Assembly (NCBI GenBank): GCA_964609905.1
Contig: CAZSUH010000004.1
Location: forward strand, 971-64,970
Source: an uncultured Verrucomicrobiota bacterium
GTDB lineage: Bacteria > Verrucomicrobiota > Kiritimatiellia > CAIKKV01
Direction of reading: 5' to 3'
DNA length: 64,000 bases
In this document: positions 1 through 64,000 of the stretch, piece by piece
How the letters are laid out: each line of letters starts with the position of its first letter
How positions within the stretch are numbered: the stretch's first letter is position 1
Notes under the pieces: model-generated
Told to the model about the DNA's origin: nothing
Seen by the model: the letters and a program-made list of their open reading frames with translations, nothing else
Databases searched by the model: none
Translations under genes and position numbers: made by a program

Positions 1-1190
1 TTGGCGGTCATGGCGCCGTCGGCCACCTCCTTGAGATTGCGCAACGGCTCCGGCGCGCCTTGCTCCAGCGCCTCGGGCGGACGATGGGAACTGAACCGTG
101 CCGTGTCGAGGATATTGAACAGCAGCACCGAATGGTAGGCGATCAGGGCGCGGCCGGATTCGCTGAGGATGATCGGATGGGGCACGCCGGCGGGATCGGT
201 GATCCGCATGACCCCCTCGAGCACGTCGGAACAATATTCGGAAATGTCGTAGTTGCTGCTGCTCGGGAAATTCGTGTGGGAGCCGTCGTAGTCCACAGCC
301 AGGCCGCCGCCGATATCCAGGATGCCCATGGCCGCGCCTTCCTTGGCCAGGTCCACATAGAACCGGGCCGCCTCGGCGATCGCCACGCGGATGTGATCGA
401 TGTTCGGAATCTGGGAACCCAGGTGATAATGGAGCATCTGAAGACAGTCGAGCATGTTCCGTTTGCGCAACTCGTCCACCACGTCGATGATCTGCGCCGT
501 GTTCAGCCCGAATACGCTGCGGTCGCCGCCGGACTCGGTCCACTTTCCGCCCGCCCGGGAGGACAGCTTGACACGCACGCCGATCATGGGCCGCACACCC
601 ACTTCGGCCGCCACCTTGAGGATCAGCTCCAGTTCGCCGGGCATTTCAACCACGAGCAGCGGACGCAGCCCCATTTTCTGGCCATACAAGGCCAGCCGGA
701 TGAACTCCTCGTCCTTGTACCCGTTGCACACCAGATAGGCCTCGGGATCCTCCAGATAGGCCAGCGCGGCGATCAACTCCGCCTTGCTGCCGGCCTCCAG
801 CCCGTGGTGCCACGCCCGACCGTGGCGGACAATCTCCTCCACCACCTGCTGCTGCTGGTTGACCTTGATGGGAAACACGCCGCGGTATTGGCCCTTGTAA
901 GACAACGCCTCGATGGCCTTGCCGAAGGTCTCGTTGATCAGCCGGATGCGATCCCCCAGTATCCCGGCAAACCGCAGCACCACGGGCAGCATCATGCCGC
1001 GATCGCGCAACCCCTCGACAATGTCGCACAGCTTGACCGTCACCCCCGAGCCGTTGCGCCCGGGCAGGCGGGCCACGACGTCGCCCTCCGGCGACACGTC
1101 GAAATACCCGCTTCCCCACGTCCGGATGCCGTACAACTCGATCGACTGGTCCACGGTCCATCGTTCCAGCGAATCGACTTTCATATTCAT
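1..1190 (-). CDS. speA: Biosynthetic arginine decarboxylase, N-terminal ~396 aa (3' end runs off the left edge)
   Basis: Own translation of the third minus frame, which is absent from the ORF track because it has no stop in the window. It reads MNMKVDSLERWTVDQSIELYGIRTWGSGYFDVSPEGDVV ... VDELRKRNMLDCLQMLHYHLGSQIPNIDHIRVAIAEAARF ... QGAPEPLRNLKEVADGAMTA and is open from ATG 1188-1190 to nt 1. The 706-aa plus ORF is its antisense shadow. Confidence 0.85.
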   Translation of the reverse strand, partial: MNMKVDSLERWTVDQSIELYGIRTWGSGYFDVSPEGDVVARLPGRNGSGVTVKLCDIVEGLRDRGMMLPVVLRFAGILGDRIRLINETFGKAIEALSYKGQYRGVFPIKVNQQQQVVEEIVRHGRAWHHGLEAGSKAELIAALAYLEDPEAYLVCNGYKDEEFIRLALYGQKMGLRPLLVVEMPGELELILKVAAEVGVRPMIGVRVKLSSRAGGKWTESGGDRSVFGLNTAQIIDVVDELRKRNMLDCLQMLHYHLGSQIPNIDHIRVAIAEAARFYVDLAKEGAAMGILDIGGGLAVDYDGSHTNFPSSSNYDISEYCSDVLEGVMRITDPAGVPHPIILSESGRALIAYHSVLLFNILDTARFSSHRPPEALEQGAPEPLRNLKEVADGAMTA

Positions 1191-1229
1191 GCCGCCACCT
1201 GCCGCTTGCGGATTGACGTCCGCGTGTTC

Positions 1230-2009
1230 CTACCAGACCCGCCGGACGGGGAGCCCCGCTTCCGCCATGGCCGTTTTAATGGCGCGGATCGTGACCTGCC
1301 CCGTGTGAATCATGCCCGCCACGATCGCCGCGTCCGCCGCCGCGTCGCGGAACACCTCCACCACGTGCGCCGGCGTGCCCGCCCCGCCCGAGGCCACCAC
1401 CGGAATCCGCACGGCCCGCGCGATCAACCGCGTCAGGGTCAGTTCGAATCCCTCGCGAGTCCCGTCCGCGTCCACCGAGTTGACCACGATTTCGCCCGCG
1501 CCCAGTTCTTCGGCCCGTTTTGCCCACGCCAGGGCGTCCAGCCCCGTGCGCTCGCGATTGCCGCGGATCGTCACCTCGTAGCCGCTCGGGAACCGGACCG
1601 GATCCGAGGCCCGCACCGGATCCATGCCCAGCACGATGCACTGGCGTCCGAAGGCCTTCGCGCCCTCCGCGATGATCGCCGGCTGAAGCACGGCCAGCGA
1701 GTTGACCGACACCTTTTCGGCGCCCGCCAGCAGCACGCGCGACATGTCCGCCAGGCTCGAGATGCCGCCGCCCACGGCGAATGGAATATGAATCGCGCGC
1801 GCCACCTCGCCGACCATCTCGATGTCGATCGGCCGCCGTTCGGCCGAGGCCGTGATGTCGTAAAAAACCAGTTCGTCGCAGCCGTCCGCGCAATACGCCG
1901 CCGCCATGGCCACCGGATCACCCAGTTCCGCATTGTTCTGGAACTTCACGCCCTTGGTCACGCGCTTGTTCCTTATATCGAGACATGGAATGACCCGTTT
2001 CGTCAGCAT
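1230..2009 (-). CDS. hisF: Imidazole glycerol phosphate synthase, cyclase subunit
   Basis: MLTKRVIPCLDIRNKRVTKGVKF...VGGGISSLADM...ASGGAGTPAHV is a typical HisF (beta/alpha)8 sequence. An alternative upstream ATG lies at 2021. The gene overlaps the hisH stop. Confidence 0.93.
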   Translation of the reverse strand: MLTKRVIPCLDIRNKRVTKGVKFQNNAELGDPVAMAAAYCADGCDELVFYDITASAERRPIDIEMVGEVARAIHIPFAVGGGISSLADMSRVLLAGAEKVSVNSLAVLQPAIIAEGAKAFGRQCIVLGMDPVRASDPVRFPSGYEVTIRGNRERTGLDALAWAKRAEELGAGEIVVNSVDADGTREGFELTLTRLIARAVRIPVVASGGAGTPAHVVEVFRDAAADAAIVAGMIHTGQVTIRAIKTAMAEAGLPVRRVW

Positions 2010-2626
2010 GTCCCGCTCCACCGCGCAAAGTTGTCCAGCAGACGCAACCCGATCCGCCCCGACTTTTCGGGATGGAACTGGGTGGCCACGATGTTGCCCC
2101 GGGCCAGCGCGGAGGCAAAGGTGAAGCCCCCGTATTCCGTCTCGCCCAACTGGTCCGGCGCCGATGCCGGAACCGGGTAGAAGCTGTGCACGAAATAGAA
2201 CTCGGCGCCGTCGTCGATGCCCTCGAAAACGGGGTGCGCCCGAAGGCGACGCACGGCGTTCCAGCCCATCTGCGGCACCTTGACGCGCGGATTGCCGAAC
2301 CGGAATTCGCGGCAGGTTCCGGGAATCAGGCCCAGGCAGGCGACGCCCTTGTCCTCGTCGGACTTCTCCAGGATAATCTGGGCGCCCAGACAGATCCCCA
2401 GGAAAGGAATGCCCTGGCCGGCCGCCTCCCGAAGCGCGTCGGCGAGACCGCTCCCGCGCAGCGTGGCCATGGCGGAAGCCGCCGCCCCGACACCGGGAAA
2501 GACGACCCGGTCCGCGGCGCGGATGACGGCGGGATCGTCCGTCACCCGGACCGGCAGGCCGAGGTATTCGAAGGCCAGCCTGACGCTCGTCAGGTTGCCC
2601 GCTTTGTAATCGACAAGGGTAATCAT
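2003..2626 (-). CDS. hisH: Imidazole glycerol phosphate synthase, glutamine amidotransferase subunit
   Basis: MITLVDYKAGNLTSVRLAFEYLG...FLGICLGAQIL...FHPEKSG carries the class-I GATase Cys-His-Glu signature. The gene sits adjacent to hisF. Confidence 0.93.
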   Translation of the reverse strand: MITLVDYKAGNLTSVRLAFEYLGLPVRVTDDPAVIRAADRVVFPGVGAAASAMATLRGSGLADALREAAGQGIPFLGICLGAQIILEKSDEDKGVACLGLIPGTCREFRFGNPRVKVPQMGWNAVRRLRAHPVFEGIDDGAEFYFVHSFYPVPASAPDQLGETEYGGFTFASALARGNIVATQFHPEKSGRIGLRLLDNFARWSGTC

Positions 2627-2785
2627 GGCAAGGGTGTAAAGGATATCACCCCCCTGCCAAACTGCAAGCCCCGGCGTGGGCTTTTTTTGTACCCGACCGC
2701 TTTCGGAATTCCTCCCGTCTCAAGCCGGTCATCGTTCAATTTAACTTGAACGGCAAGCCGCGATCGCGCACACTTTCATCTCCTT

Positions 2786-3529
2786 ATGATCCAGGGAACT
2801 GAACAGCCATTGACACGGCGGATCCTCCCGGACGTTTTCGCGTTCGGAGCCGGATTGGGCATGGCTTATTTCCTGAAATGGGAAACGACGGATCTGGTCT
2901 GGAGCCTGTGGCTGAGCAGCCTAACCCTTGGATACCTGACCATCCTTTCGGCAATCGGCGGAGGCGCTTATCTCGGGATTCGCGCGATAACGCACAAGGA
3001 TTTCAAGAAACCGCTGCGCCTGCCGGCGGCCCTGATCGGCATCGCCATCGGCCTGTTTTTTCTGGGCTTCTTCTCAATTCATTTCTGCGGTTTCCATGCG
3101 GGGCATTCCGCATTCCTGAGCCACTTCTTCCCACTCAAGGGCCTGCCGAATGACGGGTTTGGCGCCGCCTTTATGAATCCACCGCTTCTCTGGCTGTTGG
3201 TATTCCGGCATCTCATGAAACCGTATGGCCTGTTTCTGATCCCCATGATCCTGGCGGAGCGGCGCCCTGTGTTTCAGCCTTTCATTCAAGCCGTGAACAC
3301 CGTCCGCGGGGAGAAGCGGCAGGAGCAGAATACCCGGACGACGTTGGAATTGTTTATGAAAGCCTCATTCAGCCGGCCATACGTCAACGTCGTGCGCATG
3401 CACCTGCTCATTTTCTTCTTCGCCTTCAGCCAGGCCCTGAAGGTCAATTCCTTCCTTGTCTATGCCGTTGTTTACTCCGTCTACTTTTTCCCTTGGAGTG
3501 AAGTCAGGAAACTGACGGGGAAGCGGTAG
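2786..3529 (+). CDS. Hypothetical polytopic membrane protein
   Basis: 247-aa ORF with several hydrophobic segments (LWLSSLTLGYLTILSAIGGGAYLGI, IGIAIGLFFLGFFSIHFCGF, LLIFFFAFSQALKV). GC is visibly lower than in the neighbouring genes. No family was recognised. Confidence 0.6.
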   Translation: MIQGTEQPLTRRILPDVFAFGAGLGMAYFLKWETTDLVWSLWLSSLTLGYLTILSAIGGGAYLGIRAITHKDFKKPLRLPAALIGIAIGLFFLGFFSIHFCGFHAGHSAFLSHFFPLKGLPNDGFGAAFMNPPLLWLLVFRHLMKPYGLFLIPMILAERRPVFQPFIQAVNTVRGEKRQEQNTRTTLELFMKASFSRPYVNVVRMHLLIFFFAFSQALKVNSFLVYAVVYSVYFFPWSEVRKLTGKR

Positions 3530-3843
3530 TGCTTGTTGCGGGAGCGTGCGGAGCGCCAGTCGGTCTGGCACCCCCAGCCTATCCATTCTTCCGGTCAAAA
3601 TCTCCGCCTTGTCAATGGCCCGAACACGGCCATCCGCGGGGGCGGGAATAACCTCGGCCTTCTCGCTCACGCTCCGGTTGATAAAAACAAGCGTTCCTGG
3701 CCAGTATGCAACCACGGCTCCCACATGCAAATCGTATTTTGTGACAGCGGTTCACGGAGCCGCTTCGCATTCCGTGATTGAGTTCGGCCACGTCTTTATT
3801 TATACTTCTCCCTTCATTTGTCCAAAAAGGAACTGGATCCGCT

Positions 3844-5433
3844 ATGTCGCACCGAAAAAAACTGCTTCTGGGCGATGAGGCCATCGCGCAAGGCGCGTTG
3901 GATGCCGGCATCAGCGGCGTCTACGCCTACCCCGGCACGCCCTCCACCGAAATCACCGAATACATCCAGCATGACCGCGAGGCGGCGGCCCGCAACGTGC
4001 ACCGCCGGTGGAGCGCCAACGAAAAGACGGCGATGGAAGAGGCGCTCGGCATGTCCTACGCGGGCAAGCGCGCCCTGGTCTGCATGAAACACGTCGGCCT
4101 CAACGTCGCCGCCGATCCCTTCATGAACGCCGCCGTGACCGGGGTCCACGGCGGGCTGGTGATCGTCGCCGCCGACGATCCCTCCATGCATTCCAGCCAG
4201 AACGAGCAGGATTCCCGCTTCTATGCCAAGTTCGCCTCCATCCCCCTTTGCGAGCCGGCCAGCCAGCAGGAGGCCTATGACATGACCCGGGCGGCCTTCG
4301 AGTTCGCCGAAAAAATCCGGCTTCCCGTGCTCCTCCGCATCACCACCCGCCTGGCCCACTCCCGCGCGGATGTCACCCCCGCCCCCACCCGCGCCGAGAG
4401 TCCGCTCAACCCCGCCTCGGACCTCAAGCAGTGGGTGCTCCTGCCCGCGCATGCCCGCCGCAATTGGGCGGCCCTGCTTGCCCGCTGGGCCGAGATTACC
4501 CGCATGACCGACGCCCTGCCCGGCAACCGGTTCATCCCCGGCTCCGATCGCACCCTCGGCATTCTCGCCGCCGGCGTCGCGTTCAACTACCTGAACGAAT
4601 GCTTCCGCGAGGGCGACTGCCCCTTCCCCATCCTCAAAATCGGACAGTACCCCTTCCCCGCGGCCCGGCTGGGCGAACTCCAGGCCGCCTGCGACGCCCT
4701 GCTCGTGCTGGAAGAAGGCGCGCCGTTCATCGAGGAGCAACTGGTCGGCCTGTTTCCCCGTTCGGCGATGCCCATCCGCGGCCGGCTGGACGGCACGCTC
4801 CCGCGCACCGGCGAACTCACTCCCGAAAGCGTGGCCGCCGCGCTGGGTCTCGCCCGGCCCGAAGGCCCGGCCGTCCCGGCGTTTGTCGCGCCGCGTCCGC
4901 CCGCCCTCTGCCGTGGCTGCCCTCATTCGGATACCTACCGCTTTCTCACCGAGGTCATGAAGGATTTTCCCGGCGGCCGCGTGTTCTCCGACATCGGGTG
5001 CTATACGCTCGGCGCGCTCCCGCCTTACGAGGCCATCCACTCCTGCGTGGACATGGGCGCTTCGATCACGATGGCCAAGGGCGCGGCCGATGCCGGCGTC
5101 TCTCCCGTCCTCGCCGTGATCGGCGATTCCACCTTCGCCCACTCCGGCATCACGGGCCTGCTGGACGCGGTCGCGGAGAAGAGTCCGGTCAAAATCCTGA
5201 TTCTCGACAACGAAACCACCGGCATGACGGGAGGACAGGATTCCCTGGCGATGGGCCGGCTGGAATCCATCTGCGCCGGGATCGGGGTGGAACCCGCGCA
5301 TATCCGCGTGCTGAATCCCCTCGCCAAGCACCATGACGAAAACGCGAGGATTCTGCGCGAGGAAATCGCCTGGTCCGGCGTCTCCGTCCTCATCGCCCGC
5401 CGCGCCTGCATCCAGATCCGGAGGAAAGGCTGA
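3844..5433 (+). CDS. iorA: Indolepyruvate/2-oxoacid:ferredoxin oxidoreductase, alpha (TPP-binding) subunit
   Basis: MSHRKKLLLGDEAIAQGALDAGISGVYAYPGTPSTEITEYI ... GDSTFAHSGITGLLDAV...LDNETTGMTGGQ (TPP motif). The start was moved from the track's 3778 to the ATG at 3844. Confidence 0.85.
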   Translation: MSHRKKLLLGDEAIAQGALDAGISGVYAYPGTPSTEITEYIQHDREAAARNVHRRWSANEKTAMEEALGMSYAGKRALVCMKHVGLNVAADPFMNAAVTGVHGGLVIVAADDPSMHSSQNEQDSRFYAKFASIPLCEPASQQEAYDMTRAAFEFAEKIRLPVLLRITTRLAHSRADVTPAPTRAESPLNPASDLKQWVLLPAHARRNWAALLARWAEITRMTDALPGNRFIPGSDRTLGILAAGVAFNYLNECFREGDCPFPILKIGQYPFPAARLGELQAACDALLVLEEGAPFIEEQLVGLFPRSAMPIRGRLDGTLPRTGELTPESVAAALGLARPEGPAVPAFVAPRPPALCRGCPHSDTYRFLTEVMKDFPGGRVFSDIGCYTLGALPPYEAIHSCVDMGASITMAKGAADAGVSPVLAVIGDSTFAHSGITGLLDAVAEKSPVKILILDNETTGMTGGQDSLAMGRLESICAGIGVEPAHIRVLNPLAKHHDENARILREEIAWSGVSVLIARRACIQIRRKG

Positions 5434-5434
5434 G

Positions 5435-6031
5435 ATGAACTACGACATGATCATCGCCGGCGTCGGGGGACAGGGCATTCTCTCCATCGCCACCGTGCTC
5501 GGCCGCGCCGCGATCGACCTGAACCTGCGTCTCAAGCAGTCCGAGGTACACGGCATGGCCCAGCGCGGCGGCGCCGTGCAGGCCCACCTGCGCCTGTCTG
5601 ACCGGCCCATCCATTCCGACCTGATCCCCCGCGGCGGCGCGGACATGATTCTATCCATGGAACCGCTCGAACTGCTGCGCTACCTGCCCTGGCTCGATGC
5701 CGGCGCCGGCTGGGCCGTGGCCAACACCGCGCCGATCCTAAACATCGAGACCTACCCGGAGCCCGAGACGATTTACGGCGAAATCCGCCGGCTGCCCCGT
5801 CACTTCCTGTTCGATGCCGATGCCCTCGCCCGCGACACGGGCGCGCCCCGCGCCGTCAACATGGCCATGCTGGGCGCCGCCTCCAGCTTCCTGCCCGTGC
5901 CCGGCCCCGCGATTGAAGCGGCCATCGCCGGCCAGTTCGCCCGCAAGGGCGAAGCGGTGGTGGCCGGCAACCTGGCCGTCTTCCAGGCCGGCCGCGCCGC
6001 AACCGCTCCCCTCCACCAGGCTCCGGCATGA
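5435..6031 (+). CDS. iorB: Indolepyruvate oxidoreductase, beta subunit
   Basis: MNYDMIIAGVGGQGILSIATVLGRAA...EVHGMAQRGGAV. The start lies 1 nt after the iorA stop, and the track ORF's N-terminal extension overlaps iorA. Confidence 0.85.
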   Translation: MNYDMIIAGVGGQGILSIATVLGRAAIDLNLRLKQSEVHGMAQRGGAVQAHLRLSDRPIHSDLIPRGGADMILSMEPLELLRYLPWLDAGAGWAVANTAPILNIETYPEPETIYGEIRRLPRHFLFDADALARDTGAPRAVNMAMLGAASSFLPVPGPAIEAAIAGQFARKGEAVVAGNLAVFQAGRAATAPLHQAPA

Positions 6032-6816
6032 TTATCGACTGCCACACCCACGCCTTCCCCGACGCCATCGCGGCGCGCGCGCTCGATGCGATCGGCACGC
6101 GGGGCGGATTCCGGCCCGTGCTCGACGGCACCGTGGGCAGCCTGCTGCGCTCCATGGACCGGGCCGGCGTGGACAAGTCGCTCCTGCTCAACATCGCCAC
6201 CAAACCCGACCAGTTCGTTCCCATCCTGAAGTTTTGCGCCGCCATCCGATCGGACCGTCTCATCCCCTTCCCCTCCGTACATCCCGACGATCCCGAGATG
6301 AAAAGCCGGCTTCGCACCATCAAGGCGGAAGGCTACAAGGGCGTCAAGCTCCACCCCTACTATCAGGGATTCACGCTCGACGAACCGCGGCTTGACCCCC
6401 TCTATGCCACGCTGGAGGAAGAAGGCCTGTTCCTGATCGCCCACACGGGGTACGACGTCTCCTACCCGTTCGACGACATCTGCGGCCCCCGCCGCATCGT
6501 GGCCGTGCTCGACCGGTTTCCCGGCCTCCAATTCATGACCTCCCATTTGGGCGCCTGGTACGACTACGACGAGGTGCGACGGTGGCTTGTGGGCCGCCCG
6601 GTCTATATGGACCTCGCCGTCACCTTCGGCTACCTGCCGGACGCCGAACTGAAGGCGCTGATCGAAAAACATGGCCCTCAGTATGTTTGCTTCGGCACCG
6701 ATTCGCCGTGGGTGAACCAAGCGGACGATCTCGCGAAATTACGCGCGCTCGGGCTGGACGCCGACGCGCTCGCCGGCATCGAGGGGGAAAACGCGCGGCG
6801 CTTCTTCGGCTTGTAA
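6028..6816 (+). CDS. Amidohydrolase-family (TIM-barrel metal-dependent) hydrolase
   Basis: MIIDCHTHAFPD...KGVKLHPYYQGF...IAHTG...FGTDSPW shows an Amidohydro_2-like pattern. ATGA overlap with the iorB stop. Confidence 0.75.
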   Translation: MIIDCHTHAFPDAIAARALDAIGTRGGFRPVLDGTVGSLLRSMDRAGVDKSLLLNIATKPDQFVPILKFCAAIRSDRLIPFPSVHPDDPEMKSRLRTIKAEGYKGVKLHPYYQGFTLDEPRLDPLYATLEEEGLFLIAHTGYDVSYPFDDICGPRRIVAVLDRFPGLQFMTSHLGAWYDYDEVRRWLVGRPVYMDLAVTFGYLPDAELKALIEKHGPQYVCFGTDSPWVNQADDLAKLRALGLDADALAGIEGENARRFFGL

Positions 6817-6843
6817 CCGGATCACGAAAAGGAACCAACGATC

Positions 6844-7707
6844 ATGCATCGAGTCCTGTTCAAAGAACAGCTTTCCGAGGAGGTTTTTCTCATGCGCGTC
6901 GAGGCGTCCCTCATCGCCGGGGAACGCCGACCCGGCCAGTTCGTCATCGTGCAGACGGACAACGAGTTCGGAGAGCGCATCCCCCTCACCATCGCGGACG
7001 CCGATCCGCGCGAGGGCTCCATCACGCTCGTCTTTCAGGCCGTCGGCAAAACCACGCACACGCTTTCGGAAAAAAAAGTCGGCGATTCCATTGCCAGTAT
7101 CCTCGGGCCGCTCGGGCGTCCGACCCACATCGAAAAATTCGGCACGGTGGTCTGCGTGGGCGGCGGCATTGGCGTGGCGCCGCTCCACCCCATCGTGCAG
7201 GGCATGAAAAAAGCCGGCAACAAACTGATCGTGATCATGGGCGCTCGCAACAAAAGCCTGGTCATCCTCGAGGATCGGATGCGCGCGCTGGCCGACGAAT
7301 TGATTCTCTGCACGGACGACGGCTCCGCCGGCCGCAAGGGCCTCGTTACCGAGCCGCTCAAGGAGGTTTGCGAGCGCGTCCCGAAACCCGACGCCTGCGT
7401 GGCCATCGGCCCGCCCATCATGATGAAGTTCTGCGCGGAAACCACCCGCCCGTTTGGCGTCAAAACCCTGGTCTCGCTCAACACGATCATGGTGGACGGC
7501 ACCGGCATGTGCGGCGGCTGCCGCGTGACGGTCGGGGGCCAAACCAAATTCGTGTGCGTGGACGGCCCGGAGTTCGACGGCCACCAGGTGGATTTCGACA
7601 ACATGATGCGCCGCCTGCGCGCCTACAAGAGCCAGGAAGACACCGCCCACCATCAATGCCACCTCGACCTGGAAGCCGCGCGGCTCCGGAAGGACGGGAA
7701 CGCATGA
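6844..7707 (+). CDS. nfnA: NfnA/SudB-like FAD/[2Fe-2S] subunit (ferredoxin-NADP+ reductase-like, dihydroorotate dehydrogenase electron-transfer-subunit fold)
   Basis: GQFVIVQ...ERIPLTIAD...VCVGGGIGVAPLHP...MVDGTGMCGGCRV...FVCVDGPEF. The gene is paired with the gltD-like gene that follows it. Confidence 0.75.
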   Translation: MHRVLFKEQLSEEVFLMRVEASLIAGERRPGQFVIVQTDNEFGERIPLTIADADPREGSITLVFQAVGKTTHTLSEKKVGDSIASILGPLGRPTHIEKFGTVVCVGGGIGVAPLHPIVQGMKKAGNKLIVIMGARNKSLVILEDRMRALADELILCTDDGSAGRKGLVTEPLKEVCERVPKPDACVAIGPPIMMKFCAETTRPFGVKTLVSLNTIMVDGTGMCGGCRVTVGGQTKFVCVDGPEFDGHQVDFDNMMRRLRAYKSQEDTAHHQCHLDLEAARLRKDGNA

Positions 7708-9224
7708 GCCACCCAACCCCCGACTCCCTGCGCGAGGAAGCCCGCAAGCGCCTGGTTGCGCTCCAGGGCAAAACGCTCACACCCCGCGACCGCATGGCGA
7801 TCCCTCCGCAGGAAATGCCCGCCCAGCCGCCCGACGAGCGGCGCGCGAACATGCGCGAGGTGGCGCTCGGTTATTCCGCCGAACAGGCCCGCCTGGAGGC
7901 GCTTCGCTGCCTTCAATGTAAAAACGCCCCCTGCATCAGCGGATGCCCCGTCCGCATCGACATCCCCGCCTTCGTCAAGACCATTGCCGAGGGACGCGAC
8001 GCCGACGCCATCGCCATTATCCGCCGGAACAGCCTGCTCCCCGCCGTCTGCGGACGCGTCTGCCCCCAGGAGGTCCAGTGCCAGGCGCCCTGCACGGTCG
8101 GCAAGGCCCTCAAGGATGTGAGCAAGGCCGTCTCCATCGGACGGCTCGAGCGATATGTCGCGGACGTGGAGCGCGAGTCCGGCGCCTTTCCCCCGCCGGC
8201 GGTCAAGCCGGAGACGGGTAAACGGGTGGCCGTGGTCGGCAGCGGCCCGGCCAGCATCACCGTGGCCGCCGACGTGCGACGCGAAGGACACGCCGTCACG
8301 CTCTTCGAGGCCTTCCATAAACCCGGCGGCGTGCTGATGTACGGCATCCCCGAGTTCCGTCTGCCCAAGGCGATTGTCCAAGCCGAAATCGACACCCTCC
8401 GCGGCATGGGCGTGGAGATCAAGACCAATTTCCTCGTCGGCCGCACCCGCAAGTTGCAGGACCTGATCGCCAAGGATGGCTTCGACGCCGTCTTTGTCGG
8501 CACCGGCGCCGGCCTGCCCAAATTCATGGGGATCGAGGGGGAAAACCTGGTTGGCGTCTTTTCGGCCAACGAATACCTGACCCGGGCCAACCTGATGCGC
8601 GCCTACGACACCGGCCACGCCGACACGCCCCTTTTCAACTCCCGCAAGGTCGCCGTACTCGGCGGCGGCAACGTGGCCATGGATGCCGCCCGCATGGCGG
8701 TCCGGCTCGGCGCCCAGGAGGTTCACCTGGTGTACCGCCGGACGGAGGTCGAGATGCCGGCCCGCGTGGAAGAAGTCGCCCACGCCAAGGAGGAAGGCGT
8801 CCTCTTCCACCTGCTTCAGAACCCGCGTCGAATCCTGGGCAATGACTTCGGGCTCGTGACCGGCATGGAATGTTTACGCTACGAACTCGGCGAACCCGAC
8901 GCCTCTGGCCGCCGCCGGCCCGTGGAAATCCCGGGCAGCGAGTTCGTGATGGAGGTCGACACGGTCATTGTGGCCATCGGCAACGAATCCAATCCGCTGA
9001 TCAAGCAGACAACGCCCGACCTGGCCGTCAACAAGTGGGGCAACCTGATCGTTGATCCCGAAACAGGCAAAACATCCCTGGACCGGGTCTACGCGGGCGG
9101 CGACATCGTGCTGGGCGCGGCCACGGTCATTCTCGCCATGGGCGAGGGACGGCGAGCCGCCGCCTCCATCCATGCGCTCCTGGCGTCGGACGTTTCCGAA
9201 AAACCCGCGTCCGCTCCCGGATGA
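7704..9224 (+). CDS. nfnB: NfnB / glutamate synthase small-chain-like NADPH oxidoreductase (2x[4Fe-4S] + FAD)
   Basis: MSHPTPDSL...CLQCKNAPCISGCPVRIDIPAF...CGRVCPQEVQCQAPC...VAVVGSGPASITVAADVRREGH...VLGGGNVAMDAAR. ATGA overlap with nfnA. The track's 880-aa version is an out-of-context N-terminal extension. Confidence 0.85.
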   Translation: MSHPTPDSLREEARKRLVALQGKTLTPRDRMAIPPQEMPAQPPDERRANMREVALGYSAEQARLEALRCLQCKNAPCISGCPVRIDIPAFVKTIAEGRDADAIAIIRRNSLLPAVCGRVCPQEVQCQAPCTVGKALKDVSKAVSIGRLERYVADVERESGAFPPPAVKPETGKRVAVVGSGPASITVAADVRREGHAVTLFEAFHKPGGVLMYGIPEFRLPKAIVQAEIDTLRGMGVEIKTNFLVGRTRKLQDLIAKDGFDAVFVGTGAGLPKFMGIEGENLVGVFSANEYLTRANLMRAYDTGHADTPLFNSRKVAVLGGGNVAMDAARMAVRLGAQEVHLVYRRTEVEMPARVEEVAHAKEEGVLFHLLQNPRRILGNDFGLVTGMECLRYELGEPDASGRRRPVEIPGSEFVMEVDTVIVAIGNESNPLIKQTTPDLAVNKWGNLIVDPETGKTSLDRVYAGGDIVLGAATVILAMGEGRRAAASIHALLASDVSEKPASAPG

Positions 9225-9805
9225 ACCGCCTCGCTTCCATCCGCGGCGTGATCTTCGACATGGACGGCACGCTGACCCTGCCGGTGATTGACTTTGCTCT
9301 CATGCGGGCCCGCCTGGGCATTCCAGAGGGCGACATGCTGGCGGCCATCCGGTCCTGGCCCCCCGACAAACAGGCCTGGGCATTCGCCGAGGTGGAAGCG
9401 CTCGAGGAAGAGGCCAGCCGCCAGTTGAAACTGCAGCCCGGCGCGGAGGCGTTGATGCAGGCGCTCGACAGGCGCGGCCTACCCAAGGCCATCCTGACCC
9501 GGAACACGGAAAAATCGGTATTGCACCTGCAGCGGTTCCTGCACTCCCGCTTTTCGGTCATCGTCACGCGCGACTTCCCCACCTGCAAGCCGGACCCGGC
9601 GCCGGCCCTGCACATCTGCCGGGAATGGAAACTCGATCCGGCCCGGGTGTTGCTCGTGGGCGATTACCGGGACGACATCCTCTGCGGCAAACGGGCCGGC
9701 AACCTGACCTGCCTGCTCCTGAACGGACGCAATGCCGCCTTTGCCGAACTGGCGGACTTCACGGTGGAGAGTTTGGAGCAGTTGGCGGTCCGTTTTTCGG
9801 ATTAA
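9221..9805 (+). CDS. HAD-superfamily hydrolase (intact copy)
   Basis: GVIFDMDGTLT (motif I), ILTRNT (motif II), K...VGDYRDD (motifs III/IV). ATGA overlap with the nfnB stop. Confidence 0.85.
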   Translation: MNRLASIRGVIFDMDGTLTLPVIDFALMRARLGIPEGDMLAAIRSWPPDKQAWAFAEVEALEEEASRQLKLQPGAEALMQALDRRGLPKAILTRNTEKSVLHLQRFLHSRFSVIVTRDFPTCKPDPAPALHICREWKLDPARVLLVGDYRDDILCGKRAGNLTCLLLNGRNAAFAELADFTVESLEQLAVRFSD

Positions 9806-9847
9806 GAGATCCGACCGATCCGTCGGATCCGACCGATCGGTCCGATT
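9243..9847 (+). repeat. Segmental duplication, copy 1 (605 bp)
   Basis: 9243-9568 and 9743-9847 are letter-for-letter identical to 19167-19492 and 19493-19597 when compared by eye. The translated ORFs on both strands are identical as well. Confidence 0.9.
9808..9846. repeat. 39-nt GATC-rich repeat, copy a (about 2.2 x an 18-nt unit)
   Basis: gatccgaccgatccgtcggatccgaccgatcggtccgat. It contains 4 GATC sites, 2 GGATCC sites and the palindrome gaccgatcggtc. The same 39-mer is found at 19558 and 20344, and a 32-nt version at 19938. Confidence 0.9.
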
Positions 9848-9974
9848 TCCTAAACTTTTCCTGTTCCAGGACATGTCCTTTTGGCCGGAGTTTGCCGTCC
9901 CGTGTAAGGCGGGTTCGGCCCGGAAATGTCAGGAGTTCCGTTAGACCGAATCCCGCAAAAAAGCAGGAATTCCG
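9808..9974 (-). other. Solo scar of the four-helix-bundle gene cassette (5' region + repeat + 3' tail, gene body missing)
   Basis: Colinear with 20344-20511 (about 80% identity past the repeat: ccggaaatgtcaggagtt...aaaaagca.gaattccg). The minus frame reads LEQEKFRKSDRSVGSDGSVGSLNPKNGPPTAPNSPP*. That is the N-terminus (MEQEDFKK-) joined directly to the C-terminal tail of the intact protein at 19509-20405, with the ATG changed to CTG. Confidence 0.7.
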
Positions 9975-9982
9975 GTTCCGGT

Positions 9983-10165
9983 TCACTGCATCAGGATCAC
10001 GCCCGTCTTTCCCGCGGGAATGTTAACGCGCCAAACCAGCCTGTCGAGCGTTTGGCCGTCGCAGGCGAGCGCCGTCAGGCCGAGATTCGAGTTGTATTCG
10101 ATCAGCCAGCCGGACGGCACGGCGTCCTTTGCCACGGTCCGGTCAAGTGTATAGAGCGGATTCAC
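9983..10165 (-). CDS. 60-aa ORF. Either the frameshifted C-terminal beta-sandwich tail of the upstream 791-aa protein or a separate coupled small gene.
   Basis: VNPLYTLDRTVAKDAVPSGWLIEYNSNLGLTALACDGQTLDRLVWRVNIPAGKTGVILMQ*. The GTG start overlaps the TGA stop of the 10162-12534 gene (GTGA), and the frame stays open upstream of the GTG. A paralogous tail remnant lies at 18975-19166. Confidence 0.45.
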   Translation of the reverse strand: MNPLYTLDRTVAKDAVPSGWLIEYNSNLGLTALACDGQTLDRLVWRVNIPAGKTGVILMQ

Positions 10166-12534
10166 TCCGATTTTCTCTTTATGGCGATTCGCTCCACATC
10201 GTGATAGACCTTTGCATACGGCTGAAGCGTGTTGCCCACGGACGCTCGCCAGTGGATATCCGCGCTCGACAGCGTGCCGCCGATCGTATAAGGCCTTCCG
10301 ACGCCCTCGATCGTCTCCATGAGCCTGTAATCGGAATCCCGGTGTTCGAGCGTTGTTCCGCCGCCATAGACGAGATAATCGCCGCCCTTTGCCTCAAAGC
10401 CGGCAAAGGCGATGACAGGGTCGAAACCGCCCCAACCGTTATGAATGGCGAGATAATTCATCGTGCCGAGGTTATCGGGGTCGCCGACGCGCAGGCGGAA
10501 TTGAAGCCATTCGGAACAGCCCGCTTCGCGGTCGAATACGAGTATTTCCCTCAGCTCTGTTTCCGTCTCGCATTGATACTCCCGATAGTGAAACCTGAAT
10601 TCGTTGCGATGAAGCCTGTGCAGCATCCAGCCGTCCGCGGTTTCCTCGAGGCGCCAGTCGGCGTGCTCGTTTCCGAGCTTTTCGCGGACGTAACCGGGGA
10701 TGTCGCCGTTGAAGCGAAGATCTTCCCATTTTTTGATCGCGTTCAGAAAAAACGGCGTCAGGCCGTGCTTTTCAAGCGTTTCCTGGCCGCAGTCAAAGCC
10801 GAACCCCGCCTGATGCGCCACGGTCTGGCCAAGCATGAATTCGAAATCCTCGGGGCTTGTCGCTTCGGTTTTAATGCTTGCGGGATTCGGCGCGCTGAGC
10901 CTGATGTTGTATTGCCCAAGCATGTGCGGCATCAGGTTTCTTTCGAAAAACGCCTGGTTATCCGCGCGGTAGTGGAACATCCCGCCCCGCCCCTGCCAGT
11001 CCCAGTACGGCTCGCCCCAGTTGAAATAGCTGTGCGCGTGCCAGCGGTAGTGCGACGGCGTGCTCGCGTCGCAAAGCAGGTCCGGACCGGAAAACGAGAA
11101 GCAGGTCCGAACGAATTCCGAACAGGCATATTCGCCTCGGCCCGCATACAGGCAGCCCTCCATGCCGTCAAACGAGATTCGCCCGATCCCCGTGTGTTTG
11201 ATCAGTTCGCCCACGCGCCGGGCCATTTCTTTCTGCAGATCGAGATTCGGAAAGAGCGTCAGGTAAGCGTGATCCCAAAGCCTCAGAACGGCGTCTCCGG
11301 CCTTGTGCGGCGACGCGGTTGTGCCAAAAGCGCCCCGCACACAATCAATAAGGGCGTTTTCGTCGCCTGAAACAGACAGGCTTTTGTATTGAATCAGCTC
11401 CGTTCCGATTCTTATGACGTTGAGATGGGAACGCGCCCGGAAATTATTGACATCCATGACCCCAACCCTGGTGTCATTTTCGCCGATATCGGATGAAAGC
11501 GCCGTCCTGTCCATGACCAGAAGATTTTCGTCCGGAACCGGAGTCACATAGGGATCGCTTGTATGGATGAAATTGCTGAGCGTGTGGAAACCCAGGGCGA
11601 TGCCGTCTTTTCCCGCCTCAAGCACAGCCTGTTTCAATCCGTCGTCACCGCCCGCGTAGAGCTTGCCGTCAATCTCGAAATGCCCCCAGCTTACGAACGG
11701 ACCCCAACTGTAGAGGCAGCGTAACCCCGCTTCTTTCGCCCACTCGATTGCGGCGCTTCGCCCTTCCGCGGTCTGCTGGCTGAGCATGAAATACGAACGC
11801 GTCGTTTCCCGCGATTTCTTTGTCCATTCGCCGTTGATCATCGGGTGCGGCAAGCCTTCCCTGAGTTCCACTTCGCCGATCGTGTCGAGCAGGCTCTCGA
11901 ACGGGGTCATGATCAGGGCAATTGCCGCGCCTTTTATGAATGCGTCGTGGCCTTTAACCTCGCACGCTTCGCAGTTCGTCATGCCGGAAAAATCGAACCT
12001 TGCGGGTTTCGACATGTCTCTCGCGTGGCATTGCAACGCCGTGCCATGCGTGCAGGGCAGGGCCGCGCACTCGGCAAATTTGACGCGGTCAAACCCGCCC
12101 ACAAGGGCGGCGCCGCGATATTGATGACGGGCCTCGTGTTCCGCGGGAAAGCCGCCGACGACCTTCGGCATAAGCGACTGAATACACACGGCGGAATCGT
12201 CGTCCCAGGCCGCGCCCACGAGTTCGCCGTAATGTTTCTTCTCCGTGAAATACGGGCCGAAAACAAAGGCCGTGGCAGTGTCCGCGATATCCTCGACAAC
12301 CATCCTGTAATATTTACCGAGATCGGCGATTGAAAGCGAAACGAACCCCCGTTCATACGTTACCATCGCCGAAATCGCCCCGTCGGATTCCGAAACCTCG
12401 GCGCTGACCGGCTCGTATAGTTCGCCGGCCGCAACCAGGAGCCCGACGGGCGAAGAAAACACCCGCGCGCCCCCGAATTCGGCGGTTAAAAAACCCCTGT
12501 CGTCAAGCGACAATCCGCATAGGCTGTTTTTCAT
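10162..12534 (-). CDS. Large hypothetical protein (791 aa, no signal peptide). Possibly carbohydrate-active, but the family was not recognised.
   Basis: Long ORF with normal, non-shadow composition: MKNSLCGLSLDDRGF...GIALGFHTLSNFIHTSDPYVTP...ISFDGMEGCLYAG...NWGEPYWDWQGRGG. The start was moved from 12588 to the ATG at 12534. Its context is with beta-helix proteins. Confidence 0.75.
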   Translation of the reverse strand: MKNSLCGLSLDDRGFLTAEFGGARVFSSPVGLLVAAGELYEPVSAEVSESDGAISAMVTYERGFVSLSIADLGKYYRMVVEDIADTATAFVFGPYFTEKKHYGELVGAAWDDDSAVCIQSLMPKVVGGFPAEHEARHQYRGAALVGGFDRVKFAECAALPCTHGTALQCHARDMSKPARFDFSGMTNCEACEVKGHDAFIKGAAIALIMTPFESLLDTIGEVELREGLPHPMINGEWTKKSRETTRSYFMLSQQTAEGRSAAIEWAKEAGLRCLYSWGPFVSWGHFEIDGKLYAGGDDGLKQAVLEAGKDGIALGFHTLSNFIHTSDPYVTPVPDENLLVMDRTALSSDIGENDTRVGVMDVNNFRARSHLNVIRIGTELIQYKSLSVSGDENALIDCVRGAFGTTASPHKAGDAVLRLWDHAYLTLFPNLDLQKEMARRVGELIKHTGIGRISFDGMEGCLYAGRGEYACSEFVRTCFSFSGPDLLCDASTPSHYRWHAHSYFNWGEPYWDWQGRGGMFHYRADNQAFFERNLMPHMLGQYNIRLSAPNPASIKTEATSPEDFEFMLGQTVAHQAGFGFDCGQETLEKHGLTPFFLNAIKKWEDLRFNGDIPGYVREKLGNEHADWRLEETADGWMLHRLHRNEFRFHYREYQCETETELREILVFDREAGCSEWLQFRLRVGDPDNLGTMNYLAIHNGWGGFDPVIAFAGFEAKGGDYLVYGGGTTLEHRDSDYRLMETIEGVGRPYTIGGTLSSADIHWRASVGNTLQPYAKVYHDVERIAIKRKSE

Positions 12535-12538
12535 GGCT

Positions 12539-12655
12539 TTATTTCCGGCCTCGCAGAGCCTCGGCGACGGCCTGAGCGCCGGGCGCACCGAATAGACCGG
12601 CCAGGATTATCGGGATAAGCGACAACAACTCACTCGATACGAACCGCATTTTCAT
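12539..12655 (-). CDS. Possible 38-aa hydrophobic micro-ORF
   Basis: Own translation: MKMRFVSSELLSLIPIILAGLFGAPGAQAVAEALRGRK*. It has one TM-like segment. Its stop lies 4 nt upstream of the ATG of the 791-aa gene. It falls below the ORF-track size cutoff. Confidence 0.25.
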   Translation of the reverse strand: MKMRFVSSELLSLIPIILAGLFGAPGAQAVAEALRGRK

Positions 12656-12739
12656 GGACACTCCTCTTTCCTGTCACCGTTCACGTCCCGCGTTCAGCAC
12701 ACCCAAAAGACAGTTCCACGCAACGGCGGGCGTGACGCC

Positions 12740-13960
12740 TCAGAACGTCGGCTCGAACTCCGCCGGCTGGCCGCGGCGGTCGACGATCGCGCCGTCGCCG
12801 GCCGGGTCGATGCGATTGCCGGATAGTTCCAGCTCGACGATCTCGGGGTTGATCACGATGCCGGGCTTGCCGGGCCGGCGGCGGATCGAGTTGCCGATCA
12901 ACCGCGTGCCGGCGGTCTCGCCCTGAACGACCACCTCCGCCTCGCCGTCGGCGGCGCCGTTTTCCTCGATGGCACAGGCCTCGACGAGGTTGTGGTGCGG
13001 CCCGTCGGGGCCCGAGCAGCGACGGAAGTAAACGCCCGCCCCGCCGTTGCCGCGGATCGTCAGCCGGCGATTGACGTGGCCGGTGTCACGGGTTCCGATC
13101 GACACGCCGTGCTGGCCGTTGGCCTCGAACAGGCAGTCTTCCAGCACGCTGTCGCGGACGCGGAGGCAGTAGAACAGGCCGCAGCCGGTGTTCCCGCGCA
13201 CAGTGCAGTGGTGAATGTGGAACCGGTTGGACCCGCTGCCGGGGTGAATGCCGCTGCCGCGGCAGCGCTCGATGCGGCAGCCGCCGATCTCGACGTCGTC
13301 ACACGTCTGGAAGCTGATGCCTTCGCCGTGGAAGTCGCGAATGACCAGGTCGCGGAAGGCCACCTCGCGACAGCGGTGGGCGAAGACCCCGCCGCCCCGA
13401 CAGCCGTTCAGCGGCAAGTTCTCGGCCGCGTTGCCGTCGATGGCCAAAGACTCGACGGCAGCCCCCGTCACGTCGCGGGCGCTGACGGCCGAGAAGAGCG
13501 TCTGCGCGACGGCCCTATCCCGCGGGGTGTAGTCGCCGCTGTGGCGCTGGTCGTAGAACCAGGTGTCGCCCCGGCGGCTGATGAGCGTGCCGACCGTGGC
13601 GTAGAAGCCCCCGGCAGCGGCGTCCCAGATGTAGACGCCGTCGCCCATGGCGAAGGCGTCGGGGTTGTCGACCAGGATATCGTCGTGGCCGAAGCCCAGA
13701 AAGCAGATCACGTTGGCGGTCTTGACGGGGTTCTTGCGGAGGATGGTCGTCTCGCCGGCGCCGCGCAGGATGACGCCCGAGCGCAGGTGCACCGAGTCGG
13801 CCAGCGAGTAAACGCCAGGGGCCAGTTCCACCTCGCCCCCGCCGGCGGACGCCACCCGGTCTATCGCGCACTGCGCCTGCACGTTGGTAAACCCCGGCAC
13901 GTCGCACGACGGCGCGCCGACGGTCAGTCGTAAAGCCCCGCCGTGTCGATTCGTTTGCAT
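12740..13960 (-). CDS. Right-handed parallel beta-helix repeat protein (pectate-lyase-superfamily-like), 406 aa
   Basis: MQTNRHGGALRLTVGAPSCDVPGFTNVQAQCAIDRVASAGGGEVELAPGVYSL..., followed by repeated beta-helix coil motifs (IDGNAAEN, VIRDFHGEGISF, IERCRGSGIH, VRGNTGCGLF, FEANGQHGVSI, IRGNGGAGVYF). The start was moved from 14158 to the ATG at 13960. Confidence 0.8.
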   Translation of the reverse strand: MQTNRHGGALRLTVGAPSCDVPGFTNVQAQCAIDRVASAGGGEVELAPGVYSLADSVHLRSGVILRGAGETTILRKNPVKTANVICFLGFGHDDILVDNPDAFAMGDGVYIWDAAAGGFYATVGTLISRRGDTWFYDQRHSGDYTPRDRAVAQTLFSAVSARDVTGAAVESLAIDGNAAENLPLNGCRGGGVFAHRCREVAFRDLVIRDFHGEGISFQTCDDVEIGGCRIERCRGSGIHPGSGSNRFHIHHCTVRGNTGCGLFYCLRVRDSVLEDCLFEANGQHGVSIGTRDTGHVNRRLTIRGNGGAGVYFRRCSGPDGPHHNLVEACAIEENGAADGEAEVVVQGETAGTRLIGNSIRRRPGKPGIVINPEIVELELSGNRIDPAGDGAIVDRRGQPAEFEPTF

Positions 13961-14021
13961 AGTAACGACCCCCCTGTCACGGATGAACAACCCGCCGGAC
14001 GATCTCGGGCTGCCGTTTCTT

Positions 14022-17000
14022 CTACCGTACCAGAATGAGCGAGCCTCTCGGCGCCGAGAGCGAGGCCTGGATCGTGCCGCCGTAGGCGCCCATGTTGATG
14101 ACGCCGCCATTCGGTCGCGGCTCCAGGCCAACGGAGTCGGCCGGATCGCCGGCGTCAATGCAGGGGCTCGTCACGGCGTCACGCACCCACGAAGATGCCT
14201 CGGGGTCCCGGCGGCCACCCCTGCTCCTGAGATGCGCGTCCGTCGCGCTCGCGAACTGCGGGTCCGCGCTGATCACCCCGTTCAGGTACTCGACCACGGC
14301 GCCGCCGCCCGTCACCACGTGCGGCACGTTCGAACCCGTGAGATCGCTGTACGAAACCGTTGCGCGGCTGACCGCGTTGGTCGCGAAAATCTCGCTCCCG
14401 GTGAAGACCGCCGCCACGGCATTGGTCCAGAGGATCGAGTTTTTCAGAACCAGCGTTCCCCCGTCCAGATAGATCGCGCCGCCATTCCCATTGCTGTTGA
14501 TATTGTCTTTAAACGTGCAGTTCACCACGCGGGCCGTCGAAGCCGCCGGCAGGTTCAGCCACATCGCGCCTCCGTAGCCGGGGGTCGTGGGGGCGTTCAG
14601 CAGGGCCACGTTGTCGCGGAACACGCAGTTGCTGAAGGAGGCGGCCGTGCCCGCGGTGTTCCCGACATAGACCCCCGCCCCACCGCCGGTGTTGTTGGCC
14701 CCGGCCTTGTTGCCGATGAAATCCGTGCGGAGGACATTCAGCGTCCCGTTGTTGAAGGCTAACCCCACGCCCACAGTGCCTCGGGTGCCGACTCCGTCCT
14801 CGTTGGAATTGCTCGCGAAGACGCAATCCACAATCTGCAGTTGGGCGCCCGAGGACCAGATGCCGAAACCCCTCTTGTGATACGTGGTTGCCCTGTTGCC
14901 GGTCACGACGCAGTTCGTCATCAACACCGACCCCGCCGTAAAATACCCGCCCACGCCGTCGGTGACGCCGGAGTTCCCCTCGATCCGGCAGTTGGCCATC
15001 GTCAACGCGCCGCCGCCGGACTTGCTTAGTGCCTGACTGATGGGACAGTTCGAGAACACCAGACTGTCCAGCAACACGTCGCCCGCCGTGACCGACAGAC
15101 ACCGGTGGCTGGCCTCTCCGCTGATGACCGTATAGTTCGTCACCACGCCGAACGCATTAATCAAGGCGCGTTCCGCTACCGCCGTTTCCGTGCCCGCAAA
15201 GCCGCCGACCAGCGCCGCACTCTTGGACAGCGTCAGCAGCGCGCCTTCGCCGTATGTGACGCCCGTGATCCAGAGGTTGGTACGCGTTCCGCTGATGGCC
15301 GAAATGCCATCCACGATCTTGGTGTACGCGTTGGCCCAGTCGCTGCCGTCCCCCGCGCCGGTGGCCAGGCGATCCACGTGGATCACGTCCGCCCCGCCGC
15401 CCGGTCCCGCGACACCGGTTTCGAAACTCGCCGCCGCCGTCCAGTTGCTGCCCGCGTTGTTCACGGCGTGCCAGCGATAGTAGTAGGTCGTCTCCGGGAG
15501 CAGCGCGGGAGTCCAGGTCGAGAAGACCGCGCCGTTCTGTTTCTCGCCCACGTCCTTGACCCCATCCCAGCCGTTGGTCGTGTCTCCCGGAATGCGGGTT
15601 GTGCCGTAGCACAGGTAGATCTGCGCGGACACGAAGGTGTCGTTGATCAACTCGCCGCTGATGCTGGCTCGATTGTAGAGGACACTGCAGTCGCGGTTCG
15701 CCGGCAACGGGGGGGTTGCCGGCGGGCTCTTGCCGGCCTCGGCCGTGCCGCCATAGGCGCCCATGTTGATCCGGATGTTGCCGTTGTCCGTCGGCTCGTC
15801 GCCGATCGAGTCCGTCGGGTCGCCCGCGTCAATGCAGGGGCTGAACTCCGCATCCGTGGTGATGAAATCGCCGGCGGCCGGATCCCAGCGTCCGGCCTTG
15901 CTCTGAAGATGCAGATCGGTCGCGCTCGCGAACAGCGGGTCGCCCTCTCGGCAGTTGGAGAAGTTGACCATGCCGTAGATCTGCGGAATGCCGAACGCCG
16001 TCAGGGAGGAGTAGCTCGCGTTCACCGTGCCGACGGCGTTGGCGAGATCGTCTCCCGACGCGCTTGTGCCGGTGCACCGATTCGCCCACAGGATGCAGTT
16101 CTTCAGGTTCAGCGTGCCCTCGGAGAGGTGGATGGCGCCGCCCAAGCCAATGTTGTTCGCATTGGTATTGGCCGTGAACGTGCAGTTGACGAACGACGCC
16201 GAGCGGGAAGCGTTCAGTTGCGCGTAGACCGCCCCGCCGTAGCCATTGTTGCCGTTTGCATGCGGCACGTAGTTGGCCCGGAAGAGGCAGTTGCTGAACG
16301 TGGCGGAGAGGGCCGTGCCATTCCCGAGATACACGGCTCCCCCGCCCCCGTTGTTGTCCGAGGCGGAATTGCCGACGAATTCGGTGCGTATGACTTGAAG
16401 CGTGCCGTCCTGGAACCCGAGACCGGCTCCCCTCAGCGTGCGTGCGCGGTACGGATCTCCGTCCTGGCCGCTGAACGCCGAATCCACGATGGTGAGCGTG
16501 ACGCCGGAACCGTACAGGCCGAGGCCGATCCAACTGTAGGAATCCACCGTCGTGGAGGGAAGCTGGTTGTCGCGGAAAACGCAGTTGGTGATCAGGACCG
16601 TGCCGCCGCTGAAGTAGGCGCCCAGGCCCAAACTCCCGGGCCACCCGACGACCTGGTTTTCCTCGATCCGGCAGTTGTTGAGGACCAGGTTGCCCGTCCC
16701 GGACTTCTCGAGCGCGCGCGGCCGGTCTGTCTTGGTGACGGAGAGCGTATCCAGCCAGACGTTGCCGCCCGTCACCAGCAGGCACTGGTTGGATTCATTT
16801 CCGTTGATGACCGTGTAGTTCGTGACCACGCCGGCCGCGTTGGTGGCCGCGCGCCCGGACACCGCCGTCTCGGTCCCGGCAAAGCCGCCGACGAGGGTCG
16901 CGGAGTTGGTCAGCAGCAGGCGGACGCCTTCGCTGTACGTGCCGCTCGTGATCCAGATGTTGGTGCGCGAACCCCGGATCGCGGGGATCGCGTCGGCGAT

Positions 17001-18818
17001 GCGGGTGAAAGCGCTGTTCCAGTCGGTTCCGTCCGCCGCACCCGTGGCGCCGGCGCGCACGTGGATGACGTCCGCGCCCCCGCCGACGCCGTGCAGCAGC
17101 GGATAAGCCGGCCCGGTGGCGAACGACGCGACCGGCGCCCAGCTCATGCCCGCGGCGTTGCTGGCGAAACATCGGTAGTAGTACGTGGTGTTCGTCATGA
17201 GGTATGGCGTTGTGACGGAAAAGACCATTCCCCCCGCCTGCCGCTGCGGATAAAGAATCTGCACCGCATCCCAGCCGTTGGTGGTCTCACCGGCGATGCT
17301 GGTCGTGCCGTAGCAGAAACCGACGGCAGCCAGGACGGGAACGCGGTTGGTCAGTTCGCCGCGCAGCACCATCCGCGTGTAGTCGTTGGTGAGCGGGTCG
17401 TGGCTGGCCACCTGCGGCGCCGCGGCGCCGCTCTTGGATGCCTGCGCCGTGCCTCCGTAGGCGCCCAGGTTGATCCGGTCGTCATTCGGAGCAGGCTCCA
17501 ACCCCACCGAATCGGCCGGGTTCCCGGCGTCAATGTACGGACTGAACGTCGTGTCGGTGGTCACAAAATCGCCCAGGGCCGGGTCCCAGCGTCCTATCGG
17601 GCTTTGCAGGCGCAGGTCGGTGGCGCTTGCGAAGAGCGGATCGTTGGTCATGCAGTTCGAGAAGGTGGCGGACCCGCCGACCACGTAAACGTGCTGCAAC
17701 CCCAGGCCGGTCAGCGCGCAGTGATCGGCCGACAGGCTGCCGCCCGTCATGTAGATTTCCTTTCCTGTCCAGAGGCTGCGCACGGAGTTGTTCCACAGAA
17801 TGGAGTTCTTCAGGACCACCGCGCCGCTGCTCACGCGAATCGCACCGCCGTTCCCGGTGTCGTTGAGGTTGTCGTAGAACGTGCAGTTGGCAAGCGTGGC
17901 GGTGCTGGCAGCGGCCATGTTCACCCACAGCGCCGCCCCCGCCTGATCGGTGTTATTTTGCCACAAACCCTGGTTGCCCCGGAACAGGCAGTTGCTGAAA
18001 GAGGCAGCGGTGGTCCCGGCGAGACAAACGGCCGCCCCGCCGCCGTAGTTGTTGGCTCCGGCGCGGTTGTCAATGAAATCCGTGCGGAGGACACTCAGCG
18101 TCCCGTTGTTGAAGTACAGCCCCACGCCGCATGCCGTGCGCGTGTCATTGTAAACTCCATACTGGTTCGAGAACACGCAGTCCACGACCCGCAGGTTCGC
18201 GTTCAGGGAATAGATGCCGAAACCGGATCCGCTGTAGGCGGTGGAACCGCTAATGGTGTTGTTGGCCACCACGCAGTTGGTGAGCAGGATGGACTGGACG
18301 GCCCCGACGCTGGGGGCGAAATACCCGCCCAGCCCTTTCATGCTTTTGGTTCGGCCTTCGTGATTCACGATCCGGCAGTTGGCCAGCGTCAACGAGCCGG
18401 CCGTCGTTTTCGTGATGCCGCCCGCGGCCGAGCCATAGCTGTTGCTGATCACCAATCCGTCGAGCGTGACGTTCGTGCCGGTCACCGTCACCACGCGCAG
18501 GTTCTGGCCGTTGCCGTCCAGGATCGTCGGATAGGCTTTCCCGTCGCGCTCGTTCCGCGCGGCCATGCCGTTGGTGAAACCGCCATAGAGCGCGCAGTTG
18601 GTCTGGACGGTGAAAGTGGCCGCGCTCGAGTAGATGCCCTGCGCGAGCCAGATTTCATCGTTGTTCGAGGCGTTGGCCAGCGCGTTGACGAGCGAGGCGG
18701 GGGTATCCCAACTGGCCCCGGCGGGGTCCGTGCCGGTGGGGGTGACGCGGATGATATCGGCGCCGGCGACGCGGCCCGCGGTCAGGATGCATAGAAACAA
18801 AACGGCCCATCGCGTCAT
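14022..18818 (-). CDS. Giant secreted beta-helix repeat protein (1598 aa), three tandem modules
   Basis: Signal peptide MTRWAVLFLCILTAGRVAGA. Each module has PbH1-like coils (xxNCxFxxN), then DPLFASATDLxLQSxxGRWDP...SPxIDAGxPxDS...GAYGG, then an Fn3-like TTYYYR..A.N.AG segment. There is no beta-barrel and no PEP-CTERM tail (the protein ends ...APRGSLILVR). Confidence 0.85.
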   Translation of the reverse strand: MTRWAVLFLCILTAGRVAGADIIRVTPTGTDPAGASWDTPASLVNALANASNNDEIWLAQGIYSSAATFTVQTNCALYGGFTNGMAARNERDGKAYPTILDGNGQNLRVVTVTGTNVTLDGLVISNSYGSAAGGITKTTAGSLTLANCRIVNHEGRTKSMKGLGGYFAPSVGAVQSILLTNCVVANNTISGSTAYSGSGFGIYSLNANLRVVDCVFSNQYGVYNDTRTACGVGLYFNNGTLSVLRTDFIDNRAGANNYGGGAAVCLAGTTAASFSNCLFRGNQGLWQNNTDQAGAALWVNMAAASTATLANCTFYDNLNDTGNGGAIRVSSGAVVLKNSILWNNSVRSLWTGKEIYMTGGSLSADHCALTGLGLQHVYVVGGSATFSNCMTNDPLFASATDLRLQSPIGRWDPALGDFVTTDTTFSPYIDAGNPADSVGLEPAPNDDRINLGAYGGTAQASKSGAAAPQVASHDPLTNDYTRMVLRGELTNRVPVLAAVGFCYGTTSIAGETTNGWDAVQILYPQRQAGGMVFSVTTPYLMTNTTYYYRCFASNAAGMSWAPVASFATGPAYPLLHGVGGGADVIHVRAGATGAADGTDWNSAFTRIADAIPAIRGSRTNIWITSGTYSEGVRLLLTNSATLVGGFAGTETAVSGRAATNAAGVVTNYTVINGNESNQCLLVTGGNVWLDTLSVTKTDRPRALEKSGTGNLVLNNCRIEENQVVGWPGSLGLGAYFSGGTVLITNCVFRDNQLPSTTVDSYSWIGLGLYGSGVTLTIVDSAFSGQDGDPYRARTLRGAGLGFQDGTLQVIRTEFVGNSASDNNGGGGAVYLGNGTALSATFSNCLFRANYVPHANGNNGYGGAVYAQLNASRSASFVNCTFTANTNANNIGLGGAIHLSEGTLNLKNCILWANRCTGTSASGDDLANAVGTVNASYSSLTAFGIPQIYGMVNFSNCREGDPLFASATDLHLQSKAGRWDPAAGDFITTDAEFSPCIDAGDPTDSIGDEPTDNGNIRINMGAYGGTAEAGKSPPATPPLPANRDCSVLYNRASISGELINDTFVSAQIYLCYGTTRIPGDTTNGWDGVKDVGEKQNGAVFSTWTPALLPETTYYYRWHAVNNAGSNWTAAASFETGVAGPGGGADVIHVDRLATGAGDGSDWANAYTKIVDGISAISGTRTNLWITGVTYGEGALLTLSKSAALVGGFAGTETAVAERALINAFGVVTNYTVISGEASHRCLSVTAGDVLLDSLVFSNCPISQALSKSGGGALTMANCRIEGNSGVTDGVGGYFTAGSVLMTNCVVTGNRATTYHKRGFGIWSSGAQLQIVDCVFASNSNEDGVGTRGTVGVGLAFNNGTLNVLRTDFIGNKAGANNTGGGAGVYVGNTAGTAASFSNCVFRDNVALLNAPTTPGYGGAMWLNLPAASTARVVNCTFKDNINSNGNGGAIYLDGGTLVLKNSILWTNAVAAVFTGSEIFATNAVSRATVSYSDLTGSNVPHVVTGGGAVVEYLNGVISADPQFASATDAHLRSRGGRRDPEASSWVRDAVTSPCIDAGDPADSVGLEPRPNGGVINMGAYGGTIQASLSAPRGSLILVR
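14025..18758 (-). repeat. Three intragenic tandem modules (about 17073-18758, 15393-17072, 14025-15392)
   Basis: Module starts: DIIRVTPTGTDPAGASWDTPA / DVIHVRAGATGAADGTDWNSAF / DVIHVDRLATGAGDGSDWANAY. Each is about 560 aa, and the third lacks the trailing Fn3-like part. The repeats are divergent at protein level, not identical DNA. Confidence 0.8.
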
Positions 18819-18974
18819 GATCAGCTCTTGGTGTCGGCATGCGGAGATTTCAGGAAGCGCGATACGCATGTTTACTATAAAAAGAGAAGCCGTCAAACAA
18901 TTTTAATGATTTTGTTTTGCTCGCTACAGGTCTCCTGTTTTGAAAATCCCGCGACAGAATCATTTTATTGCACC

Positions 18975-19166
18975 CGGATCACCGCGGCCTCTTCCGCGGG
19001 AAGGTTAACCTGAATGCGTCAGTTTCGAGCCCGCAACCGGCGCCGCTGCGGCAACCGTCATCTCGACATTGAACGCTTCCGGCGCCGCTTCCGGTCGGAT
19101 CACAACGCCCGGATGCTCGCCGCCATGATCCGTTCCGGCCAGGGTGGTGTCCAACAACGCTTCCGT
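18975..19166 (-). pseudogene. Truncated, frameshifted 3' remnant of a gene paralogous to the 9983-10165 tail
   Basis: Own translation: ...EALLDTTLAGTDHGGEHPGVVIRPEAAPEAFNVEMTVAAAAPVAGSKL, then a frame change to RIQVNLPAEEAAVIRVQ*. Compare ...RLVWRVNIPAGKTGVILMQ* at 9983. The remnant is cut off exactly at the duplication junction 19166/19167. Confidence 0.4.
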
Positions 19167-19171
19167 GCGGC

Positions 19172-19555
19172 GTGATCTTCGACATGGACGGCACGCTGAC
19201 CCTGCCGGTGATTGACTTTGCTCTCATGCGGGCCCGCCTGGGCATTCCAGAGGGCGACATGCTGGCGGCCATCCGGTCCTGGCCCCCCGACAAACAGGCC
19301 TGGGCATTCGCCGAGGTGGAAGCGCTCGAGGAAGAGGCCAGCCGCCAGTTGAAACTGCAGCCCGGCGCGGAGGCGTTGATGCAGGCGCTCGACAGGCGCG
19401 GCCTACCCAAGGCCATCCTGACCCGGAACACGGAAAAATCGGTATTGCACCTGCAGCGGTTCCTGCACTCCCGCTTTTCGGTCATCGTCACGGCCGAACT
19501 GGCGGACTTCACGGTGGAGAGTTTGGAGCAGTTGGCGGTCCGTTTTTCGGATTAA
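19172..19555 (+). pseudogene. HAD hydrolase remnant (lacks the first 9 codons/ATG and 58 internal codons)
   Basis: (V)IFDMDGTLT...RFSVIVT|AELADFTVESLEQLAVRFSD. The in-frame deletion removes RDFPTCKPD...VGDYRDD...NGRNAAF, i.e. HAD motifs III/IV. Confidence 0.8.
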
Positions 19556-20405
19556 GAGATCCGACCGATCCGTCGGATCCGACCGATCGGTCCGATTCTT
19601 CAACCTCCCGAAGCCCTTTGCAGCCGGGATAGCCTGTGCAGCCCCAAAAAGGCGTTCCGGCGCGGGCCCCTTTCCGTGCCATTCGCATGGCCATTGCTTT
19701 TCCGCAAACTGGGCAAACGGGAGCGTTGACCGCGGCGATAGTCTGCTTTTGCCTTTCATCCATTCGCGCGGCGGCCAAGCGTTCGGTATAGCCGCCATCC
19801 TGGATGAACTGGCGTTCCAAGCCCTCAATTTGCCGGTCCAGCAGATAATTGGCCTGATGAACCAGGCAAATGATCGCATTGGCCACCACGGCGGGATCCG
19901 GATTTTCCAGCCACTGTGTATAGGCCTGCCAATCGGGCCGATCCGTCGGATCCGACCGATCGGTCCGATTTTCTCTTCGGTTCCCCCCGATCGCCCGCAC
20001 CTGCCGGGCCCGCGAATCCTCTTTCCCCCACTGCGCAATGTTTCTTTGCCGCAGGAAGTCCTCGTAGTCCAGCAACAGTTCGTCGAGACTGGCGCGCGCA
20101 ACATTCACCAGACGCAATTCGGTTTGGCTGGACGCCGCCGAGGCCCGGCTTCCTTCGGCAATATTCTGGCGTCCACTTCGTGCAGCCTGCACCATCTGGT
20201 CCACCGTGCGGGAGCGTTTGTCCACGAATCGCTCACAAAAAGAAACGGTGGCATCGTAGATAATGGAGGTTACCTGAAAACTGCGCAACCGGCGATAGCC
20301 ACCGCTGGGGCGCAAGCGTGCGAGCCGGTTCTTTTCTTCTGGCGATCCGACCGATCCGTCGGATCCGACCGATCGGTCCGATTTCTTAAAATCTTCCTGT
20401 TCCAT
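19509..20405 (-). CDS. Four-helix-bundle protein (23S rRNA-IVS / Avd family) + 'suffix' domain + C-terminal topoisomerase-type zinc ribbon
   Basis: YRRLRSFQVTSIIYDATVSFCERFV...QMVQAARSGRQNIAEGS...ELRLVNVARASLDELLLDYEDFL. This is followed by ...VVANAIICLVHQANYLLDRQIEGLERQFIQDGGYTERL and then CPVCGKAMAMRMARKGARAGTPFWGCTGYPGC. The 3' end reads antisense through the HAD remnant. Confidence 0.85.
   Translation of the reverse strand: MEQEDFKKSDRSVGSDGSVGSPEEKNRLARLRPSGGYRRLRSFQVTSIIYDATVSFCERFVDKRSRTVDQMVQAARSGRQNIAEGSRASAASSQTELRLVNVARASLDELLLDYEDFLRQRNIAQWGKEDSRARQVRAIGGNRRENRTDRSDPTDRPDWQAYTQWLENPDPAVVANAIICLVHQANYLLDRQIEGLERQFIQDGGYTERLAAARMDERQKQTIAAVNAPVCPVCGKAMAMRMARKGARAGTPFWGCTGYPGCKGLREVEESDRSVGSDGSVGSLNPKNGPPTAPNSPP
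19558..19596. repeat. 39-nt GATC-rich repeat, copy b
   Basis: Identical 39-mer. On the minus strand it encodes SDRSVGSDGSVGS near the C-terminus of the four-helix-bundle protein. Confidence 0.9.
19938..19969. repeat. GATC-rich repeat, copy c (32 of 39 nt), internal to the four-helix-bundle gene
   Basis: ccgatccgtcggatccgaccgatcggtccgat. Here it is translated in a different frame (NRTDRSDPTDRPD) from copies b and d (SDRSVGSDGSVGS). Confidence 0.85.
20344..20382. repeat. 39-nt GATC-rich repeat, copy d
   Basis: Identical 39-mer encoding residues 9-21 (SDRSVGSDGSVGS) of the four-helix-bundle protein. Confidence 0.9.
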
Positions 20406-20474
20406 GACATTTCCTTATTACCGTGCATAAGTCGGCAATCGCTACGCAGGATCGTTCCGGAAATGTCAGGAGTT

Positions 20475-20503
20475 ACATTAGGCCAACCTCCGCGAAAAAG
20501 CAA
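20475..20503 (-). promoter_or_regulatory. Putative sigma70-type promoter of the four-helix-bundle gene
   Basis: The minus strand reads TTGCTT-17 nt-TAATGT (-35 at 20498-20503, -10 at 20475-20480), about 70 nt upstream of the ATG. The scar copy at 9930-9965 has a degenerate version, CTGCTT-17-TAACGG. Confidence 0.35.
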
Positions 20504-20535
20504 GAATTCCGCGACAGAATGCCGATTCACCGCGT

Positions 20536-21627
20536 TTACGAAGCCGCCTTCCACCGCTTCACCTCGGCCATCAGCGCATCCACAATCTTCGACTCCGGTA
20601 CGCGGTCGCCCGGTTTGCCCCGCACGTAAATCGTCCCCTGCCCTTCGCCCCCCGCCACGGCGATGTCCGCTTCGCGCGCTTCGCCCGGGCCGTTGACCAC
20701 GCACCCCATCACCGCCACGCGGGGATACGGGCCGGGATGTTCGCGGCAATAGGCTTCCAGTTCCACCTCGAGCCGTTGCGCAATGCCGGCCACGTCGATC
20801 CGCGTCCGTCCACAGGTTGGGCAGGAGGTCACGCTCGGGCCCGGAGGACGCAGCCCGAGGCTGCGCAGCAGTTCCATCCCCACCCGTACCTCCTGCAGCG
20901 GCGAATCGGTCAGGGACACGCGGATCGTGTCCCCAATGCCTTCCGCCAACAGAATGCCCATGGCCACGCTCGATCGCACCGTGCCGGCCAGAAAGGTGCC
21001 GGCCTCGGTCACGCCGAGGTGCAACGCATAATCGCATCGCGACGCGAGCAACCGGTAGGCCGCCACGGTCCGCTCCACGTCCGACGCCTTGACGGAGATC
21101 TTGATCTCCCGGTAATCGGCATCCTCCAGCAACCGCACGTGACCCATCGCGCTCTCGACCAGCGCTTCCGGCGTGGGGCCCCCGAACCGGGCCAGGATAT
21201 CCTTCTCCAGCGAACCGCCGTTCACGCCGATGCGAATCGGAACCCGCCGCTCGCGCGCCGCGCGCACCACCTCTCGAACCCGCTCCGCGCTTCCGATGTT
21301 GCCGGGATTGATCCGTAATCCGTCCACGCCCGCCTCCAGCGCCATCAGCGCGAGGGTGTGCCGGAAATGGATGTCTGCCACAACCGGGATGGGGCTTCCC
21401 TTTCGAATCGCGCCCAGGGCAAGGGCGGCCGTCTCGTCGGGCACCGCCACACGAACGATATCGCACCCCAGCGCCGCCGCCTCGCCGATCTGCGCGATCG
21501 TGGCGGCACTGTCGCGGGTGTCGGTCTTGGTCATCGTCTGGACGGTCACCGGAGACCGGCCGCCCACGGGAACTGTCCCGACCTGTATCCGTCGCGTGGT
21601 GTGTCGCGGATCCGGGAAGGCGGTCAT
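20536..21627 (-). CDS. ispG: 4-hydroxy-3-methylbut-2-en-1-yl diphosphate synthase
   Basis: TRRIQVGTVPVGGRSPVTVQTMTKTDT...DIVRVAVPD...VADIHF...LRINPGNIG...VTSCPTCGRT...VMGCVVNGPGEA. Confidence 0.93.
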   Translation of the reverse strand: MTAFPDPRHTTRRIQVGTVPVGGRSPVTVQTMTKTDTRDSAATIAQIGEAAALGCDIVRVAVPDETAALALGAIRKGSPIPVVADIHFRHTLALMALEAGVDGLRINPGNIGSAERVREVVRAARERRVPIRIGVNGGSLEKDILARFGGPTPEALVESAMGHVRLLEDADYREIKISVKASDVERTVAAYRLLASRCDYALHLGVTEAGTFLAGTVRSSVAMGILLAEGIGDTIRVSLTDSPLQEVRVGMELLRSLGLRPPGPSVTSCPTCGRTRIDVAGIAQRLEVELEAYCREHPGPYPRVAVMGCVVNGPGEAREADIAVAGGEGQGTIYVRGKPGDRVPESKIVDALMAEVKRWKAAS

Positions 21628-23036
21628 GGCGTCTTCTCCGATGGTGGCGCCGCGGCGCCCGGCTCGGCCGGCGCGTCGGCGCTGGGCGCCTCCTTGATCA
21701 GGCCGGCAAAACGGCTCCAGATTTTCAGATCCCGGAAAGACAGGAATACCATCAGGGAAATCAGGAGGACGGCAAATCCGTTGATCAGGGCGTTCACCAC
21801 CCGTTCGCCCACGGGCCGCCGAAAGATCCCCTCATACAGGGAAAAGAGAATATGGCCGCCGTCGAGCACGGGGATCGGGAGCAGATTGAGAATCGCCAGG
21901 TTGACGTTCAGAAAACGCGCAAAACCGAGAACCAGCAGGATTCCCGCCTTGGCATAGAGCCAGAAGGCCACGAAAATACTGACCGGCCCCCCCACGCTCT
22001 TGGCGGCATGGCCCGATTGTTTGGGCGTGACCAGCGCCTTGAGAAACCGCAACACGCCGGTGGCATCCTGCTTGATCTGCTCCAGCGGAGTTTGCACCAT
22101 GGCGTCGAAGACGATACCCATGCGGACCATGTTATGCTCGGGGTCCCGCACCGGCGTCACGTTCAAGCCCAGCGTTCCGCCATTCCGCTCCACCGTCATG
22201 GGCGTGGCCTGGCCCTCGCGCGCCTGGACCATGGCGATCAAATGACCCCGTCCGGCCACGATAGCGCCATTGAAGGTTTTGATGATGTCTCCCGGTTGGA
22301 CCCCGGCTTGCTCGGCCATCGAACCCGCCGCCACCAGCCCCACCTTGCAGACCGAGCCCTGCTCGACTCCTTCGAGCATCCGGATTTCGAAGACGTTCGC
22401 GTTCGTGCTGGTGGCCAGGGTCATCGACGCGTCGTTCCCGTCCGGACGGCGCACCTTCAATTCCACTATTTCGCTGAGCGAACAGACCTGAACCAGTTCG
22501 TTCCAGGTGCTGACGGAATGGCCGTTCGCCTCGATCACGGTGTCGCCGGGCCGGAGACCTTCGGCATACGCCACGGTGTTGGTCTCCACATATCCCACCA
22601 CGGCGCCGTCCTGGCCTGGCATCATGGGCTTGTCGGCCGCGTACACGATCCAGGCCAGAAGCAGGGCCAACGCCAAGTTGCCCCCGGCCCCGGCTACGGA
22701 TACCGCGATTTTTTTCCAGACCGCCGGACGCGGCAGCGTCCGCGACGCCTGGTCGCCGTCGCCCTGCACGGCATCCATCCCCGAGGGGTCCAACTGGGGC
22801 AGCGCCACGTAGCCGCCAAAGGGGATGCAACCGATCTTGAGCAACACCCCGCCGACGCGCCGCTTCCAGATGGCGGGTCCGAAGCCGATCGAAAACACAT
22901 CCACCACCATTCCGCACAACCGGGCGGCCAAAAAATGCCCGAACTCGTGCACGAACACGCTGACGCCGAACAGCAGGATCACCGCCACAACGGCGTAGAC
23001 ATTCGAAAAAATCGCCTTGATCGTGATTCCGTCCAT
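21624..23036 (-). CDS. rseP: RIP (site-2) zinc metalloprotease with PDZ domains
   Basis: VFVHEFGHFLAARLCGM (HExxH)...NLLPIPVLDGGH. ATGA overlap with the ispG start. Confidence 0.9.
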   Translation of the reverse strand: MDGITIKAIFSNVYAVVAVILLFGVSVFVHEFGHFLAARLCGMVVDVFSIGFGPAIWKRRVGGVLLKIGCIPFGGYVALPQLDPSGMDAVQGDGDQASRTLPRPAVWKKIAVSVAGAGGNLALALLLAWIVYAADKPMMPGQDGAVVGYVETNTVAYAEGLRPGDTVIEANGHSVSTWNELVQVCSLSEIVELKVRRPDGNDASMTLATSTNANVFEIRMLEGVEQGSVCKVGLVAAGSMAEQAGVQPGDIIKTFNGAIVAGRGHLIAMVQAREGQATPMTVERNGGTLGLNVTPVRDPEHNMVRMGIVFDAMVQTPLEQIKQDATGVLRFLKALVTPKQSGHAAKSVGGPVSIFVAFWLYAKAGILLVLGFARFLNVNLAILNLLPIPVLDGGHILFSLYEGIFRRPVGERVVNALINGFAVLLISLMVFLSFRDLKIWSRFAGLIKEAPSADAPAEPGAAAPPSEKTP

Positions 23037-23062
23037 CTTCGAACACTCGCTTTCCGGCCCGG

Positions 23063-24229
23063 TCAGGGCCGCGGTTGACCGATTGCGCCGATGCGTTCCG
23101 CTTCGCGGCGCGCCCAGGCGTCCGCTTCCAGGACCCCGTCCAGGGAGGGCTGTTTGTCGTTCGTGTGCCGGGCCATAACCGACTCGATGATCCGCCAGAT
23201 GGAAGAGAACCGTATTTTCTCTTCCAGGAACAGATGCACGGCCACCTCGTTGGCCGCGTTCATAACCGCGGGCAGGGTGCCGCCCGTGCGGCCCGCCGCG
23301 CGGGCGAGGCCCAGGCAGGGGAACCGGTCCGGCTCCGGCTCATGAAAGTGGAGGGTGCCGAGTTTTCCCAGATCCAGCGGCTTCAATCCGCCATCCATCC
23401 GACGGGGCCACGTGAGGGCGTATTGAATCGCGAAACGCATGTCCGTGGGCCCCATCTGGGCCAGCAGGCTGCCGTCCACGAATTCCACCAGCGAATGAAC
23501 CACACTTTCGGGGTGCACCACCACATCCATCCGTTCCAGCGGCACGTCAAAGAGCCACCGGGCCTCGATCAGTTCCAGCCCCTTGTTCATCAGTGTCGCC
23601 GAGTCGATCGTCACTTTCTTCCCCATGTTCCAGCGCGGATGCTGGAGCGCCTCCTCGCGGGTGACGCGGTCGAAATCGACCTCCGGCCGGGAGGCGAACG
23701 GCCCGCCGGATGCGGTCAGGACCAGTTTGCGCACCTCCGCGGGCTGGGCGCCCGAGAGGCACTGAAAGATGGCGCTGTGCTCGCTGTCCACGGGCAACAG
23801 GCGCGCGCCCGTGCGGCGGCAGGTGTCGGTCACGATCGCGCCGCCGCCCACCAGCACCTCTTTGGTGGCCAGGGCCACCGGGGTCCCGCGGGAAACGGCG
23901 GCCATCACGGGCCGGAACCCGGCCATGCCCACCACCGCGCAGAGCACGAGGTCCACCCCATCCATGCCGGCCAGTTCGGCCATGCCTTCGGGGCCGGACC
24001 CGACCGTGATGCCGGCCGGCGCGGCGGCCGCGCAGTCGCGCGCGGCGGCGGGATCCTCCACCGCCAGGTGGCGCGCCTTCAGCCGAAGGGCGGCATCCAG
24101 CGCCCGGCGCCAGTTGGTCCGAACCGCCAGTCCGACCACTTCGATCGACTCCGGAAGCGCCTCGGCCACCCGCAGCGCGTTTTCGCCGATGGAGCCGGTG
24201 CAGCCCAGGATGACCACTCTTCGTTTCAA
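23063..24229 (-). CDS. dxr: 1-deoxy-D-xylulose-5-phosphate reductoisomerase
   Basis: (L/M)KRRVVILGCTGSIGENAL...LPVDSEHSAIFQC...NKGLELIEA. The proposed TTG start at 24229 overlaps the cdsA TGA. The track's 466-aa form is an Arg/Pro-rich extension. Confidence 0.88.
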   Translation of the reverse strand: MKRRVVILGCTGSIGENALRVAEALPESIEVVGLAVRTNWRRALDAALRLKARHLAVEDPAAARDCAAAAPAGITVGSGPEGMAELAGMDGVDLVLCAVVGMAGFRPVMAAVSRGTPVALATKEVLVGGGAIVTDTCRRTGARLLPVDSEHSAIFQCLSGAQPAEVRKLVLTASGGPFASRPEVDFDRVTREEALQHPRWNMGKKVTIDSATLMNKGLELIEARWLFDVPLERMDVVVHPESVVHSLVEFVDGSLLAQMGPTDMRFAIQYALTWPRRMDGGLKPLDLGKLGTLHFHEPEPDRFPCLGLARAAGRTGGTLPAVMNAANEVAVHLFLEEKIRFSSIWRIIESVMARHTNDKQPSLDGVLEADAWARREAERIGAIGQPRP

Positions 24230-25137
24230 GTCCCGAATGCCTTTACGTAGAAATAGAGGACCGGCGCCGTATAGAGCAGGCTGTCGAACATATCGAGGAG
24301 GCCGCCCAGCCCTGGAAGCGCGTGCCCGGAATCCTTGGCTTCCACCGCCCGTTTGATCAGGGACTCCACCAGGTCGCCCACCGCGCCCAGCACCGTGAGC
24401 AGGAATCCGAGAATGAGTATGTCCCAGAGGCCGAGGTGCACATCCCCGAACGCGCGGCACCACCAGACCGATTCCGGCCGGCCCATGACCCGATAGACGC
24501 CCAGCCCGACCAGCATGCCGGTTACCACTCCGCCCAGCAATCCCTCCCAGCTTTTCTTGGGCGAAATGCGGGGGAACAACCGATGCTTACCATATCGGCA
24601 CCCCACAAACAGGGCACCGGCATCCGAAAACTTGACCGTGCAGAGCAGGTACAGAAGAAGGAATCGGCCGGTGGGGCCGACCGGCACACGCAGTCCCGCG
24701 CCCGGGTCGAAGCTCACCGCGAGCCGGAGCATGAAGGTGAGCAGATAGGCCACGTAAAACACGCCAAACAGCGTGCCCGCGATGGTCATGATCGGCTGGG
24801 TATTGAACTTCTGCGGGAACTGCCGGATCATCACCACGGCGATGGTCATGAATACGACAAACCGCTCCCAGTTGCCCAAGTCCGCCCGCGCGAGGCAGGG
24901 CCAATTCGGCAGCGCATCCAAGAACACCACCAGGAGAAGCGCCAGCCCGCAGGCGATGCCGAACCGGTCAAAAATGGGAAACGGCGGATCGGCTGCCCGG
25001 AACAGCGCGTAAAATTCCGCCATCAGCAGGCTTGTCAGGATCAGCATCAGGCCAAACGCCACCCAGAGCGGCAGATAAAAGATGGCCGCTATCGCGAGCA
25101 TCCCGCTCCCGATTCCGTAGACCAGCCGCAGTTTCAC
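24226..25137 (-). CDS. cdsA: Phosphatidate cytidylyltransferase
   Basis: Polytopic membrane protein with the ...SDAGALFVGCRYGKHRLFPRISPKKSWEG...GDLVESLIKR signature. GTG start at 25137 in a GTGA overlap with the uppS stop. Confidence 0.88.
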   Translation of the reverse strand: MKLRLVYGIGSGMLAIAAIFYLPLWVAFGLMLILTSLLMAEFYALFRAADPPFPIFDRFGIACGLALLLVVFLDALPNWPCLARADLGNWERFVVFMTIAVVMIRQFPQKFNTQPIMTIAGTLFGVFYVAYLLTFMLRLAVSFDPGAGLRVPVGPTGRFLLLYLLCTVKFSDAGALFVGCRYGKHRLFPRISPKKSWEGLLGGVVTGMLVGLGVYRVMGRPESVWWCRAFGDVHLGLWDILILGFLLTVLGAVGDLVESLIKRAVEAKDSGHALPGLGGLLDMFDSLLYTAPVLYFYVKAFGT

Positions 25138-25874
25138 GTCTGCTCCTCCCGCGCCGGCGGTTCCACGCCGCCGTACCGGCGGCGGCGGCGCCCATAGTCC
25201 CGGATCGCCTCGGCAAACTGTTCTTCCCGAAAGTCCGGCCACAGCACCGGCGTGAAATAAAATTCCGCATAGGCGGCCTGCCAGAGCAGGAAATTGCTGA
25301 CACGAAGCTCTCCGCTCGTGCGGATCACCAAGTCGGGATCCGGCACATCCGGCAAATAGAGATAGCGCGCAAACAAGGCCTCGTTCACCAAGCCGGGATC
25401 GAGTTTGCCGGTTTTGACCTCCTCGGCAATCCGTCGGGCCGCGGCGGCGATCTCCGTCCGCCCCCCGTAGCTGAGCGCCAGGATCAGTTGCCCCTCGCCA
25501 TAGGAGGCCGTGGCCGCCATTACGCGGTTCAGCCCTGCCCGGACCTCGACCGGCAGGTCCTCCAGCCGGCCCATGATCCGCAGCCGGATCTTTTTTTCGT
25601 GCAACACCGGCTCCTCGCGGGTCAGAAAGCGGACCAGCAGCGACATGAGCCCCGCCACCTCTTCCCGGGGTCGTGACCAGTTTTCCACGCTGAAGGCATA
25701 GAGGGTCAGATAGCGGATCCCCGCTTCCCGGCAGGCACGGACGGCGGCTCGCACCGACTCCGCGCCGGCGTCATGGCCCTTCCCCCGCGGAAGACCGCGT
25801 TGGACGGCCCACCGGCCGTTGCCATCCATGATGATGGCCACGTGCCGCGGGATGTTGACTACCGTTTCCGACAT
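25134..25874 (-). CDS. uppS: Isoprenyl (undecaprenyl) diphosphate synthase
   Basis: PRHVAIIMDGNGRWA...LTLYAFSVENWSRP...IRTSGELRVSNFLLWQAAYAEF. Confidence 0.93.
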   Translation of the reverse strand: MSETVVNIPRHVAIIMDGNGRWAVQRGLPRGKGHDAGAESVRAAVRACREAGIRYLTLYAFSVENWSRPREEVAGLMSLLVRFLTREEPVLHEKKIRLRIMGRLEDLPVEVRAGLNRVMAATASYGEGQLILALSYGGRTEIAAAARRIAEEVKTGKLDPGLVNEALFARYLYLPDVPDPDLVIRTSGELRVSNFLLWQAAYAEFYFTPVLWPDFREEQFAEAIRDYGRRRRRYGGVEPPAREEQT

Positions 25875-25895
25875 GGGCTCTTTCTTCCAGGCCGA

Positions 25896-27149
25896 TCAGA
25901 TCGCGATGCGGAACGTGCTTGCCCGGTTAGGCCCCACCGACAGGATCCCGAGCGGCACGCCCGTCAGGCGGCACAATTCGGACACATAATGGCGGGCCTG
26001 TTCCGGAAGGTCCTCGTACCGGGTGAGCGCGCTGGTTGGGCGCTTCCATCCCGGGTACTCCACGTAGACCGGCTTGCAGGCGGCCAGTACGCGGGCGTCG
26101 GAAGGGATCGTCTCGTACCGCGCGGTCCCGCACGCGTAGGCCACGCAGACCTTGATCGTGTCGCAGTCGTCCAACACATCGAGCTTGGTAAGCGCCCAGA
26201 AATCCACGCCGTTGACCCGAGCGGCATAGCGCCCGATCACGGCATCGAACCAGCCGCACCGGCGCGGCCGGCCGGTGGTGGCGCCGAACTCCCGCCCCCG
26301 CTGACGGAGCTGCTCGCCGACTTCATCCACAAGCTCGGTGGGAAAGGGGCCCTCGCCCACCCGCGTGGTATAGGCCTTAATGACGCCCACGACGCGCTCG
26401 AGCGCCTTGGGCGGCAGGCCGGACCCGGTGCTGGCCCCGCCGGCCGTGGAGTTCGAGGAGGTGACAAAGGGATAGGTGCCGTGATCGATATCCAACAGCG
26501 TGCCCTGCGCGCCTTCGAAAAGAATGGATTTCCCGGTCTTCCAAGCGTCATAGAGCAGGCAGGTCGTATCGGCAATGTACGGCGTGAGCGCGGCGGCGGC
26601 GGCGGCCAAGTCCCGGATGATCGGCTCGGGATCGACCCCTTCGCCCATGTCGCCCGCACGCGCCCGGACCCGCTCCTGCCAGCCTTTCACCAGAAGTTCG
26701 CCCATCCGGATGCCGGTGCGATGCGCCTTGTCGGCATAGGTCGGCCCGATTCCGCGCTGGGTGGTCCCGATCTTGCGGCCCGCCTCGGCGCGCCCCTCGC
26801 GCGCGGAATCCAGCCGGCGGTGCAACGGCAACACGATATGCGCGCGGTCGCTCACGAAAAACCGGCCCGCCAGCCGGATGCCGCGCGCCTCGAGTTCCTT
26901 CATCTCCCGGACCAGTTCCAGGGGATCCACGACCAGCCCGTTCCCGATCACGCAGAGCTTGTCCGGATACATCACGCCCGAGGGCACCAGGTGCAAAACA
27001 TAACGCTCGGAGCCGATTTCCAGCGTGTGCCCCGCGTTGCTGCCGCCCTGGTAGCGGACCACAACGTCGGCATCGCGGCTCAGAACGTCCACGATTTTGC
27101 CCTTGCCTTCATCGCCCCACTGGGCACCAATTAAAACCGTATTCGGCAT
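25896..27149 (-). CDS. purA: Adenylosuccinate synthase
   Basis: MPNTVLIGAQWGDEGKGKIVD...GTTQRGIGPTY...GPFPTE...TTGRPRRCGW. The start was moved to the ATG at 27149. Confidence 0.93.
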   Translation of the reverse strand: MPNTVLIGAQWGDEGKGKIVDVLSRDADVVVRYQGGSNAGHTLEIGSERYVLHLVPSGVMYPDKLCVIGNGLVVDPLELVREMKELEARGIRLAGRFFVSDRAHIVLPLHRRLDSAREGRAEAGRKIGTTQRGIGPTYADKAHRTGIRMGELLVKGWQERVRARAGDMGEGVDPEPIIRDLAAAAAALTPYIADTTCLLYDAWKTGKSILFEGAQGTLLDIDHGTYPFVTSSNSTAGGASTGSGLPPKALERVVGVIKAYTTRVGEGPFPTELVDEVGEQLRQRGREFGATTGRPRRCGWFDAVIGRYAARVNGVDFWALTKLDVLDDCDTIKVCVAYACGTARYETIPSDARVLAACKPVYVEYPGWKRPTSALTRYEDLPEQARHYVSELCRLTGVPLGILSVGPNRASTFRIAI

Positions 27150-27184
27150 CTCTCTCTCCTTGCGCACGCCGGGGGGGGCGGCCC

Positions 27185-28339
27185 TCAACCGGCGACCGCC
27201 TGCTTGACCGCGGCCGCCACGGCCGCTCGTTGCGCCTCGGTCAATTCGGGGAAAATCGGAAGCGCCAGCGTCTCCAAGGCCGCCCGCTCACTCTCCGGAA
27301 AATCGCCCGCCTGATACCCCAACGCCCGGAAACATTCCTGCAGGTGCAGGGGCACGGGATAATAGACGTCGTGCCCGATTCCCGCCGCGGTCAATTTTTC
27401 GCGCACCGTGTCGCGATTCGGCACGCGAATCACATACTGGTTGTAAATGTGCGGCTGAGCCAACCCCGCCTTCCCATACACACAGGCCGGCGTCCGGATC
27501 GCGGTGCCCTGGAACGCGGCGTCGTAAAACGAGGCATTCGCCCGGCGTCGGGCGTGCCAGCGGTCAAGGTGCGGCAGTTTGACCGACAGGACCGCCGCCT
27601 GCAACGCATCGAGCCGGAAATTTCCGCCGACCATGGGGTGATAATATTTCACCTGCGAGCCATGGTTGCGCAGGGCCTTGATCCGGGCGGCAAAAGTCTC
27701 GTCGGAAGTTGTCACCAACCCGCCATCGCCGAAACAGCCCAGGTTCTTGGAGGGAAAAAAGCTGAAACATCCCGCCAGCCCCATGGCCCCCACTTTGCGA
27801 GTTCCCGCGGCGGAGGGGTATTCGGCCCCGATCGCCTGGCAGGCATCCTCGATCACCGCCGCGCCATACTCCCGGCCCAGCGCCAGAATCGGATCCATGT
27901 CCGCCGCTTGCCCATAAAGATGAACCGGCAGGATCGCCTTGATCCGCAGGTTCCGGAACCGCTCTGGCGGATTCGCCAGCACCCGTCGCGCCTGGCCCGG
28001 GTCCAGGTTGAAGGTGACGGGATCGAGATCGGCGAAAATCGGAACCGCACCGAGCCGGGCCACACAACCGGCCGTGGCAAAAAAGGTGTAAGGCGTTGTC
28101 AGAACGGCATCTCCGGGGCCGATCCCCATTCCCATAAGAGCCGCCAGAATGGCATCCGTTCCCGAGGATACCCCGACGGCAAAACCCGAGCCGCAATAGG
28201 CGGCAGCCTGTTTTTCAAAGGCTTCAACACGGGGTCCCAGGATAAAATACTGGGAGTCGCACACCTCGTCGAGGACCTTGCGGAGTTCCTCGCGAAGCGG
28301 CGCATATTGGGGTTTCAAATCCAGCAGGGGTACCTTCAT
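27185..28339 (-). CDS. DegT/DnrJ/EryC1/StrS-family PLP-dependent sugar aminotransferase
   Basis: MKVPLLDLKPQYAPLREEL...YFILGPRVEAFE...SSGTDAI...FFPSKNLGCFGDGG. Confidence 0.88.
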   Translation of the reverse strand: MKVPLLDLKPQYAPLREELRKVLDEVCDSQYFILGPRVEAFEKQAAAYCGSGFAVGVSSGTDAILAALMGMGIGPGDAVLTTPYTFFATAGCVARLGAVPIFADLDPVTFNLDPGQARRVLANPPERFRNLRIKAILPVHLYGQAADMDPILALGREYGAAVIEDACQAIGAEYPSAAGTRKVGAMGLAGCFSFFPSKNLGCFGDGGLVTTSDETFAARIKALRNHGSQVKYYHPMVGGNFRLDALQAAVLSVKLPHLDRWHARRRANASFYDAAFQGTAIRTPACVYGKAGLAQPHIYNQYVIRVPNRDTVREKLTAAGIGHDVYYPVPLHLQECFRALGYQAGDFPESERAALETLALPIFPELTEAQRAAVAAAVKQAVAG

Positions 28340-28417
28340 ACGCTCCGTTCTCCAAAAGGGTGATATGTATCACCTTCACAAGCCGGAGTCAATCACGGTC
28401 ACGCACCACGGATAACA

Positions 28418-28446
28418 TTGCGCCTGTCGTCTGGCTTGCCTATAAT
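28418..28446 (+). promoter_or_regulatory. Putative sigma70-type promoter of the glycan operon
   Basis: TTGCGC (28418-28423), 17 nt, TATAAT (28441-28446). It lies in the AT-richer divergent intergenic region, about 83 nt upstream of the ATG at 28529. Confidence 0.45.
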
Positions 28447-28458
28447 GTGCCAAATTTT

Positions 28459-28495
28459 GCCCGTGGTGGGTTAAGCCATTGCATAATCCACGGGC
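28459..28495 (+). promoter_or_regulatory. 5'-leader hairpin (8-bp perfect stem, 21-nt loop)
   Basis: gcccgtgg-(21 nt)-ccacgggc, located between the putative -10 element and the flippase start. Confidence 0.3.
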
Positions 28496-28528
28496 ACGGA
28501 GTGTGTTGAATATGCAAGTTGAAATGAC

Positions 28529-29914
28529 ATGATATCATCTCTGCGGTCCCTGGCGGCCATGATTTACCGTTCGCCGGTGTCATGGATGTTCCTGACCACC
28601 GCTCTGAGGGTTGGCGGTTTCTTCTTGGTTATGGGTTTTGCCTTGCGCACGCTCGCCACAGAGGATATGGGGCTCTGGTTTGTGCTGACGAATATGACCA
28701 GCCTGGTCTGTGCGGTAGAGATCGGATTTCATACCGCTATCTCCCGAACGGCGAGTTATCTGTCCGGGGGAATGTCCCAGGTCCCGCCGGTCGGGGGATT
28801 GAACATCGTGCCCCGTCCGGGACAACCCAACGTCGCGGCGCTGGCAGGACTGGTCGATATGTCACGCAAGCTATATCGGTGGTTTGCCGTTCTGGTGGGC
28901 TGTCTCTTTTTCGGTGCGGGAGGGGTGTGGCTGATTTTTGTCAAGCCAGGGTATGTGCAAAGCCCGTCCCAGTGGCTAACCTTCCTATTGATCGGACTTG
29001 CAACGACCGTCAACATGGCGAGTCTCTTCTGGTGGCCGTTGTTGTTCGGCCTTAACCGCGTGCGGCAATACAACCAGCTACAGATCGGCGGGTTGCTCGC
29101 TAGTTACGGAGTATCCTTCGCCGGGTTGCGCCTCGGGTGGGGGTTGCCCGTCCTCGCCGTGGGGAACTTTCTGCTGAATTTCGTTCCCCGCCAGGCGTCC
29201 CGCAGATTAGTGACGCGCCTCATCCCGGCTGACGCATTTCCAGCGGCCACGGCGATTTCATGGCGGCTTCTCTGGCCCATCACTTGGCGCACGGGCGTCG
29301 TCACGCTGGCGTCCCTCATGATGGTGAACGCGACCACCTTGGTCTGCGCGCAGGTGTTCGACCTACGGACGGCGGCCAGCTATGGTCTCTCCATGCAACT
29401 CGGCCTGATGCTGCACGGACTGTCACAGAGCTGGCTGGTCGTCAAATACCCCGAGCTCAGCATGTTACGGGCGCGGGGCGAAAGCCGACTGTTCAACCGG
29501 ATCGTCCGGCGCAGAATCCTGCTTTCCCTGGCTTCTTACGGCATCGGGGCCATCACCCTGGTGGCCGTGTTGTCCCCAGTTATGCGGTTGATCCGCTCCA
29601 ATACGCTGCCACTGGAGCCCGCCGCTTTTTCGTGGCTCCTGCTGGCGCTCGGGCTGGACCTGTTCGTGAACCTGCACGCCGCCGTGCTCATCACCTCGGA
29701 AAACGCCACCCCCCACCTGCGCGCCTATGTGCTGACTGGCGGGATCGCGGTGACGCTGGCTTTTCTCTTGAGCCGGGCGTGGGGTGTCGGGGGCTTGATC
29801 GCAGCCCCGTTGATCGCGCTGATGCCCGTGCTGATCTGGTGGGTTCCGTGGAGATGCTGGAAGAGCCTGGCTGCGGCAGCCCGGTGCGACATGGCAACAA
29901 GCCCCGTATGTTAA
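28529..29914 (+). CDS. Polysaccharide-biosynthesis / oligosaccharide flippase-like membrane protein (Wzx/MOP-like)
   Basis: 461 aa with about 12 hydrophobic segments. It is the first gene of the glycan operon. The family call rests on topology and context only. Confidence 0.6.
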   Translation: MISSLRSLAAMIYRSPVSWMFLTTALRVGGFFLVMGFALRTLATEDMGLWFVLTNMTSLVCAVEIGFHTAISRTASYLSGGMSQVPPVGGLNIVPRPGQPNVAALAGLVDMSRKLYRWFAVLVGCLFFGAGGVWLIFVKPGYVQSPSQWLTFLLIGLATTVNMASLFWWPLLFGLNRVRQYNQLQIGGLLASYGVSFAGLRLGWGLPVLAVGNFLLNFVPRQASRRLVTRLIPADAFPAATAISWRLLWPITWRTGVVTLASLMMVNATTLVCAQVFDLRTAASYGLSMQLGLMLHGLSQSWLVVKYPELSMLRARGESRLFNRIVRRRILLSLASYGIGAITLVAVLSPVMRLIRSNTLPLEPAAFSWLLLALGLDLFVNLHAAVLITSENATPHLRAYVLTGGIAVTLAFLLSRAWGVGGLIAAPLIALMPVLIWWVPWRCWKSLAAAARCDMATSPVC

Positions 29915-29923
29915 AGGTGATCC

Positions 29924-30646
29924 ATGGATAGAGGCGACGCCACTCAACGAACGAATTATTTCCGATTCCGGCAGGCTATCCCTGAAACCGAAAAGATCGG
30001 CCCTCTACAGCCGTCGCTCATGAAGATTCTGCCACCCTCCAGGGAGGCCGCGATCCTCGATATCGGGTGCGGGTTCGGGGGGTTCCTCAACAGGGTCGGG
30101 AAACTGGGATATGCTCGCGCGCAGGGCATCGACATTTCGGAGGAATCGGTTTCCGCCTGCACGGCCGCTGGATTGGATGTCCGGGCGATCCGCGACATCC
30201 CCGCATTCGCCCGGGAGTCGGATCGTCGGTATGACTTCATCATGATGAGCCACGTGCTCGAGCATATTCCCAAACCGGCGGTCATTGAAACGCTGGCGGC
30301 GATTCGGGAGGGCCTTCTTAACGAGAAGGGGTCACTCTGCGTCATCGTGCCAAACGCGCAATCGGAAACAGGCTGTTATTGGGCTTACGAGGACTTCACC
30401 CACCAGACCATGTTCACGTCCGGAAGTTTGTTCTACGTCCTGAAAGCGGCCGGCTTCGCATCCGTACGGTTCGTCAATCCGGACGGATATGAGGATTATT
30501 CCGGAATACGCGCCTTCGTAAAAAAATGCTTGTTGAAGGCCTACATCGCCAACGCGCATTTCTGGCGGAAAATCACCTTGACTCAGATCCACACGCCAAG
30601 CCTCGAAACCTATACCTATGAACTCCGAGCCGTCGCCTCGAACTGA
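29924..30646 (+). CDS. Class I SAM-dependent methyltransferase
   Basis: ILDIGCGFGGFL...GIDISEE...DFIMMSHVLEHI. Confidence 0.8.
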   Translation: MDRGDATQRTNYFRFRQAIPETEKIGPLQPSLMKILPPSREAAILDIGCGFGGFLNRVGKLGYARAQGIDISEESVSACTAAGLDVRAIRDIPAFARESDRRYDFIMMSHVLEHIPKPAVIETLAAIREGLLNEKGSLCVIVPNAQSETGCYWAYEDFTHQTMFTSGSLFYVLKAAGFASVRFVNPDGYEDYSGIRAFVKKCLLKAYIANAHFWRKITLTQIHTPSLETYTYELRAVASN

Positions 30647-30739
30647 AAAGCGTTCCGCGGATTCCGCCCGTTCCGGCAACGCCTCGGCGGGAACAGGAGT
30701 TCCAATGGAAAAACGGCACCCAAAATCCGGAGTCCAGGC

Positions 30740-31417
30740 ATGAATGCAACGGACGGTCAGGACTATCTCCAGCGGTATGGGTTCAACCCGTTCGCGTCCA
30801 GCGCGCCGGAATGGTGGCTTCGCGATTTTCATCGCCGCCACGTGTCCTATTTCGCGGGTTGCACGCAAATCCTTGATCTGGGGGCGGGACCCGGTCTGTT
30901 TTTGGAAGAACTTCGGGAGGCGGGTCTTCACGGCGTGGGGGTCGAATCGTACGGGCCGGCCGTCCATCAAGGACGGGCGCGCGGCCTCACCTATTTAGAA
31001 AGCGACATCTTTTCCTTCTTCGCCTCGCCCGAGGGCCAAGCCGCGGCGGCCACGTGCGATGGCGTGTACTGCTGCCATGTTCTAGAGCATCTGGACCCGC
31101 CGCGCGTGTTTGAACTGTTCGACCGCATCCGGCGCCACTGCCATGCGGGGGTCCGCCTGAGGATGATCACCAACAATCCGGAAGACATTGGCGTGCTGGG
31201 CGGGGTGTTCTGGGGGGATCTCACGCATCGCCGTCTCTACCCGCTGGCGTTGCTGAAACGTATCGCGGAAAACCGCGGATTCCGGGTGGTTCAGGGCCGA
31301 ACGTTTCTGGGCGTCACGCTGGGAAAGCGGGATCGCATGCGCCGGCTTTTTGACCGTCTGTTCTGGGGACAACACAAATGGCGCCCGAACCTGCTTCTGG
31401 ATGCCGTGGCTGAATGA
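30740..31417 (+). CDS. Class I SAM-dependent methyltransferase
   Basis: ILDLGAGPGLFLEEL...GVYCCHVLEHL. Confidence 0.8.
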   Translation: MNATDGQDYLQRYGFNPFASSAPEWWLRDFHRRHVSYFAGCTQILDLGAGPGLFLEELREAGLHGVGVESYGPAVHQGRARGLTYLESDIFSFFASPEGQAAAATCDGVYCCHVLEHLDPPRVFELFDRIRRHCHAGVRLRMITNNPEDIGVLGGVFWGDLTHRRLYPLALLKRIAENRGFRVVQGRTFLGVTLGKRDRMRRLFDRLFWGQHKWRPNLLLDAVAE

Positions 31418-32481
31418 ACCGGCCGGCTGCCAATCTTGTTATCCGCCCCGAAAAGATCGGGGATCTGGTGGTGGCGACGCCCGCCATTCGGGCAATCAAG
31501 ACAACTTTCCCGAATGTGCCTTTGCATGTTTTGACAGATGAGATCAGCGCTGAACTGTTGCGACACGATCCCCACGTGGATCGACTGATAGCCGTGCCGT
31601 GGCGCGGTCCCCGACGGGGTGAACGGCCGTCCTGGAGGACAATTGGCGAGCAACTGGCAGGAACGCGATATGAACGCGCGGCCATCCTATATCCGAATTG
31701 CGAAGGATGGAATTTCCTGTGTGCCCGGCTTCGTATCCCCCAGGTGGCTCAACTCGGCGGAACCTGGTCATCGTGGATATTTCACCACCGCCGCGTGATG
31801 CGAGGTCACTACCGCAACCCCCACCACTACAGCGAATACTACCTGGAAGTGGCGCGTCAGGTGGGGGCCGCCATGCCCGCCGATTCCCTGCCGCACCTGT
31901 ATGTCCAGCCGGACGAACGAGCGGCTTTACGCACCCGGTTCCCCGCCTATTTCCAGGAATCGCCTCGGATTGTGATTCATCCTTTTGGGCTGACAACCCG
32001 CTTCAACCTGGGTTTGGAAGCCTACCAAAAGTTGGCGGTCGGACTTTCCGAGCGCTTTGGCGTCAAGGTGTACCTGATGGGCACACGACAAGAACGGCCT
32101 CAGGTGAAGGCTTTCCCCGCCGACCGAGTCGACAACGCCTTTCTGGACGGGCTAACCTTGCGCGAGGTGATGGGTGTTCTCAGCCTGGCGGACATCGTGA
32201 TCGGGGGGTCCTCCGGCATCGTGCATATAGCGGCTGCATTGGGTGTGGCAACGATCGGCCTGTTCTGTCCCTCCTACAACCACCATCTCGTTTGGGGGCC
32301 GAGAGGCCCTCTCGCGGAAACGCTGACGGTTGATCCCACCGTGTGCAAATGTCTCAAACACAGTGTTGAAACTTGCGCGAACCGCAAGTTTTGCGATATT
32401 TCCTTCGGTATTTCGGTGGCCAGAATCGCGGACCGGGTTGAGGCGCGATTGACGCAGAGTGAAAAACGCCGGCTGGATTGA
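31414..32481 (+). CDS. Glycosyltransferase family 9 (heptosyltransferase-like)
   Basis: LVIRPEKIGDLVVATPAIRAIK...VIGGSSGIVHIAAALGV. ATGA overlap with the upstream gene. Confidence 0.8.
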   Translation: MNRPAANLVIRPEKIGDLVVATPAIRAIKTTFPNVPLHVLTDEISAELLRHDPHVDRLIAVPWRGPRRGERPSWRTIGEQLAGTRYERAAILYPNCEGWNFLCARLRIPQVAQLGGTWSSWIFHHRRVMRGHYRNPHHYSEYYLEVARQVGAAMPADSLPHLYVQPDERAALRTRFPAYFQESPRIVIHPFGLTTRFNLGLEAYQKLAVGLSERFGVKVYLMGTRQERPQVKAFPADRVDNAFLDGLTLREVMGVLSLADIVIGGSSGIVHIAAALGVATIGLFCPSYNHHLVWGPRGPLAETLTVDPTVCKCLKHSVETCANRKFCDISFGISVARIADRVEARLTQSEKRRLD

Positions 32482-32485
32482 AACG

Positions 32486-33532
32486 ATGCGTGTCCTGATC
32501 ATCCGAGTTGACCATCTGGGGGACCTGATCTTGACCACACCGTTGATACGCAGCCTCGCCAAAGCCGGGCACGCGGTGGAGGTCATGGCGCGCCAAGCTG
32601 TTTTACCGGCCGTTCAATACAGCCCCTATGTGAAAGCGTGCTGGCCCCTGGAAAAAGCCGCACCCCAGTTTCCGAGACATTGGCTTCCTCTGGGCCGCTG
32701 GTTGAGAACGCGCCGCTACGATGCAATCCTGATCCCGCATGGCCGGCCCAAAGAGTTGTTGCTTGCCTCCGCCTGTTCGGGGGCACCCATTCGAGTGACT
32801 AGCTGGGCCGGCATCTGGGGGCGACTCACCCTCCACCGTTGCCTGCGATCCAATTTTCACAAGCAAACCGACCATGTCAGCCGTGTCATTCTGCGTTGCG
32901 GCGAAGCGCTGGGGGCGGCGCCGGACGGCCTGACGCCGGACATTATCGTCCCTCCAGAGGCACAGGAATGGGCACAACAGGAATGCCGCCGCCGGTTTTC
33001 CGGGTTGCGCCTTGTGGGCATTCACCCGGGGTGCGCCGGAAACACGTGCAACCTGCCCGCCTCCGAGTATGGACGACTGGCCGGCATGCTCATTCACCAC
33101 GGCAATCTGGCCTTGATCGCCACGGGAACAGCCTCGGAGAACGCTTTGCTGAAAGACTGGCCGGCCGCGGTTGTGAATGCGCCGCGTTTTTGGAACACCA
33201 TGGGCGAATTGGATCTGCTCAAACTGGCCGCGCTGATTCAGTGCCTGTCCCTGCTGGTGGTGACTGGCACGGGGCCTTTGCATATGGCCAGTGCTTTGCG
33301 GATAGCGACTGTTTCGCCTTTTTGCAGATTCCCTCCGCTGTCGGCGCCGGTGTGGGGAAACGTGGGCGGTCGAGGTATTGCGGTGGAACCACCGCGGGGT
33401 TTTTGCGAATCGGTGCGAACACGGGACAACCGCCATTGCGATTTCCGGGGAACGGTCAGGGCTGACGATCTATATCGGGCCGCATGCCGCGTGCTGAAGG
33501 AGGAACCGAATGCCGCGTATTATACAAAATAA
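32486..33532 (+). CDS. Glycosyltransferase family 9 (heptosyltransferase-like)
   Basis: MRVLIIRVDHLGDLILTTPLIRSLAKAGH...VVTGTGPLHMASALRI. The start was moved to the ATG at 32486. Confidence 0.8.
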   Translation: MRVLIIRVDHLGDLILTTPLIRSLAKAGHAVEVMARQAVLPAVQYSPYVKACWPLEKAAPQFPRHWLPLGRWLRTRRYDAILIPHGRPKELLLASACSGAPIRVTSWAGIWGRLTLHRCLRSNFHKQTDHVSRVILRCGEALGAAPDGLTPDIIVPPEAQEWAQQECRRRFSGLRLVGIHPGCAGNTCNLPASEYGRLAGMLIHHGNLALIATGTASENALLKDWPAAVVNAPRFWNTMGELDLLKLAALIQCLSLLVVTGTGPLHMASALRIATVSPFCRFPPLSAPVWGNVGGRGIAVEPPRGFCESVRTRDNRHCDFRGTVRADDLYRAACRVLKEEPNAAYYTK

Positions 33533-34013
33533 GATTTTGGACTGGAAACAACTCCTCGCCCTGCGTTCAGGCTGGAGAGATGAGAAGCGCGTGGTTGTCT
33601 GGACCAATGGCTGTTTCGACCTCATCCATGTTGGCCATATCCGGAGCTTGGAGGTGGCGCGCAGTTTCGGGGATGTTCTTGTTGTTGGGGTCAACAGCGA
33701 CGCTTCAGTCCGAAGGCTCAAGGGACCCCAGCGCCCGATCGTTCCAGCAAGCGAAAGAACCTTTGTCCTGGCGGCGCTGGAGTGTGTCGACTGCGTGATC
33801 GTTTTTGACGAGGATACCCCTGAAGAAGCCATTGCCCGGTTGAGGCCCGATATTCACTGCAAGGGGGCCGACTACGCGCCGCCGACGGGCAAACCGATTC
33901 CAGAAGCCGCCTTGGTACGCTCCTATGGCGGACAGATCCGATTCGTTCCGATGGTTGACGCGCGATCCACCAGTAAATTGATCGAGCGCATTCAGGCAAC
34001 GGAAAAGCGCTAA
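33510..34013 (+). CDS. hldC: D-glycero-beta-D-manno-heptose-1-phosphate adenylyltransferase (stand-alone RfaE domain II / cytidylyltransferase fold)
   Basis: VVWTNGCFDLIHVGHIRSLEVARSFGDVLVVGVNSD...LKGPQRPI...VIVFDEDTP. Confidence 0.8.
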   Translation: MPRIIQNKILDWKQLLALRSGWRDEKRVVVWTNGCFDLIHVGHIRSLEVARSFGDVLVVGVNSDASVRRLKGPQRPIVPASERTFVLAALECVDCVIVFDEDTPEEAIARLRPDIHCKGADYAPPTGKPIPEAALVRSYGGQIRFVPMVDARSTSKLIERIQATEKR

Positions 34014-34025
34014 TGGAGTGGGAGG

Positions 34026-34481
34026 ATGGATTCGCGGCGTATGCTGGGCGGGTTGTCTCGCACCGCCGATACGCCTGTTTATCTGGTTGTGCAACGGCCG
34101 TGTGGCGGGCAAACTATTGACGGGCATTTTTCTGGCGGCCGCCGGCGCACGATACGAAAGGAAACGGGCGTGCGGAACTGCATGGGTCAATGGGGCATTC
34201 ACGAGTTGGTGGCGCTGGTGAGCCGAATGACGGTTTATGTGGTGTCCGGCACGGGCCCCCCGCATGTGGCGGCCTGGGCGAGAATCAAGACGATTTCGCC
34301 GTTCTGTGCCACGCCCGGCCTCTCGCCTGCCATCTGGGGCAACACCAGCGGGAACGGCGTGACGCGGATGCCACCCGCGGCCTATTGCGCGGCAGTCCGG
34401 AAGCGGCGCCACGGCCATTGCGATTTCGGAGGGCATGTGACGGCGGAGACCCTGTGGCAAACGGTGAGTGGCGTCCTGTGA
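34026..34481 (+). pseudogene. C-terminal GT9 fragment (truncated, probably frameshifted paralogue of 32486-33532)
   Basis: ...VVSGTGPPHVAAWARIKTISPFCATPGLSPAIWGN...RRHGHCDFGGHVTAETLWQ matches ...VVTGTGPLHMASALRIATVSPFCRFPPLSAPVWGN...NRHCDFRGTVRADDLYR. The N-terminal Rossmann half is absent. An adjacent frame (34018-34221) holds a further weak GT9-like stretch. Confidence 0.5.
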
Positions 34482-35638
34482 GCGAACGCCCCCAGTATTC
34501 CGCCTTCCACAGAAAAACCAACTGGCTGGCCGCCCTCGTTTGCGAATGCCTGGCACCGTTGCTCCGGGCGTATGCCCATCGCCGCTGCGGAAAGACGGTC
34601 TCGGATCCGCGGTCCTGGGAAAAGGCGCTCCTGCTGGGGGACAACCATATCGGGGACATTCTGTACCGGACCTGTTCCCTGGATGCGCTCAAACGGGGTT
34701 TGCCGCAGTGCGATTTCTATTATCTGACGGACCCGAATACCGCCGTGTTGCTGGAAGGAAATCCGGCCATCCGGTCGGTGCTGCCCTGGGCGCGTTCGGA
34801 TTCGACAAGGGATCTCCTGCCGTGCCATCTGACCGAGTTGAAAGCCTTCCGTTTCGATGCGGTGCTGTCGACCAATCCCATCCGGTATTGGCCAGAATTG
34901 GCGTTGGCCGTATCGTTGGGGGCGCCGAATCGCGCCGGGTATACGCATAAAGGGTTTTCCGGCTGGGTGACACACCCCATGCCCATCCGCTATCCGCAGC
35001 CCTTTCCAGCCTATTTTCGGGACTACGTGGCAGCCCTGACCGGGCAAGCGCCGGTTTGGCCGTTGCGCCCACGCCTGTATCCGCGCGCCTCCGATCAAGA
35101 GGCGGCCCGTGTTGCCTGGGAGAAGCTCGAACCGGATTCCCGGCGTCCGGTGCTGGCCTGTTTCATGACCACCCGGCAACCCCTGGGCGCCCTTCCGATG
35201 GAATTGATCGGCCCGATCCTCCAGGAGATTAAACGACAAGCCAATGCCCAGCTTCTCCTGATGGGAACAACGGCCGATGCCTCCCTTTTGGAGCAGGTCA
35301 ACCGGCGGTATGGCTTGGATGCCCAAGTGCTGGCGGGAACGCTCGGGTTGGGCGCGCTTTCCGCTTTCCTGGGGCATTGCGACGCAGTCTTGACAACGGA
35401 TTCGGGGCCCCGTCACCTGGCGAATGCGGCCGGGGTTCCGGTGTTCTTTTTCCGGAATCTTTGGTCTTCCTGCGTCGAGACGGGATGTTATACAGTCACG
35501 GAAACGGACCTGTGTCCCAGGGGGCTCGAACGTCTGAGCGATGCGGAGCAGAGGCGGGTGTTGTCCGGGATTTCACCCGGCGTTCCCGCCGGCCAGGTCG
35601 TACAGAAGCTGAGGAGACAAGATGCGACGGGTGATTAA
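34478..35638 (+). CDS. Glycosyltransferase family 9-like
   Basis: (V/M)SERPQY...LLLGDNHIGDILYRTCSLDALK...VLTTDSGPRHLANAAGVP. The proposed GTG start is in a GTGA overlap with the preceding ORF. The track's 482-aa form begins inside the fragment. Confidence 0.72.
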   Translation: MSERPQYSAFHRKTNWLAALVCECLAPLLRAYAHRRCGKTVSDPRSWEKALLLGDNHIGDILYRTCSLDALKRGLPQCDFYYLTDPNTAVLLEGNPAIRSVLPWARSDSTRDLLPCHLTELKAFRFDAVLSTNPIRYWPELALAVSLGAPNRAGYTHKGFSGWVTHPMPIRYPQPFPAYFRDYVAALTGQAPVWPLRPRLYPRASDQEAARVAWEKLEPDSRRPVLACFMTTRQPLGALPMELIGPILQEIKRQANAQLLLMGTTADASLLEQVNRRYGLDAQVLAGTLGLGALSAFLGHCDAVLTTDSGPRHLANAAGVPVFFFRNLWSSCVETGCYTVTETDLCPRGLERLSDAEQRRVLSGISPGVPAGQVVQKLRRQDATGD

Positions 35639-35818
35639 TTCGTGCGTCCAGCATTTAAGGCCGATTCGCCGGGCGCTGTTCCCCCATTTCCAGATGTCAT
35701 CCATGGCGACATCGTTTGCGTGCGGGAGAAGGAGCGGGTGGGCTCAATCTTGTCCCGCAAGGATGGCGGGAGTAACCGGACATGAAGCCGGTGTTTACCG
35801 GCCAGGAGCGTTCGTAAC

Positions 35819-36565
35819 ATGCAGGCGCTGGAAAAGCTGAAGCAAACCGCGCGTCTTCTGGAGGCGCGGGTCACGCCCCGACGAAGCCGCATCGAATGGG
35901 CCGGCCAGACCTTGCGGGTGGTGCGATCCCTGTGGTGGGACGAAACCCCACAGCGGAACTTCCGCGAGGAGATTGTCCTCTATCTCAACGCATTGCCGAA
36001 AAACGCGGATTACCGTGTGATCGTGGACGCCGGTGCGGCCACCGGTCTGTTTTCCATGGCGGCGGCGATTTCGTTTCCGGATGCGTCTGTCTTTGCGTTC
36101 GAACCGTCAGCGAGGCAGGGCGTCTTATTGCGAAGGAATATCCGGCTCAACGCGTTGGATCGGCGAATCACGGTTATTAACATGGGCTTGTGGGAACGCA
36201 ACGATGTGCTGGCCTTCCGGACGCATGGCGCGATCAGCTCCCTGCAATCCGTTTCCCAACTTCCCCCGGGATATCCTTTTCTCGAAAAAATCCGCGTGAT
36301 CCCCCTGGACCAATGGGCCATTGAAGCCGGGGTGGGCCCTGTCGCGCTGATCAAAATGGATATCGAGGGAGCGGAAATCGAGGCGCTGCGGGGTGCTGAG
36401 AAAATCCTGCGAAGCCACCATCCGGATCTTCTGGTGCAAGCCTATCACCTGCGGGACGGGAAACGGACGTTGGAGACCTGTGCCGCATTTCTGAACACAT
36501 GCGGGTATGCCTGCCAGGAGCTGGAAGGTCAGCCGGGAATGCTCCGCGCTACCCATGGTCGTTGA
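35819..36565 (+). CDS. FkbM-family methyltransferase
   Basis: VIVDAGAATGLFSMAAA...VFAFEPS...IKMDIEGAEIEALRGA. Confidence 0.8.
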   Translation: MQALEKLKQTARLLEARVTPRRSRIEWAGQTLRVVRSLWWDETPQRNFREEIVLYLNALPKNADYRVIVDAGAATGLFSMAAAISFPDASVFAFEPSARQGVLLRRNIRLNALDRRITVINMGLWERNDVLAFRTHGAISSLQSVSQLPPGYPFLEKIRVIPLDQWAIEAGVGPVALIKMDIEGAEIEALRGAEKILRSHHPDLLVQAYHLRDGKRTLETCAAFLNTCGYACQELEGQPGMLRATHGR

Positions 36566-36622
36566 GGAAAAAATGCGTCACTCTCGCACGGAGCGCCAGA
36601 AACTAAACGGAATGAGCGTGCC

Positions 36623-38086
36623 ATGAACGTGCCGGCCCTCAAACGCCGAATCTTGCAGGCTTCCCTTACGCTGGGCTGCGCTTTACTCGCCCTGTCGTTC
36701 ATCAAACGGAGCGCCGAACAGGGTTTGATGAACGTGACCGCAACCCTGACGAAATACCTGGTCCTGGCCTGGGCCGTCGTCGCGGGCGACAAGTGGTGGG
36801 TGATCATGCCGGTTTCCGTGGCTGTGGGAGGGACCTTTTTTTACGAATACAAGCTCTACCCCCATGAACTCGCTTTGCTTCTATGCGCGCTGGCCCTGTT
36901 GCCGGTGATTGCGCTGAAACGCAAGCCCTTTCCGGATCGGGCCCCGTTACCCCTCTCCTGTTATGGGTTGCTGGGGCTTTTCGCGATCAACTGGGCCGTA
37001 AGCGTCTATGCGGCCGACTTTCGGGATTTCGGTCGTGTGGGAAGTCTGACACGCCCTTACTTGCAGGGGCTTTGGGCGCTTTTGTTCGGGATCCTGTTTT
37101 ATAGGTACGGCTTACTCAAACCCCGTTTGCTGCTGGGCCTCTTGTATGCGGCCTTTCTGGTGCGTGCCCTTCTATCGGTCGGGGCTTTCTTCTTTGCTGA
37201 TGTTGTCACAAACCCGAAATTCGGTTTCGCTTTCATGAGCGAAACGCTGGGTGTTCACGATTTGCGGCAGGCCGGCATCCAGACGGTCCTGTTGGGGTTC
37301 ATGTTCGCGAAATTGGCGAAGGGGAACATCTGGAAGGCCGTCAACTATGGAATCATGGGGATGGCCGCAATCCTCGTCGCTTTAGGCGGGGGACGGGTGA
37401 GTGTCGTGATGGTCTGCGTTATTCCGTTGATTTGGGGATTCATCCGGAAAAAATGGGGCCTGATGACGGGGATCAGCGCGGTTGGGCTGGGCCTGGTTAT
37501 CTTCATCAATCAAAACACCCATATGTTGTATAAGCTTCCGCCCACGGCGCGACGCGCGCTTTCCGTTTTGGTCGCCGAAACATCGACGTCGTGGGTGGAC
37601 TGGCACATCTCCAATCAATCCAGCAATTACTGGCATCGCTATCTGGCCGAGATGGGATGGAAGCGATGGACCCGCAATCCCGCAACCTTTTTGTTCGGCG
37701 ATCGGGTGAAGCCGTTCGATGAGGCGTACCACGCCTATTCCACCAGTCTGGAAACCCGAGCCGAAATCGCCGCCCAACTCGGGTCCTATGAATCCGGGTT
37801 ATGGAGCATTCTGGGAGTCCTGGGCGCGGTGGGAGCCGGCCTTTATATCGCCCTCTTCAGGCACTTTCTTGGCCCGGTCCTGAGCGCGGTGCGAAAGGAA
37901 GGCGTTCGCGACGCGGCGCACGCGTTGGGGTGTTTGGCCATTATTCAATTCGCGCTCTGGTCCCTCTTCTGCTGGACGGCGGGAGGGCTCCCCAGTTATG
38001 AACTCATGATGGCTTTCTTCGCCCATGTGGCCTGTTCCGATGACCTGTCCCGGCGAGCGGATTCGATGGAGCACAACCCGTCGTGA
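36623..38086 (+). CDS. O-antigen ligase/polymerase-like (Wzy/WaaL-type) polytopic membrane protein
   Basis: 487 aa with at least 10 hydrophobic segments and a large late loop (...WHRYLAEMGWKRW...YHAYSTSLE...). Located in a glycan operon. The family call is tentative. Confidence 0.55.
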   Translation: MNVPALKRRILQASLTLGCALLALSFIKRSAEQGLMNVTATLTKYLVLAWAVVAGDKWWVIMPVSVAVGGTFFYEYKLYPHELALLLCALALLPVIALKRKPFPDRAPLPLSCYGLLGLFAINWAVSVYAADFRDFGRVGSLTRPYLQGLWALLFGILFYRYGLLKPRLLLGLLYAAFLVRALLSVGAFFFADVVTNPKFGFAFMSETLGVHDLRQAGIQTVLLGFMFAKLAKGNIWKAVNYGIMGMAAILVALGGGRVSVVMVCVIPLIWGFIRKKWGLMTGISAVGLGLVIFINQNTHMLYKLPPTARRALSVLVAETSTSWVDWHISNQSSNYWHRYLAEMGWKRWTRNPATFLFGDRVKPFDEAYHAYSTSLETRAEIAAQLGSYESGLWSILGVLGAVGAGLYIALFRHFLGPVLSAVRKEGVRDAAHALGCLAIIQFALWSLFCWTAGGLPSYELMMAFFAHVACSDDLSRRADSMEHNPS

Positions 38087-39216
38087 ACAACCGGCTGACC
38101 GTTTTCATAGACGCGCATATGGTCGGTGCGCGTGAATCGGGGAATGAACGATACGCGCTCAATCTGGTTGGCGCGTTGCAGGCCCTCGATCTGCCGGCGG
38201 ATTTTCTCGTGGCGGTGACCAATCCGGCGGCTTTTGACGGCATACTCAGGCCGTCTCCGCATTGGCGGTTCATGCCCGTTTCCCCATCGCCCTGGCGCAG
38301 GCTGTTTGTCGACCTGCCTCGCTTGGTCCAACAGGAAAAGCCATCGGTGCTCCACGTCACCTATGCCGGACCGGTCCGCTGCACGTGCCCGATCGTGTCC
38401 ACGGTCCACGACGTCTCATTCCTGGCGCATCCGGAGTGGTTTTCGTTCCGCGATCGGGTTGTGCTCCGCGCCGGGGTGGGCGCCACCCTTGCACGGGGTG
38501 CGTCGGTCCTGACCGTCAGCGATTTCTCGAAAGTGGAAATCGGCGACTATTACCGAGTGCCGGCGGACCGGATTCAGGTGACCAAGGAGGCTGCCGATCC
38601 GCGTTTCCGTGTCTTGACGCCCGGTGAATCCGGCGTGGATCGCCTCCTCGAAATGGGGATCCGCCTCCCCTACGTGCTGGCGGTCGGCAATCTTCAACCC
38701 CGAAAAAATTTGGCCCGCCTCGTCGAATCGTTTGTGCGGTTGAAACAGGAGTCCCCCATCCCCCATCAACTGGTTCTGGCGGGGAAAGCCCAATGGAAAC
38801 AATCCGACCTGTACGAGGCGATCCGCCGTTCCGGCGTCGAAAAGGACGTTCTCGCCACCGGCTACATCACGGACGATGCGCTCGTGAGCCTCTATAACGC
38901 GGCCGATGTCTTTGTGTATCCGTCCTTGTACGAGGGCTTTGGCCTCCCCGTGCTGGAGGCCATGGCGTGCGGCGTTCCCGTGGTGGCCTCCCAGACCACG
39001 TCGATTCCCGAGGTTGCCGGCGACGCCGCGCTCCTCGTCGATCCGCTGGACACACGCGAGCTTGCCAAGGCCATCGGCCGCGTCCTGCTGGACCGGCCGC
39101 TTCATGAAACATTGCGCGCCAAAGGGCTGAAACAGGCCGCAACTTTTTCCTGGGCGAAGACGGCTCGGGAGACGTGGGACTGGTATTGCCGCGTGGCGGC
39201 GGGCGGTCCGCCATGA
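38083..39216 (+). CDS. Glycosyltransferase family 4 (GT-B)
   Basis: ...VGNLQPRKN...PSLYEGFGLPVLEAMACGVPVVAS...EVAGDAALLVDP (EX7E region). ATGA overlap with the upstream gene. Confidence 0.85.
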   Translation: MNNRLTVFIDAHMVGARESGNERYALNLVGALQALDLPADFLVAVTNPAAFDGILRPSPHWRFMPVSPSPWRRLFVDLPRLVQQEKPSVLHVTYAGPVRCTCPIVSTVHDVSFLAHPEWFSFRDRVVLRAGVGATLARGASVLTVSDFSKVEIGDYYRVPADRIQVTKEAADPRFRVLTPGESGVDRLLEMGIRLPYVLAVGNLQPRKNLARLVESFVRLKQESPIPHQLVLAGKAQWKQSDLYEAIRRSGVEKDVLATGYITDDALVSLYNAADVFVYPSLYEGFGLPVLEAMACGVPVVASQTTSIPEVAGDAALLVDPLDTRELAKAIGRVLLDRPLHETLRAKGLKQAATFSWAKTARETWDWYCRVAAGGPP

Positions 39217-40385
39217 AAATAGCCTTTCTCGGCTCCCGCGGCGTTCCCGCCCGGTACAGCGGATTCGAAACATTTTACGAGCAACTGGGCGCGCGGCTGG
39301 CGGCGCGCGGCCATACCGTGACCGTCTATAACCGGAGCCATTTCATCCGGGATGTTCGGGGGGATTACCGGGGCATGCGCCTGGTCTCCCTGCCGGCCAT
39401 CCGGACCAAGCACCTGGAAACGCTCTCCCACACGTTCCTCTCCACGCTTCATGCGCTGACCCGGAATTACGATATCGTCTACTACTGCATCGCCGGCAAC
39501 AGCCCCCTGGTCTGGCTCCCGCGCCTGACCGGCGCCCGCGTGCTGCTGAACGTGGACGGCCAGGATTGGGCCCGCGAGAAATGGGGGCCTCTCGCCCGGG
39601 CCTACCAGCGCGGGTGCGAACGCGTCGCCATCCGGACCGCCCAGGTGCTGATTGCCGATTCCAAGGTCATCCAGCGGCGCTACCGGGAACAGTACAACGC
39701 CGCAACCGTGTTTGTCCCGTACGGCGCCAATGCCGCCCGTGACGAGGGCACGGAGGCGCTTCGAAAATGGGGACTTCAGCCCCGCCGTTATCTCTTTTAC
39801 GTCGGCCGTTTTGTCCCCGAAAACTGCATCGACCTGCTGATCCGGGCGTTCCTCCAACTGCGGACGGACATGCGGCTTGTCCTGGTCGGCGACGCGCCGT
39901 ATGCCGACGCCTACAAAAAGAGGTTGCTGGACATGGCCGACGACCGGGTTGTGTTCACGGGTTACGCCTTCGGCCGGGACTACGCCCAGTTGAGCAGCCA
40001 CGCCTACGCCGCCATCCAGCCGTCCGCCGTGGACGGCACGCGACCCGCCCTCCTGGATCAACTGGGATTCGGCAACTGCGTGCTGGTTCGAAACTCGCCG
40101 GCCAATGCCGAGGTGGTGGCGGATTGCGGCGCTTATTTCGACACGGCTCGGGCCGAGGCGGATCTGCCCGTCAAGCTGCAACACCTCCTTGACCAACCCG
40201 ACACCGTCGAGGCCTACCGCGCCCGCGCGGTCTTGCGCATCCGCACCTATTACCAGTGGGACTGGATCGCGGCTTTCTACGAGGATCTCTTCCTGCGCAT
40301 GAAGTCGGGCGTGCCGTTGGTGTCCTATGACGACGACCCGAGGCGTTCCGAACCCTTTCCGATTGTCAAAAACGAACGACTCTGA
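39213..40385 (+). CDS. Glycosyltransferase family 4 with a DUF1972-type N-terminus
   Basis: MKIAFLGSRGVPARYSGFETFYEQLGARLAARGH...YLFYVGRFVPENCIDLL. ATGA overlap. The start was moved to 39213. Confidence 0.8.
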   Translation: MKIAFLGSRGVPARYSGFETFYEQLGARLAARGHTVTVYNRSHFIRDVRGDYRGMRLVSLPAIRTKHLETLSHTFLSTLHALTRNYDIVYYCIAGNSPLVWLPRLTGARVLLNVDGQDWAREKWGPLARAYQRGCERVAIRTAQVLIADSKVIQRRYREQYNAATVFVPYGANAARDEGTEALRKWGLQPRRYLFYVGRFVPENCIDLLIRAFLQLRTDMRLVLVGDAPYADAYKKRLLDMADDRVVFTGYAFGRDYAQLSSHAYAAIQPSAVDGTRPALLDQLGFGNCVLVRNSPANAEVVADCGAYFDTARAEADLPVKLQHLLDQPDTVEAYRARAVLRIRTYYQWDWIAAFYEDLFLRMKSGVPLVSYDDDPRRSEPFPIVKNERL

Positions 40386-40399
40386 TTTAATCGAAAAGC

Positions 40400-41407
40400 A
40401 TGAACATTCTCGTCACAGGGTCCGCCGGTTTCATCGGGTTCCACCTTTCCAAGCGCCTGCTCGAAAACGGACATTCGGTCGTGGGCCTCGACAACCTGAA
40501 CGCCTACTACGACCCTCGGCTCAAGGAAGCCCGTCTGGCGATTCTGAACCGACAACCTGGTTTTTCATTCACCCGGACCGACCTGGCGGACGAGTCCGGC
40601 ATGGCCCGCCTGTTTGCGGATCATGCGTTCGACCGTGTCCTGCATCTCGCGGCCCAGGCAGGCGTGCGCTACTCGCTCGAAAAACCGCTCGTCTATGCCG
40701 CCAGCAACCTGACGGGATTCGCCCACATCCTGGAAGGCTGCCGCCGCCAGCAGACGCCCCACCTGGTCTACGCCTCAAGCAGTTCGGTCTACGGGCTCAA
40801 CCGGTCGCTTCCCTTCTCGGTTCATCAGAATGTGGATCACCCCATTTCGCTCTACGCGGCCACCAAAAAGGCCAACGAACTGATGGCCCACGCCTACGCC
40901 CACTTGTACAAACGGCCCGCCACGGGATTGCGGTTCTTCACCGTGTACGGGCCCTGGGGCCGGCCCGATATGGCGCCTTTCAAATTCACCAAGGCCATTC
41001 TCGAGGGAAAACCCATTGACGTTTACAACCATGGCGACATGGAACGCGACTTCACCTATATCGACGACATCGTCGAGGGGATCGTCCGGGTGATGGACCG
41101 CATCCCCGCCGGCGATCCCGCCTGGTCCGCGGAACACCCCGATCCCGCCACGTCGCAAGCGCCCTATCGCCTCTATAACATCGGGAACCACAGCCCCGTC
41201 AAGCTCGGTTATTTCATCGCCTGCATCGAAAAGGCCACCGGCCGCAAAGCCGTGAAAAACTACCTGCCCATGCAACCCGGCGATCTTCCCGCCACCTGCG
41301 CCGATGTCTCCGACCTGGCGCGGGACGTGGGGTTCAACCCCGCCACCCCGATTGAAGTCGGCATCCAGCGCTTTGTGGACTGGTATCGGGGCTTTTACCG
41401 AACATGA
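40400..41407 (+). CDS. NAD-dependent epimerase (UDP-glucuronate 4-epimerase-like SDR)
   Basis: MNILVTGSAGFIGFHL...ASSSSVYG...YAATKKANELMAHAY...RFFTVYGPWGRPDMA. Confidence 0.85.
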   Translation: MNILVTGSAGFIGFHLSKRLLENGHSVVGLDNLNAYYDPRLKEARLAILNRQPGFSFTRTDLADESGMARLFADHAFDRVLHLAAQAGVRYSLEKPLVYAASNLTGFAHILEGCRRQQTPHLVYASSSSVYGLNRSLPFSVHQNVDHPISLYAATKKANELMAHAYAHLYKRPATGLRFFTVYGPWGRPDMAPFKFTKAILEGKPIDVYNHGDMERDFTYIDDIVEGIVRVMDRIPAGDPAWSAEHPDPATSQAPYRLYNIGNHSPVKLGYFIACIEKATGRKAVKNYLPMQPGDLPATCADVSDLARDVGFNPATPIEVGIQRFVDWYRGFYRT

Positions 41408-42930
41408 CGGAGTCGCACCATACCACCCTGACGCGACTGGGCGCCATCGCCGGACTCGTCGGAGTGTTCCTTCTGGCCTGTCTGATGCCGACCTCGGACA
41501 GTTTCTGGATTGACGAGACCTCGACCCGCCTATATGCGTCAGAACCGACCCTATCCGCGCTGCAGGCGCGGATACTGGCGGACAGGGGATCGGAGGCCCA
41601 GATGCCGTTGGGGATGCTCGCGTTTTGGATGTGGGATAAAGCGGCCGGTTCTTCCGAATGGAGTTTTCGAGCCCTGAACATCGTGTGGGTTCTGGTCGCC
41701 GCCGCCGCGCTATTTCTGACCGGCCGCCGCCTGGAACTGCCGACGCTTCCGTTTTGGCTGATCCTCCAACCCTTCGTCTGGTTTTACGCCAACGAGGCGC
41801 GGCCCTATCTCATGCAGATCGCGGGCGCCGCCTGGTTACTCCATGGCATGATCGTGTGCCTCCAGACACGCGCCTCGGGATCGTTCTGGGCGGTCGCATG
41901 GATATCCGGAGCGCTCCTCGTCACAGGCGCGTCCATGCTCGGCGCCGTCGCGCTACTTGCCGCCGCTGCCATCACCGGGGGATTCCTGGCCGTCAACCGC
42001 CTGCGTCCCACAGGGCCGGCCCTCCTGATCCTCGGGGCGGGCTTCCTGCTGTTGGCGCCGCTCGGGCTGTATTTCCTTCATACCCTCAGGCTCGGCGCCG
42101 GTGGCGCAAAGCTCTGGTCGGTGGGCGGGCACAACGTGGCGTTCGCCGGATATGAACTGGCCGGTTTTCTCGGACTGGGCCCCGGCCGGCTGGAAATCCG
42201 GGAGGCGGCGCGAGCCGGCCTGCCAGCCCTGGCCGTTCTGTTCACGCCCTACTGCATCGGCTTGGGCCTCCTGGCCCTTCTATATATCCTGCTCGTCCTT
42301 TCCCGGCCGCGGGCGCTGGGGCGTGAACACCGGCCCGCGATCGCCCTTGTCGCCGGGCATGCCGCCCTGACCGCCGCGCTGCTGCTGGTTGCCGGGCACG
42401 CTGCTGGTTTCCCTTTTTGGGGCCGGCATGCGGCGCCCCTGTTACCGGCCTGGGCCCTCCTGGTAGGCTGGACCGCCGACCGTTCGTCTGGAGGATCGCC
42501 TGTCCGGCCGGCGGCGTTTCTGCCCCCCCTCGCTCTGGCTCTCATCCTCCTCGCCTCTTCGCTTAGCATCCGGTTCGCGGAACGGCACCGCAAGGACGAT
42601 TACCGGCGTGCCGCGGCGATCGCCCGGAAAGCCGCCGGTCTCGGCGCACGGGTAGGATGGGCCGCGGACAGCCGAACTGCCCGTTATTACGGCGTGCCGT
42701 TCGTCGCCTCCCCCGGTCACGCGGGCGTCTTCGAGATTCCCGCGAATCTGGCCGAACGCTTCGATTCCGCCATGGCGGATCCCCTCCCAGACCCGATCAT
42801 CCTGTCCAAGCCGGATCTATTCGATCCCGCCGGTCGCCTGGACCGCTGGCTGGACGCCCACCGTTACCAACGCCGACAAACCTTCCCGGGCTTCTCCGTC
42901 TGGGTTCGCCCGGCGGTACCGCACTCCTGA
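41404..42930 (+). CDS. GT-C-fold (ArnT/PMT-like, GT39/83-type) membrane glycosyltransferase
   Basis: 508 aa and polytopic. The first-loop motif SFWIDETSTRLYA resembles a DE motif. ATGA overlap with the epimerase. Confidence 0.6.
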   Translation: MTESHHTTLTRLGAIAGLVGVFLLACLMPTSDSFWIDETSTRLYASEPTLSALQARILADRGSEAQMPLGMLAFWMWDKAAGSSEWSFRALNIVWVLVAAAALFLTGRRLELPTLPFWLILQPFVWFYANEARPYLMQIAGAAWLLHGMIVCLQTRASGSFWAVAWISGALLVTGASMLGAVALLAAAAITGGFLAVNRLRPTGPALLILGAGFLLLAPLGLYFLHTLRLGAGGAKLWSVGGHNVAFAGYELAGFLGLGPGRLEIREAARAGLPALAVLFTPYCIGLGLLALLYILLVLSRPRALGREHRPAIALVAGHAALTAALLLVAGHAAGFPFWGRHAAPLLPAWALLVGWTADRSSGGSPVRPAAFLPPLALALILLASSLSIRFAERHRKDDYRRAAAIARKAAGLGARVGWAADSRTARYYGVPFVASPGHAGVFEIPANLAERFDSAMADPLPDPIILSKPDLFDPAGRLDRWLDAHRYQRRQTFPGFSVWVRPAVPHS

Positions 42931-42944
42931 GGTTCACGCATCCC

Positions 42945-44078
42945 ATGCCCACCATCCTCATTATCGGGTCCGGCCTGTTCGGCGCCACGGTGGCCGAGCA
43001 GTGCGCTTCCCGGCAGGGATGCCGCGTGATCGTGCTCGAAAAGCGCGACCATCCCGGCGGCAACTGCTACTCCGCACCCTGCCCGAAAACGGGCATCGAA
43101 GTGCACCGATACGGGTCCCACATTTTTCACACCCACCAACCGGAAGTCTGGCGCTATGCCACTCGCTTCACCACTTTCAACGACTACCGACACACCGTCT
43201 GGATCCGGCGCGGCAATCGCATCTACCCCATGCCCGTCACACTCGCTACGCTCAATGCGTTTTACGGCACTGCATTCTCCCCGGCGGAAGCCCGCGCCCA
43301 TCTCGCGCGGGAAGCCGCCGCCACTGGCATCACCGAACCCCGCAACCTCGAGGAAAAGGCCTTGTCTCTCGTCGGGCGTCCCCTGTACGAGGCCTTCATC
43401 CGCGATTATACCTTCAAGCAGTGGGGAGTTCCATCCTCCCGACTTCCTTCCGACATCATTACCCGCCTTCCTGTGCGCTACACTTACGACCTCCGCTACT
43501 ATGACGATCCGCTACAGGGAATCCCCGCCGATGGCTACGGCAGCCTGATTGCCCGCATGCTGGCGCACCCGGCCATCGAGCTGCGCCTGAAAACCGACTT
43601 CTTCAACGTCCGGAACGACCTCCCGCCTCATGACTGCCTGGTCTACACCGGGGCGATCGACCGCTATTTCAATTGCGCCTTCGGACCACTGGGGTGGCGC
43701 AGCGTCCGGTTCGACCGTCAAACGCTCGATCTCGAGGACTTTCAAGGCACGGCCGTCATGAACATGGGGGATCCTGAGGTCCCCGCCACCCGTGTGCACG
43801 AATATAAACACTTCACGCCGGAACGCCGATTCCCCGGTCACACGGTCGTGGATCACGAATATGCCGGCTCCTGCGGTCCGGATGTGGACCCTTATTATCC
43901 AATGCGAACGGAAGACGATCGGCGGCGCATCGAGCGCTATCGGGCCGAAGCCCAACGGCTGGCCCCCCGCATCCTGTTCGGAGGACGGCTTGGCTCCTAC
44001 CAGTACCTGGACATGGACGACGCCATCGCAGCCGGTCTCGCCTGCGCCGACCAAATCGGGAACAGCCTGCGTGCCTGA
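42945..44078 (+). CDS. glf: UDP-galactopyranose mutase
   Basis: MPTILIIGSGLFGATVAEQCA...VLEKRDHPGGNCYS...HRYGSHIFHT...YTFKQWG...EYAGSCGPDVDPYYP...GRLGSYQYLDMD. The start was moved to the ATG at 42945. Confidence 0.9.
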   Translation: MPTILIIGSGLFGATVAEQCASRQGCRVIVLEKRDHPGGNCYSAPCPKTGIEVHRYGSHIFHTHQPEVWRYATRFTTFNDYRHTVWIRRGNRIYPMPVTLATLNAFYGTAFSPAEARAHLAREAAATGITEPRNLEEKALSLVGRPLYEAFIRDYTFKQWGVPSSRLPSDIITRLPVRYTYDLRYYDDPLQGIPADGYGSLIARMLAHPAIELRLKTDFFNVRNDLPPHDCLVYTGAIDRYFNCAFGPLGWRSVRFDRQTLDLEDFQGTAVMNMGDPEVPATRVHEYKHFTPERRFPGHTVVDHEYAGSCGPDVDPYYPMRTEDDRRRIERYRAEAQRLAPRILFGGRLGSYQYLDMDDAIAAGLACADQIGNSLRA

Positions 44079-44817
44079 TGCCCCTCCATCGTCACCGCTC
44101 GTTGAACTGGCCGTGGTGATGCCGGTCTACAACGAGGAGTCCTGCATCGCCCGCGTCCTCAACGACTGGCGCGAGGCGCTGGCCGTCATCCCGGTCCGGT
44201 TCCTGATTATCGTGGTCAACGACGGCTCGCAAGATGGCACGCCTCGGGCGCTCGAGCCCTTCGAAACCGATCGCCGGTTCCGTATCATCCACCAGCCCAA
44301 CGCCGGTCATGGCCCCGCGATTCTCACGGGCTACAACCTGGCGATCCGGGAGGCCGATTGGATTTTCCAATGCGACAGCGACGACGAAATCTCCTCGTCA
44401 AACTTCGCCCAGTTCTGGGCAATTCGTGAACACTATGACGCCCTTTTCGGGGTGCGTACCCGCCGCCGCCAGAACTGGGACCGCTGGCTGATCACACGTG
44501 CCGCGGGCCTGTTTGTCAGGCTCCTGTTCGGCAAGGGTGTCCTGGATGTTAATGTGCCGTTCCGTCTGTTCCGCGGAAGCCTTCTCAAGCCCCTGCTGCC
44601 CATGATCCCGCCGGGCTCGTTCACGCCCAACTTGATCCTTGCGGGGGCCGTGACGCAAACCGGCGGGCGCATTGCCAATATTCCGGTCTGTCACGTCAAC
44701 CGGCGAACCGGCAAGCCGTCGTTGGCCAACGTGAAATTGTGGAAAACCGCTCTCCGCTCCCTGTGGCAAATCTGGGTTCTGGCCCATCTGTTCCGGAAGC
44801 GGATACAAAAAACCTGA
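44071..44817 (+). CDS. Glycosyltransferase family 2 (candidate galactofuranosyltransferase, by context)
   Basis: LAVVMPVYNEESCI...IIVVNDGSQDGT...CDSDDE. The start is uncertain. An in-frame GTG at 44071 overlaps the glf end, while the ATG at 44119 would truncate the first beta-strand. Confidence 0.75.
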   Translation: MPDAPPSSPLVELAVVMPVYNEESCIARVLNDWREALAVIPVRFLIIVVNDGSQDGTPRALEPFETDRRFRIIHQPNAGHGPAILTGYNLAIREADWIFQCDSDDEISSSNFAQFWAIREHYDALFGVRTRRRQNWDRWLITRAAGLFVRLLFGKGVLDVNVPFRLFRGSLLKPLLPMIPPGSFTPNLILAGAVTQTGGRIANIPVCHVNRRTGKPSLANVKLWKTALRSLWQIWVLAHLFRKRIQKT

Positions 44818-44929
44818 ATCGACGCGGAATACTTTCCGGTCCGTCCTCTCGCCGGGCCCTCGTCACTGCCCTGCCTGTCGGATTACCTTTAGGCTTTTCT
44901 TTTCCCGCTTTTTAAGGCATCGTCAACAT

Positions 44930-45880
44930 ATGAATGGTTTATGGTCAGGCTGGATGGTCTGGCTGCGTCGGCCGGCCTTTTACAGCTTGGCGTTGCTGGC
45001 GGTCTTGTCCCTCTACCTCTACGGCTTCAACGGCAACACGGAGCAGACCGCCGTCTACGGCCGTTCCGCGATCCGGTGGATGGTCGCCCGCTGGTTTGGC
45101 GATGTGGCGGCCGATCTGTCCCACGGCTGGTTGATTCCCCTGGTCTCGCTGTATGCGGTCTGGCGGCGCCGGCATATCCTGGTCGAGGCAGCCGCTCAGC
45201 CCGACTGGCGCGGCCTGTTCCTGACGATCGCGTCTTTCGCGCTGTATTGGATCGGCGTGCAGGGGCAACAGACCCGGCTCACCCTCCTGTCCCTCATCCT
45301 GTTGCTCTGGAGCATCCCCTTTGCCTTTTGGGGCTGGCCCGCGGCGCGCCAGTTGGTGTTCCCGGCCGGTTATCTGATCTTCTGCGTGCCCCTCAGTTTT
45401 CTGGATTCGCTCACCTTTCCCCTGCGCCTGTTCGCCTCCACGCTCTCCACGGGTATTCTGAACGGGCTCGGCATCGCCACGTTTCGCACGGGCACCGCCA
45501 TCCATTCCGCGGTCGAGGGAGGCTTCAGTTTCGAAGTGGCCGATCCCTGCTCGGGGCTGCGTTCCGTGCTGGCCATGACCGCGCTCGCCGCCGCCTACGC
45601 GCATTTCTTCCAGCACGGCCGGCTCCGTCAATGGGCGCTCTTCCTGGCGGCCTTTCCCCTCGCCGTGGCCGGCAACATCGTCCGCATCGTCATGATCGGC
45701 GTGGTGGCTCAACAACTCGGCCAGCAGCACGCCACGGGCTTCTACCACAACTATTCCGGTTATGTTTTCTTCATCTCGGCCTCCGCCCTCATGGTGGGAG
45801 TGGCCGCGATGATCAACCGCGATTGGAAATCCACATGGGCAACGCTCCTTACCAGGCTCCGCGCTGGGCCCCCGGCCTGA
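44930..45880 (+). CDS. Exosortase (EpsH/Xrt family)
   Basis: Polytopic, with the catalytic-region motifs ...FEVADPCSGLRS... and ...AVAGNIVRI.... Confidence 0.82.
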   Translation: MNGLWSGWMVWLRRPAFYSLALLAVLSLYLYGFNGNTEQTAVYGRSAIRWMVARWFGDVAADLSHGWLIPLVSLYAVWRRRHILVEAAAQPDWRGLFLTIASFALYWIGVQGQQTRLTLLSLILLLWSIPFAFWGWPAARQLVFPAGYLIFCVPLSFLDSLTFPLRLFASTLSTGILNGLGIATFRTGTAIHSAVEGGFSFEVADPCSGLRSVLAMTALAAAYAHFFQHGRLRQWALFLAAFPLAVAGNIVRIVMIGVVAQQLGQQHATGFYHNYSGYVFFISASALMVGVAAMINRDWKSTWATLLTRLRAGPPA

Positions 45881-46599
45881 TCGTTCCGCTCCTCGCGGGA
45901 CTCATGGCCCTCTGGGTCCGGTTCGCGCCTCCGTCGCATACGGCGGGCGCCTCCCGCCTGCGGATGGACCTGCCCGCCGAACTCGGAGCTTTTTCCGGCC
46001 AGCGCTATCTGTATTGCCAGAACGAACAGTGCTTGAAAGCCATTCCCGTTCCGGAAGGCGCCACGATGAGCCGATGCCCCGTCTGCGCCGGTCCCCTGCA
46101 CCCCATGGCGCTGGGCGAACGCACCAGCCTGCCGGTCGATACTCAAATCGCGCGCCGCATCTATCACGGAGCCGGCCTCCAGTCCTACACGGTCACCATC
46201 GTGTTGGCCGGCGCCGATCCCCGCAGCATCCACCGGCCCCAACAGTGCCTGTCCGGCCAGGGCTACACCATCGATCGGGAGCAAGTCCGCACCCTCAGGC
46301 TCGCGCCCGACCGCACCCTCTCCCTGGCCGTTATCGATACCCGAAGAGGCTCCGATCCCCGCAACCGCTTCGGCTTCGCCTACTGGTTCGTGGGTCCAGA
46401 TCGCGAAACCCATTCCCACTGGGTCCGGCTGTTCCGAACCACCACGGACCGTCTCTTCCGCAACATCGTCTCGCGCTGGGCCTATGTCGCCATCACGTCC
46501 AGCGAACCTCTCGACAGCCCCGAAAGCCTGGACCGGTTGGCCGCCTTCATCCGGCTCCTCCTGCCCGCCATCGAATCCAACCCCGATTTCCACTCATGA
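45835..46599 (+). CDS. EpsI-family exosortase-associated protein with an inserted Cys4 zinc-ribbon
   Basis: N-terminal TM helix. ...IHRPQQCLSGQGYTI... is equivalent to the EpsI core. The insertion is YCQNEQC-x14-CPVC. The gene overlaps the exosortase 3' end by 46 nt. Confidence 0.7.
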   Translation: MGNAPYQAPRWAPGLIVPLLAGLMALWVRFAPPSHTAGASRLRMDLPAELGAFSGQRYLYCQNEQCLKAIPVPEGATMSRCPVCAGPLHPMALGERTSLPVDTQIARRIYHGAGLQSYTVTIVLAGADPRSIHRPQQCLSGQGYTIDREQVRTLRLAPDRTLSLAVIDTRRGSDPRNRFGFAYWFVGPDRETHSHWVRLFRTTTDRLFRNIVSRWAYVAITSSEPLDSPESLDRLAAFIRLLLPAIESNPDFHS

Positions 46600-47735
46600 G
46601 CGCACCCGTCGCTTTCGCTGTTTGCCGGTCATACGCCGATTCCGCCGCCGCCGTGCGCCGCGCTCTCGATGCGCTCGGTGGGCCGGCCCGGTTCTTCAAA
46701 CCCGGCTGCCGGGTGCTCATCAAGCCCAATCTCCTGACCGACGCCGAACCCGCACGCGCCGTCACCACACACCCGGAAATCGTTCGTGCCCTCATCCGCC
46801 TGGCCCGCGAGGCCGGCGCTTCGCCCTGCGTCGCGGATAGCCCGGCCGGCGCTTTGCGCGTTTCCGAAGTGTGGGAAAAAACCGGATTCCGGGCGCTTTG
46901 CGAACAGGAACACACCCCCCTGCTCAACCTTGAAAAAACCGACTCGGTCGCCTTCCTCTGCGACGGCGTCCGCTTCACGATCGCCAAGCCCGTTCTGGAA
47001 GCCGACCTTGTCGTGAATGCGCCCAAAGTTAAAACGCACTCCCTGACCCTGTTTACCGGCGCCATCAAAAACCTGTACGGAACGATTCCCGGCTTCCAAA
47101 AGGCCAATCTTCACACCGCGTTCCCAACGCCACAGGACATGGGCCGTCTGCTCGCCACGATCGCCGACACGATCCGGCCCGGCCTCTCCGTTGCCGACGG
47201 CGTGGTGGGCATGGACGGCAACGGCCCCTCCGCCGGCCATCCCATCCCCCTGGGATTCGTGGCTGCATCGCCCGATCCCGTGGCGCTGGATGCGGCCCTG
47301 TGCGGATGCCTCGGCATTCCCCTGAACCGGGTGTCCGGCTTCCGTCATGTCGAAAGAGCTCGCCATCAGGACATCGCGCTTCTCGGCGAGCCGCCTGCCC
47401 CGGGCGCCCTTCGCGTCCGCCTGCCCAACACGTGGAAATATCGCCTGATCATCCCCCGCCCTCTGGCGCGCGCGCTGAAACGGCTGATCTGGATCCGGCC
47501 CACGCTCGATCCCGCCCGTTGCACGCGTTGCGGCCGATGCGCCGCCGCCTGCCCGGCCAAGGCATTGGAATACCCGGGCAAGCAGATCCCCCGCCTGATC
47601 GGTCCGCGCTGCATCGGTTGCTGCTGCTGCCACGAACTCTGCCCCGTTAACGCCATCCGTATGACGGAAAGCCCGCTTATGCGGTTGGTCACCAAGGGAA
47701 ATCTGACCGCCCTCGCGAAACAGAATCCCACATGA
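46596..47735 (+). CDS. DUF362-domain protein with a C-terminal 2x[4Fe-4S] ferredoxin domain
   Basis: ...VLIKPNLL...THPEIVRALI...VNAPKVKTHS...GMDGNGP...CTRCGRCAAACP...CIGCCCCHELCP. ATGA overlap with epsI. Confidence 0.75.
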   Translation: MSAPVAFAVCRSYADSAAAVRRALDALGGPARFFKPGCRVLIKPNLLTDAEPARAVTTHPEIVRALIRLAREAGASPCVADSPAGALRVSEVWEKTGFRALCEQEHTPLLNLEKTDSVAFLCDGVRFTIAKPVLEADLVVNAPKVKTHSLTLFTGAIKNLYGTIPGFQKANLHTAFPTPQDMGRLLATIADTIRPGLSVADGVVGMDGNGPSAGHPIPLGFVAASPDPVALDAALCGCLGIPLNRVSGFRHVERARHQDIALLGEPPAPGALRVRLPNTWKYRLIIPRPLARALKRLIWIRPTLDPARCTRCGRCAAACPAKALEYPGKQIPRLIGPRCIGCCCCHELCPVNAIRMTESPLMRLVTKGNLTALAKQNPT

Positions 47736-48664
47736 GCATCCGCTTCAAACACCGCCTCGAATTCGCCGCGCTTCTCGCCGTCAAGGCGATCGCAAGCCGT
47801 TTGCCCTACCGCGCCGCGCTCGGCCTCGGCTGGCTCCTGGCCGTTCTGGGCTTTTCCCTCTTTCGCTACCGACGTGCCGAGGCGGTCCGACGCATCCGGA
47901 AGGTGTTCGGAGAATCCTGCGCGCGGGACCGAGCCGAGCGGATTGCCTGGGCCGCCTTTCGAAATTTCTGTTTCACGGCCATCGAATCCATGCGCGGCAA
48001 CCAAATCACCCCCGCCTGGGTGGCCCGTCATGTCTCCGATGAACATGTGTTCGCGGTGTTGGCCGCGCGGAGTCGCGACCAGGGCGGCGCCGTTTTCGCC
48101 CTGCCCCACATGGGATCCTGGGAACTCGCGGGATCCGCCTGCCAAGCGATGGGCATTCCCCTTTTCTCGATTGCCGCCCGGCAGAAAAATCCGCTTTTTA
48201 CCGACTACCTGAATCGGCAGCGCGATGGGTCGGGAATCGAAATCCTGGTGCGAGGCGAAATCTCGTTCAAAACCGTGCTGCGTAATATCCAGTCCGGCAA
48301 ATATTTCGCCATCCTCCCGGATGTGCGTTGCCCGACACCCGCCTTGGCCGTGCCGTTCCTCGGGGGCATCGCCAATATCGCGGCGGGCATGGCCCTTTTC
48401 GCCCGTCAGAGCCAGGCGCCCATCTTCCCCTGTATCCTGCTCCGGCACGGCTGGACACGCCATACCTTCAAACTGTTCGATCCGATCACGCCCGATCACG
48501 CCCGCCCGCGCGACGAGGAACTGCTCCGGATGACCCGCGCCGTCTTCGCCTGTTTCGACAAGGCTATCCGGGAGTATCCCGACCAGTGGTTCTGGTTCAA
48601 CAAACGCTGGATTCTGGACCCCGTGGAGCCGCCCGCCGCGTCTATTTCCCGCCCCCCTCCATGA
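47732..48664 (+). CDS. LpxL/HtrB-family (lysophospholipid/lipid A) acyltransferase
   Basis: ...VFALPHMGSWELAG... (HX4E/D-type motif)...YFAILPDV...FLGGIANIAAGMALFA. ATGA overlap with the DUF362 gene. Confidence 0.75.
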   Translation: MSIRFKHRLEFAALLAVKAIASRLPYRAALGLGWLLAVLGFSLFRYRRAEAVRRIRKVFGESCARDRAERIAWAAFRNFCFTAIESMRGNQITPAWVARHVSDEHVFAVLAARSRDQGGAVFALPHMGSWELAGSACQAMGIPLFSIAARQKNPLFTDYLNRQRDGSGIEILVRGEISFKTVLRNIQSGKYFAILPDVRCPTPALAVPFLGGIANIAAGMALFARQSQAPIFPCILLRHGWTRHTFKLFDPITPDHARPRDEELLRMTRAVFACFDKAIREYPDQWFWFNKRWILDPVEPPAASISRPPP

Positions 48665-50249
48665 CCTGCCGTTCCAGCATCGCGTAACGCGGCAGCAACT
48701 CCGTATAAATCCGGTGCGCCGCAAGATCGGGCTCCAGGGACTTCTTCATCCCGGATGGCGCCCGCCACACCTCGGCATACGGCACAAAGGCCCCCGCGCG
48801 ACCGCAACGCCAGCCGTGCAGGGCCCGGCAGGCGGCGCCTAGGGCGGCCGAATTCGGCGCCTCCCCCGTCAAGACCGGCACGCCGAACACATCCGCGATC
48901 ACGCGCAACACCGCCGGATCTACCGACGCCCCGCCCGTGGCCAAAATGCCGGCCGGCTGAATGCCCACGGCCGCCGCATGCAACCGCATTGAAAGGAATT
49001 GGCCCTCCAGCACGGCGCGCGCCTCCACGTCCGGTGGAAATGACGACACCGGCGACCCCTCCGGGCCAAATCGGAACGTGCCGGTCCGCAGGATGGGAGG
49101 CGTAATCTCCGGTTCCCGGATGTAGAAACCCAGGTTCCCGCCATTACCGGGTCGCGACTGCGCCACCCGCGCGCCAAATGCCCGCCAGTTCCCGGCCTTT
49201 ATTTCTCGACGCACCGCATCCCGCGTGAGGGAGCCATTCTTGAAACAGATCAGCGCCATGTAGCCGTCGGGATCCACGGGATTCACGAACACGTGCCCCT
49301 CACGCCCGGACGGTTTCGGCGCCTTCAACGCCCCGAACACCGTGTCGCTCGTGCCCAGGCTGATCGCAATGTCGCCCGGCTTTCTCAAGCCCAGCCCCGC
49401 CAGACTGCACGGATTGTCGCCCGACGCCGCGACCACCTGGCACGCCGCGGTAAACCCGTAATCCTGGCGCAAGGCCGGCGCCAACCGCCCCACGAGCGTG
49501 TGCGAGGCCACCGGCGCTCCCAACCGTGCCGCCAGTTCCGGTGCCGTCACCTCCAGCGATTTCGCATCCCAGGCATGCCCCCGGATATCCAGCAGGTTCA
49601 TGCCGGAGCCGTCACTCCAGTCAATCGGCGCGTAATCGCCGGTCAACAGGCTGGCGGCAAAGGAACTGACCAGGCTGATCCGCTCGGTGGCCGCATAGGC
49701 CACCGGCTGGCATCGCGCAATCCTGGCGATCTGGTTGCCGGTGAACCGTTCGTAGGCGCGCGAGCCCGTGATGTCCGCCACGGCCTGCGGCCCCCCGAGC
49801 GCCACCTCACGGGCCCGGCACTCGGCGGTCGTGCTGGAGTCCATCCAGACCGGCGACGCCGCCACCGCAAAGGCGCCGGCCAACTGGTCCTGCAGCAACT
49901 GACCCGCTTTCAAACCCTTCAGTCGTCGGCGCGCGCCTTTCTTCCAGTACACGCTGCCATGTTGTTGCCCGGAAACGGACACCGCCGACACCCTGGCAAA
50001 GGGAAACCGATCCGCCTTCATACGGGACAGCAGCAAATCGAGCGCCGCCACCCACAGAAGCGGAGGCGCCGTGACGGTCAACCCGTCCGCCCCCTTGTGT
50101 ACCCCCCCCCGGGTCTCGAACGCCGGAAGCTCGGCATCGAAATTGACGTTCCGCTCGACCGCAACCCGCAGCGTCTCGTCCACCGCCAGGGCCTTGATCC
50201 CCTGCGTGCTGAAATCCAATCCCAAAAACAAACGCGCCTCTTTCGCCAT
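48642..50249 (-). CDS. xylB: Xylulokinase, eukaryote-like FGGY family
   Basis: LFLGLDFSTQGIKALAVDE...ELPAFETRGGVHKGADGLTVTAPPLLWVAALDLLL...VSVSGQQHGSVYW closely parallels animal/fungal XYLB. The start was moved to the ATG at 50249. The 3' end overlaps the acyltransferase convergently by 23 nt. Confidence 0.85.
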   Translation of the reverse strand: MAKEARLFLGLDFSTQGIKALAVDETLRVAVERNVNFDAELPAFETRGGVHKGADGLTVTAPPLLWVAALDLLLSRMKADRFPFARVSAVSVSGQQHGSVYWKKGARRRLKGLKAGQLLQDQLAGAFAVAASPVWMDSSTTAECRAREVALGGPQAVADITGSRAYERFTGNQIARIARCQPVAYAATERISLVSSFAASLLTGDYAPIDWSDGSGMNLLDIRGHAWDAKSLEVTAPELAARLGAPVASHTLVGRLAPALRQDYGFTAACQVVAASGDNPCSLAGLGLRKPGDIAISLGTSDTVFGALKAPKPSGREGHVFVNPVDPDGYMALICFKNGSLTRDAVRREIKAGNWRAFGARVAQSRPGNGGNLGFYIREPEITPPILRTGTFRFGPEGSPVSSFPPDVEARAVLEGQFLSMRLHAAAVGIQPAGILATGGASVDPAVLRVIADVFGVPVLTGEAPNSAALGAACRALHGWRCGRAGAFVPYAEVWRAPSGMKKSLEPDLAAHRIYTELLPRYAMLERQVMEGGGK

Positions 50250-50287
50250 AGCGATGCTTCCCGGCCGCGCCAAATCCTTCCGCGCGA

Positions 50288-52003
50288 TCAGCGTAACAAC
50301 CACTCCTGCGCCCGCAACTCCTTGGAAGAGGCGAACGACCACTCCTCCCGGCCGGCCTTCAACACGGCCCGTGACGGCTCCACGATCAGGCGCATCGGCT
50401 CGTCCGGCTTGCGCGCCGCCCACAGGTTCGCCAGGAGCAGCGCCTTCTCCACTCCATCGCCCCGCCGGAAATTCCAGACCTCGTCCGGTTGGGCCAACCG
50501 GCCGGTCCCGTCATAAATGGACTCCTCGGCAAGCCCCTGAACCGTCTGGACCAGTCCCCCATCGCACAGGTCGCGGGCCATCCCGACGGAAACCGGGTTG
50601 CGTTCCATCGCCGCTTTCACGAACGGCGCCGCCTCGGTCCGGTTCAAATCCCGGTAGGCGTAAAACGCCATGTCCGCTATACTGTTTTTCCCGCGCAGGC
50701 TGTCCAGCCGCTCCAGCACCTCTTCCCGCCGCATCGCGCCGGTCAGATCGAGCGGAGTTTCGGACGGTAGAAATATTTTCTCGGCTTCGACGGGAAGCCG
50801 CGGTTCGATGCAACAAAACCGAATCAGCGCTTCGATGGCCGTCTGCGCGTTCAGACAGTTGCACGAAAACTGTGTCCGCAGGTTCTCCACATCCCCGGGA
50901 TCGGACAGGTCGATCTCGCGGCTCTTGGCAAAGGACTCCAGTTCATTCAGCACAATCCGGTCGGGCAGGGGCGAGGGTTGGAACAACTCGGCGTCCACTT
51001 CCGCCATCAGTTTCTCTCGGGTTTGATCCGTGAACGAATAGCTGCTCCCCTGCTCATACGGGAACACCGCTTCAACCCCGATATAGCGGTCCGCACCCCG
51101 GATCGGCCACCGGAGTTGGAAACATTTCTGGAAGTCCCGGACATGCCGCAGAAAGTTTCCCAGCAGTTCGGATCCGAACGGCGCCCTCAAAAACGAGGCC
51201 AGCCGACCCTGGAACCGCGCATATGCCCCGCGATCGATCGTCGCCTCGCGGTAAAGCGTGTGGACATAGCCGCTCTCATGGCAGACAATCGTGACCCGCT
51301 CATTCTCGAGCGCACGCCGCGCCTGAGCGGACAACGCCGTGCCGTTGAACCACATGGTCTTGGTCACCAGCCGCCGGTTGTTGGTGAGAATGCCGTCGTC
51401 CACATCGATGAAATTCTGCGAGTGCAACGGCGTGGCCATCAGGTAAAGGTCCCGCAACGGAATCTCGGCCACCAGGAACAGCGCGGCGGCATACAGCCCC
51501 GCCAGCGAAACGCACTCCCCCGCCCCGGTGACGTACCCGGGCTTATGCCGGAAGGCGTCCATCGCCTCAACCGTCTCCGTCTTCCAATACGGAATGACGT
51601 CGCCCCCGTATTTGTCGAGCCCGAAATGGGTCCGGATATCGATGTCGAAGTAATACTTGTCGCCCTCATACCCGAACAGGGCGTTGGATTGGCGCAGCGC
51701 GTCCTCGTCCAGAAAGCCGCGAAATCGAGCCAGTTCCCGCTCCTTGGTGGTCAACCCCCAGGTGTCCAGGTCCAGGTTGAACGTGTAGTGGTCCATGATG
51801 TACTGCTTGAGCCGCGAAATGCGGCGATAGACCTTTTTTTCCCGCTTCGCAAACCAGGCGTCCTCCCGCCACTTCCAGATGCGGGGGGACAGAATGTTGG
51901 CGAGCACCAGCGCGTACATCAGGTCCGGAAACAAAAACAGCTCCATGTCCGACAACGTGACGGCGGACGATTTCTTCTCGAGCAGCCAGGCGTCATGATT
52001 CAT
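50288..52003 (-). CDS. Hypothetical protein (571 aa), possible transglutaminase-like Cys/His/Asp core
   Basis: MNHDAWLLEKK...GYVTGAGECVSLAGLYAAALFLVAEIP...ATPLHSQNFIDVDDG.... Composition is normal. The start was moved to the ATG at 52003. The functional guess rests on a local motif only. Confidence 0.7.
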   Translation of the reverse strand: MNHDAWLLEKKSSAVTLSDMELFLFPDLMYALVLANILSPRIWKWREDAWFAKREKKVYRRISRLKQYIMDHYTFNLDLDTWGLTTKERELARFRGFLDEDALRQSNALFGYEGDKYYFDIDIRTHFGLDKYGGDVIPYWKTETVEAMDAFRHKPGYVTGAGECVSLAGLYAAALFLVAEIPLRDLYLMATPLHSQNFIDVDDGILTNNRRLVTKTMWFNGTALSAQARRALENERVTIVCHESGYVHTLYREATIDRGAYARFQGRLASFLRAPFGSELLGNFLRHVRDFQKCFQLRWPIRGADRYIGVEAVFPYEQGSSYSFTDQTREKLMAEVDAELFQPSPLPDRIVLNELESFAKSREIDLSDPGDVENLRTQFSCNCLNAQTAIEALIRFCCIEPRLPVEAEKIFLPSETPLDLTGAMRREEVLERLDSLRGKNSIADMAFYAYRDLNRTEAAPFVKAAMERNPVSVGMARDLCDGGLVQTVQGLAEESIYDGTGRLAQPDEVWNFRRGDGVEKALLLANLWAARKPDEPMRLIVEPSRAVLKAGREEWSFASSKELRAQEWLLR

Positions 52004-52070
52004 ACGGGCATAGTACGCGGATCGCGCCCCAGCCGCAATGGGAATTGGCGGGCCGGGATGAGCGTTTCGA

Positions 52071-52913
52071 TCAGCGGCCCGAGAGGGTGAAATAGGCGTT
52101 AAAACAGATTTCGCCCCCGGTTTGCTCCAGGAACTGCCGTTCCGGCGACACATAACCGGCCTCCTCGAGCAGCGTGAATACGTCCACCGGTCTTTTCCCA
52201 AAGAAGTTCAACGTATACGGATTGATCTCGATCATCAGTCCGGCGAAGGCGTGAGCGTGGAGCGTCCTCCGCATTCCCCTCAGAACGTGGCACTCGAATC
52301 CCTCCACGTCAATTTTGGCAATCCAGGTTGGGGCGAATGGCAGCCGCAATCCGGCGCGGGCCAGCCAGTCATCGAAAGTCACAACGGGCACATCGACGGT
52401 CTGCCCCTTCAGCTCCGGATGATTGCCCAAGGTGGAATGGCCGGTGTCGTCGCCGCCGGTATGCAACCCCCGGGTGGTCTCGTCATCGCCCAGTGCGCAT
52501 CCGGCCACGGAAAAACGACGCTCCAAACCATTTCTCCTCCGAGCCCTCTCCATGCGCGCCGCATTTTCGGGAAGCGGATCGAACGCATACACATCAACCG
52601 GCTTCTTTTGGGTCAACATCCAGTAGGAGAAGAAACCGTAATTGGCGCCGATGTCGAAAAAAACGGAACCCTCCCGGATCCAGCCTGCCAGAATCCGTGC
52701 GGCGGGATGCTCGAATCGCACCCCCTGCCAATAGGTGACTTTTTGAGTGGCGTCGCGCAGGTTCAGGTCGACACGCAAACAGGGAAAGAGTTCGACTTCC
52801 TGCTCGGCCGGCGCGCTTCGATAAAAGGCGTCAAATGCGCGCCTTCCCAAGGGTGGAAAGCGGTAGCCCATCCACGCGCGCAGGCGATCCGCCAATTGCC
52901 ATCGTGTCAGCAT
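52071..52913 (-). CDS. FkbM-family methyltransferase
   Basis: ...VFFDIGANYGFFSYW...VYAFDPLPEN...AKIDVEGFECHVLRGM. The start was moved to the ATG at 52913. Confidence 0.8.
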   Translation of the reverse strand: MLTRWQLADRLRAWMGYRFPPLGRRAFDAFYRSAPAEQEVELFPCLRVDLNLRDATQKVTYWQGVRFEHPAARILAGWIREGSVFFDIGANYGFFSYWMLTQKKPVDVYAFDPLPENAARMERARRRNGLERRFSVAGCALGDDETTRGLHTGGDDTGHSTLGNHPELKGQTVDVPVVTFDDWLARAGLRLPFAPTWIAKIDVEGFECHVLRGMRRTLHAHAFAGLMIEINPYTLNFFGKRPVDVFTLLEEAGYVSPERQFLEQTGGEICFNAYFTLSGR

Positions 52914-53101
52914 GATCGTCCCCCGTCCGTGAGACTGGTTTTTCGTAAAATAGGCCAACTGATTCGCTTTGTCCACCTCCGTTTTCCGATTGATTTGACA
53001 GATCGCGCCCGACACGGCCCATGGCCTCGAATGCCCTGGCCGCGGAAGGATTGCTTTTCGAAAAAGGGCCTGCTATTCTGGCGGAACAAGAGGAGGCATT
53101 T

Positions 53102-53974
53102 ATGCGCATTCCCCGATTCTGGGTCAAGGCCACCTGCACCGAGGCCTCCCATGACGGCAAGCCGCTCCGCTTCCAGGCCTGGGGCTGGTCCCACGAAAGT
53201 CCGGAAGCCGCCGCCGCCATGGGGCAGGACAGGGCGAGGCAACTCATGGAACGCTATCAAAAGGCCGATTCAAGCCGCCCTCATTCGGAATACGACTACC
53301 TGGACCAGCCCCTGCGCGAAGAGATCGTGGACGAAATCGGACCGGCTGGCGAATCAATCGCCGTCATCACCCGCAACCGTTACGGTTCGCTCATCCTCAA
53401 CGCGTCGTCCGTCCTGTTCGCGGATATCGATTTCCCCCCGCCGCGTTCCCGCGGATTGCTCGATGCCATTCGCCTCTCTTTTTCCGCCGCGCATCGCGCC
53501 GACCGGGTCGAAGAGGCCCGCCAAGCCACCCTGACAACCGTCAAAGGCTGGATCAGCCGCCATCCCGAACGCCCGGTCCGCCTGTACCGCACCGCAGCCG
53601 GACTGCGCCTGCTCTTCACGGATAAAACCTACGACCCCGCATCCCCCCAAACGCTTCAGTTTCTTCAGGAACTGGGAAGCGACCCGCTCTACATCCGCCT
53701 GACACTCAAGCAGGAATCCTTCCGCGCGCGGTTGACGCCCAAACCCTGGCGCTGCGGCGCACCCCGCTATCCCGTCCGATTTCCCTTCCAGAATGAGAGC
53801 GACACCGAAACGGCCCGTCACTGGAAGGAGCAATACGCTCGGCTCTCCGCCTCCTGCCGCGTCTGCGATCTCGTGTCCGTCTCCGGGCGGGACTCCGCCG
53901 ACCCGACCATCCAGACCACGGTCGAGCTCCACGATCGCTACGCCTGCAATCCCAAGGCCGGCAAGCTGGCGTGA
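53102..53974 (+). CDS. Hypothetical protein (290 aa)
   Basis: MRIPRFWVKATCTEASHDGKPLRFQAWGWS...VLFADIDFPPP...LYRTAAGLRLLFTD.... No family was recognised. The start was moved to the ATG at 53102. Confidence 0.65.
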   Translation: MRIPRFWVKATCTEASHDGKPLRFQAWGWSHESPEAAAAMGQDRARQLMERYQKADSSRPHSEYDYLDQPLREEIVDEIGPAGESIAVITRNRYGSLILNASSVLFADIDFPPPRSRGLLDAIRLSFSAAHRADRVEEARQATLTTVKGWISRHPERPVRLYRTAAGLRLLFTDKTYDPASPQTLQFLQELGSDPLYIRLTLKQESFRARLTPKPWRCGAPRYPVRFPFQNESDTETARHWKEQYARLSASCRVCDLVSVSGRDSADPTIQTTVELHDRYACNPKAGKLA

Positions 53975-53984
53975 GCCGTTTTAT

Positions 53985-54563
53985 TCACTTCCAGCAGCCG
54001 CTGGCCGTGGTTTCCTGAACGGGTATCGGGGACCGGTTGTCCCCCGGCTCGGGCGCCGTTTTGGCGTTTCTGAAGCCCAGGGCCAGCGTCACCGCCACCA
54101 GAAGCGCGCAGGCGCCGATCAACCCCGTCAGCCGGGCAACGTGTCCTTCCGGTTCGGGCGGATCGGCCTCGACTTCCATTCGGGCAAGGGGCGCATCCGG
54201 CTCCAACAGGCATTTCAGAATACAAGCGCCGACCGCCACGTAGGATCCGTCCCGCAACTCGTTCTCCGCCCCCAGCAACCCCTCGTCCACCCCTTCCGCC
54301 GAGGGCGCAACTGGAACGGATTTCGAAACCAGATCGCCCCCCCGCACCCGGTGCAGCCGGGTCCCGTTCCGGCTGCCCAGGTCCACCACGTAATACCGGC
54401 TGTCCCGCCGGACGATCTCCGCATGCAGGCGCGAGACACCGTCATGCGCGACCGAAACTTCCGCATCGCACCGGTTGCCGATCAGGGCCGGAAATCGCTT
54501 CACCCGGAACACCCGGCTGGCCGCCGAATCCGTCACATCCACCACGACCAGGTTCATGGTCAA
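53985..54563 (-). CDS. FHA-domain protein with a C-terminal TM segment
   Basis: FPALIGNRCDAEVSVAHDGVSRLHAEIVRRDSRYYVVDLGSRNGTRL (FHA core), followed by LTGLIGACALLVAVTLALGF (TM). Confidence 0.85.
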   Translation of the reverse strand: MTMNLVVVDVTDSAASRVFRVKRFPALIGNRCDAEVSVAHDGVSRLHAEIVRRDSRYYVVDLGSRNGTRLHRVRGGDLVSKSVPVAPSAEGVDEGLLGAENELRDGSYVAVGACILKCLLEPDAPLARMEVEADPPEPEGHVARLTGLIGACALLVAVTLALGFRNAKTAPEPGDNRSPIPVQETTASGCWK

Positions 54564-54573
54564 CTCCTCTGTC

Positions 54574-55341
54574 TTAAGGCCGCAATTCCACCAATTGCCG
54601 GCTGATTCGCGCTACGCAGCCCGTCTCCACCCAGAGCCGCAGGGGATCGCCCTCCGGCATGCTCAAGGCCAACCGCATCCAGGCATCCCGCGCCTCGTCC
54701 AGCCGTAACGATTCTTCCAGCCGCCGGGGCTCCTCGAACCGTTTCGCATAACGCCGGCAATCCCGCTCGAACGCTTCCACTTCCCCAGGGTTGCCTCCTC
54801 CGTGGCGGGAATCCCCGAGAAGACGCATGGCATCCTGCAAGTCGCCTCCACAACGCGCCGTCCATGCCTTTTCCATTCCGTTGTTTTCGGAATCGGCACC
54901 TGTTCCCCCGGTTAATCCCCGGCTTACCGCGGTCCCCGCCATCAGCAACGACAGGAACAGGCCCACGCCGGCCCATCGCCGCATCGCGGGCGAAAGCTTG
55001 ATCCGAAACCGCCGGGAGACGGAAGCCGTGAGACGGAAGACAAGCACCGTGTGTCCCAACGTAACCGAGTCGCCATCGCTCAACACCGCCGTATCCACGC
55101 GTTTTCCCTGCACGATCACACCCGCTTTGCTGGGTTGTTCCGGCCAATCCTCGATCACCAGTCGAGTGCCGGTCACATGGCCCCGGGCGTGATGCCGCGA
55201 GACGCTCATGTCCCGCACCAGGGCACAGTCCACGGCATCCTCCCGAACCGCCCGCCCGATTGAAAATCCGCCGGACGGAACCTCGAACACCCGGCCCTGC
55301 TCGGGCCCTTTCACCACTTCAATCCGGATTGTCGGATTCAT
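54574..55341 (-). CDS. FHA-domain protein with a central TM segment and a C-terminal helical domain
   Basis: FSIGRAV...DMSVSRHHARGHV...VIEDW..PSKAGVIVQGKRV (FHA), followed by WAGVGLFLSLLMAGTAV (TM). Confidence 0.8.
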   Translation of the reverse strand: MNPTIRIEVVKGPEQGRVFEVPSGGFSIGRAVREDAVDCALVRDMSVSRHHARGHVTGTRLVIEDWPEQPSKAGVIVQGKRVDTAVLSDGDSVTLGHTVLVFRLTASVSRRFRIKLSPAMRRWAGVGLFLSLLMAGTAVSRGLTGGTGADSENNGMEKAWTARCGGDLQDAMRLLGDSRHGGGNPGEVEAFERDCRRYAKRFEEPRRLEESLRLDEARDAWMRLALSMPEGDPLRLWVETGCVARISRQLVELRP

Positions 55342-55359
55342 CCGATTCCCTTTCTGTTT

Positions 55360-56235
55360 TTACAGGCCGCCAAAACCGTTCAGATACATTTTGGCCTGGC
55401 TGACCAGGAGCGGAATGAACACCAGGCAGGCAAACGCCGGCACCATGAGAAGCAACAGGGGCAGGAGAATTTTTTGTTGCGCCTGGGCCCCCGAGCGTTC
55501 CGCCTTTTCCATCCGTTCCAGCCGCATCTTCTCGGCTTGTGCGGCCAATACATTCGCGACGCCGGCGCCCAGGTCAAGGCCCTGGCAGAGGATCGCCACA
55601 AAACTGGTCATCTCCGCCATCCGGATGCGGCGGGCCATCTCTTGCAACGACCCCGACAGAGAACGGCCCAGCGCCATGTCACGACGCGTCAGTTTCAACT
55701 CCTCGCGCAACGGACCGGCCCCGATTTTCTCCAGGACCCGATCGATGGACGCGCCGAACTCGAGCCCCGCCAGCGTGCATAACGCCAGCAGATCCACCAC
55801 GTAGGGCATGCTCCTGCGGATGGAGGCATGCCGCTCCTGAATGGCGCCCATCACCCACAAATCGGGAAACACCAGCCCCAGCGCCACCAACCCGGCCTGC
55901 ACCGGCAAACGGAAGGGCATGCCGGCCAACAACAGGGCGACGGCCAGCACAAAACGCAAGGACATGTAGTCTTCTGCCCGGATGACATGCCCATATCCGG
56001 CCGCGGTCAAGTTCCCCTGTATCCAACGGCTCCACGCCGGAATCCACGACAAGACGCGGCGGGACAAACCGGAAAAGATCGGAAAGCCCGGCCGTAGAGC
56101 GGCAAATAGTCCCGGCATTTCCGCGATCTTCGTTCCGTCAGATCCGGTTGCCATGGCGCTCATGACCCAGAAGGCCGTCGCGCCCGTGGCCGTTGTGACG
56201 CACAGCACGGATAGTTCTAAAAAAAGATTCTGCAT
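55360..56235 (-). CDS. tadC: Tad/T2SS-F family inner-membrane platform protein (TadC-like)
   Basis: ...MPYVVDLLALCTLAGLEFGASIDRVLEKIG.GPLREEL...LGRSLSGSLQEMARRI... is a T2SSF-domain pattern. Adjacent to the tadB-like gene. Confidence 0.8.
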   Translation of the reverse strand: MQNLFLELSVLCVTTATGATAFWVMSAMATGSDGTKIAEMPGLFAALRPGFPIFSGLSRRVLSWIPAWSRWIQGNLTAAGYGHVIRAEDYMSLRFVLAVALLLAGMPFRLPVQAGLVALGLVFPDLWVMGAIQERHASIRRSMPYVVDLLALCTLAGLEFGASIDRVLEKIGAGPLREELKLTRRDMALGRSLSGSLQEMARRIRMAEMTSFVAILCQGLDLGAGVANVLAAQAEKMRLERMEKAERSGAQAQQKILLPLLLLMVPAFACLVFIPLLVSQAKMYLNGFGGL

Positions 56236-56248
56236 GGTTGACCTCCCG

Positions 56249-57085
56249 TTATACTTTCACCGACGCCATGTTCCGGATGACCACCAACGCCAATCCGTTA
56301 AAAACAGATCCGATCGCCAACAGGCACTTTCCCCACCCCGTCGCAAACACGCCCCGCACGCCTTCCGGATCCAGACAGAGCCAGCCGACCAACAGTAGAT
56401 ACGGAAGGGCGGCCAGTGTATATCCCTGGAACCGGGTCTCCGAGGTCATGGTTCTCACGCGATCCTCGACGCGTTCCCGTTCGCGGATCATCTGGACCAG
56501 TCCGTCCAGAATACGGGTCAAATCCCCGCCTGTCTGCCGGCCCACCTGAACGGCCGTCACAAAAATCCGCACGCTTTCTCCTTTCATGCGCGCGGCCAGC
56601 CGTTCAAGTCCCTCGTCCAGGGATACACCCAGATCGCGGTCCCTGACCACCCGACCGAATTCAGGGCCGGCTGGTGCGGGCATCTCCCGGGCCACAATAT
56701 CCACGGCCTGGCTCAAGTTAAAACCGGCTCTCATGGAGTTGGCGATCATCAACAGCACATCCATGAATTGCCGTTGAAAGAGACGGCACCGCCAGCCCTG
56801 GTAAGCCGACAACACCCAACCGGGCGCGAACAAACCCACGCCCATCGCCAGACCGGCCAACAACAGACTGCGAGTCAGCGCATACAAGGCAAATCCGGCG
56901 AACCCGGAAACCGCCGCAATCCCCGCCAGAATGACCCGCTGCCCCAAAGCCACCCGCTCCCGTCCGAACCCCTCGGCGGCGGAGACGGCCGTCTCCAAAA
57001 TCCGCTTCCAAACGAGGGGCGCCAACAACCAGGCAGCCGAGAAACTCAATCCCCAAACTCCAAGATCCCAAATGGTCGCTCGCAT
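56249..57085 (-). CDS. tadB: Tad/T2SS-F family inner-membrane platform protein (TadB-like)
   Basis: ...FMDVLLMIANSMRAGFNLSQAVDIVAREMP.PAGPEF...LGVSLDEGLERLAARM... Confidence 0.8.
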   Translation of the reverse strand: MRATIWDLGVWGLSFSAAWLLAPLVWKRILETAVSAAEGFGRERVALGQRVILAGIAAVSGFAGFALYALTRSLLLAGLAMGVGLFAPGWVLSAYQGWRCRLFQRQFMDVLLMIANSMRAGFNLSQAVDIVAREMPAPAGPEFGRVVRDRDLGVSLDEGLERLAARMKGESVRIFVTAVQVGRQTGGDLTRILDGLVQMIRERERVEDRVRTMTSETRFQGYTLAALPYLLLVGWLCLDPEGVRGVFATGWGKCLLAIGSVFNGLALVVIRNMASVKV

Positions 57086-57107
57086 GGGTCTCCCCCTTTC
57101 TTTTCTC

Positions 57108-58529
57108 CTACAGACTCGGCCACTGAAAAGGAGCCGGCCAGTCGAACGGAAACCAGCCGTAAAAATCGATCCCTTCCCACTCGTTCAAACCCGTCAACGC
57201 GTTGATGCCTTCTGCCAGGCAGACGGGAAATTCAGTCGAACGGCGTCCGATGCTGGAGTCAGGCAGGTCCATCTGATGTGCCACGGCCTGCTGCAAACAG
57301 GTGTCCACCGCCGCGTTCGCCCGTTCACTGGCCGGCGCCTTGATCAATCGGCCCAGAAAGGCCAGTCCCTTGCCCACTCCGTCTTGGATGACGCGGCGCG
57401 CTGAGCGCAGGGGTTTCATCACCTCGTTCTCAAAGATTTTTGCCGCATCCTGACCTAATTTTCGGATCACGCCATATCCGGCCTCATGCACCTTCCGGAG
57501 CGCCTGGATTCCGAGCTGGGCGAGGTAGGCTTTGGGATTTTCCTGGAACGCCTTCAACCAGGCCAGCAACTGACTCAGATCCGTCAAGTTCAGACGCTTC
57601 ATCAGTTCTTCCGCGTCCATCTCGAATTCCACGGCAAATCCACAGCCAAGCCCCAGCGAGGCGCCAATGCTGGCCATGAAACTGACTTTCCCGTTCCATC
57701 CAAGGGTAGCCACCGCTTTGCCCTCAGCCAGCGCTCCCGCATACCCCGAGGCAATCAGATTAACGTTTGTTTTCACCCCAAACACATGCGCTTCGAAGTT
57801 CAGCTTGACCTCCCCCTTGGCGTAAACGCCCGCGGAACCCTGTGCGCCGAAGGTAATGCCCTTCTCGTCCACATAGGCGCCCATTTTCCCTTTGGCCACG
57901 GCCGCCACCTCAAGTTTTGCCGTGCCTTTGAAACTTGCGCCCACCTTTTTATCGCCGATCGCCATCTTGACTGTGTTGGCTTTCAACGACGCCTCCACCC
58001 CGATTTTTCCCTGGGCTTCGACCCCGTTGTCCCCCAACCGCACCTTGCCGTCCGCGCCGGCGTCGGCCTTGACCGCCAGCGTGCCAAGATCACCGCGTAC
58101 CGTTTTACGGTAAGAGGGACCCGTCTCGCCGGTCCAAACGGTCTCCCCGTTTTTAAGCCGGGTCCCGCCTATTTCGCGGGTCGTGGAATTGCCGATTTTG
58201 GCCTCCACGCCGGTTTTCGTGTCCACGAACCGGCCGGCTTCGCCCTCCCAAGTCGTCTCTCCGGTTTCGCCATGCCAACCGATCTCACGGGTCTTGACTT
58301 GCGTGCCCGATTTGCATGTCGCCCACTGGCCGCCGTCGGAAACGGTCCGGGACTGAATCTGCCGGGTTTCGGTAGTGACCTTAACCGCGCGTTCCGGTTG
58401 ACGAACCGTGGTTTTATCCGTCGTCGTGACGCGCGTTTTCGTTTCCGCCCCGGCGTTCAAACCGATTCCCAGAAGAACCGCCAAGAGGCAGCGTAAACCT
58501 GTTTTTCCCGCAACTAGCGTGACGTTCAT
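57108..58529 (-). CDS. Unknown secreted protein (473 aa) embedded in the Tad-like operon
   Basis: Signal peptide MNVTLVAGKTGLRCLLAVLLGIGLNAGA. Then a Thr/Gly/Lys/Glu-rich beta-like repeat region (GETGETTWEGEAG, GVEAQGKIGVEASLKANTVK, GASFKGTAKLEVAAVAKGKMGAY, AKGEVKLNFEAHVFGVKTNVNL). Then a helical C-terminal part ending in the aromatic tail FYGWFPFDWPAPFQWPSL. Confidence 0.75.
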   Translation of the reverse strand: MNVTLVAGKTGLRCLLAVLLGIGLNAGAETKTRVTTTDKTTVRQPERAVKVTTETRQIQSRTVSDGGQWATCKSGTQVKTREIGWHGETGETTWEGEAGRFVDTKTGVEAKIGNSTTREIGGTRLKNGETVWTGETGPSYRKTVRGDLGTLAVKADAGADGKVRLGDNGVEAQGKIGVEASLKANTVKMAIGDKKVGASFKGTAKLEVAAVAKGKMGAYVDEKGITFGAQGSAGVYAKGEVKLNFEAHVFGVKTNVNLIASGYAGALAEGKAVATLGWNGKVSFMASIGASLGLGCGFAVEFEMDAEELMKRLNLTDLSQLLAWLKAFQENPKAYLAQLGIQALRKVHEAGYGVIRKLGQDAAKIFENEVMKPLRSARRVIQDGVGKGLAFLGRLIKAPASERANAAVDTCLQQAVAHQMDLPDSSIGRRSTEFPVCLAEGINALTGLNEWEGIDFYGWFPFDWPAPFQWPSL

Positions 58530-58545
58530 GGTTCGTTCCTTTCCG

Positions 58546-59895
58546 TTACGGTTTCTTGGCATGGGCGGTCCAACCCGGATCTTTGCCCTGTCCGATCAGG
58601 ATCAAATCATCGAGCATCTTCATCGCATGGGGCGCCCATGGGCTCGATCCGTCCGCCACGACCGCCAGCAGGCGAAGCCCCCGGTCGAAATCGATTTGGC
58701 TCAACACCAGAAAGCGTCCAAGGTTGTACTGCGCATCCGGGAAATAGGGATCGGCCGCAACCGCCTTCGAGAAGCAATCCAGGGCGCCGTCGGCATCCGA
58801 TCGCTGAGTGGCGATCACGCCCAGATCGTTCCACGCGCGGGCATAGGCCGGCTTCAACTCGACACATTTGCGAAAGGCGGCTTCCGCTCGGACCACATCC
58901 CCGGTCTTGTCGTAGCACAGACCGAGCACATACCAGTTTTCCGGCACGCCGGGAAAACGGCGGGTTCCTTCTTCCGCTTGGGAGATCGCCTCGCCCATGC
59001 GCCCCTGTTCCGCCAGAACGGCGGCCAGGTCGTTGCGCACGGCCGGATCGGCGGGATACGTTCGGATCAAATCCCGCAGAATGGCTTCGGATTCCCGCCA
59101 CTCACGCCGGCGGCCGTGCAGGCGTGCTAATTGAAGGCGGGCTTCGGGAAAATCGGGCCGGGCTTTCAGCATCTCGCGCAACACCCGGTCCGCCTGCTCC
59201 ACCATTCCCTCGCGCACATAATGCGTGGCCAGCATCAGTTTGCTTTCGGGCGTGTCCCCGGAAACCTCAACCAGTGCCTGCCACACGCTTTCCTGCTGCT
59301 CCCTCATGCCGGCCTGATCGTAAAGGCGGGCCAGCAAAAAAAGGGTTTCCGCGTCGCCGGGATTCAGGCGAAGGCTGACGATCAGGTATTCCGCGGCCAG
59401 TTTGAGATTGCCCGACTCGATCAACAGCCGCGCCAAATTGTTCAAGGGCATGGCCAACAGGGGATTTTCGCGGACCGATCGCTCAAACGCCTTCTGCGCG
59501 TCCGGAATCCGCCCCTCCTTCAACAACACCGCGCCCAGGTTGTTCCAGGCCAGCGCATTTTCCGAATCCCATTCCACGGCCTGGCGATAATAGAACTCGG
59601 ATCGACCCAGATTGTTGCGCTGCAGGTGAAGGTTGCCGGCGTTATTGGCCGCGCCGCTGTAAATACGGCGCACATCGGGATCCGCCCCGGACTTGGCCCC
59701 CGCCAGCACGTTCTGAAAGGCCGTCAGGGCCTCCTCCATGCGGCCCGCTTCCTGATGCGCCACCCCCCGGTTGTAGGTTTCCGCCACCGCTCTGTTTGTG
59801 TCCGGCACCGTCGCCTCCCGCTCCACGCGTTCATCCTGCGCCCGGCACACGCCCAGCGCCGCCATCATCAACCCGATCCCGATCACCCGTTTCAT
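58546..59895 (-). CDS. TPR-repeat protein (TadD-like, possible lipoprotein)
   Basis: MKRVIGIGLMMAALGVCRAQ (signal/lipobox-like), followed by multiple TPR units (A..Y.LG......G....A...F..A). The start was moved to the ATG at 59895. Confidence 0.75.
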   Translation of the reverse strand: MKRVIGIGLMMAALGVCRAQDERVEREATVPDTNRAVAETYNRGVAHQEAGRMEEALTAFQNVLAGAKSGADPDVRRIYSGAANNAGNLHLQRNNLGRSEFYYRQAVEWDSENALAWNNLGAVLLKEGRIPDAQKAFERSVRENPLLAMPLNNLARLLIESGNLKLAAEYLIVSLRLNPGDAETLFLLARLYDQAGMREQQESVWQALVEVSGDTPESKLMLATHYVREGMVEQADRVLREMLKARPDFPEARLQLARLHGRRREWRESEAILRDLIRTYPADPAVRNDLAAVLAEQGRMGEAISQAEEGTRRFPGVPENWYVLGLCYDKTGDVVRAEAAFRKCVELKPAYARAWNDLGVIATQRSDADGALDCFSKAVAADPYFPDAQYNLGRFLVLSQIDFDRGLRLLAVVADGSSPWAPHAMKMLDDLILIGQGKDPGWTAHAKKP

Positions 59896-59975
59896 GCGTT
59901 TCTCCTTGCTTCTTCGATTCCCCGGCATCCCGGCCGCACCCGCGGCCGCAGGAGTCCGGATCGTTCCATCCGTGG

Positions 59976-61415
59976 TCAGGCCGCACCCTGGCGTGTCTGC
60001 CGCTCGTCGCCCGACGCCGAAACCGGCTCCGCCGGCCCTTCCGCAAACAACGCCCTATCGACCTCCAAGCCTCCCGCGCGCAGGCGGTCAATACAGGCGG
60101 GCACATACCCGGTGGCCCTGAACGCCCCTTCCACCCGCCCGTCTTTCGCGACGCCCGTCTGCTCGAACACGAAAATGTCCCGCGTCGTGATTTCGCCCGA
60201 TTCGATCCCCAGCACCTCGGAAATACGATCGATCTTCCGCGACCCATCGCTTAGGCGCGCGATCTGGACCACCAGTTGAACTGCGGAGGCGATGTTTCGT
60301 CGAATCACGGCAATCGGCATCTCCACGGCCATGAGCACCAACCCCTCGAGACGCGCCAACATGTCCCGGGGGGTATTGGCGTGCAGCGTCGTCATGGACC
60401 CCTCGTGCCCCGTGTTCATGGCCTGGAGCATGTCGAACGCCTCGGCGCCCCGGCACTCGCCCACAATAATCCGGTCGGGTCGCATGCGGAGCGCGTTGCG
60501 CACCAGATCGCGAATGGTCACCTCGCCCCGCCCTTCCACGTTGGCCCGGCGCGCTTCGAGCCGCACCAGGTTCAAATGGGTCAGCCGGAGTTCGGCCGAA
60601 TCCTCGATCGTGATCACCCGTTCATCCCCCGACACCGCCTGCGACAGCGCATTGAGCAAGGTGGTTTTCCCCGTTCCCGTGCCGCCCGATACGATCAGAT
60701 TGCGGCGGCCCCGCACGCACAACTCCAGGAACCGCATCATCGCCGGCGTGCAGGAACCGCGCGCGATCAGATCCGCCGCGCCCAGCCCCCGCTTGGCGAA
60801 CTTGCGAATGGTGATCGTGGCCCCGTCCACGGCCAGGGGCGGCAGAATGATGTGTACCCGGGAACCGTCTCGCTCCAGTCTCGCATCCACGTAGGGCATG
60901 CTTTCGTCCACCCGGCGGCCGATCGGCGCCACAATCCGGTCGATGATACTGGCGAGCTGCTTGGAGGTGGCGAAACGGCGGCTGGTCAGTTCCATCCGAC
61001 CATGCCGGGCCACAAAAATGCGCTCCGGTCCGTTGACCATGATCTCCTCGACGCTCTCGTCCTTGAGCAGGTCCTCCAACGGCCCCAGTTCCAACGCCTC
61101 GTCCAGCACCTCCTTGACCAGCGTCTCCCGCTCATGCGCGGAAATCGGCTCGCCCAGCCGGTCCATCTCGAATCGGATGATGTCCTCCGTGCGGGTTCGC
61201 AACGCGATCATGCGCATCGCTCCTTCCAGAACATCCAGATTCATCCGGCGCAGTTCCTCGTTCTCCTGCACCTGTGCCAGAAGCCGGGACTTAATCCCCT
61301 GGAGCCGGCCGCGCCGCTCTTTTTCGCGCTCCTCGATCACGGCCAAAACCGTTTTCATGTCGATGCATTTCGTCCCCCCCGAATCAACCGGGGCGTGTTC
61401 TCGTCGCTCGTTCAT
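59976..61415 (-). CDS. cpaF: CpaF/TadA-type secretion ATPase
   Basis: ...LIVSGGTGTGKTTLLNAL (Walker A)...RPDRIIVGECRGAEAFDMLQAMNTGHEGSMTTLHAN... Confidence 0.92.
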   Translation of the reverse strand: MNERREHAPVDSGGTKCIDMKTVLAVIEEREKERRGRLQGIKSRLLAQVQENEELRRMNLDVLEGAMRMIALRTRTEDIIRFEMDRLGEPISAHERETLVKEVLDEALELGPLEDLLKDESVEEIMVNGPERIFVARHGRMELTSRRFATSKQLASIIDRIVAPIGRRVDESMPYVDARLERDGSRVHIILPPLAVDGATITIRKFAKRGLGAADLIARGSCTPAMMRFLELCVRGRRNLIVSGGTGTGKTTLLNALSQAVSGDERVITIEDSAELRLTHLNLVRLEARRANVEGRGEVTIRDLVRNALRMRPDRIIVGECRGAEAFDMLQAMNTGHEGSMTTLHANTPRDMLARLEGLVLMAVEMPIAVIRRNIASAVQLVVQIARLSDGSRKIDRISEVLGIESGEITTRDIFVFEQTGVAKDGRVEGAFRATGYVPACIDRLRAGGLEVDRALFAEGPAEPVSASGDERQTRQGAA

Positions 61416-61417
61416 GA

Positions 61418-62911
61418 TTACTTCTCCTTATTCCGGCCGCCTTGCCCTTTTTCCGACAACTCCGCCCTGCTCCTCACGCCGTCCCGCAACGCCTCCTCCT
61501 CCGGCCCCCCCGGCACGATGCGCCGGGGCGTGATCAGGATGACCAGTTCGCTTTGTTTTTTTCGATAACGGTCGGACTTGAACAACTCGCCCAGCACGGG
61601 AATGTCGCCCAGGCCAGGAATCTTGGAAACGTCCTCGGTGGCCGTATGCCCAATGAGCGCGCCCAGGCTGAGCGTCTGGCCCTGTTTGACGTTGACCGAG
61701 GTGCGGACATAGCGCTTCAGAATCGACGGATATGACCCAATCACAGGCCCAAGACTGCTGAACTCGATGGCGACTTTGGTCTCCAGATTCCCCGCCTTGT
61801 CCATCCGGGGTTCCAGGTTCATTCCAATCCCGTATTCCACCTCCTTCACCTCCACGTCCCGATCGCCCGGTCCGGTGGCCACGATATGGAAGGAGCCGCC
61901 CGCGAAAAACCGGCTGTTCCCGCCGTCTTCGCAAACCAGGTTCTGGGTGTAGAGCACACGGGCCTCGCCAGACTGAACGTGCGGCAGAAGCAACTCAAAG
62001 AGTTTGGTCGTGCCCAGCGATACCGAGGAAACAGGATCAGCTCCGCGGGAGGCGGCTTTCCAGCCGGCCTGCAAACTGAGCGTCTGAACGCCCCCCCAAT
62101 CCACGCCCATCTCGCGCATCGTATCGAGGGTGATTTCCACCAGCTGGCACTCCAGCAGAAGCAGCGGTTTTTCAAGCACCACGTCCTGGGGCATGTCCGC
62201 GGCCTTCCAGGGCTTCACCGTCAGAAAACTTCGCACCTCGGGATAGATGGATCGGGCGGCCGCTTCGGTAAAAGCCTTCTCCGCTTCGCCAAACACCATC
62301 CCCTGCAAAAACAACTCCCGCCCGCAAAAGGAAACGTCGATGTTGCCGTTGGCGATCCGTTCCCGTACGGCGGCGACAACCGAAGCGCCGAAGGCGGAAT
62401 CCAGGCCGGTCAGGTCCACCACGGACTCGCCGTACACGGCCCGTATCCGGGCGACCGCGTCCAGTTCATGCCGGTTGGCAATCCGCCCCATGATCCGAAC
62501 CTTGTCCGAACCGGGGACGGGCGCCGCTGTCAGCGACTCCAGCGCCTTCCCCTCCGGGTCGACCAGCAACGATTGGACCGCGGCATCGAGAGGCCCCGAT
62601 CCCTCGCTCCGCCCCACAAACACTTCCAACCGATCCCGCTCCGTTTCCGCCTGGTCAAACACAAACACGGTGGCCCGCCCTTCCTGAAGCGGCGTCATCA
62701 CCAGCGTGTCGCCGGCAATTTCCACGCCCACCACCCGATCCCCCCCCGCGGCCAACTCAGCGCGCGAAACGGCATAGTCCGCCGAGAACGCGCCGGGTTT
62801 CCCGGATTTCACGTCCAGGGCAACCCGCACCACCGCTCCGGAGGTTTCCACGGCCATCCACGCCGCCGCCACAAGCCCCAGTTTCCAGTTTGTTTTGTTA
62901 TGCCGATACAT
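61418..62911 (-). CDS. cpaC: Tad/type II-III secretin (CpaC/RcpA-like)
   Basis: C-terminal secretin core ...VNVKQGQTLSLGALI...VSKIPGLGDIPVLGELFKS....SELVILITPRIV. The start was moved to the ATG at 62911 (MYRHNKTNWKLGLVAAAW). Confidence 0.88.
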   Translation of the reverse strand: MYRHNKTNWKLGLVAAAWMAVETSGAVVRVALDVKSGKPGAFSADYAVSRAELAAGGDRVVGVEIAGDTLVMTPLQEGRATVFVFDQAETERDRLEVFVGRSEGSGPLDAAVQSLLVDPEGKALESLTAAPVPGSDKVRIMGRIANRHELDAVARIRAVYGESVVDLTGLDSAFGASVVAAVRERIANGNIDVSFCGRELFLQGMVFGEAEKAFTEAAARSIYPEVRSFLTVKPWKAADMPQDVVLEKPLLLLECQLVEITLDTMREMGVDWGGVQTLSLQAGWKAASRGADPVSSVSLGTTKLFELLLPHVQSGEARVLYTQNLVCEDGGNSRFFAGGSFHIVATGPGDRDVEVKEVEYGIGMNLEPRMDKAGNLETKVAIEFSSLGPVIGSYPSILKRYVRTSVNVKQGQTLSLGALIGHTATEDVSKIPGLGDIPVLGELFKSDRYRKKQSELVILITPRRIVPGGPEEEALRDGVRSRAELSEKGQGGRNKEK

Positions 62912-62936
62912 ATCCGTCTCCTGATAAGGGTTCTGG

Positions 62937-63788
62937 TTAAAGGGTCCCGAAATCTTCCAACGCCTGGCGTGTCGCCGTGCGAATCTTGACCGGCACACGG
63001 GCGCCGAATGCTTCATCGCCCTTCAACGAGGGCAACCGTTCGGGAGGCGGTTGAAGCGGTTCGACCAGGTCGTTCCGGCGGTTGCGCAACACGCAGCGGA
63101 GATAGGCCATTGGGGAGGCCAGACTCAACCGCCAGGCCTCGGCCGATGTGACCTCCACCGTGACATACACGTTCATCGGCACGGAGGAAACGGGTCGGGC
63201 AAGGCCGCCGGCCGCCTCCGCCACAGAGTCCGCGCCTACCGCCCGTTCCCCCATCCGTTGATCCACGGCCAGCACCTTGACCGCTTGCACGAGCACGCTC
63301 GCATGACTGCGGGTCGTTTCGGCTGAACTGGCCGACGACTCGAACACGCCGATGATATCCACCCGGTCATTCGGCTGAAGCAGGCCGGCCAACCCCCCTT
63401 CGCCGTCGAATTTGATCGTCATCGCGCGGGTCGCCGTTCCGGCGCGCACGCGAAGCGACAACAGGCCGGCGCCGTCTTGCGCCAGCTTGGTGGCCAGAAT
63501 CTGCTCGCCCTTGCGCAACGGGATCTGAATCATAATCCCCTCCGCGTTCCAATCGAGATTGGTCAACGCGCCCGGTTGCACGAAGGCCGATGGTGTTTCG
63601 GCCGTCTCCACATCGCGTGCTTCCAGAACATGCCCCGCCAACATGTCCCGGGCCGCCACCCAGACCGGGGTGCGGCAACCGTAAACAGCCGTGATTTCGG
63701 CTGTTTTGCGCCCCACATGAATCCGATAAAACAGCCAGGCCAGCAGACTCATCCCCAACGCCACCCACACGGTCATCTTCCTGTTCAT
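62937..63788 (-). CDS. cpaB: CpaB/RcpC-like Flp pilus assembly protein (SAF domain)
   Basis: N-terminal TM helix, then VWVAARDMLAGHVLEARDVE...IPLRKGEQIL (SAF-like), then ...RVDIIGVFES...VQAVKVLAVDQ. Confidence 0.8.
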   Translation of the reverse strand: MNRKMTVWVALGMSLLAWLFYRIHVGRKTAEITAVYGCRTPVWVAARDMLAGHVLEARDVETAETPSAFVQPGALTNLDWNAEGIMIQIPLRKGEQILATKLAQDGAGLLSLRVRAGTATRAMTIKFDGEGGLAGLLQPNDRVDIIGVFESSASSAETTRSHASVLVQAVKVLAVDQRMGERAVGADSVAEAAGGLARPVSSVPMNVYVTVEVTSAEAWRLSLASPMAYLRCVLRNRRNDLVEPLQPPPERLPSLKGDEAFGARVPVKIRTATRQALEDFGTL

Positions 63789-63809
63789 CCCATTTCTCCT
63801 GTTGGTCGT

Positions 63810-64000
63810 TTAATCGTCCGTTTCGCCATGTCCGCTGCCCGTCGCGATCCAGTAGCATCGTCGCAACGTGACCGAAGCCCGTTTTCCGCCCAACACCGCG
63901 TGAATCTCCGGCCGCATCGAAACGCGAACCTGGGTTTCAATCGGAATCAGGCGAAAAGAGGGGTCGGCATTTTCCGCCATCGCCGTGGCGATCACCGGAC
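63810..64000 (-). CDS. Hypothetical protein, C-terminal fragment (ORF open to the right edge). Possibly a TadE/TadG-like accessory protein, by position only.
   Basis: ...VIATAMAENADPSFRLIPIETQVRVSMRPEIHAVLGGKRASVTLRRCYWIATGSGHGETDD*. It lies 21 nt upstream of cpaB on the same strand. Confidence 0.4.
   Translation of the reverse strand, partial: PVIATAMAENADPSFRLIPIETQVRVSMRPEIHAVLGGKRASVTLRRCYWIATGSGHGETDD

Follow-up and report, generated by a model that had tools for sequence, protein, structure and literature searches.

Gene X, as we call it here, is operonic within a Tad locus of the window (the whole 64,000-nt stretch of DNA analysed here); it encodes a protein with an N-terminal signal sequence and defines an undescribed family without detectable sequence or structural relatives. 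Its pairing with the gene of an exported TPR protein and its linkage to Tad genes are invariant, and this TPR pairing, which was missed by the first-pass annotation, is the strongest clue to X. Tentatively, and with a confidence slightly short of even, we read X as a periplasm-staged, TPR-chaperoned, membrane-active cargo or translocator that would be expelled by a Kil-like Tad machine of the FHA type. Tad pili are usually seen as adhesive fibres, but contact-dependent killing by a Tad-like machine has been demonstrated for the Kil system of Myxococcus. Being exported, strictly Tad-linked and TPR-paired, with a hydrophobic-faced core and occasionally a C-terminal CHAP or PLA2-like module, X offers a testable and concrete candidate for the cargo that is missing from the picture of Kil-type machines. 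A structural role would instead make it a conserved part of these machines that has so far gone unrecognised.

That X is a real gene and not a chance ORF is supported by conservation over its full length, by the shared synteny of its homologues and by a ribosome-binding site. This site, GGAAAGGA, lies ~8 nt upstream of the start MNVTL, which is residue 1 in the alignment with all homologues (16/16), and an in-frame ATG at 58562 would give a 484-aa version overlapping the end of the TPR gene. The gaps to the neighbouring genes are short (16 nt between the TPR gene and X, 22 nt between X and tadB). The placement of the ORF between these two genes in the first-pass annotation was confirmed, on the minus strand, and the three-part anatomy proposed there was right (Table 1).

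Table 1 Gene X, its parts and the surrounding Tad locus in the window.
Feature	Position	Strand	Basis or remark
Gene X, encoding an exported protein of 473 aa without a known family	57108..58529	minus	ORF, RBS, 16 full-length homologues; stop codon 57108-57110
Sec-type signal peptide of X, aa 1-28, MNVTLVAGKTGLRCLLAVLLGIGLNAGA then ETKT	58446..58529	minus	read from sequence
Variable Thr/Lys/Glu-rich N-terminal region of X, aa 29-139	58113..58445	minus	beta-hairpins predicted, low confidence
Conserved core of X, aa 140-345	57495..58112	minus	AlphaFold2 pLDDT 86.8, pTM 0.70
Clade-specific helical C-terminal region of X, aa 346-455	57165..57494	minus	low-confidence helices
Aromatic/proline C-terminal tail of X, aa 456-473, FYGWFPFDWPAPFQWPSL	57111..57164	minus	homologue alignment
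Obligate partner, 460-aa exported TPR protein, ~10 repeats	58546..59928	minus	Pfam TPR families, E down to 1e-35
CpaF/TadA ATPase	59976..61415	minus	PF00437, E 7e-61
Secretin, CpaC/RcpA-like	61418..63016	minus	PF00263, E 1.5e-29
RcpC/CpaB-like protein	62937..63788	minus	PF16976, E 1.5e-17
TadB-like platform protein (T2SSF)	56249..57085	minus	PF00482
TadC-like platform protein	55360..56235	minus	PF00482
FHA-domain protein 1, YscD-type cytoplasmic domain	54574..55341	minus	PF16697, PF00498
FHA-domain protein 2	53985..54563	minus	PF00498

X is not the orphan it had been taken for. It has 16 full-length homologues with 47-65% identity in MAGs of Kiritimatiellia and the PVC group, all with identical operon order, and ~50 distant cluster representatives that have only a core of ~200 aa (aa ~140-345) in common with it. 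The earlier remark that no family could be recognised was borne out: X had zero matches in Pfam (E<=0.01) and NCBIfam (E<=0.1), nothing was found in PHROGs and PADLOC, a PDB sequence search with the family profile gave nothing useful, and Foldseek was likewise empty. RcpB, CpaD, TadD and TadZ were rejected as identities of X, which did not match their Pfam/NCBIfam models. A profile search of a 5.8-billion-protein set with the diverse core alignment returned three proteins, candidates probably having been swamped by Gly/Ala-rich words, and the metagenome locus scan used a narrower X alignment. The rate of divergence points in two directions. Within Kiritimatiellia, X shows 58-61% identity versus 67-86% for RcpC, the secretin, CpaF, TadB, TadC and the TPR protein, and this faster divergence was counted for the cargo reading. 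Over long range, in contrast, the core and the TPR protein are equally conserved (36-42%), and the core exceeds the secretin, RcpC and TadB in this respect, a pattern that suits a machine part and counts against cargo.

The signal peptide has a basic n-region (K9/R13) and an 11-residue h-region (CLLAVLLGIGL) followed by NAGA and ETKT, and residues -3 to -1 are A-G-A, in line with the -3/-1 rule for Sec signals; it is kept across the homologues. Behind it, the N-terminal region varies, and distant homologues carry Ser/Thr-rich stretches or tandem ~17-aa repeats instead. The quasi-repeats noted in the first-pass annotation were not recovered, since hhalign profile-profile comparison of sub-blocks of the family alignment gave only built-in overlaps. 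The full-length AlphaFold2 model, built from 16 sequences, reached a pLDDT of only 50; it places long strands over aa 31-305 and, with low confidence, helices over aa 306-446, and the fold search used the core model alone. In the core model, seven long amphipathic antiparallel strands (18-26 aa each), the last of them the Gly/Ala-rich GASLGLGCGFAVEFEMD, are followed by a three-helix segment. Every strand has one hydrophobic face along its full length and a polar face opposite, and this alternation is kept across homologues, as expected from the beta structure that had been suggested. The hydrophobic faces are rich in Gly, Ala and Val, show no aromatic girdle, and Tyr lies on the polar face. 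Such a face must be shielded or buried in lipid. Its length of 60-85 Å exceeds the thickness of a bilayer, which was counted against the cargo reading.

Two known kinds of membrane beta protein were compared with the core. As regards beta pore-forming toxins, amphipathic hairpins are present in the core, but their hydrophobic face spans the whole 18-26 residues, and Foldseek matched the core to no known pore-forming-toxin fold. As regards outer-membrane barrels, Foldseek against the PDB and BFVD gave nothing below E 0.03, and the weak neighbours were all outer-membrane barrels (Ail, OmpX, OpcA and porins), the best PDB match being Ail (E 0.03, TM 0.18-0.23, rmsd 17 Å). A classical outer-membrane barrel was nevertheless judged unlikely: no closed barrel was matched, the aromatic girdle is missing and an actinobacterium has the core as well. 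In addition, the protein continues for ~170 aa without beta structure after the sheet, in place of the C-terminal beta-signal of outer-membrane proteins.

The C-terminal region contains one invariant and one near-invariant cysteine (C437 and C411) and has no Pfam match even at E<=10. The helical domain described earlier is predicted, with low confidence, and of the aromatic tail, which is present, seven residues are invariant (W459, F462, W464, P465, W470, P471 and L473). Distant homologues end in related tails of the form WPxP...W or Y.R..xF..WSK. No clean pattern was seen when the C-terminal 'DPGW' motif of the TPR protein was checked for co-variation with the tail type.

The genomic linkage of X is strict. 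It lies directly after a gene for a TPR protein of ~450 aa in 27 of the 27 Sec-type loci with upstream DNA (~20 non-redundant), and both proteins have N-terminal signal sequences. The pair shifts as a unit among the Tad genes, occupying the cpaF/tadB interval in Kiritimatiellia and following the TadE/TadG minor-pilin genes elsewhere, and the linkage of TPR gene, X and Tad genes holds across 26-65% X identity and 48-66% GC despite changing surrounding gene order. The first-pass annotation had correctly seen X as atypical for Tad loci and had named homologues never beside Tad genes as a finding that would speak against a role there; Tad genes accompany each of the Sec-type homologues whose flanking DNA is long enough, and X is a conserved member of the operon. 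The weakest match, P0061 of a Planctomycetota genome (E 4e-5), has neither Tad nor TPR neighbours, is of doubtful homology and was not counted as a counter-example, and P0062, on a 2.5-kb contig, is uninformative for the linkage. The TPR partner is a generic TPR superhelix in a PDB search, and its best NCBIfam match is PilW (112 bits against a cut-off of 154). It shares the TPR fold with the TadD/PilF pilotins, without their lipobox or their size of ~25-27 kDa; a Cys after the h-region (LGVC/LGAC) is found in the Kiritimatiellia clade only and is absent in four distant loci (L013, L015, L018 and L019). No variable immunity-like gene follows X: tadB follows in the window and in Kiritimatiellia, and the ~215-aa and ~140-aa genes downstream in distant loci are conserved among loci.

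The loci with X are Tad-like, rich in FHA proteins and without TadZ, and resemble the Kil system of Myxococcus. The window has the Tad core, two FHA proteins after tadC and no TadZ, TadD or RcpB, as in Kil; its secretin gene directly adjoins cpaF, without an intervening ParA-like gene. For the secretin, the true start probably lies downstream of 63016, given that the ORF as listed shares 80 nt with the rcpC-like gene. By eye, a hydrophobic stretch that may be a membrane segment follows the FHA domain of FHA-domain protein 1, and a similar putative segment is present in FHA-domain protein 2. The window CpaF (479 aa) matches PF00437 and generic P-loop/AAA families and no FHA family, and the FHA-CpaF fusion known from Kil is found in two distant X loci (L013 and L015). 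Operons homologous to that of the window encode a normal Flp prepilin (...SKRG/LSTVET...), and for this reason the suggestion that X replaces Flp was abandoned. Kil-type Tad-like systems of Myxococcus kill by contact (PMC8460266, PMC12075869), and the toxin or translocator is not identified in either report. The unannotated Kil genes MXAN_4653, 4654, 4656 and 4657 have no TPR domain in the published table.

The ends of the X family are modular, with varying termini around a constant core, and may in this respect be toxin-like. One of 45 proteins (P0023) has a C-terminal CHAP domain (E 1.7e-7), and two independent homologues carry a PLA2-like motif, YGPGW...HDFAY, whose Pfam PLA2 match is below threshold (E 0.006-0.007) and for which a PDB sequence search with the tail gave nothing useful. 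Most C-termini of the family, that of the window included, are without a recognisable domain. In Frankiales, the core forms the C-terminal module of WXG100 fusions (hhalign 97%, E 8e-11) in a type VII secretion locus, which also encodes an FtsK/SpoIIIE-FHA ATPase and a WXG100-CHAP protein and in which no Tad genes were detected within 15.6 kb. Frankiales are not known to have a classical outer membrane. The presence of the core in these fusions argues that the domain acts extracellularly and does not depend on an outer membrane, and its reuse in type VII substrates points to an extracellular activity that is independent of the secretion system. The family has the N-terminal secretion determinant of polymorphic toxins (Sec, or WXG100 in the type VII variant), without an adjacent variable immunity gene. 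The CHAP and PLA2-like modules and the WXG100 fusion were counted for the cargo reading, and by them the substrate or effector option of the first-pass annotation gained support.

On the cargo reading, we infer that X binds the TPR protein, passes the secretin and acts on membranes. X would be exported to the periplasm by Sec, where the TPR protein may keep its amphipathic sheet soluble and target it, probably by gripping the conserved aromatic tail. The Flp pilus would then push or carry X out via the secretin, much like the export of type II substrates or that of TcpF/CofJ by type IVb pili. Outside the cell, the core may insert into or disrupt a target membrane, probably after oligomerising, and in some lineages X could also deliver to this target a peptidoglycan hydrolase or phospholipase as its C-terminal enzyme. 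Against this, a CHAP domain could also act on the wall of the producing cell itself and remodel it, as FlgJ and EssH do, and the absence of known predators among Kiritimatiellia was counted on the same side. In a bolder version, the TPR-X pair would supply the killing module so far missing from Kil-type Tad machines, with X as a membrane-breaching translocator or toxin of a new beta-sheet fold. A periplasmic TPR chaperone would recognise X at its aromatic tail, and the Flp pilus would fire it via the secretin, in some lineages with peptidoglycan- or lipid-degrading warheads. Actinobacteria would have recruited its membrane-active domain independently, as a type VII toxin. As a whole, we regard this version as unlikely, though not strongly so.

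As the main rival reading, X may instead be a structural part of the envelope, namely an oligomeric beta structure at the secretin that lies in the outer membrane or spans the periplasm. The TPR protein would then be its pilotin or assembly factor, the pair would replace the absent TadD and RcpB/CpaD, and the CHAP domain would cut the cell's own peptidoglycan for assembly. We consider this doubtful, though well worth keeping in view. The invariant presence and position of X in Tad operons, a long-range core conservation at least equal to that of the secretin, RcpC and TadB, and the lack of an immunity-like gene after X all fit such a part. TadD-type pilotins bind the C-terminal tip of their client (PMC10499894), and the tail of X is invariant; TadD and RcpB are also absent from the Kil system (PMC8460266). 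The outer-membrane barrels among the Foldseek neighbours lean the same way, but their scores (TM ~0.2, E >= 0.03) match no closed barrel, the hydrophobic faces are Gly/Ala-rich without a girdle, and the beta domain is not C-terminal. A fixed part is also hard to square with the varying number of N-terminal hairpin repeats and with the PLA2-like tails, and the fusion of the core to WXG100 in a locus without detected Tad genes argues against it. Finally, the partner, which is 460 aa long, a generic TPR protein rather than a TadD/PilF match and without a conserved lipobox, was also counted against this reading.

Improbable in our view is a non-toxic surface protein. As such, X would serve as an adhesin or stalk, docked either on the TadE/TadG complex at the pilus tip or on the cell surface, and its variable C-terminal domain would mediate attachment to a substrate or to a partner cell. 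Adhesion is the classical role of Tad pili and the tips of Kil systems are modular (PMC12075869), the TPR-X pair directly follows the TadE/TadG minor-pilin genes in distant lineages, and the variable N-terminal repeats are Ser/Thr-rich as in surface stalks. However, X has a Sec signal peptide and no prepilin leader, no adhesin-type domain was detected in it, its fully hydrophobic sheet face is unexpected on a soluble stalk, the CHAP and PLA2-like modules are enzymes, and the retention of Flp in homologous operons indicates that X is not the fibre. The idea that X has nothing to do with the machine and is a periplasmic or housekeeping protein that happens to sit in the operon is supported solely by its missing functional annotation and is close to refuted by synteny, namely by the divergence and base-composition range over which the linkage persists and by the intergenic gaps of 16-22 nt.

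The comparison with known systems places these readings in context. Like Ail, OmpX and OpcA, the core is a meander of long antiparallel strands that are all next neighbours, and the order of signal peptide, beta domain and C-terminal passenger recalls that of the inverse autotransporter intimin; against this likeness, the core reaches Foldseek scores of only E >= 0.03 and TM ~0.2, lacks the aromatic girdle and occurs in an actinobacterium. With polymorphic toxins, WXG100/LXG substrates and CpnT of Mycobacterium, which joins a channel domain to a C-terminal toxin, the family shares an N-terminal secretion determinant, and it may also resemble them in combining a constant middle with variable C-terminal enzymes, which are seen or suspected in a few members. 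It differs from polymorphic toxins in having no adjacent variable immunity gene and in its highly conserved core, which has no match in the family libraries that were searched, Pfam among them.

Type III translocators and their class II TPR chaperones (LcrH-YopB/D, IpgC-IpaB/C) offer another parallel: the chaperone gene lies directly upstream of the gene for the membrane-inserting protein in the machine operon. X likewise directly follows a TPR gene in a machine operon, and its conservation lies between that of a machine part and an effector. Class II chaperones are small and cytoplasmic with three TPRs, and the translocators are helical, whereas the partner of X has 460 aa and a signal peptide and X is a beta protein. 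TcpF and CofJ are encoded in a pilus operon, have a Sec signal peptide, are staged in the periplasm and are exported via the pilus secretin; neither is known to have a TPR partner. X is similarly encoded inside a pilus operon and has a Sec signal peptide, and periplasmic staging and exit via the secretin are proposed for it, but it has no sequence or fold similarity to either protein and differs in its hydrophobic-faced beta core. Type IVb pilus machines secrete both TcpF and CofJ in soluble form (PMC12075869).

Like TadD, PilF and PilW, the partner of X contains TPRs and is encoded in the locus of a type IV filament. TadD, a 27-kDa TPR lipoprotein, binds the last four residues of its client, the secretin RcpA (PMC10499894), and by analogy this suggests that the invariant tail of X may be the end gripped by the TPR protein. 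Unlike TadD, the partner is twice as large, has no conserved lipobox and is always beside X rather than the secretin. A close parallel in gene content is the Kil system of Myxococcus xanthus. The window differs from it in that CpaF is not fused to FHA and in its host, a Kiritimatiellia MAG without a known predatory habit. Like Kil, the X loci combine RcpC, the secretin, CpaF, TadB/C and TadE/TadG with several FHA proteins and do without TadZ, TadD and RcpB, and the distant loci, which also encode giant Ser/Thr kinases, share the FHA-CpaF fusion of KilF.

The gene for the exported 473-aa protein X is paired with a TPR gene and linked to Tad genes. When the ORFs of 32 homologous loci were scored against the window's own proteins, a TPR gene of about 450 aa lay immediately upstream of X on the same strand in all 27 loci (about 20 non-redundant) that have upstream DNA and a homologue with a Sec signal peptide. 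The first-pass annotation had staked its reading on Tad linkage, and Tad genes were indeed present wherever the contig was long enough; at L023, a seeming exception, prepilin peptidase, TadE and TadG genes lie just upstream. The TPR-X pair moves as one unit relative to the other Tad genes: Kiritimatiellia have it between cpaF and tadB, in L011 it follows a fused tadB gene, and in L013, L015, L018, L019, L023 and L030 it comes next after the TadE/TadG minor-pilin genes and precedes rcpC. The co-directional operon in the window reads RcpC, secretin, CpaF, TPR, X, TadB, TadC, FHA, FHA. Since its secretin ORF overlaps the rcpC-like gene, the real secretin start is probably further downstream. In this secretin the Secretin domain alone was detected, and neither an N-terminal pilus-formation domain nor a BON domain; KilC is reported as a short secretin likewise lacking them.

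Features of the window and of homologous loci (window positions unless a locus is named)
Feature	Position	Strand	Remark
Gene X	57108-58529	minus	ORF, 473 aa
TPR gene	58546-59928		460 aa; ends 16 nt before X
Conserved C-terminus of TPR protein	58546-58640	minus	
T2SSF/TadB gene	56249-57085		starts 22 nt after X
Two FHA-domain proteins (YscD-type cytoplasmic domain)	53985-55341	minus	last genes of Tad operon
Overlap of secretin ORF and rcpC-like gene	62937-63016	minus	80 nt; mechanical ORF list
Edge of window, upstream of rcpC	63788-64000 and beyond		
637-aa protein	50288-52201	minus	downstream of Tad operon
593-aa ORF	48642-50423	minus	downstream of Tad operon
Operon part beyond window, in homologous locus	L001 2795-4696		
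Very large dual Ser/Thr protein kinases (~1650 aa) or PP2C phosphatase	L015 1-2633; L023 11125-16107 (minus); L011 1-242		flanking distant loci
~215-aa and ~140-aa conserved proteins	L013 7261-8034, 8059-8586; L018 6973-7629, 7544-8131; L030 10862-11506, 11484-11900; L019 13268-13894, 13855-14277		between X and rcpC
WXG100-CHAP protein; 160-aa ORF	L014 9135-9977, 11039-11521		before and directly after WXG100-core fusion

In the window operon, the secretin gene is followed by cpaF with no intervening TadZ/CpaE gene, and both FHA proteins have a hydrophobic stretch, judged by eye, as putative membrane segment. The FHA pair and the missing TadZ/CpaE point to phospho-threonine-dependent control of the kind found in type VI secretion and in the Kil system. 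Distant loci add an FHA-CpaF fusion, more FHA proteins, and giant Ser/Thr kinases or a PP2C phosphatase, features that typify the Myxococcus Kil apparatus (PMC8460266), and this kinase/phosphatase/FHA set recalls PpkA/PppA/Fha1. No variable immunity-like gene was found downstream of X; distant loci carry there the conserved ~215-aa and ~140-aa genes, whose products have no Pfam family on record in the loci with called genes and add to the uncharacterised components of such machines. The window stops just upstream of rcpC; in the part beyond it, homologous operons have genes for an Flp prepilin, for TadE and for a TadG-like protein, and a small uncharacterised ORF. The first gene of the homologous Kiritimatiellia operons encodes a genuine Flp prepilin (...SKRG/LSTVETIALTVVVVG...), and TadE and TadG follow, so that the earlier suggestion that X replaces Flp is ruled out. 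The two genes downstream of the window operon resemble in order those of L001, a 571-aa uncharacterised protein and then an FGGY kinase; judged by position and size only, the 593-aa ORF may be the counterpart of this FGGY-type sugar kinase, and synteny may reach past the Tad operon.

Gene X had been taken for an orphan, which proved wrong. A search of 5.8 billion proteins returned 16 full-length relatives (468-494 aa, 47-65% identity, all unnamed), assigned by genome records to Kiritimatiellia, Verrucomicrobiota or PVC-group MAGs. Another 51 hits came from an exhaustive phmmer search of 1.84 billion cluster representatives; distant hits cover only X aa ~135-345 at 30-48% identity. No Pfam domain covers the core (X aa ~140-345) in any of 45 family members, and sequence searches of NCBIfam, PHROGs, PADLOC and the PDB gave no match to X. 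The family is rare and occurs mostly in uncultured lineages. Within Kiritimatiellia, X diverges faster (58-61% identity) than RcpC, secretin, CpaF, TPR, TadB and TadC (67-86%); over long evolutionary distances, the core retains 36-42% identity, equal to the TPR protein and above secretin, RcpC and TadB (22-34%). The MNVTL start, with the Shine-Dalgarno sequence GGAAAGGA about 8 nt upstream, aligns with residue 1 in all full-length homologues; a 484-aa version from an upstream ATG was rejected, as it would overlap the stop of the TPR gene. Judged from its residues, the N-terminus (K9, R13, then CLLAVLLGIGL, then NAGA before E) fits a Sec signal peptide. The anatomy first described, a signal peptide, a beta region and a helical C-terminal part, was correct, and the quasi-repeats seen in the beta region have no internal repeats behind them at profile level.

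The full-length model of X was poor (pLDDT 50), and modelling the core from 30 diverse sequences gave pLDDT 86.8 and pTM 0.70. The core is predicted to form a next-neighbour meander of seven long antiparallel strands, two of 18 and five of 25-26 residues, followed by three short helices with the motif DAxELMxxLxLxDLxxLLxWxxxFxxxP; from strand number and length, the sheet would measure roughly 35 x 80 Å. Across the family, mean Kyte-Doolittle values at alternate positions, over the full length of each strand, are +1.7 to +3.1 on the hydrophobic face and -1.3 to -1.9 on the polar face. The hydrophobic face is rich in Gly, Ala and Val at its centre, with larger residues towards its ends, and the tyrosines are on the polar face. 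Because one face is fully hydrophobic, the sheet cannot stay free in water; a partner, self-association or lipid must shield it. Foldseek with the core model against the PDB and BFVD found nothing significant (best E 0.03, TM ~0.2); the weak matches were outer-membrane barrels, similar in the local meander only.

The ends of the family vary. At the N-terminus there are hairpin-like stretches rich in Thr and Lys, Ser/Thr tracts or tandem ~17-aa repeats, and the C-terminus ranges from acidic, Pro-rich or Gly/Ser-rich linkers up to whole domains. A short aromatic motif (WPxPxxWPSL, WPEPxKWPxxxW or Y.R..xF..WSK) closes many homologues, and the C-terminal tail of X is invariant in the 16 full-length homologues. 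Some homologues have an enzyme module at the C-terminus: in P0023, from a Kil-like locus, it is a CHAP domain (E 1.7e-7), while P0031 and P0045 share the sequence YGNWYGPGW...HDFAY, which has the calcium loop and the His-Asp pair typical of phospholipase A2. The Pfam matches of these two are sub-threshold: PF08398 in both (E 0.006 and 0.007), and also PF00068 in P0045 (E 0.06). In a Frankiales WXG100 protein, the C-terminal half is the core (hhalign 97%, E 8e-11), and its core-containing part is matched by five further proteins of 330-375 aa, one annotated YukE, i.e. WXG100. The fusion locus (L014) encodes an FtsK/SpoIIIE-FHA ATPase, a WXG100 protein and a WXG100-CHAP protein; the domainless 160-aa ORF there may encode an immunity protein or a partner. 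The core at this type VII locus thus appears as a secreted module needing neither outer membrane nor Tad machine.

The TPR partner encoded upstream of X is an exported canonical TPR superhelix, a peptide-binding fold, and its lipoprotein character is not consistent across loci. Its C-terminus is the same in L001-L031, a conserved F[LI]DDLxxIxxGxDPGW motif with a short basic tail behind it. TadD, the TPR protein of the Pseudomonas Tad machine, binds its client at the final four residues (PMC10499894). The reading that fits best, to which we give close to an even chance, is that X is a conserved machine-associated cargo or translocator. Sec would export X, the periplasmic TPR partner would hold it, the Flp pilus would expel it through the secretin, as in type II or TcpF/CofJ secretion, and X would act on a target membrane, with a wall- or lipid-degrading warhead in some lineages. 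A less probable, still serious alternative is that X is a structural envelope part with the TPR protein as its pilotin, replacing the missing TadD and RcpB; this would account for the conservation of X and the absent immunity genes, but leaves unexplained why actinobacteria have WXG100 fusions, why some tails are PLA2-like, why the number of hairpins varies and why the sheet has a non-OMP character. That X is an adhesin or stalk docked at the tip seems quite unlikely, and a bystander gene, nearly excluded by synteny, is very improbable.

Type III translocators and their class II chaperones show intermediate conservation with a TPR gene directly upstream, and share both features with X. In the Kil system, toxic effectors are reported as unidentified and many cluster genes are listed without assigned function (PMC8460266, PMC12075869); these papers do not describe the TPR-X pair, and our literature searches found no description of the X family. 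The locus belongs to a known broad kind, the FHA-associated, Tad-like type IV filament machine. What is new is the conserved TPR-X module added to such loci, with a core lacking detectable sequence or structural relatives. There is a realistic, though less than even, chance that X is the first family of cargo or translocator proteins known from machines of this kind. With a function that we only infer, the X family renders the question of how Tad-like machines harm or engage their targets directly testable.
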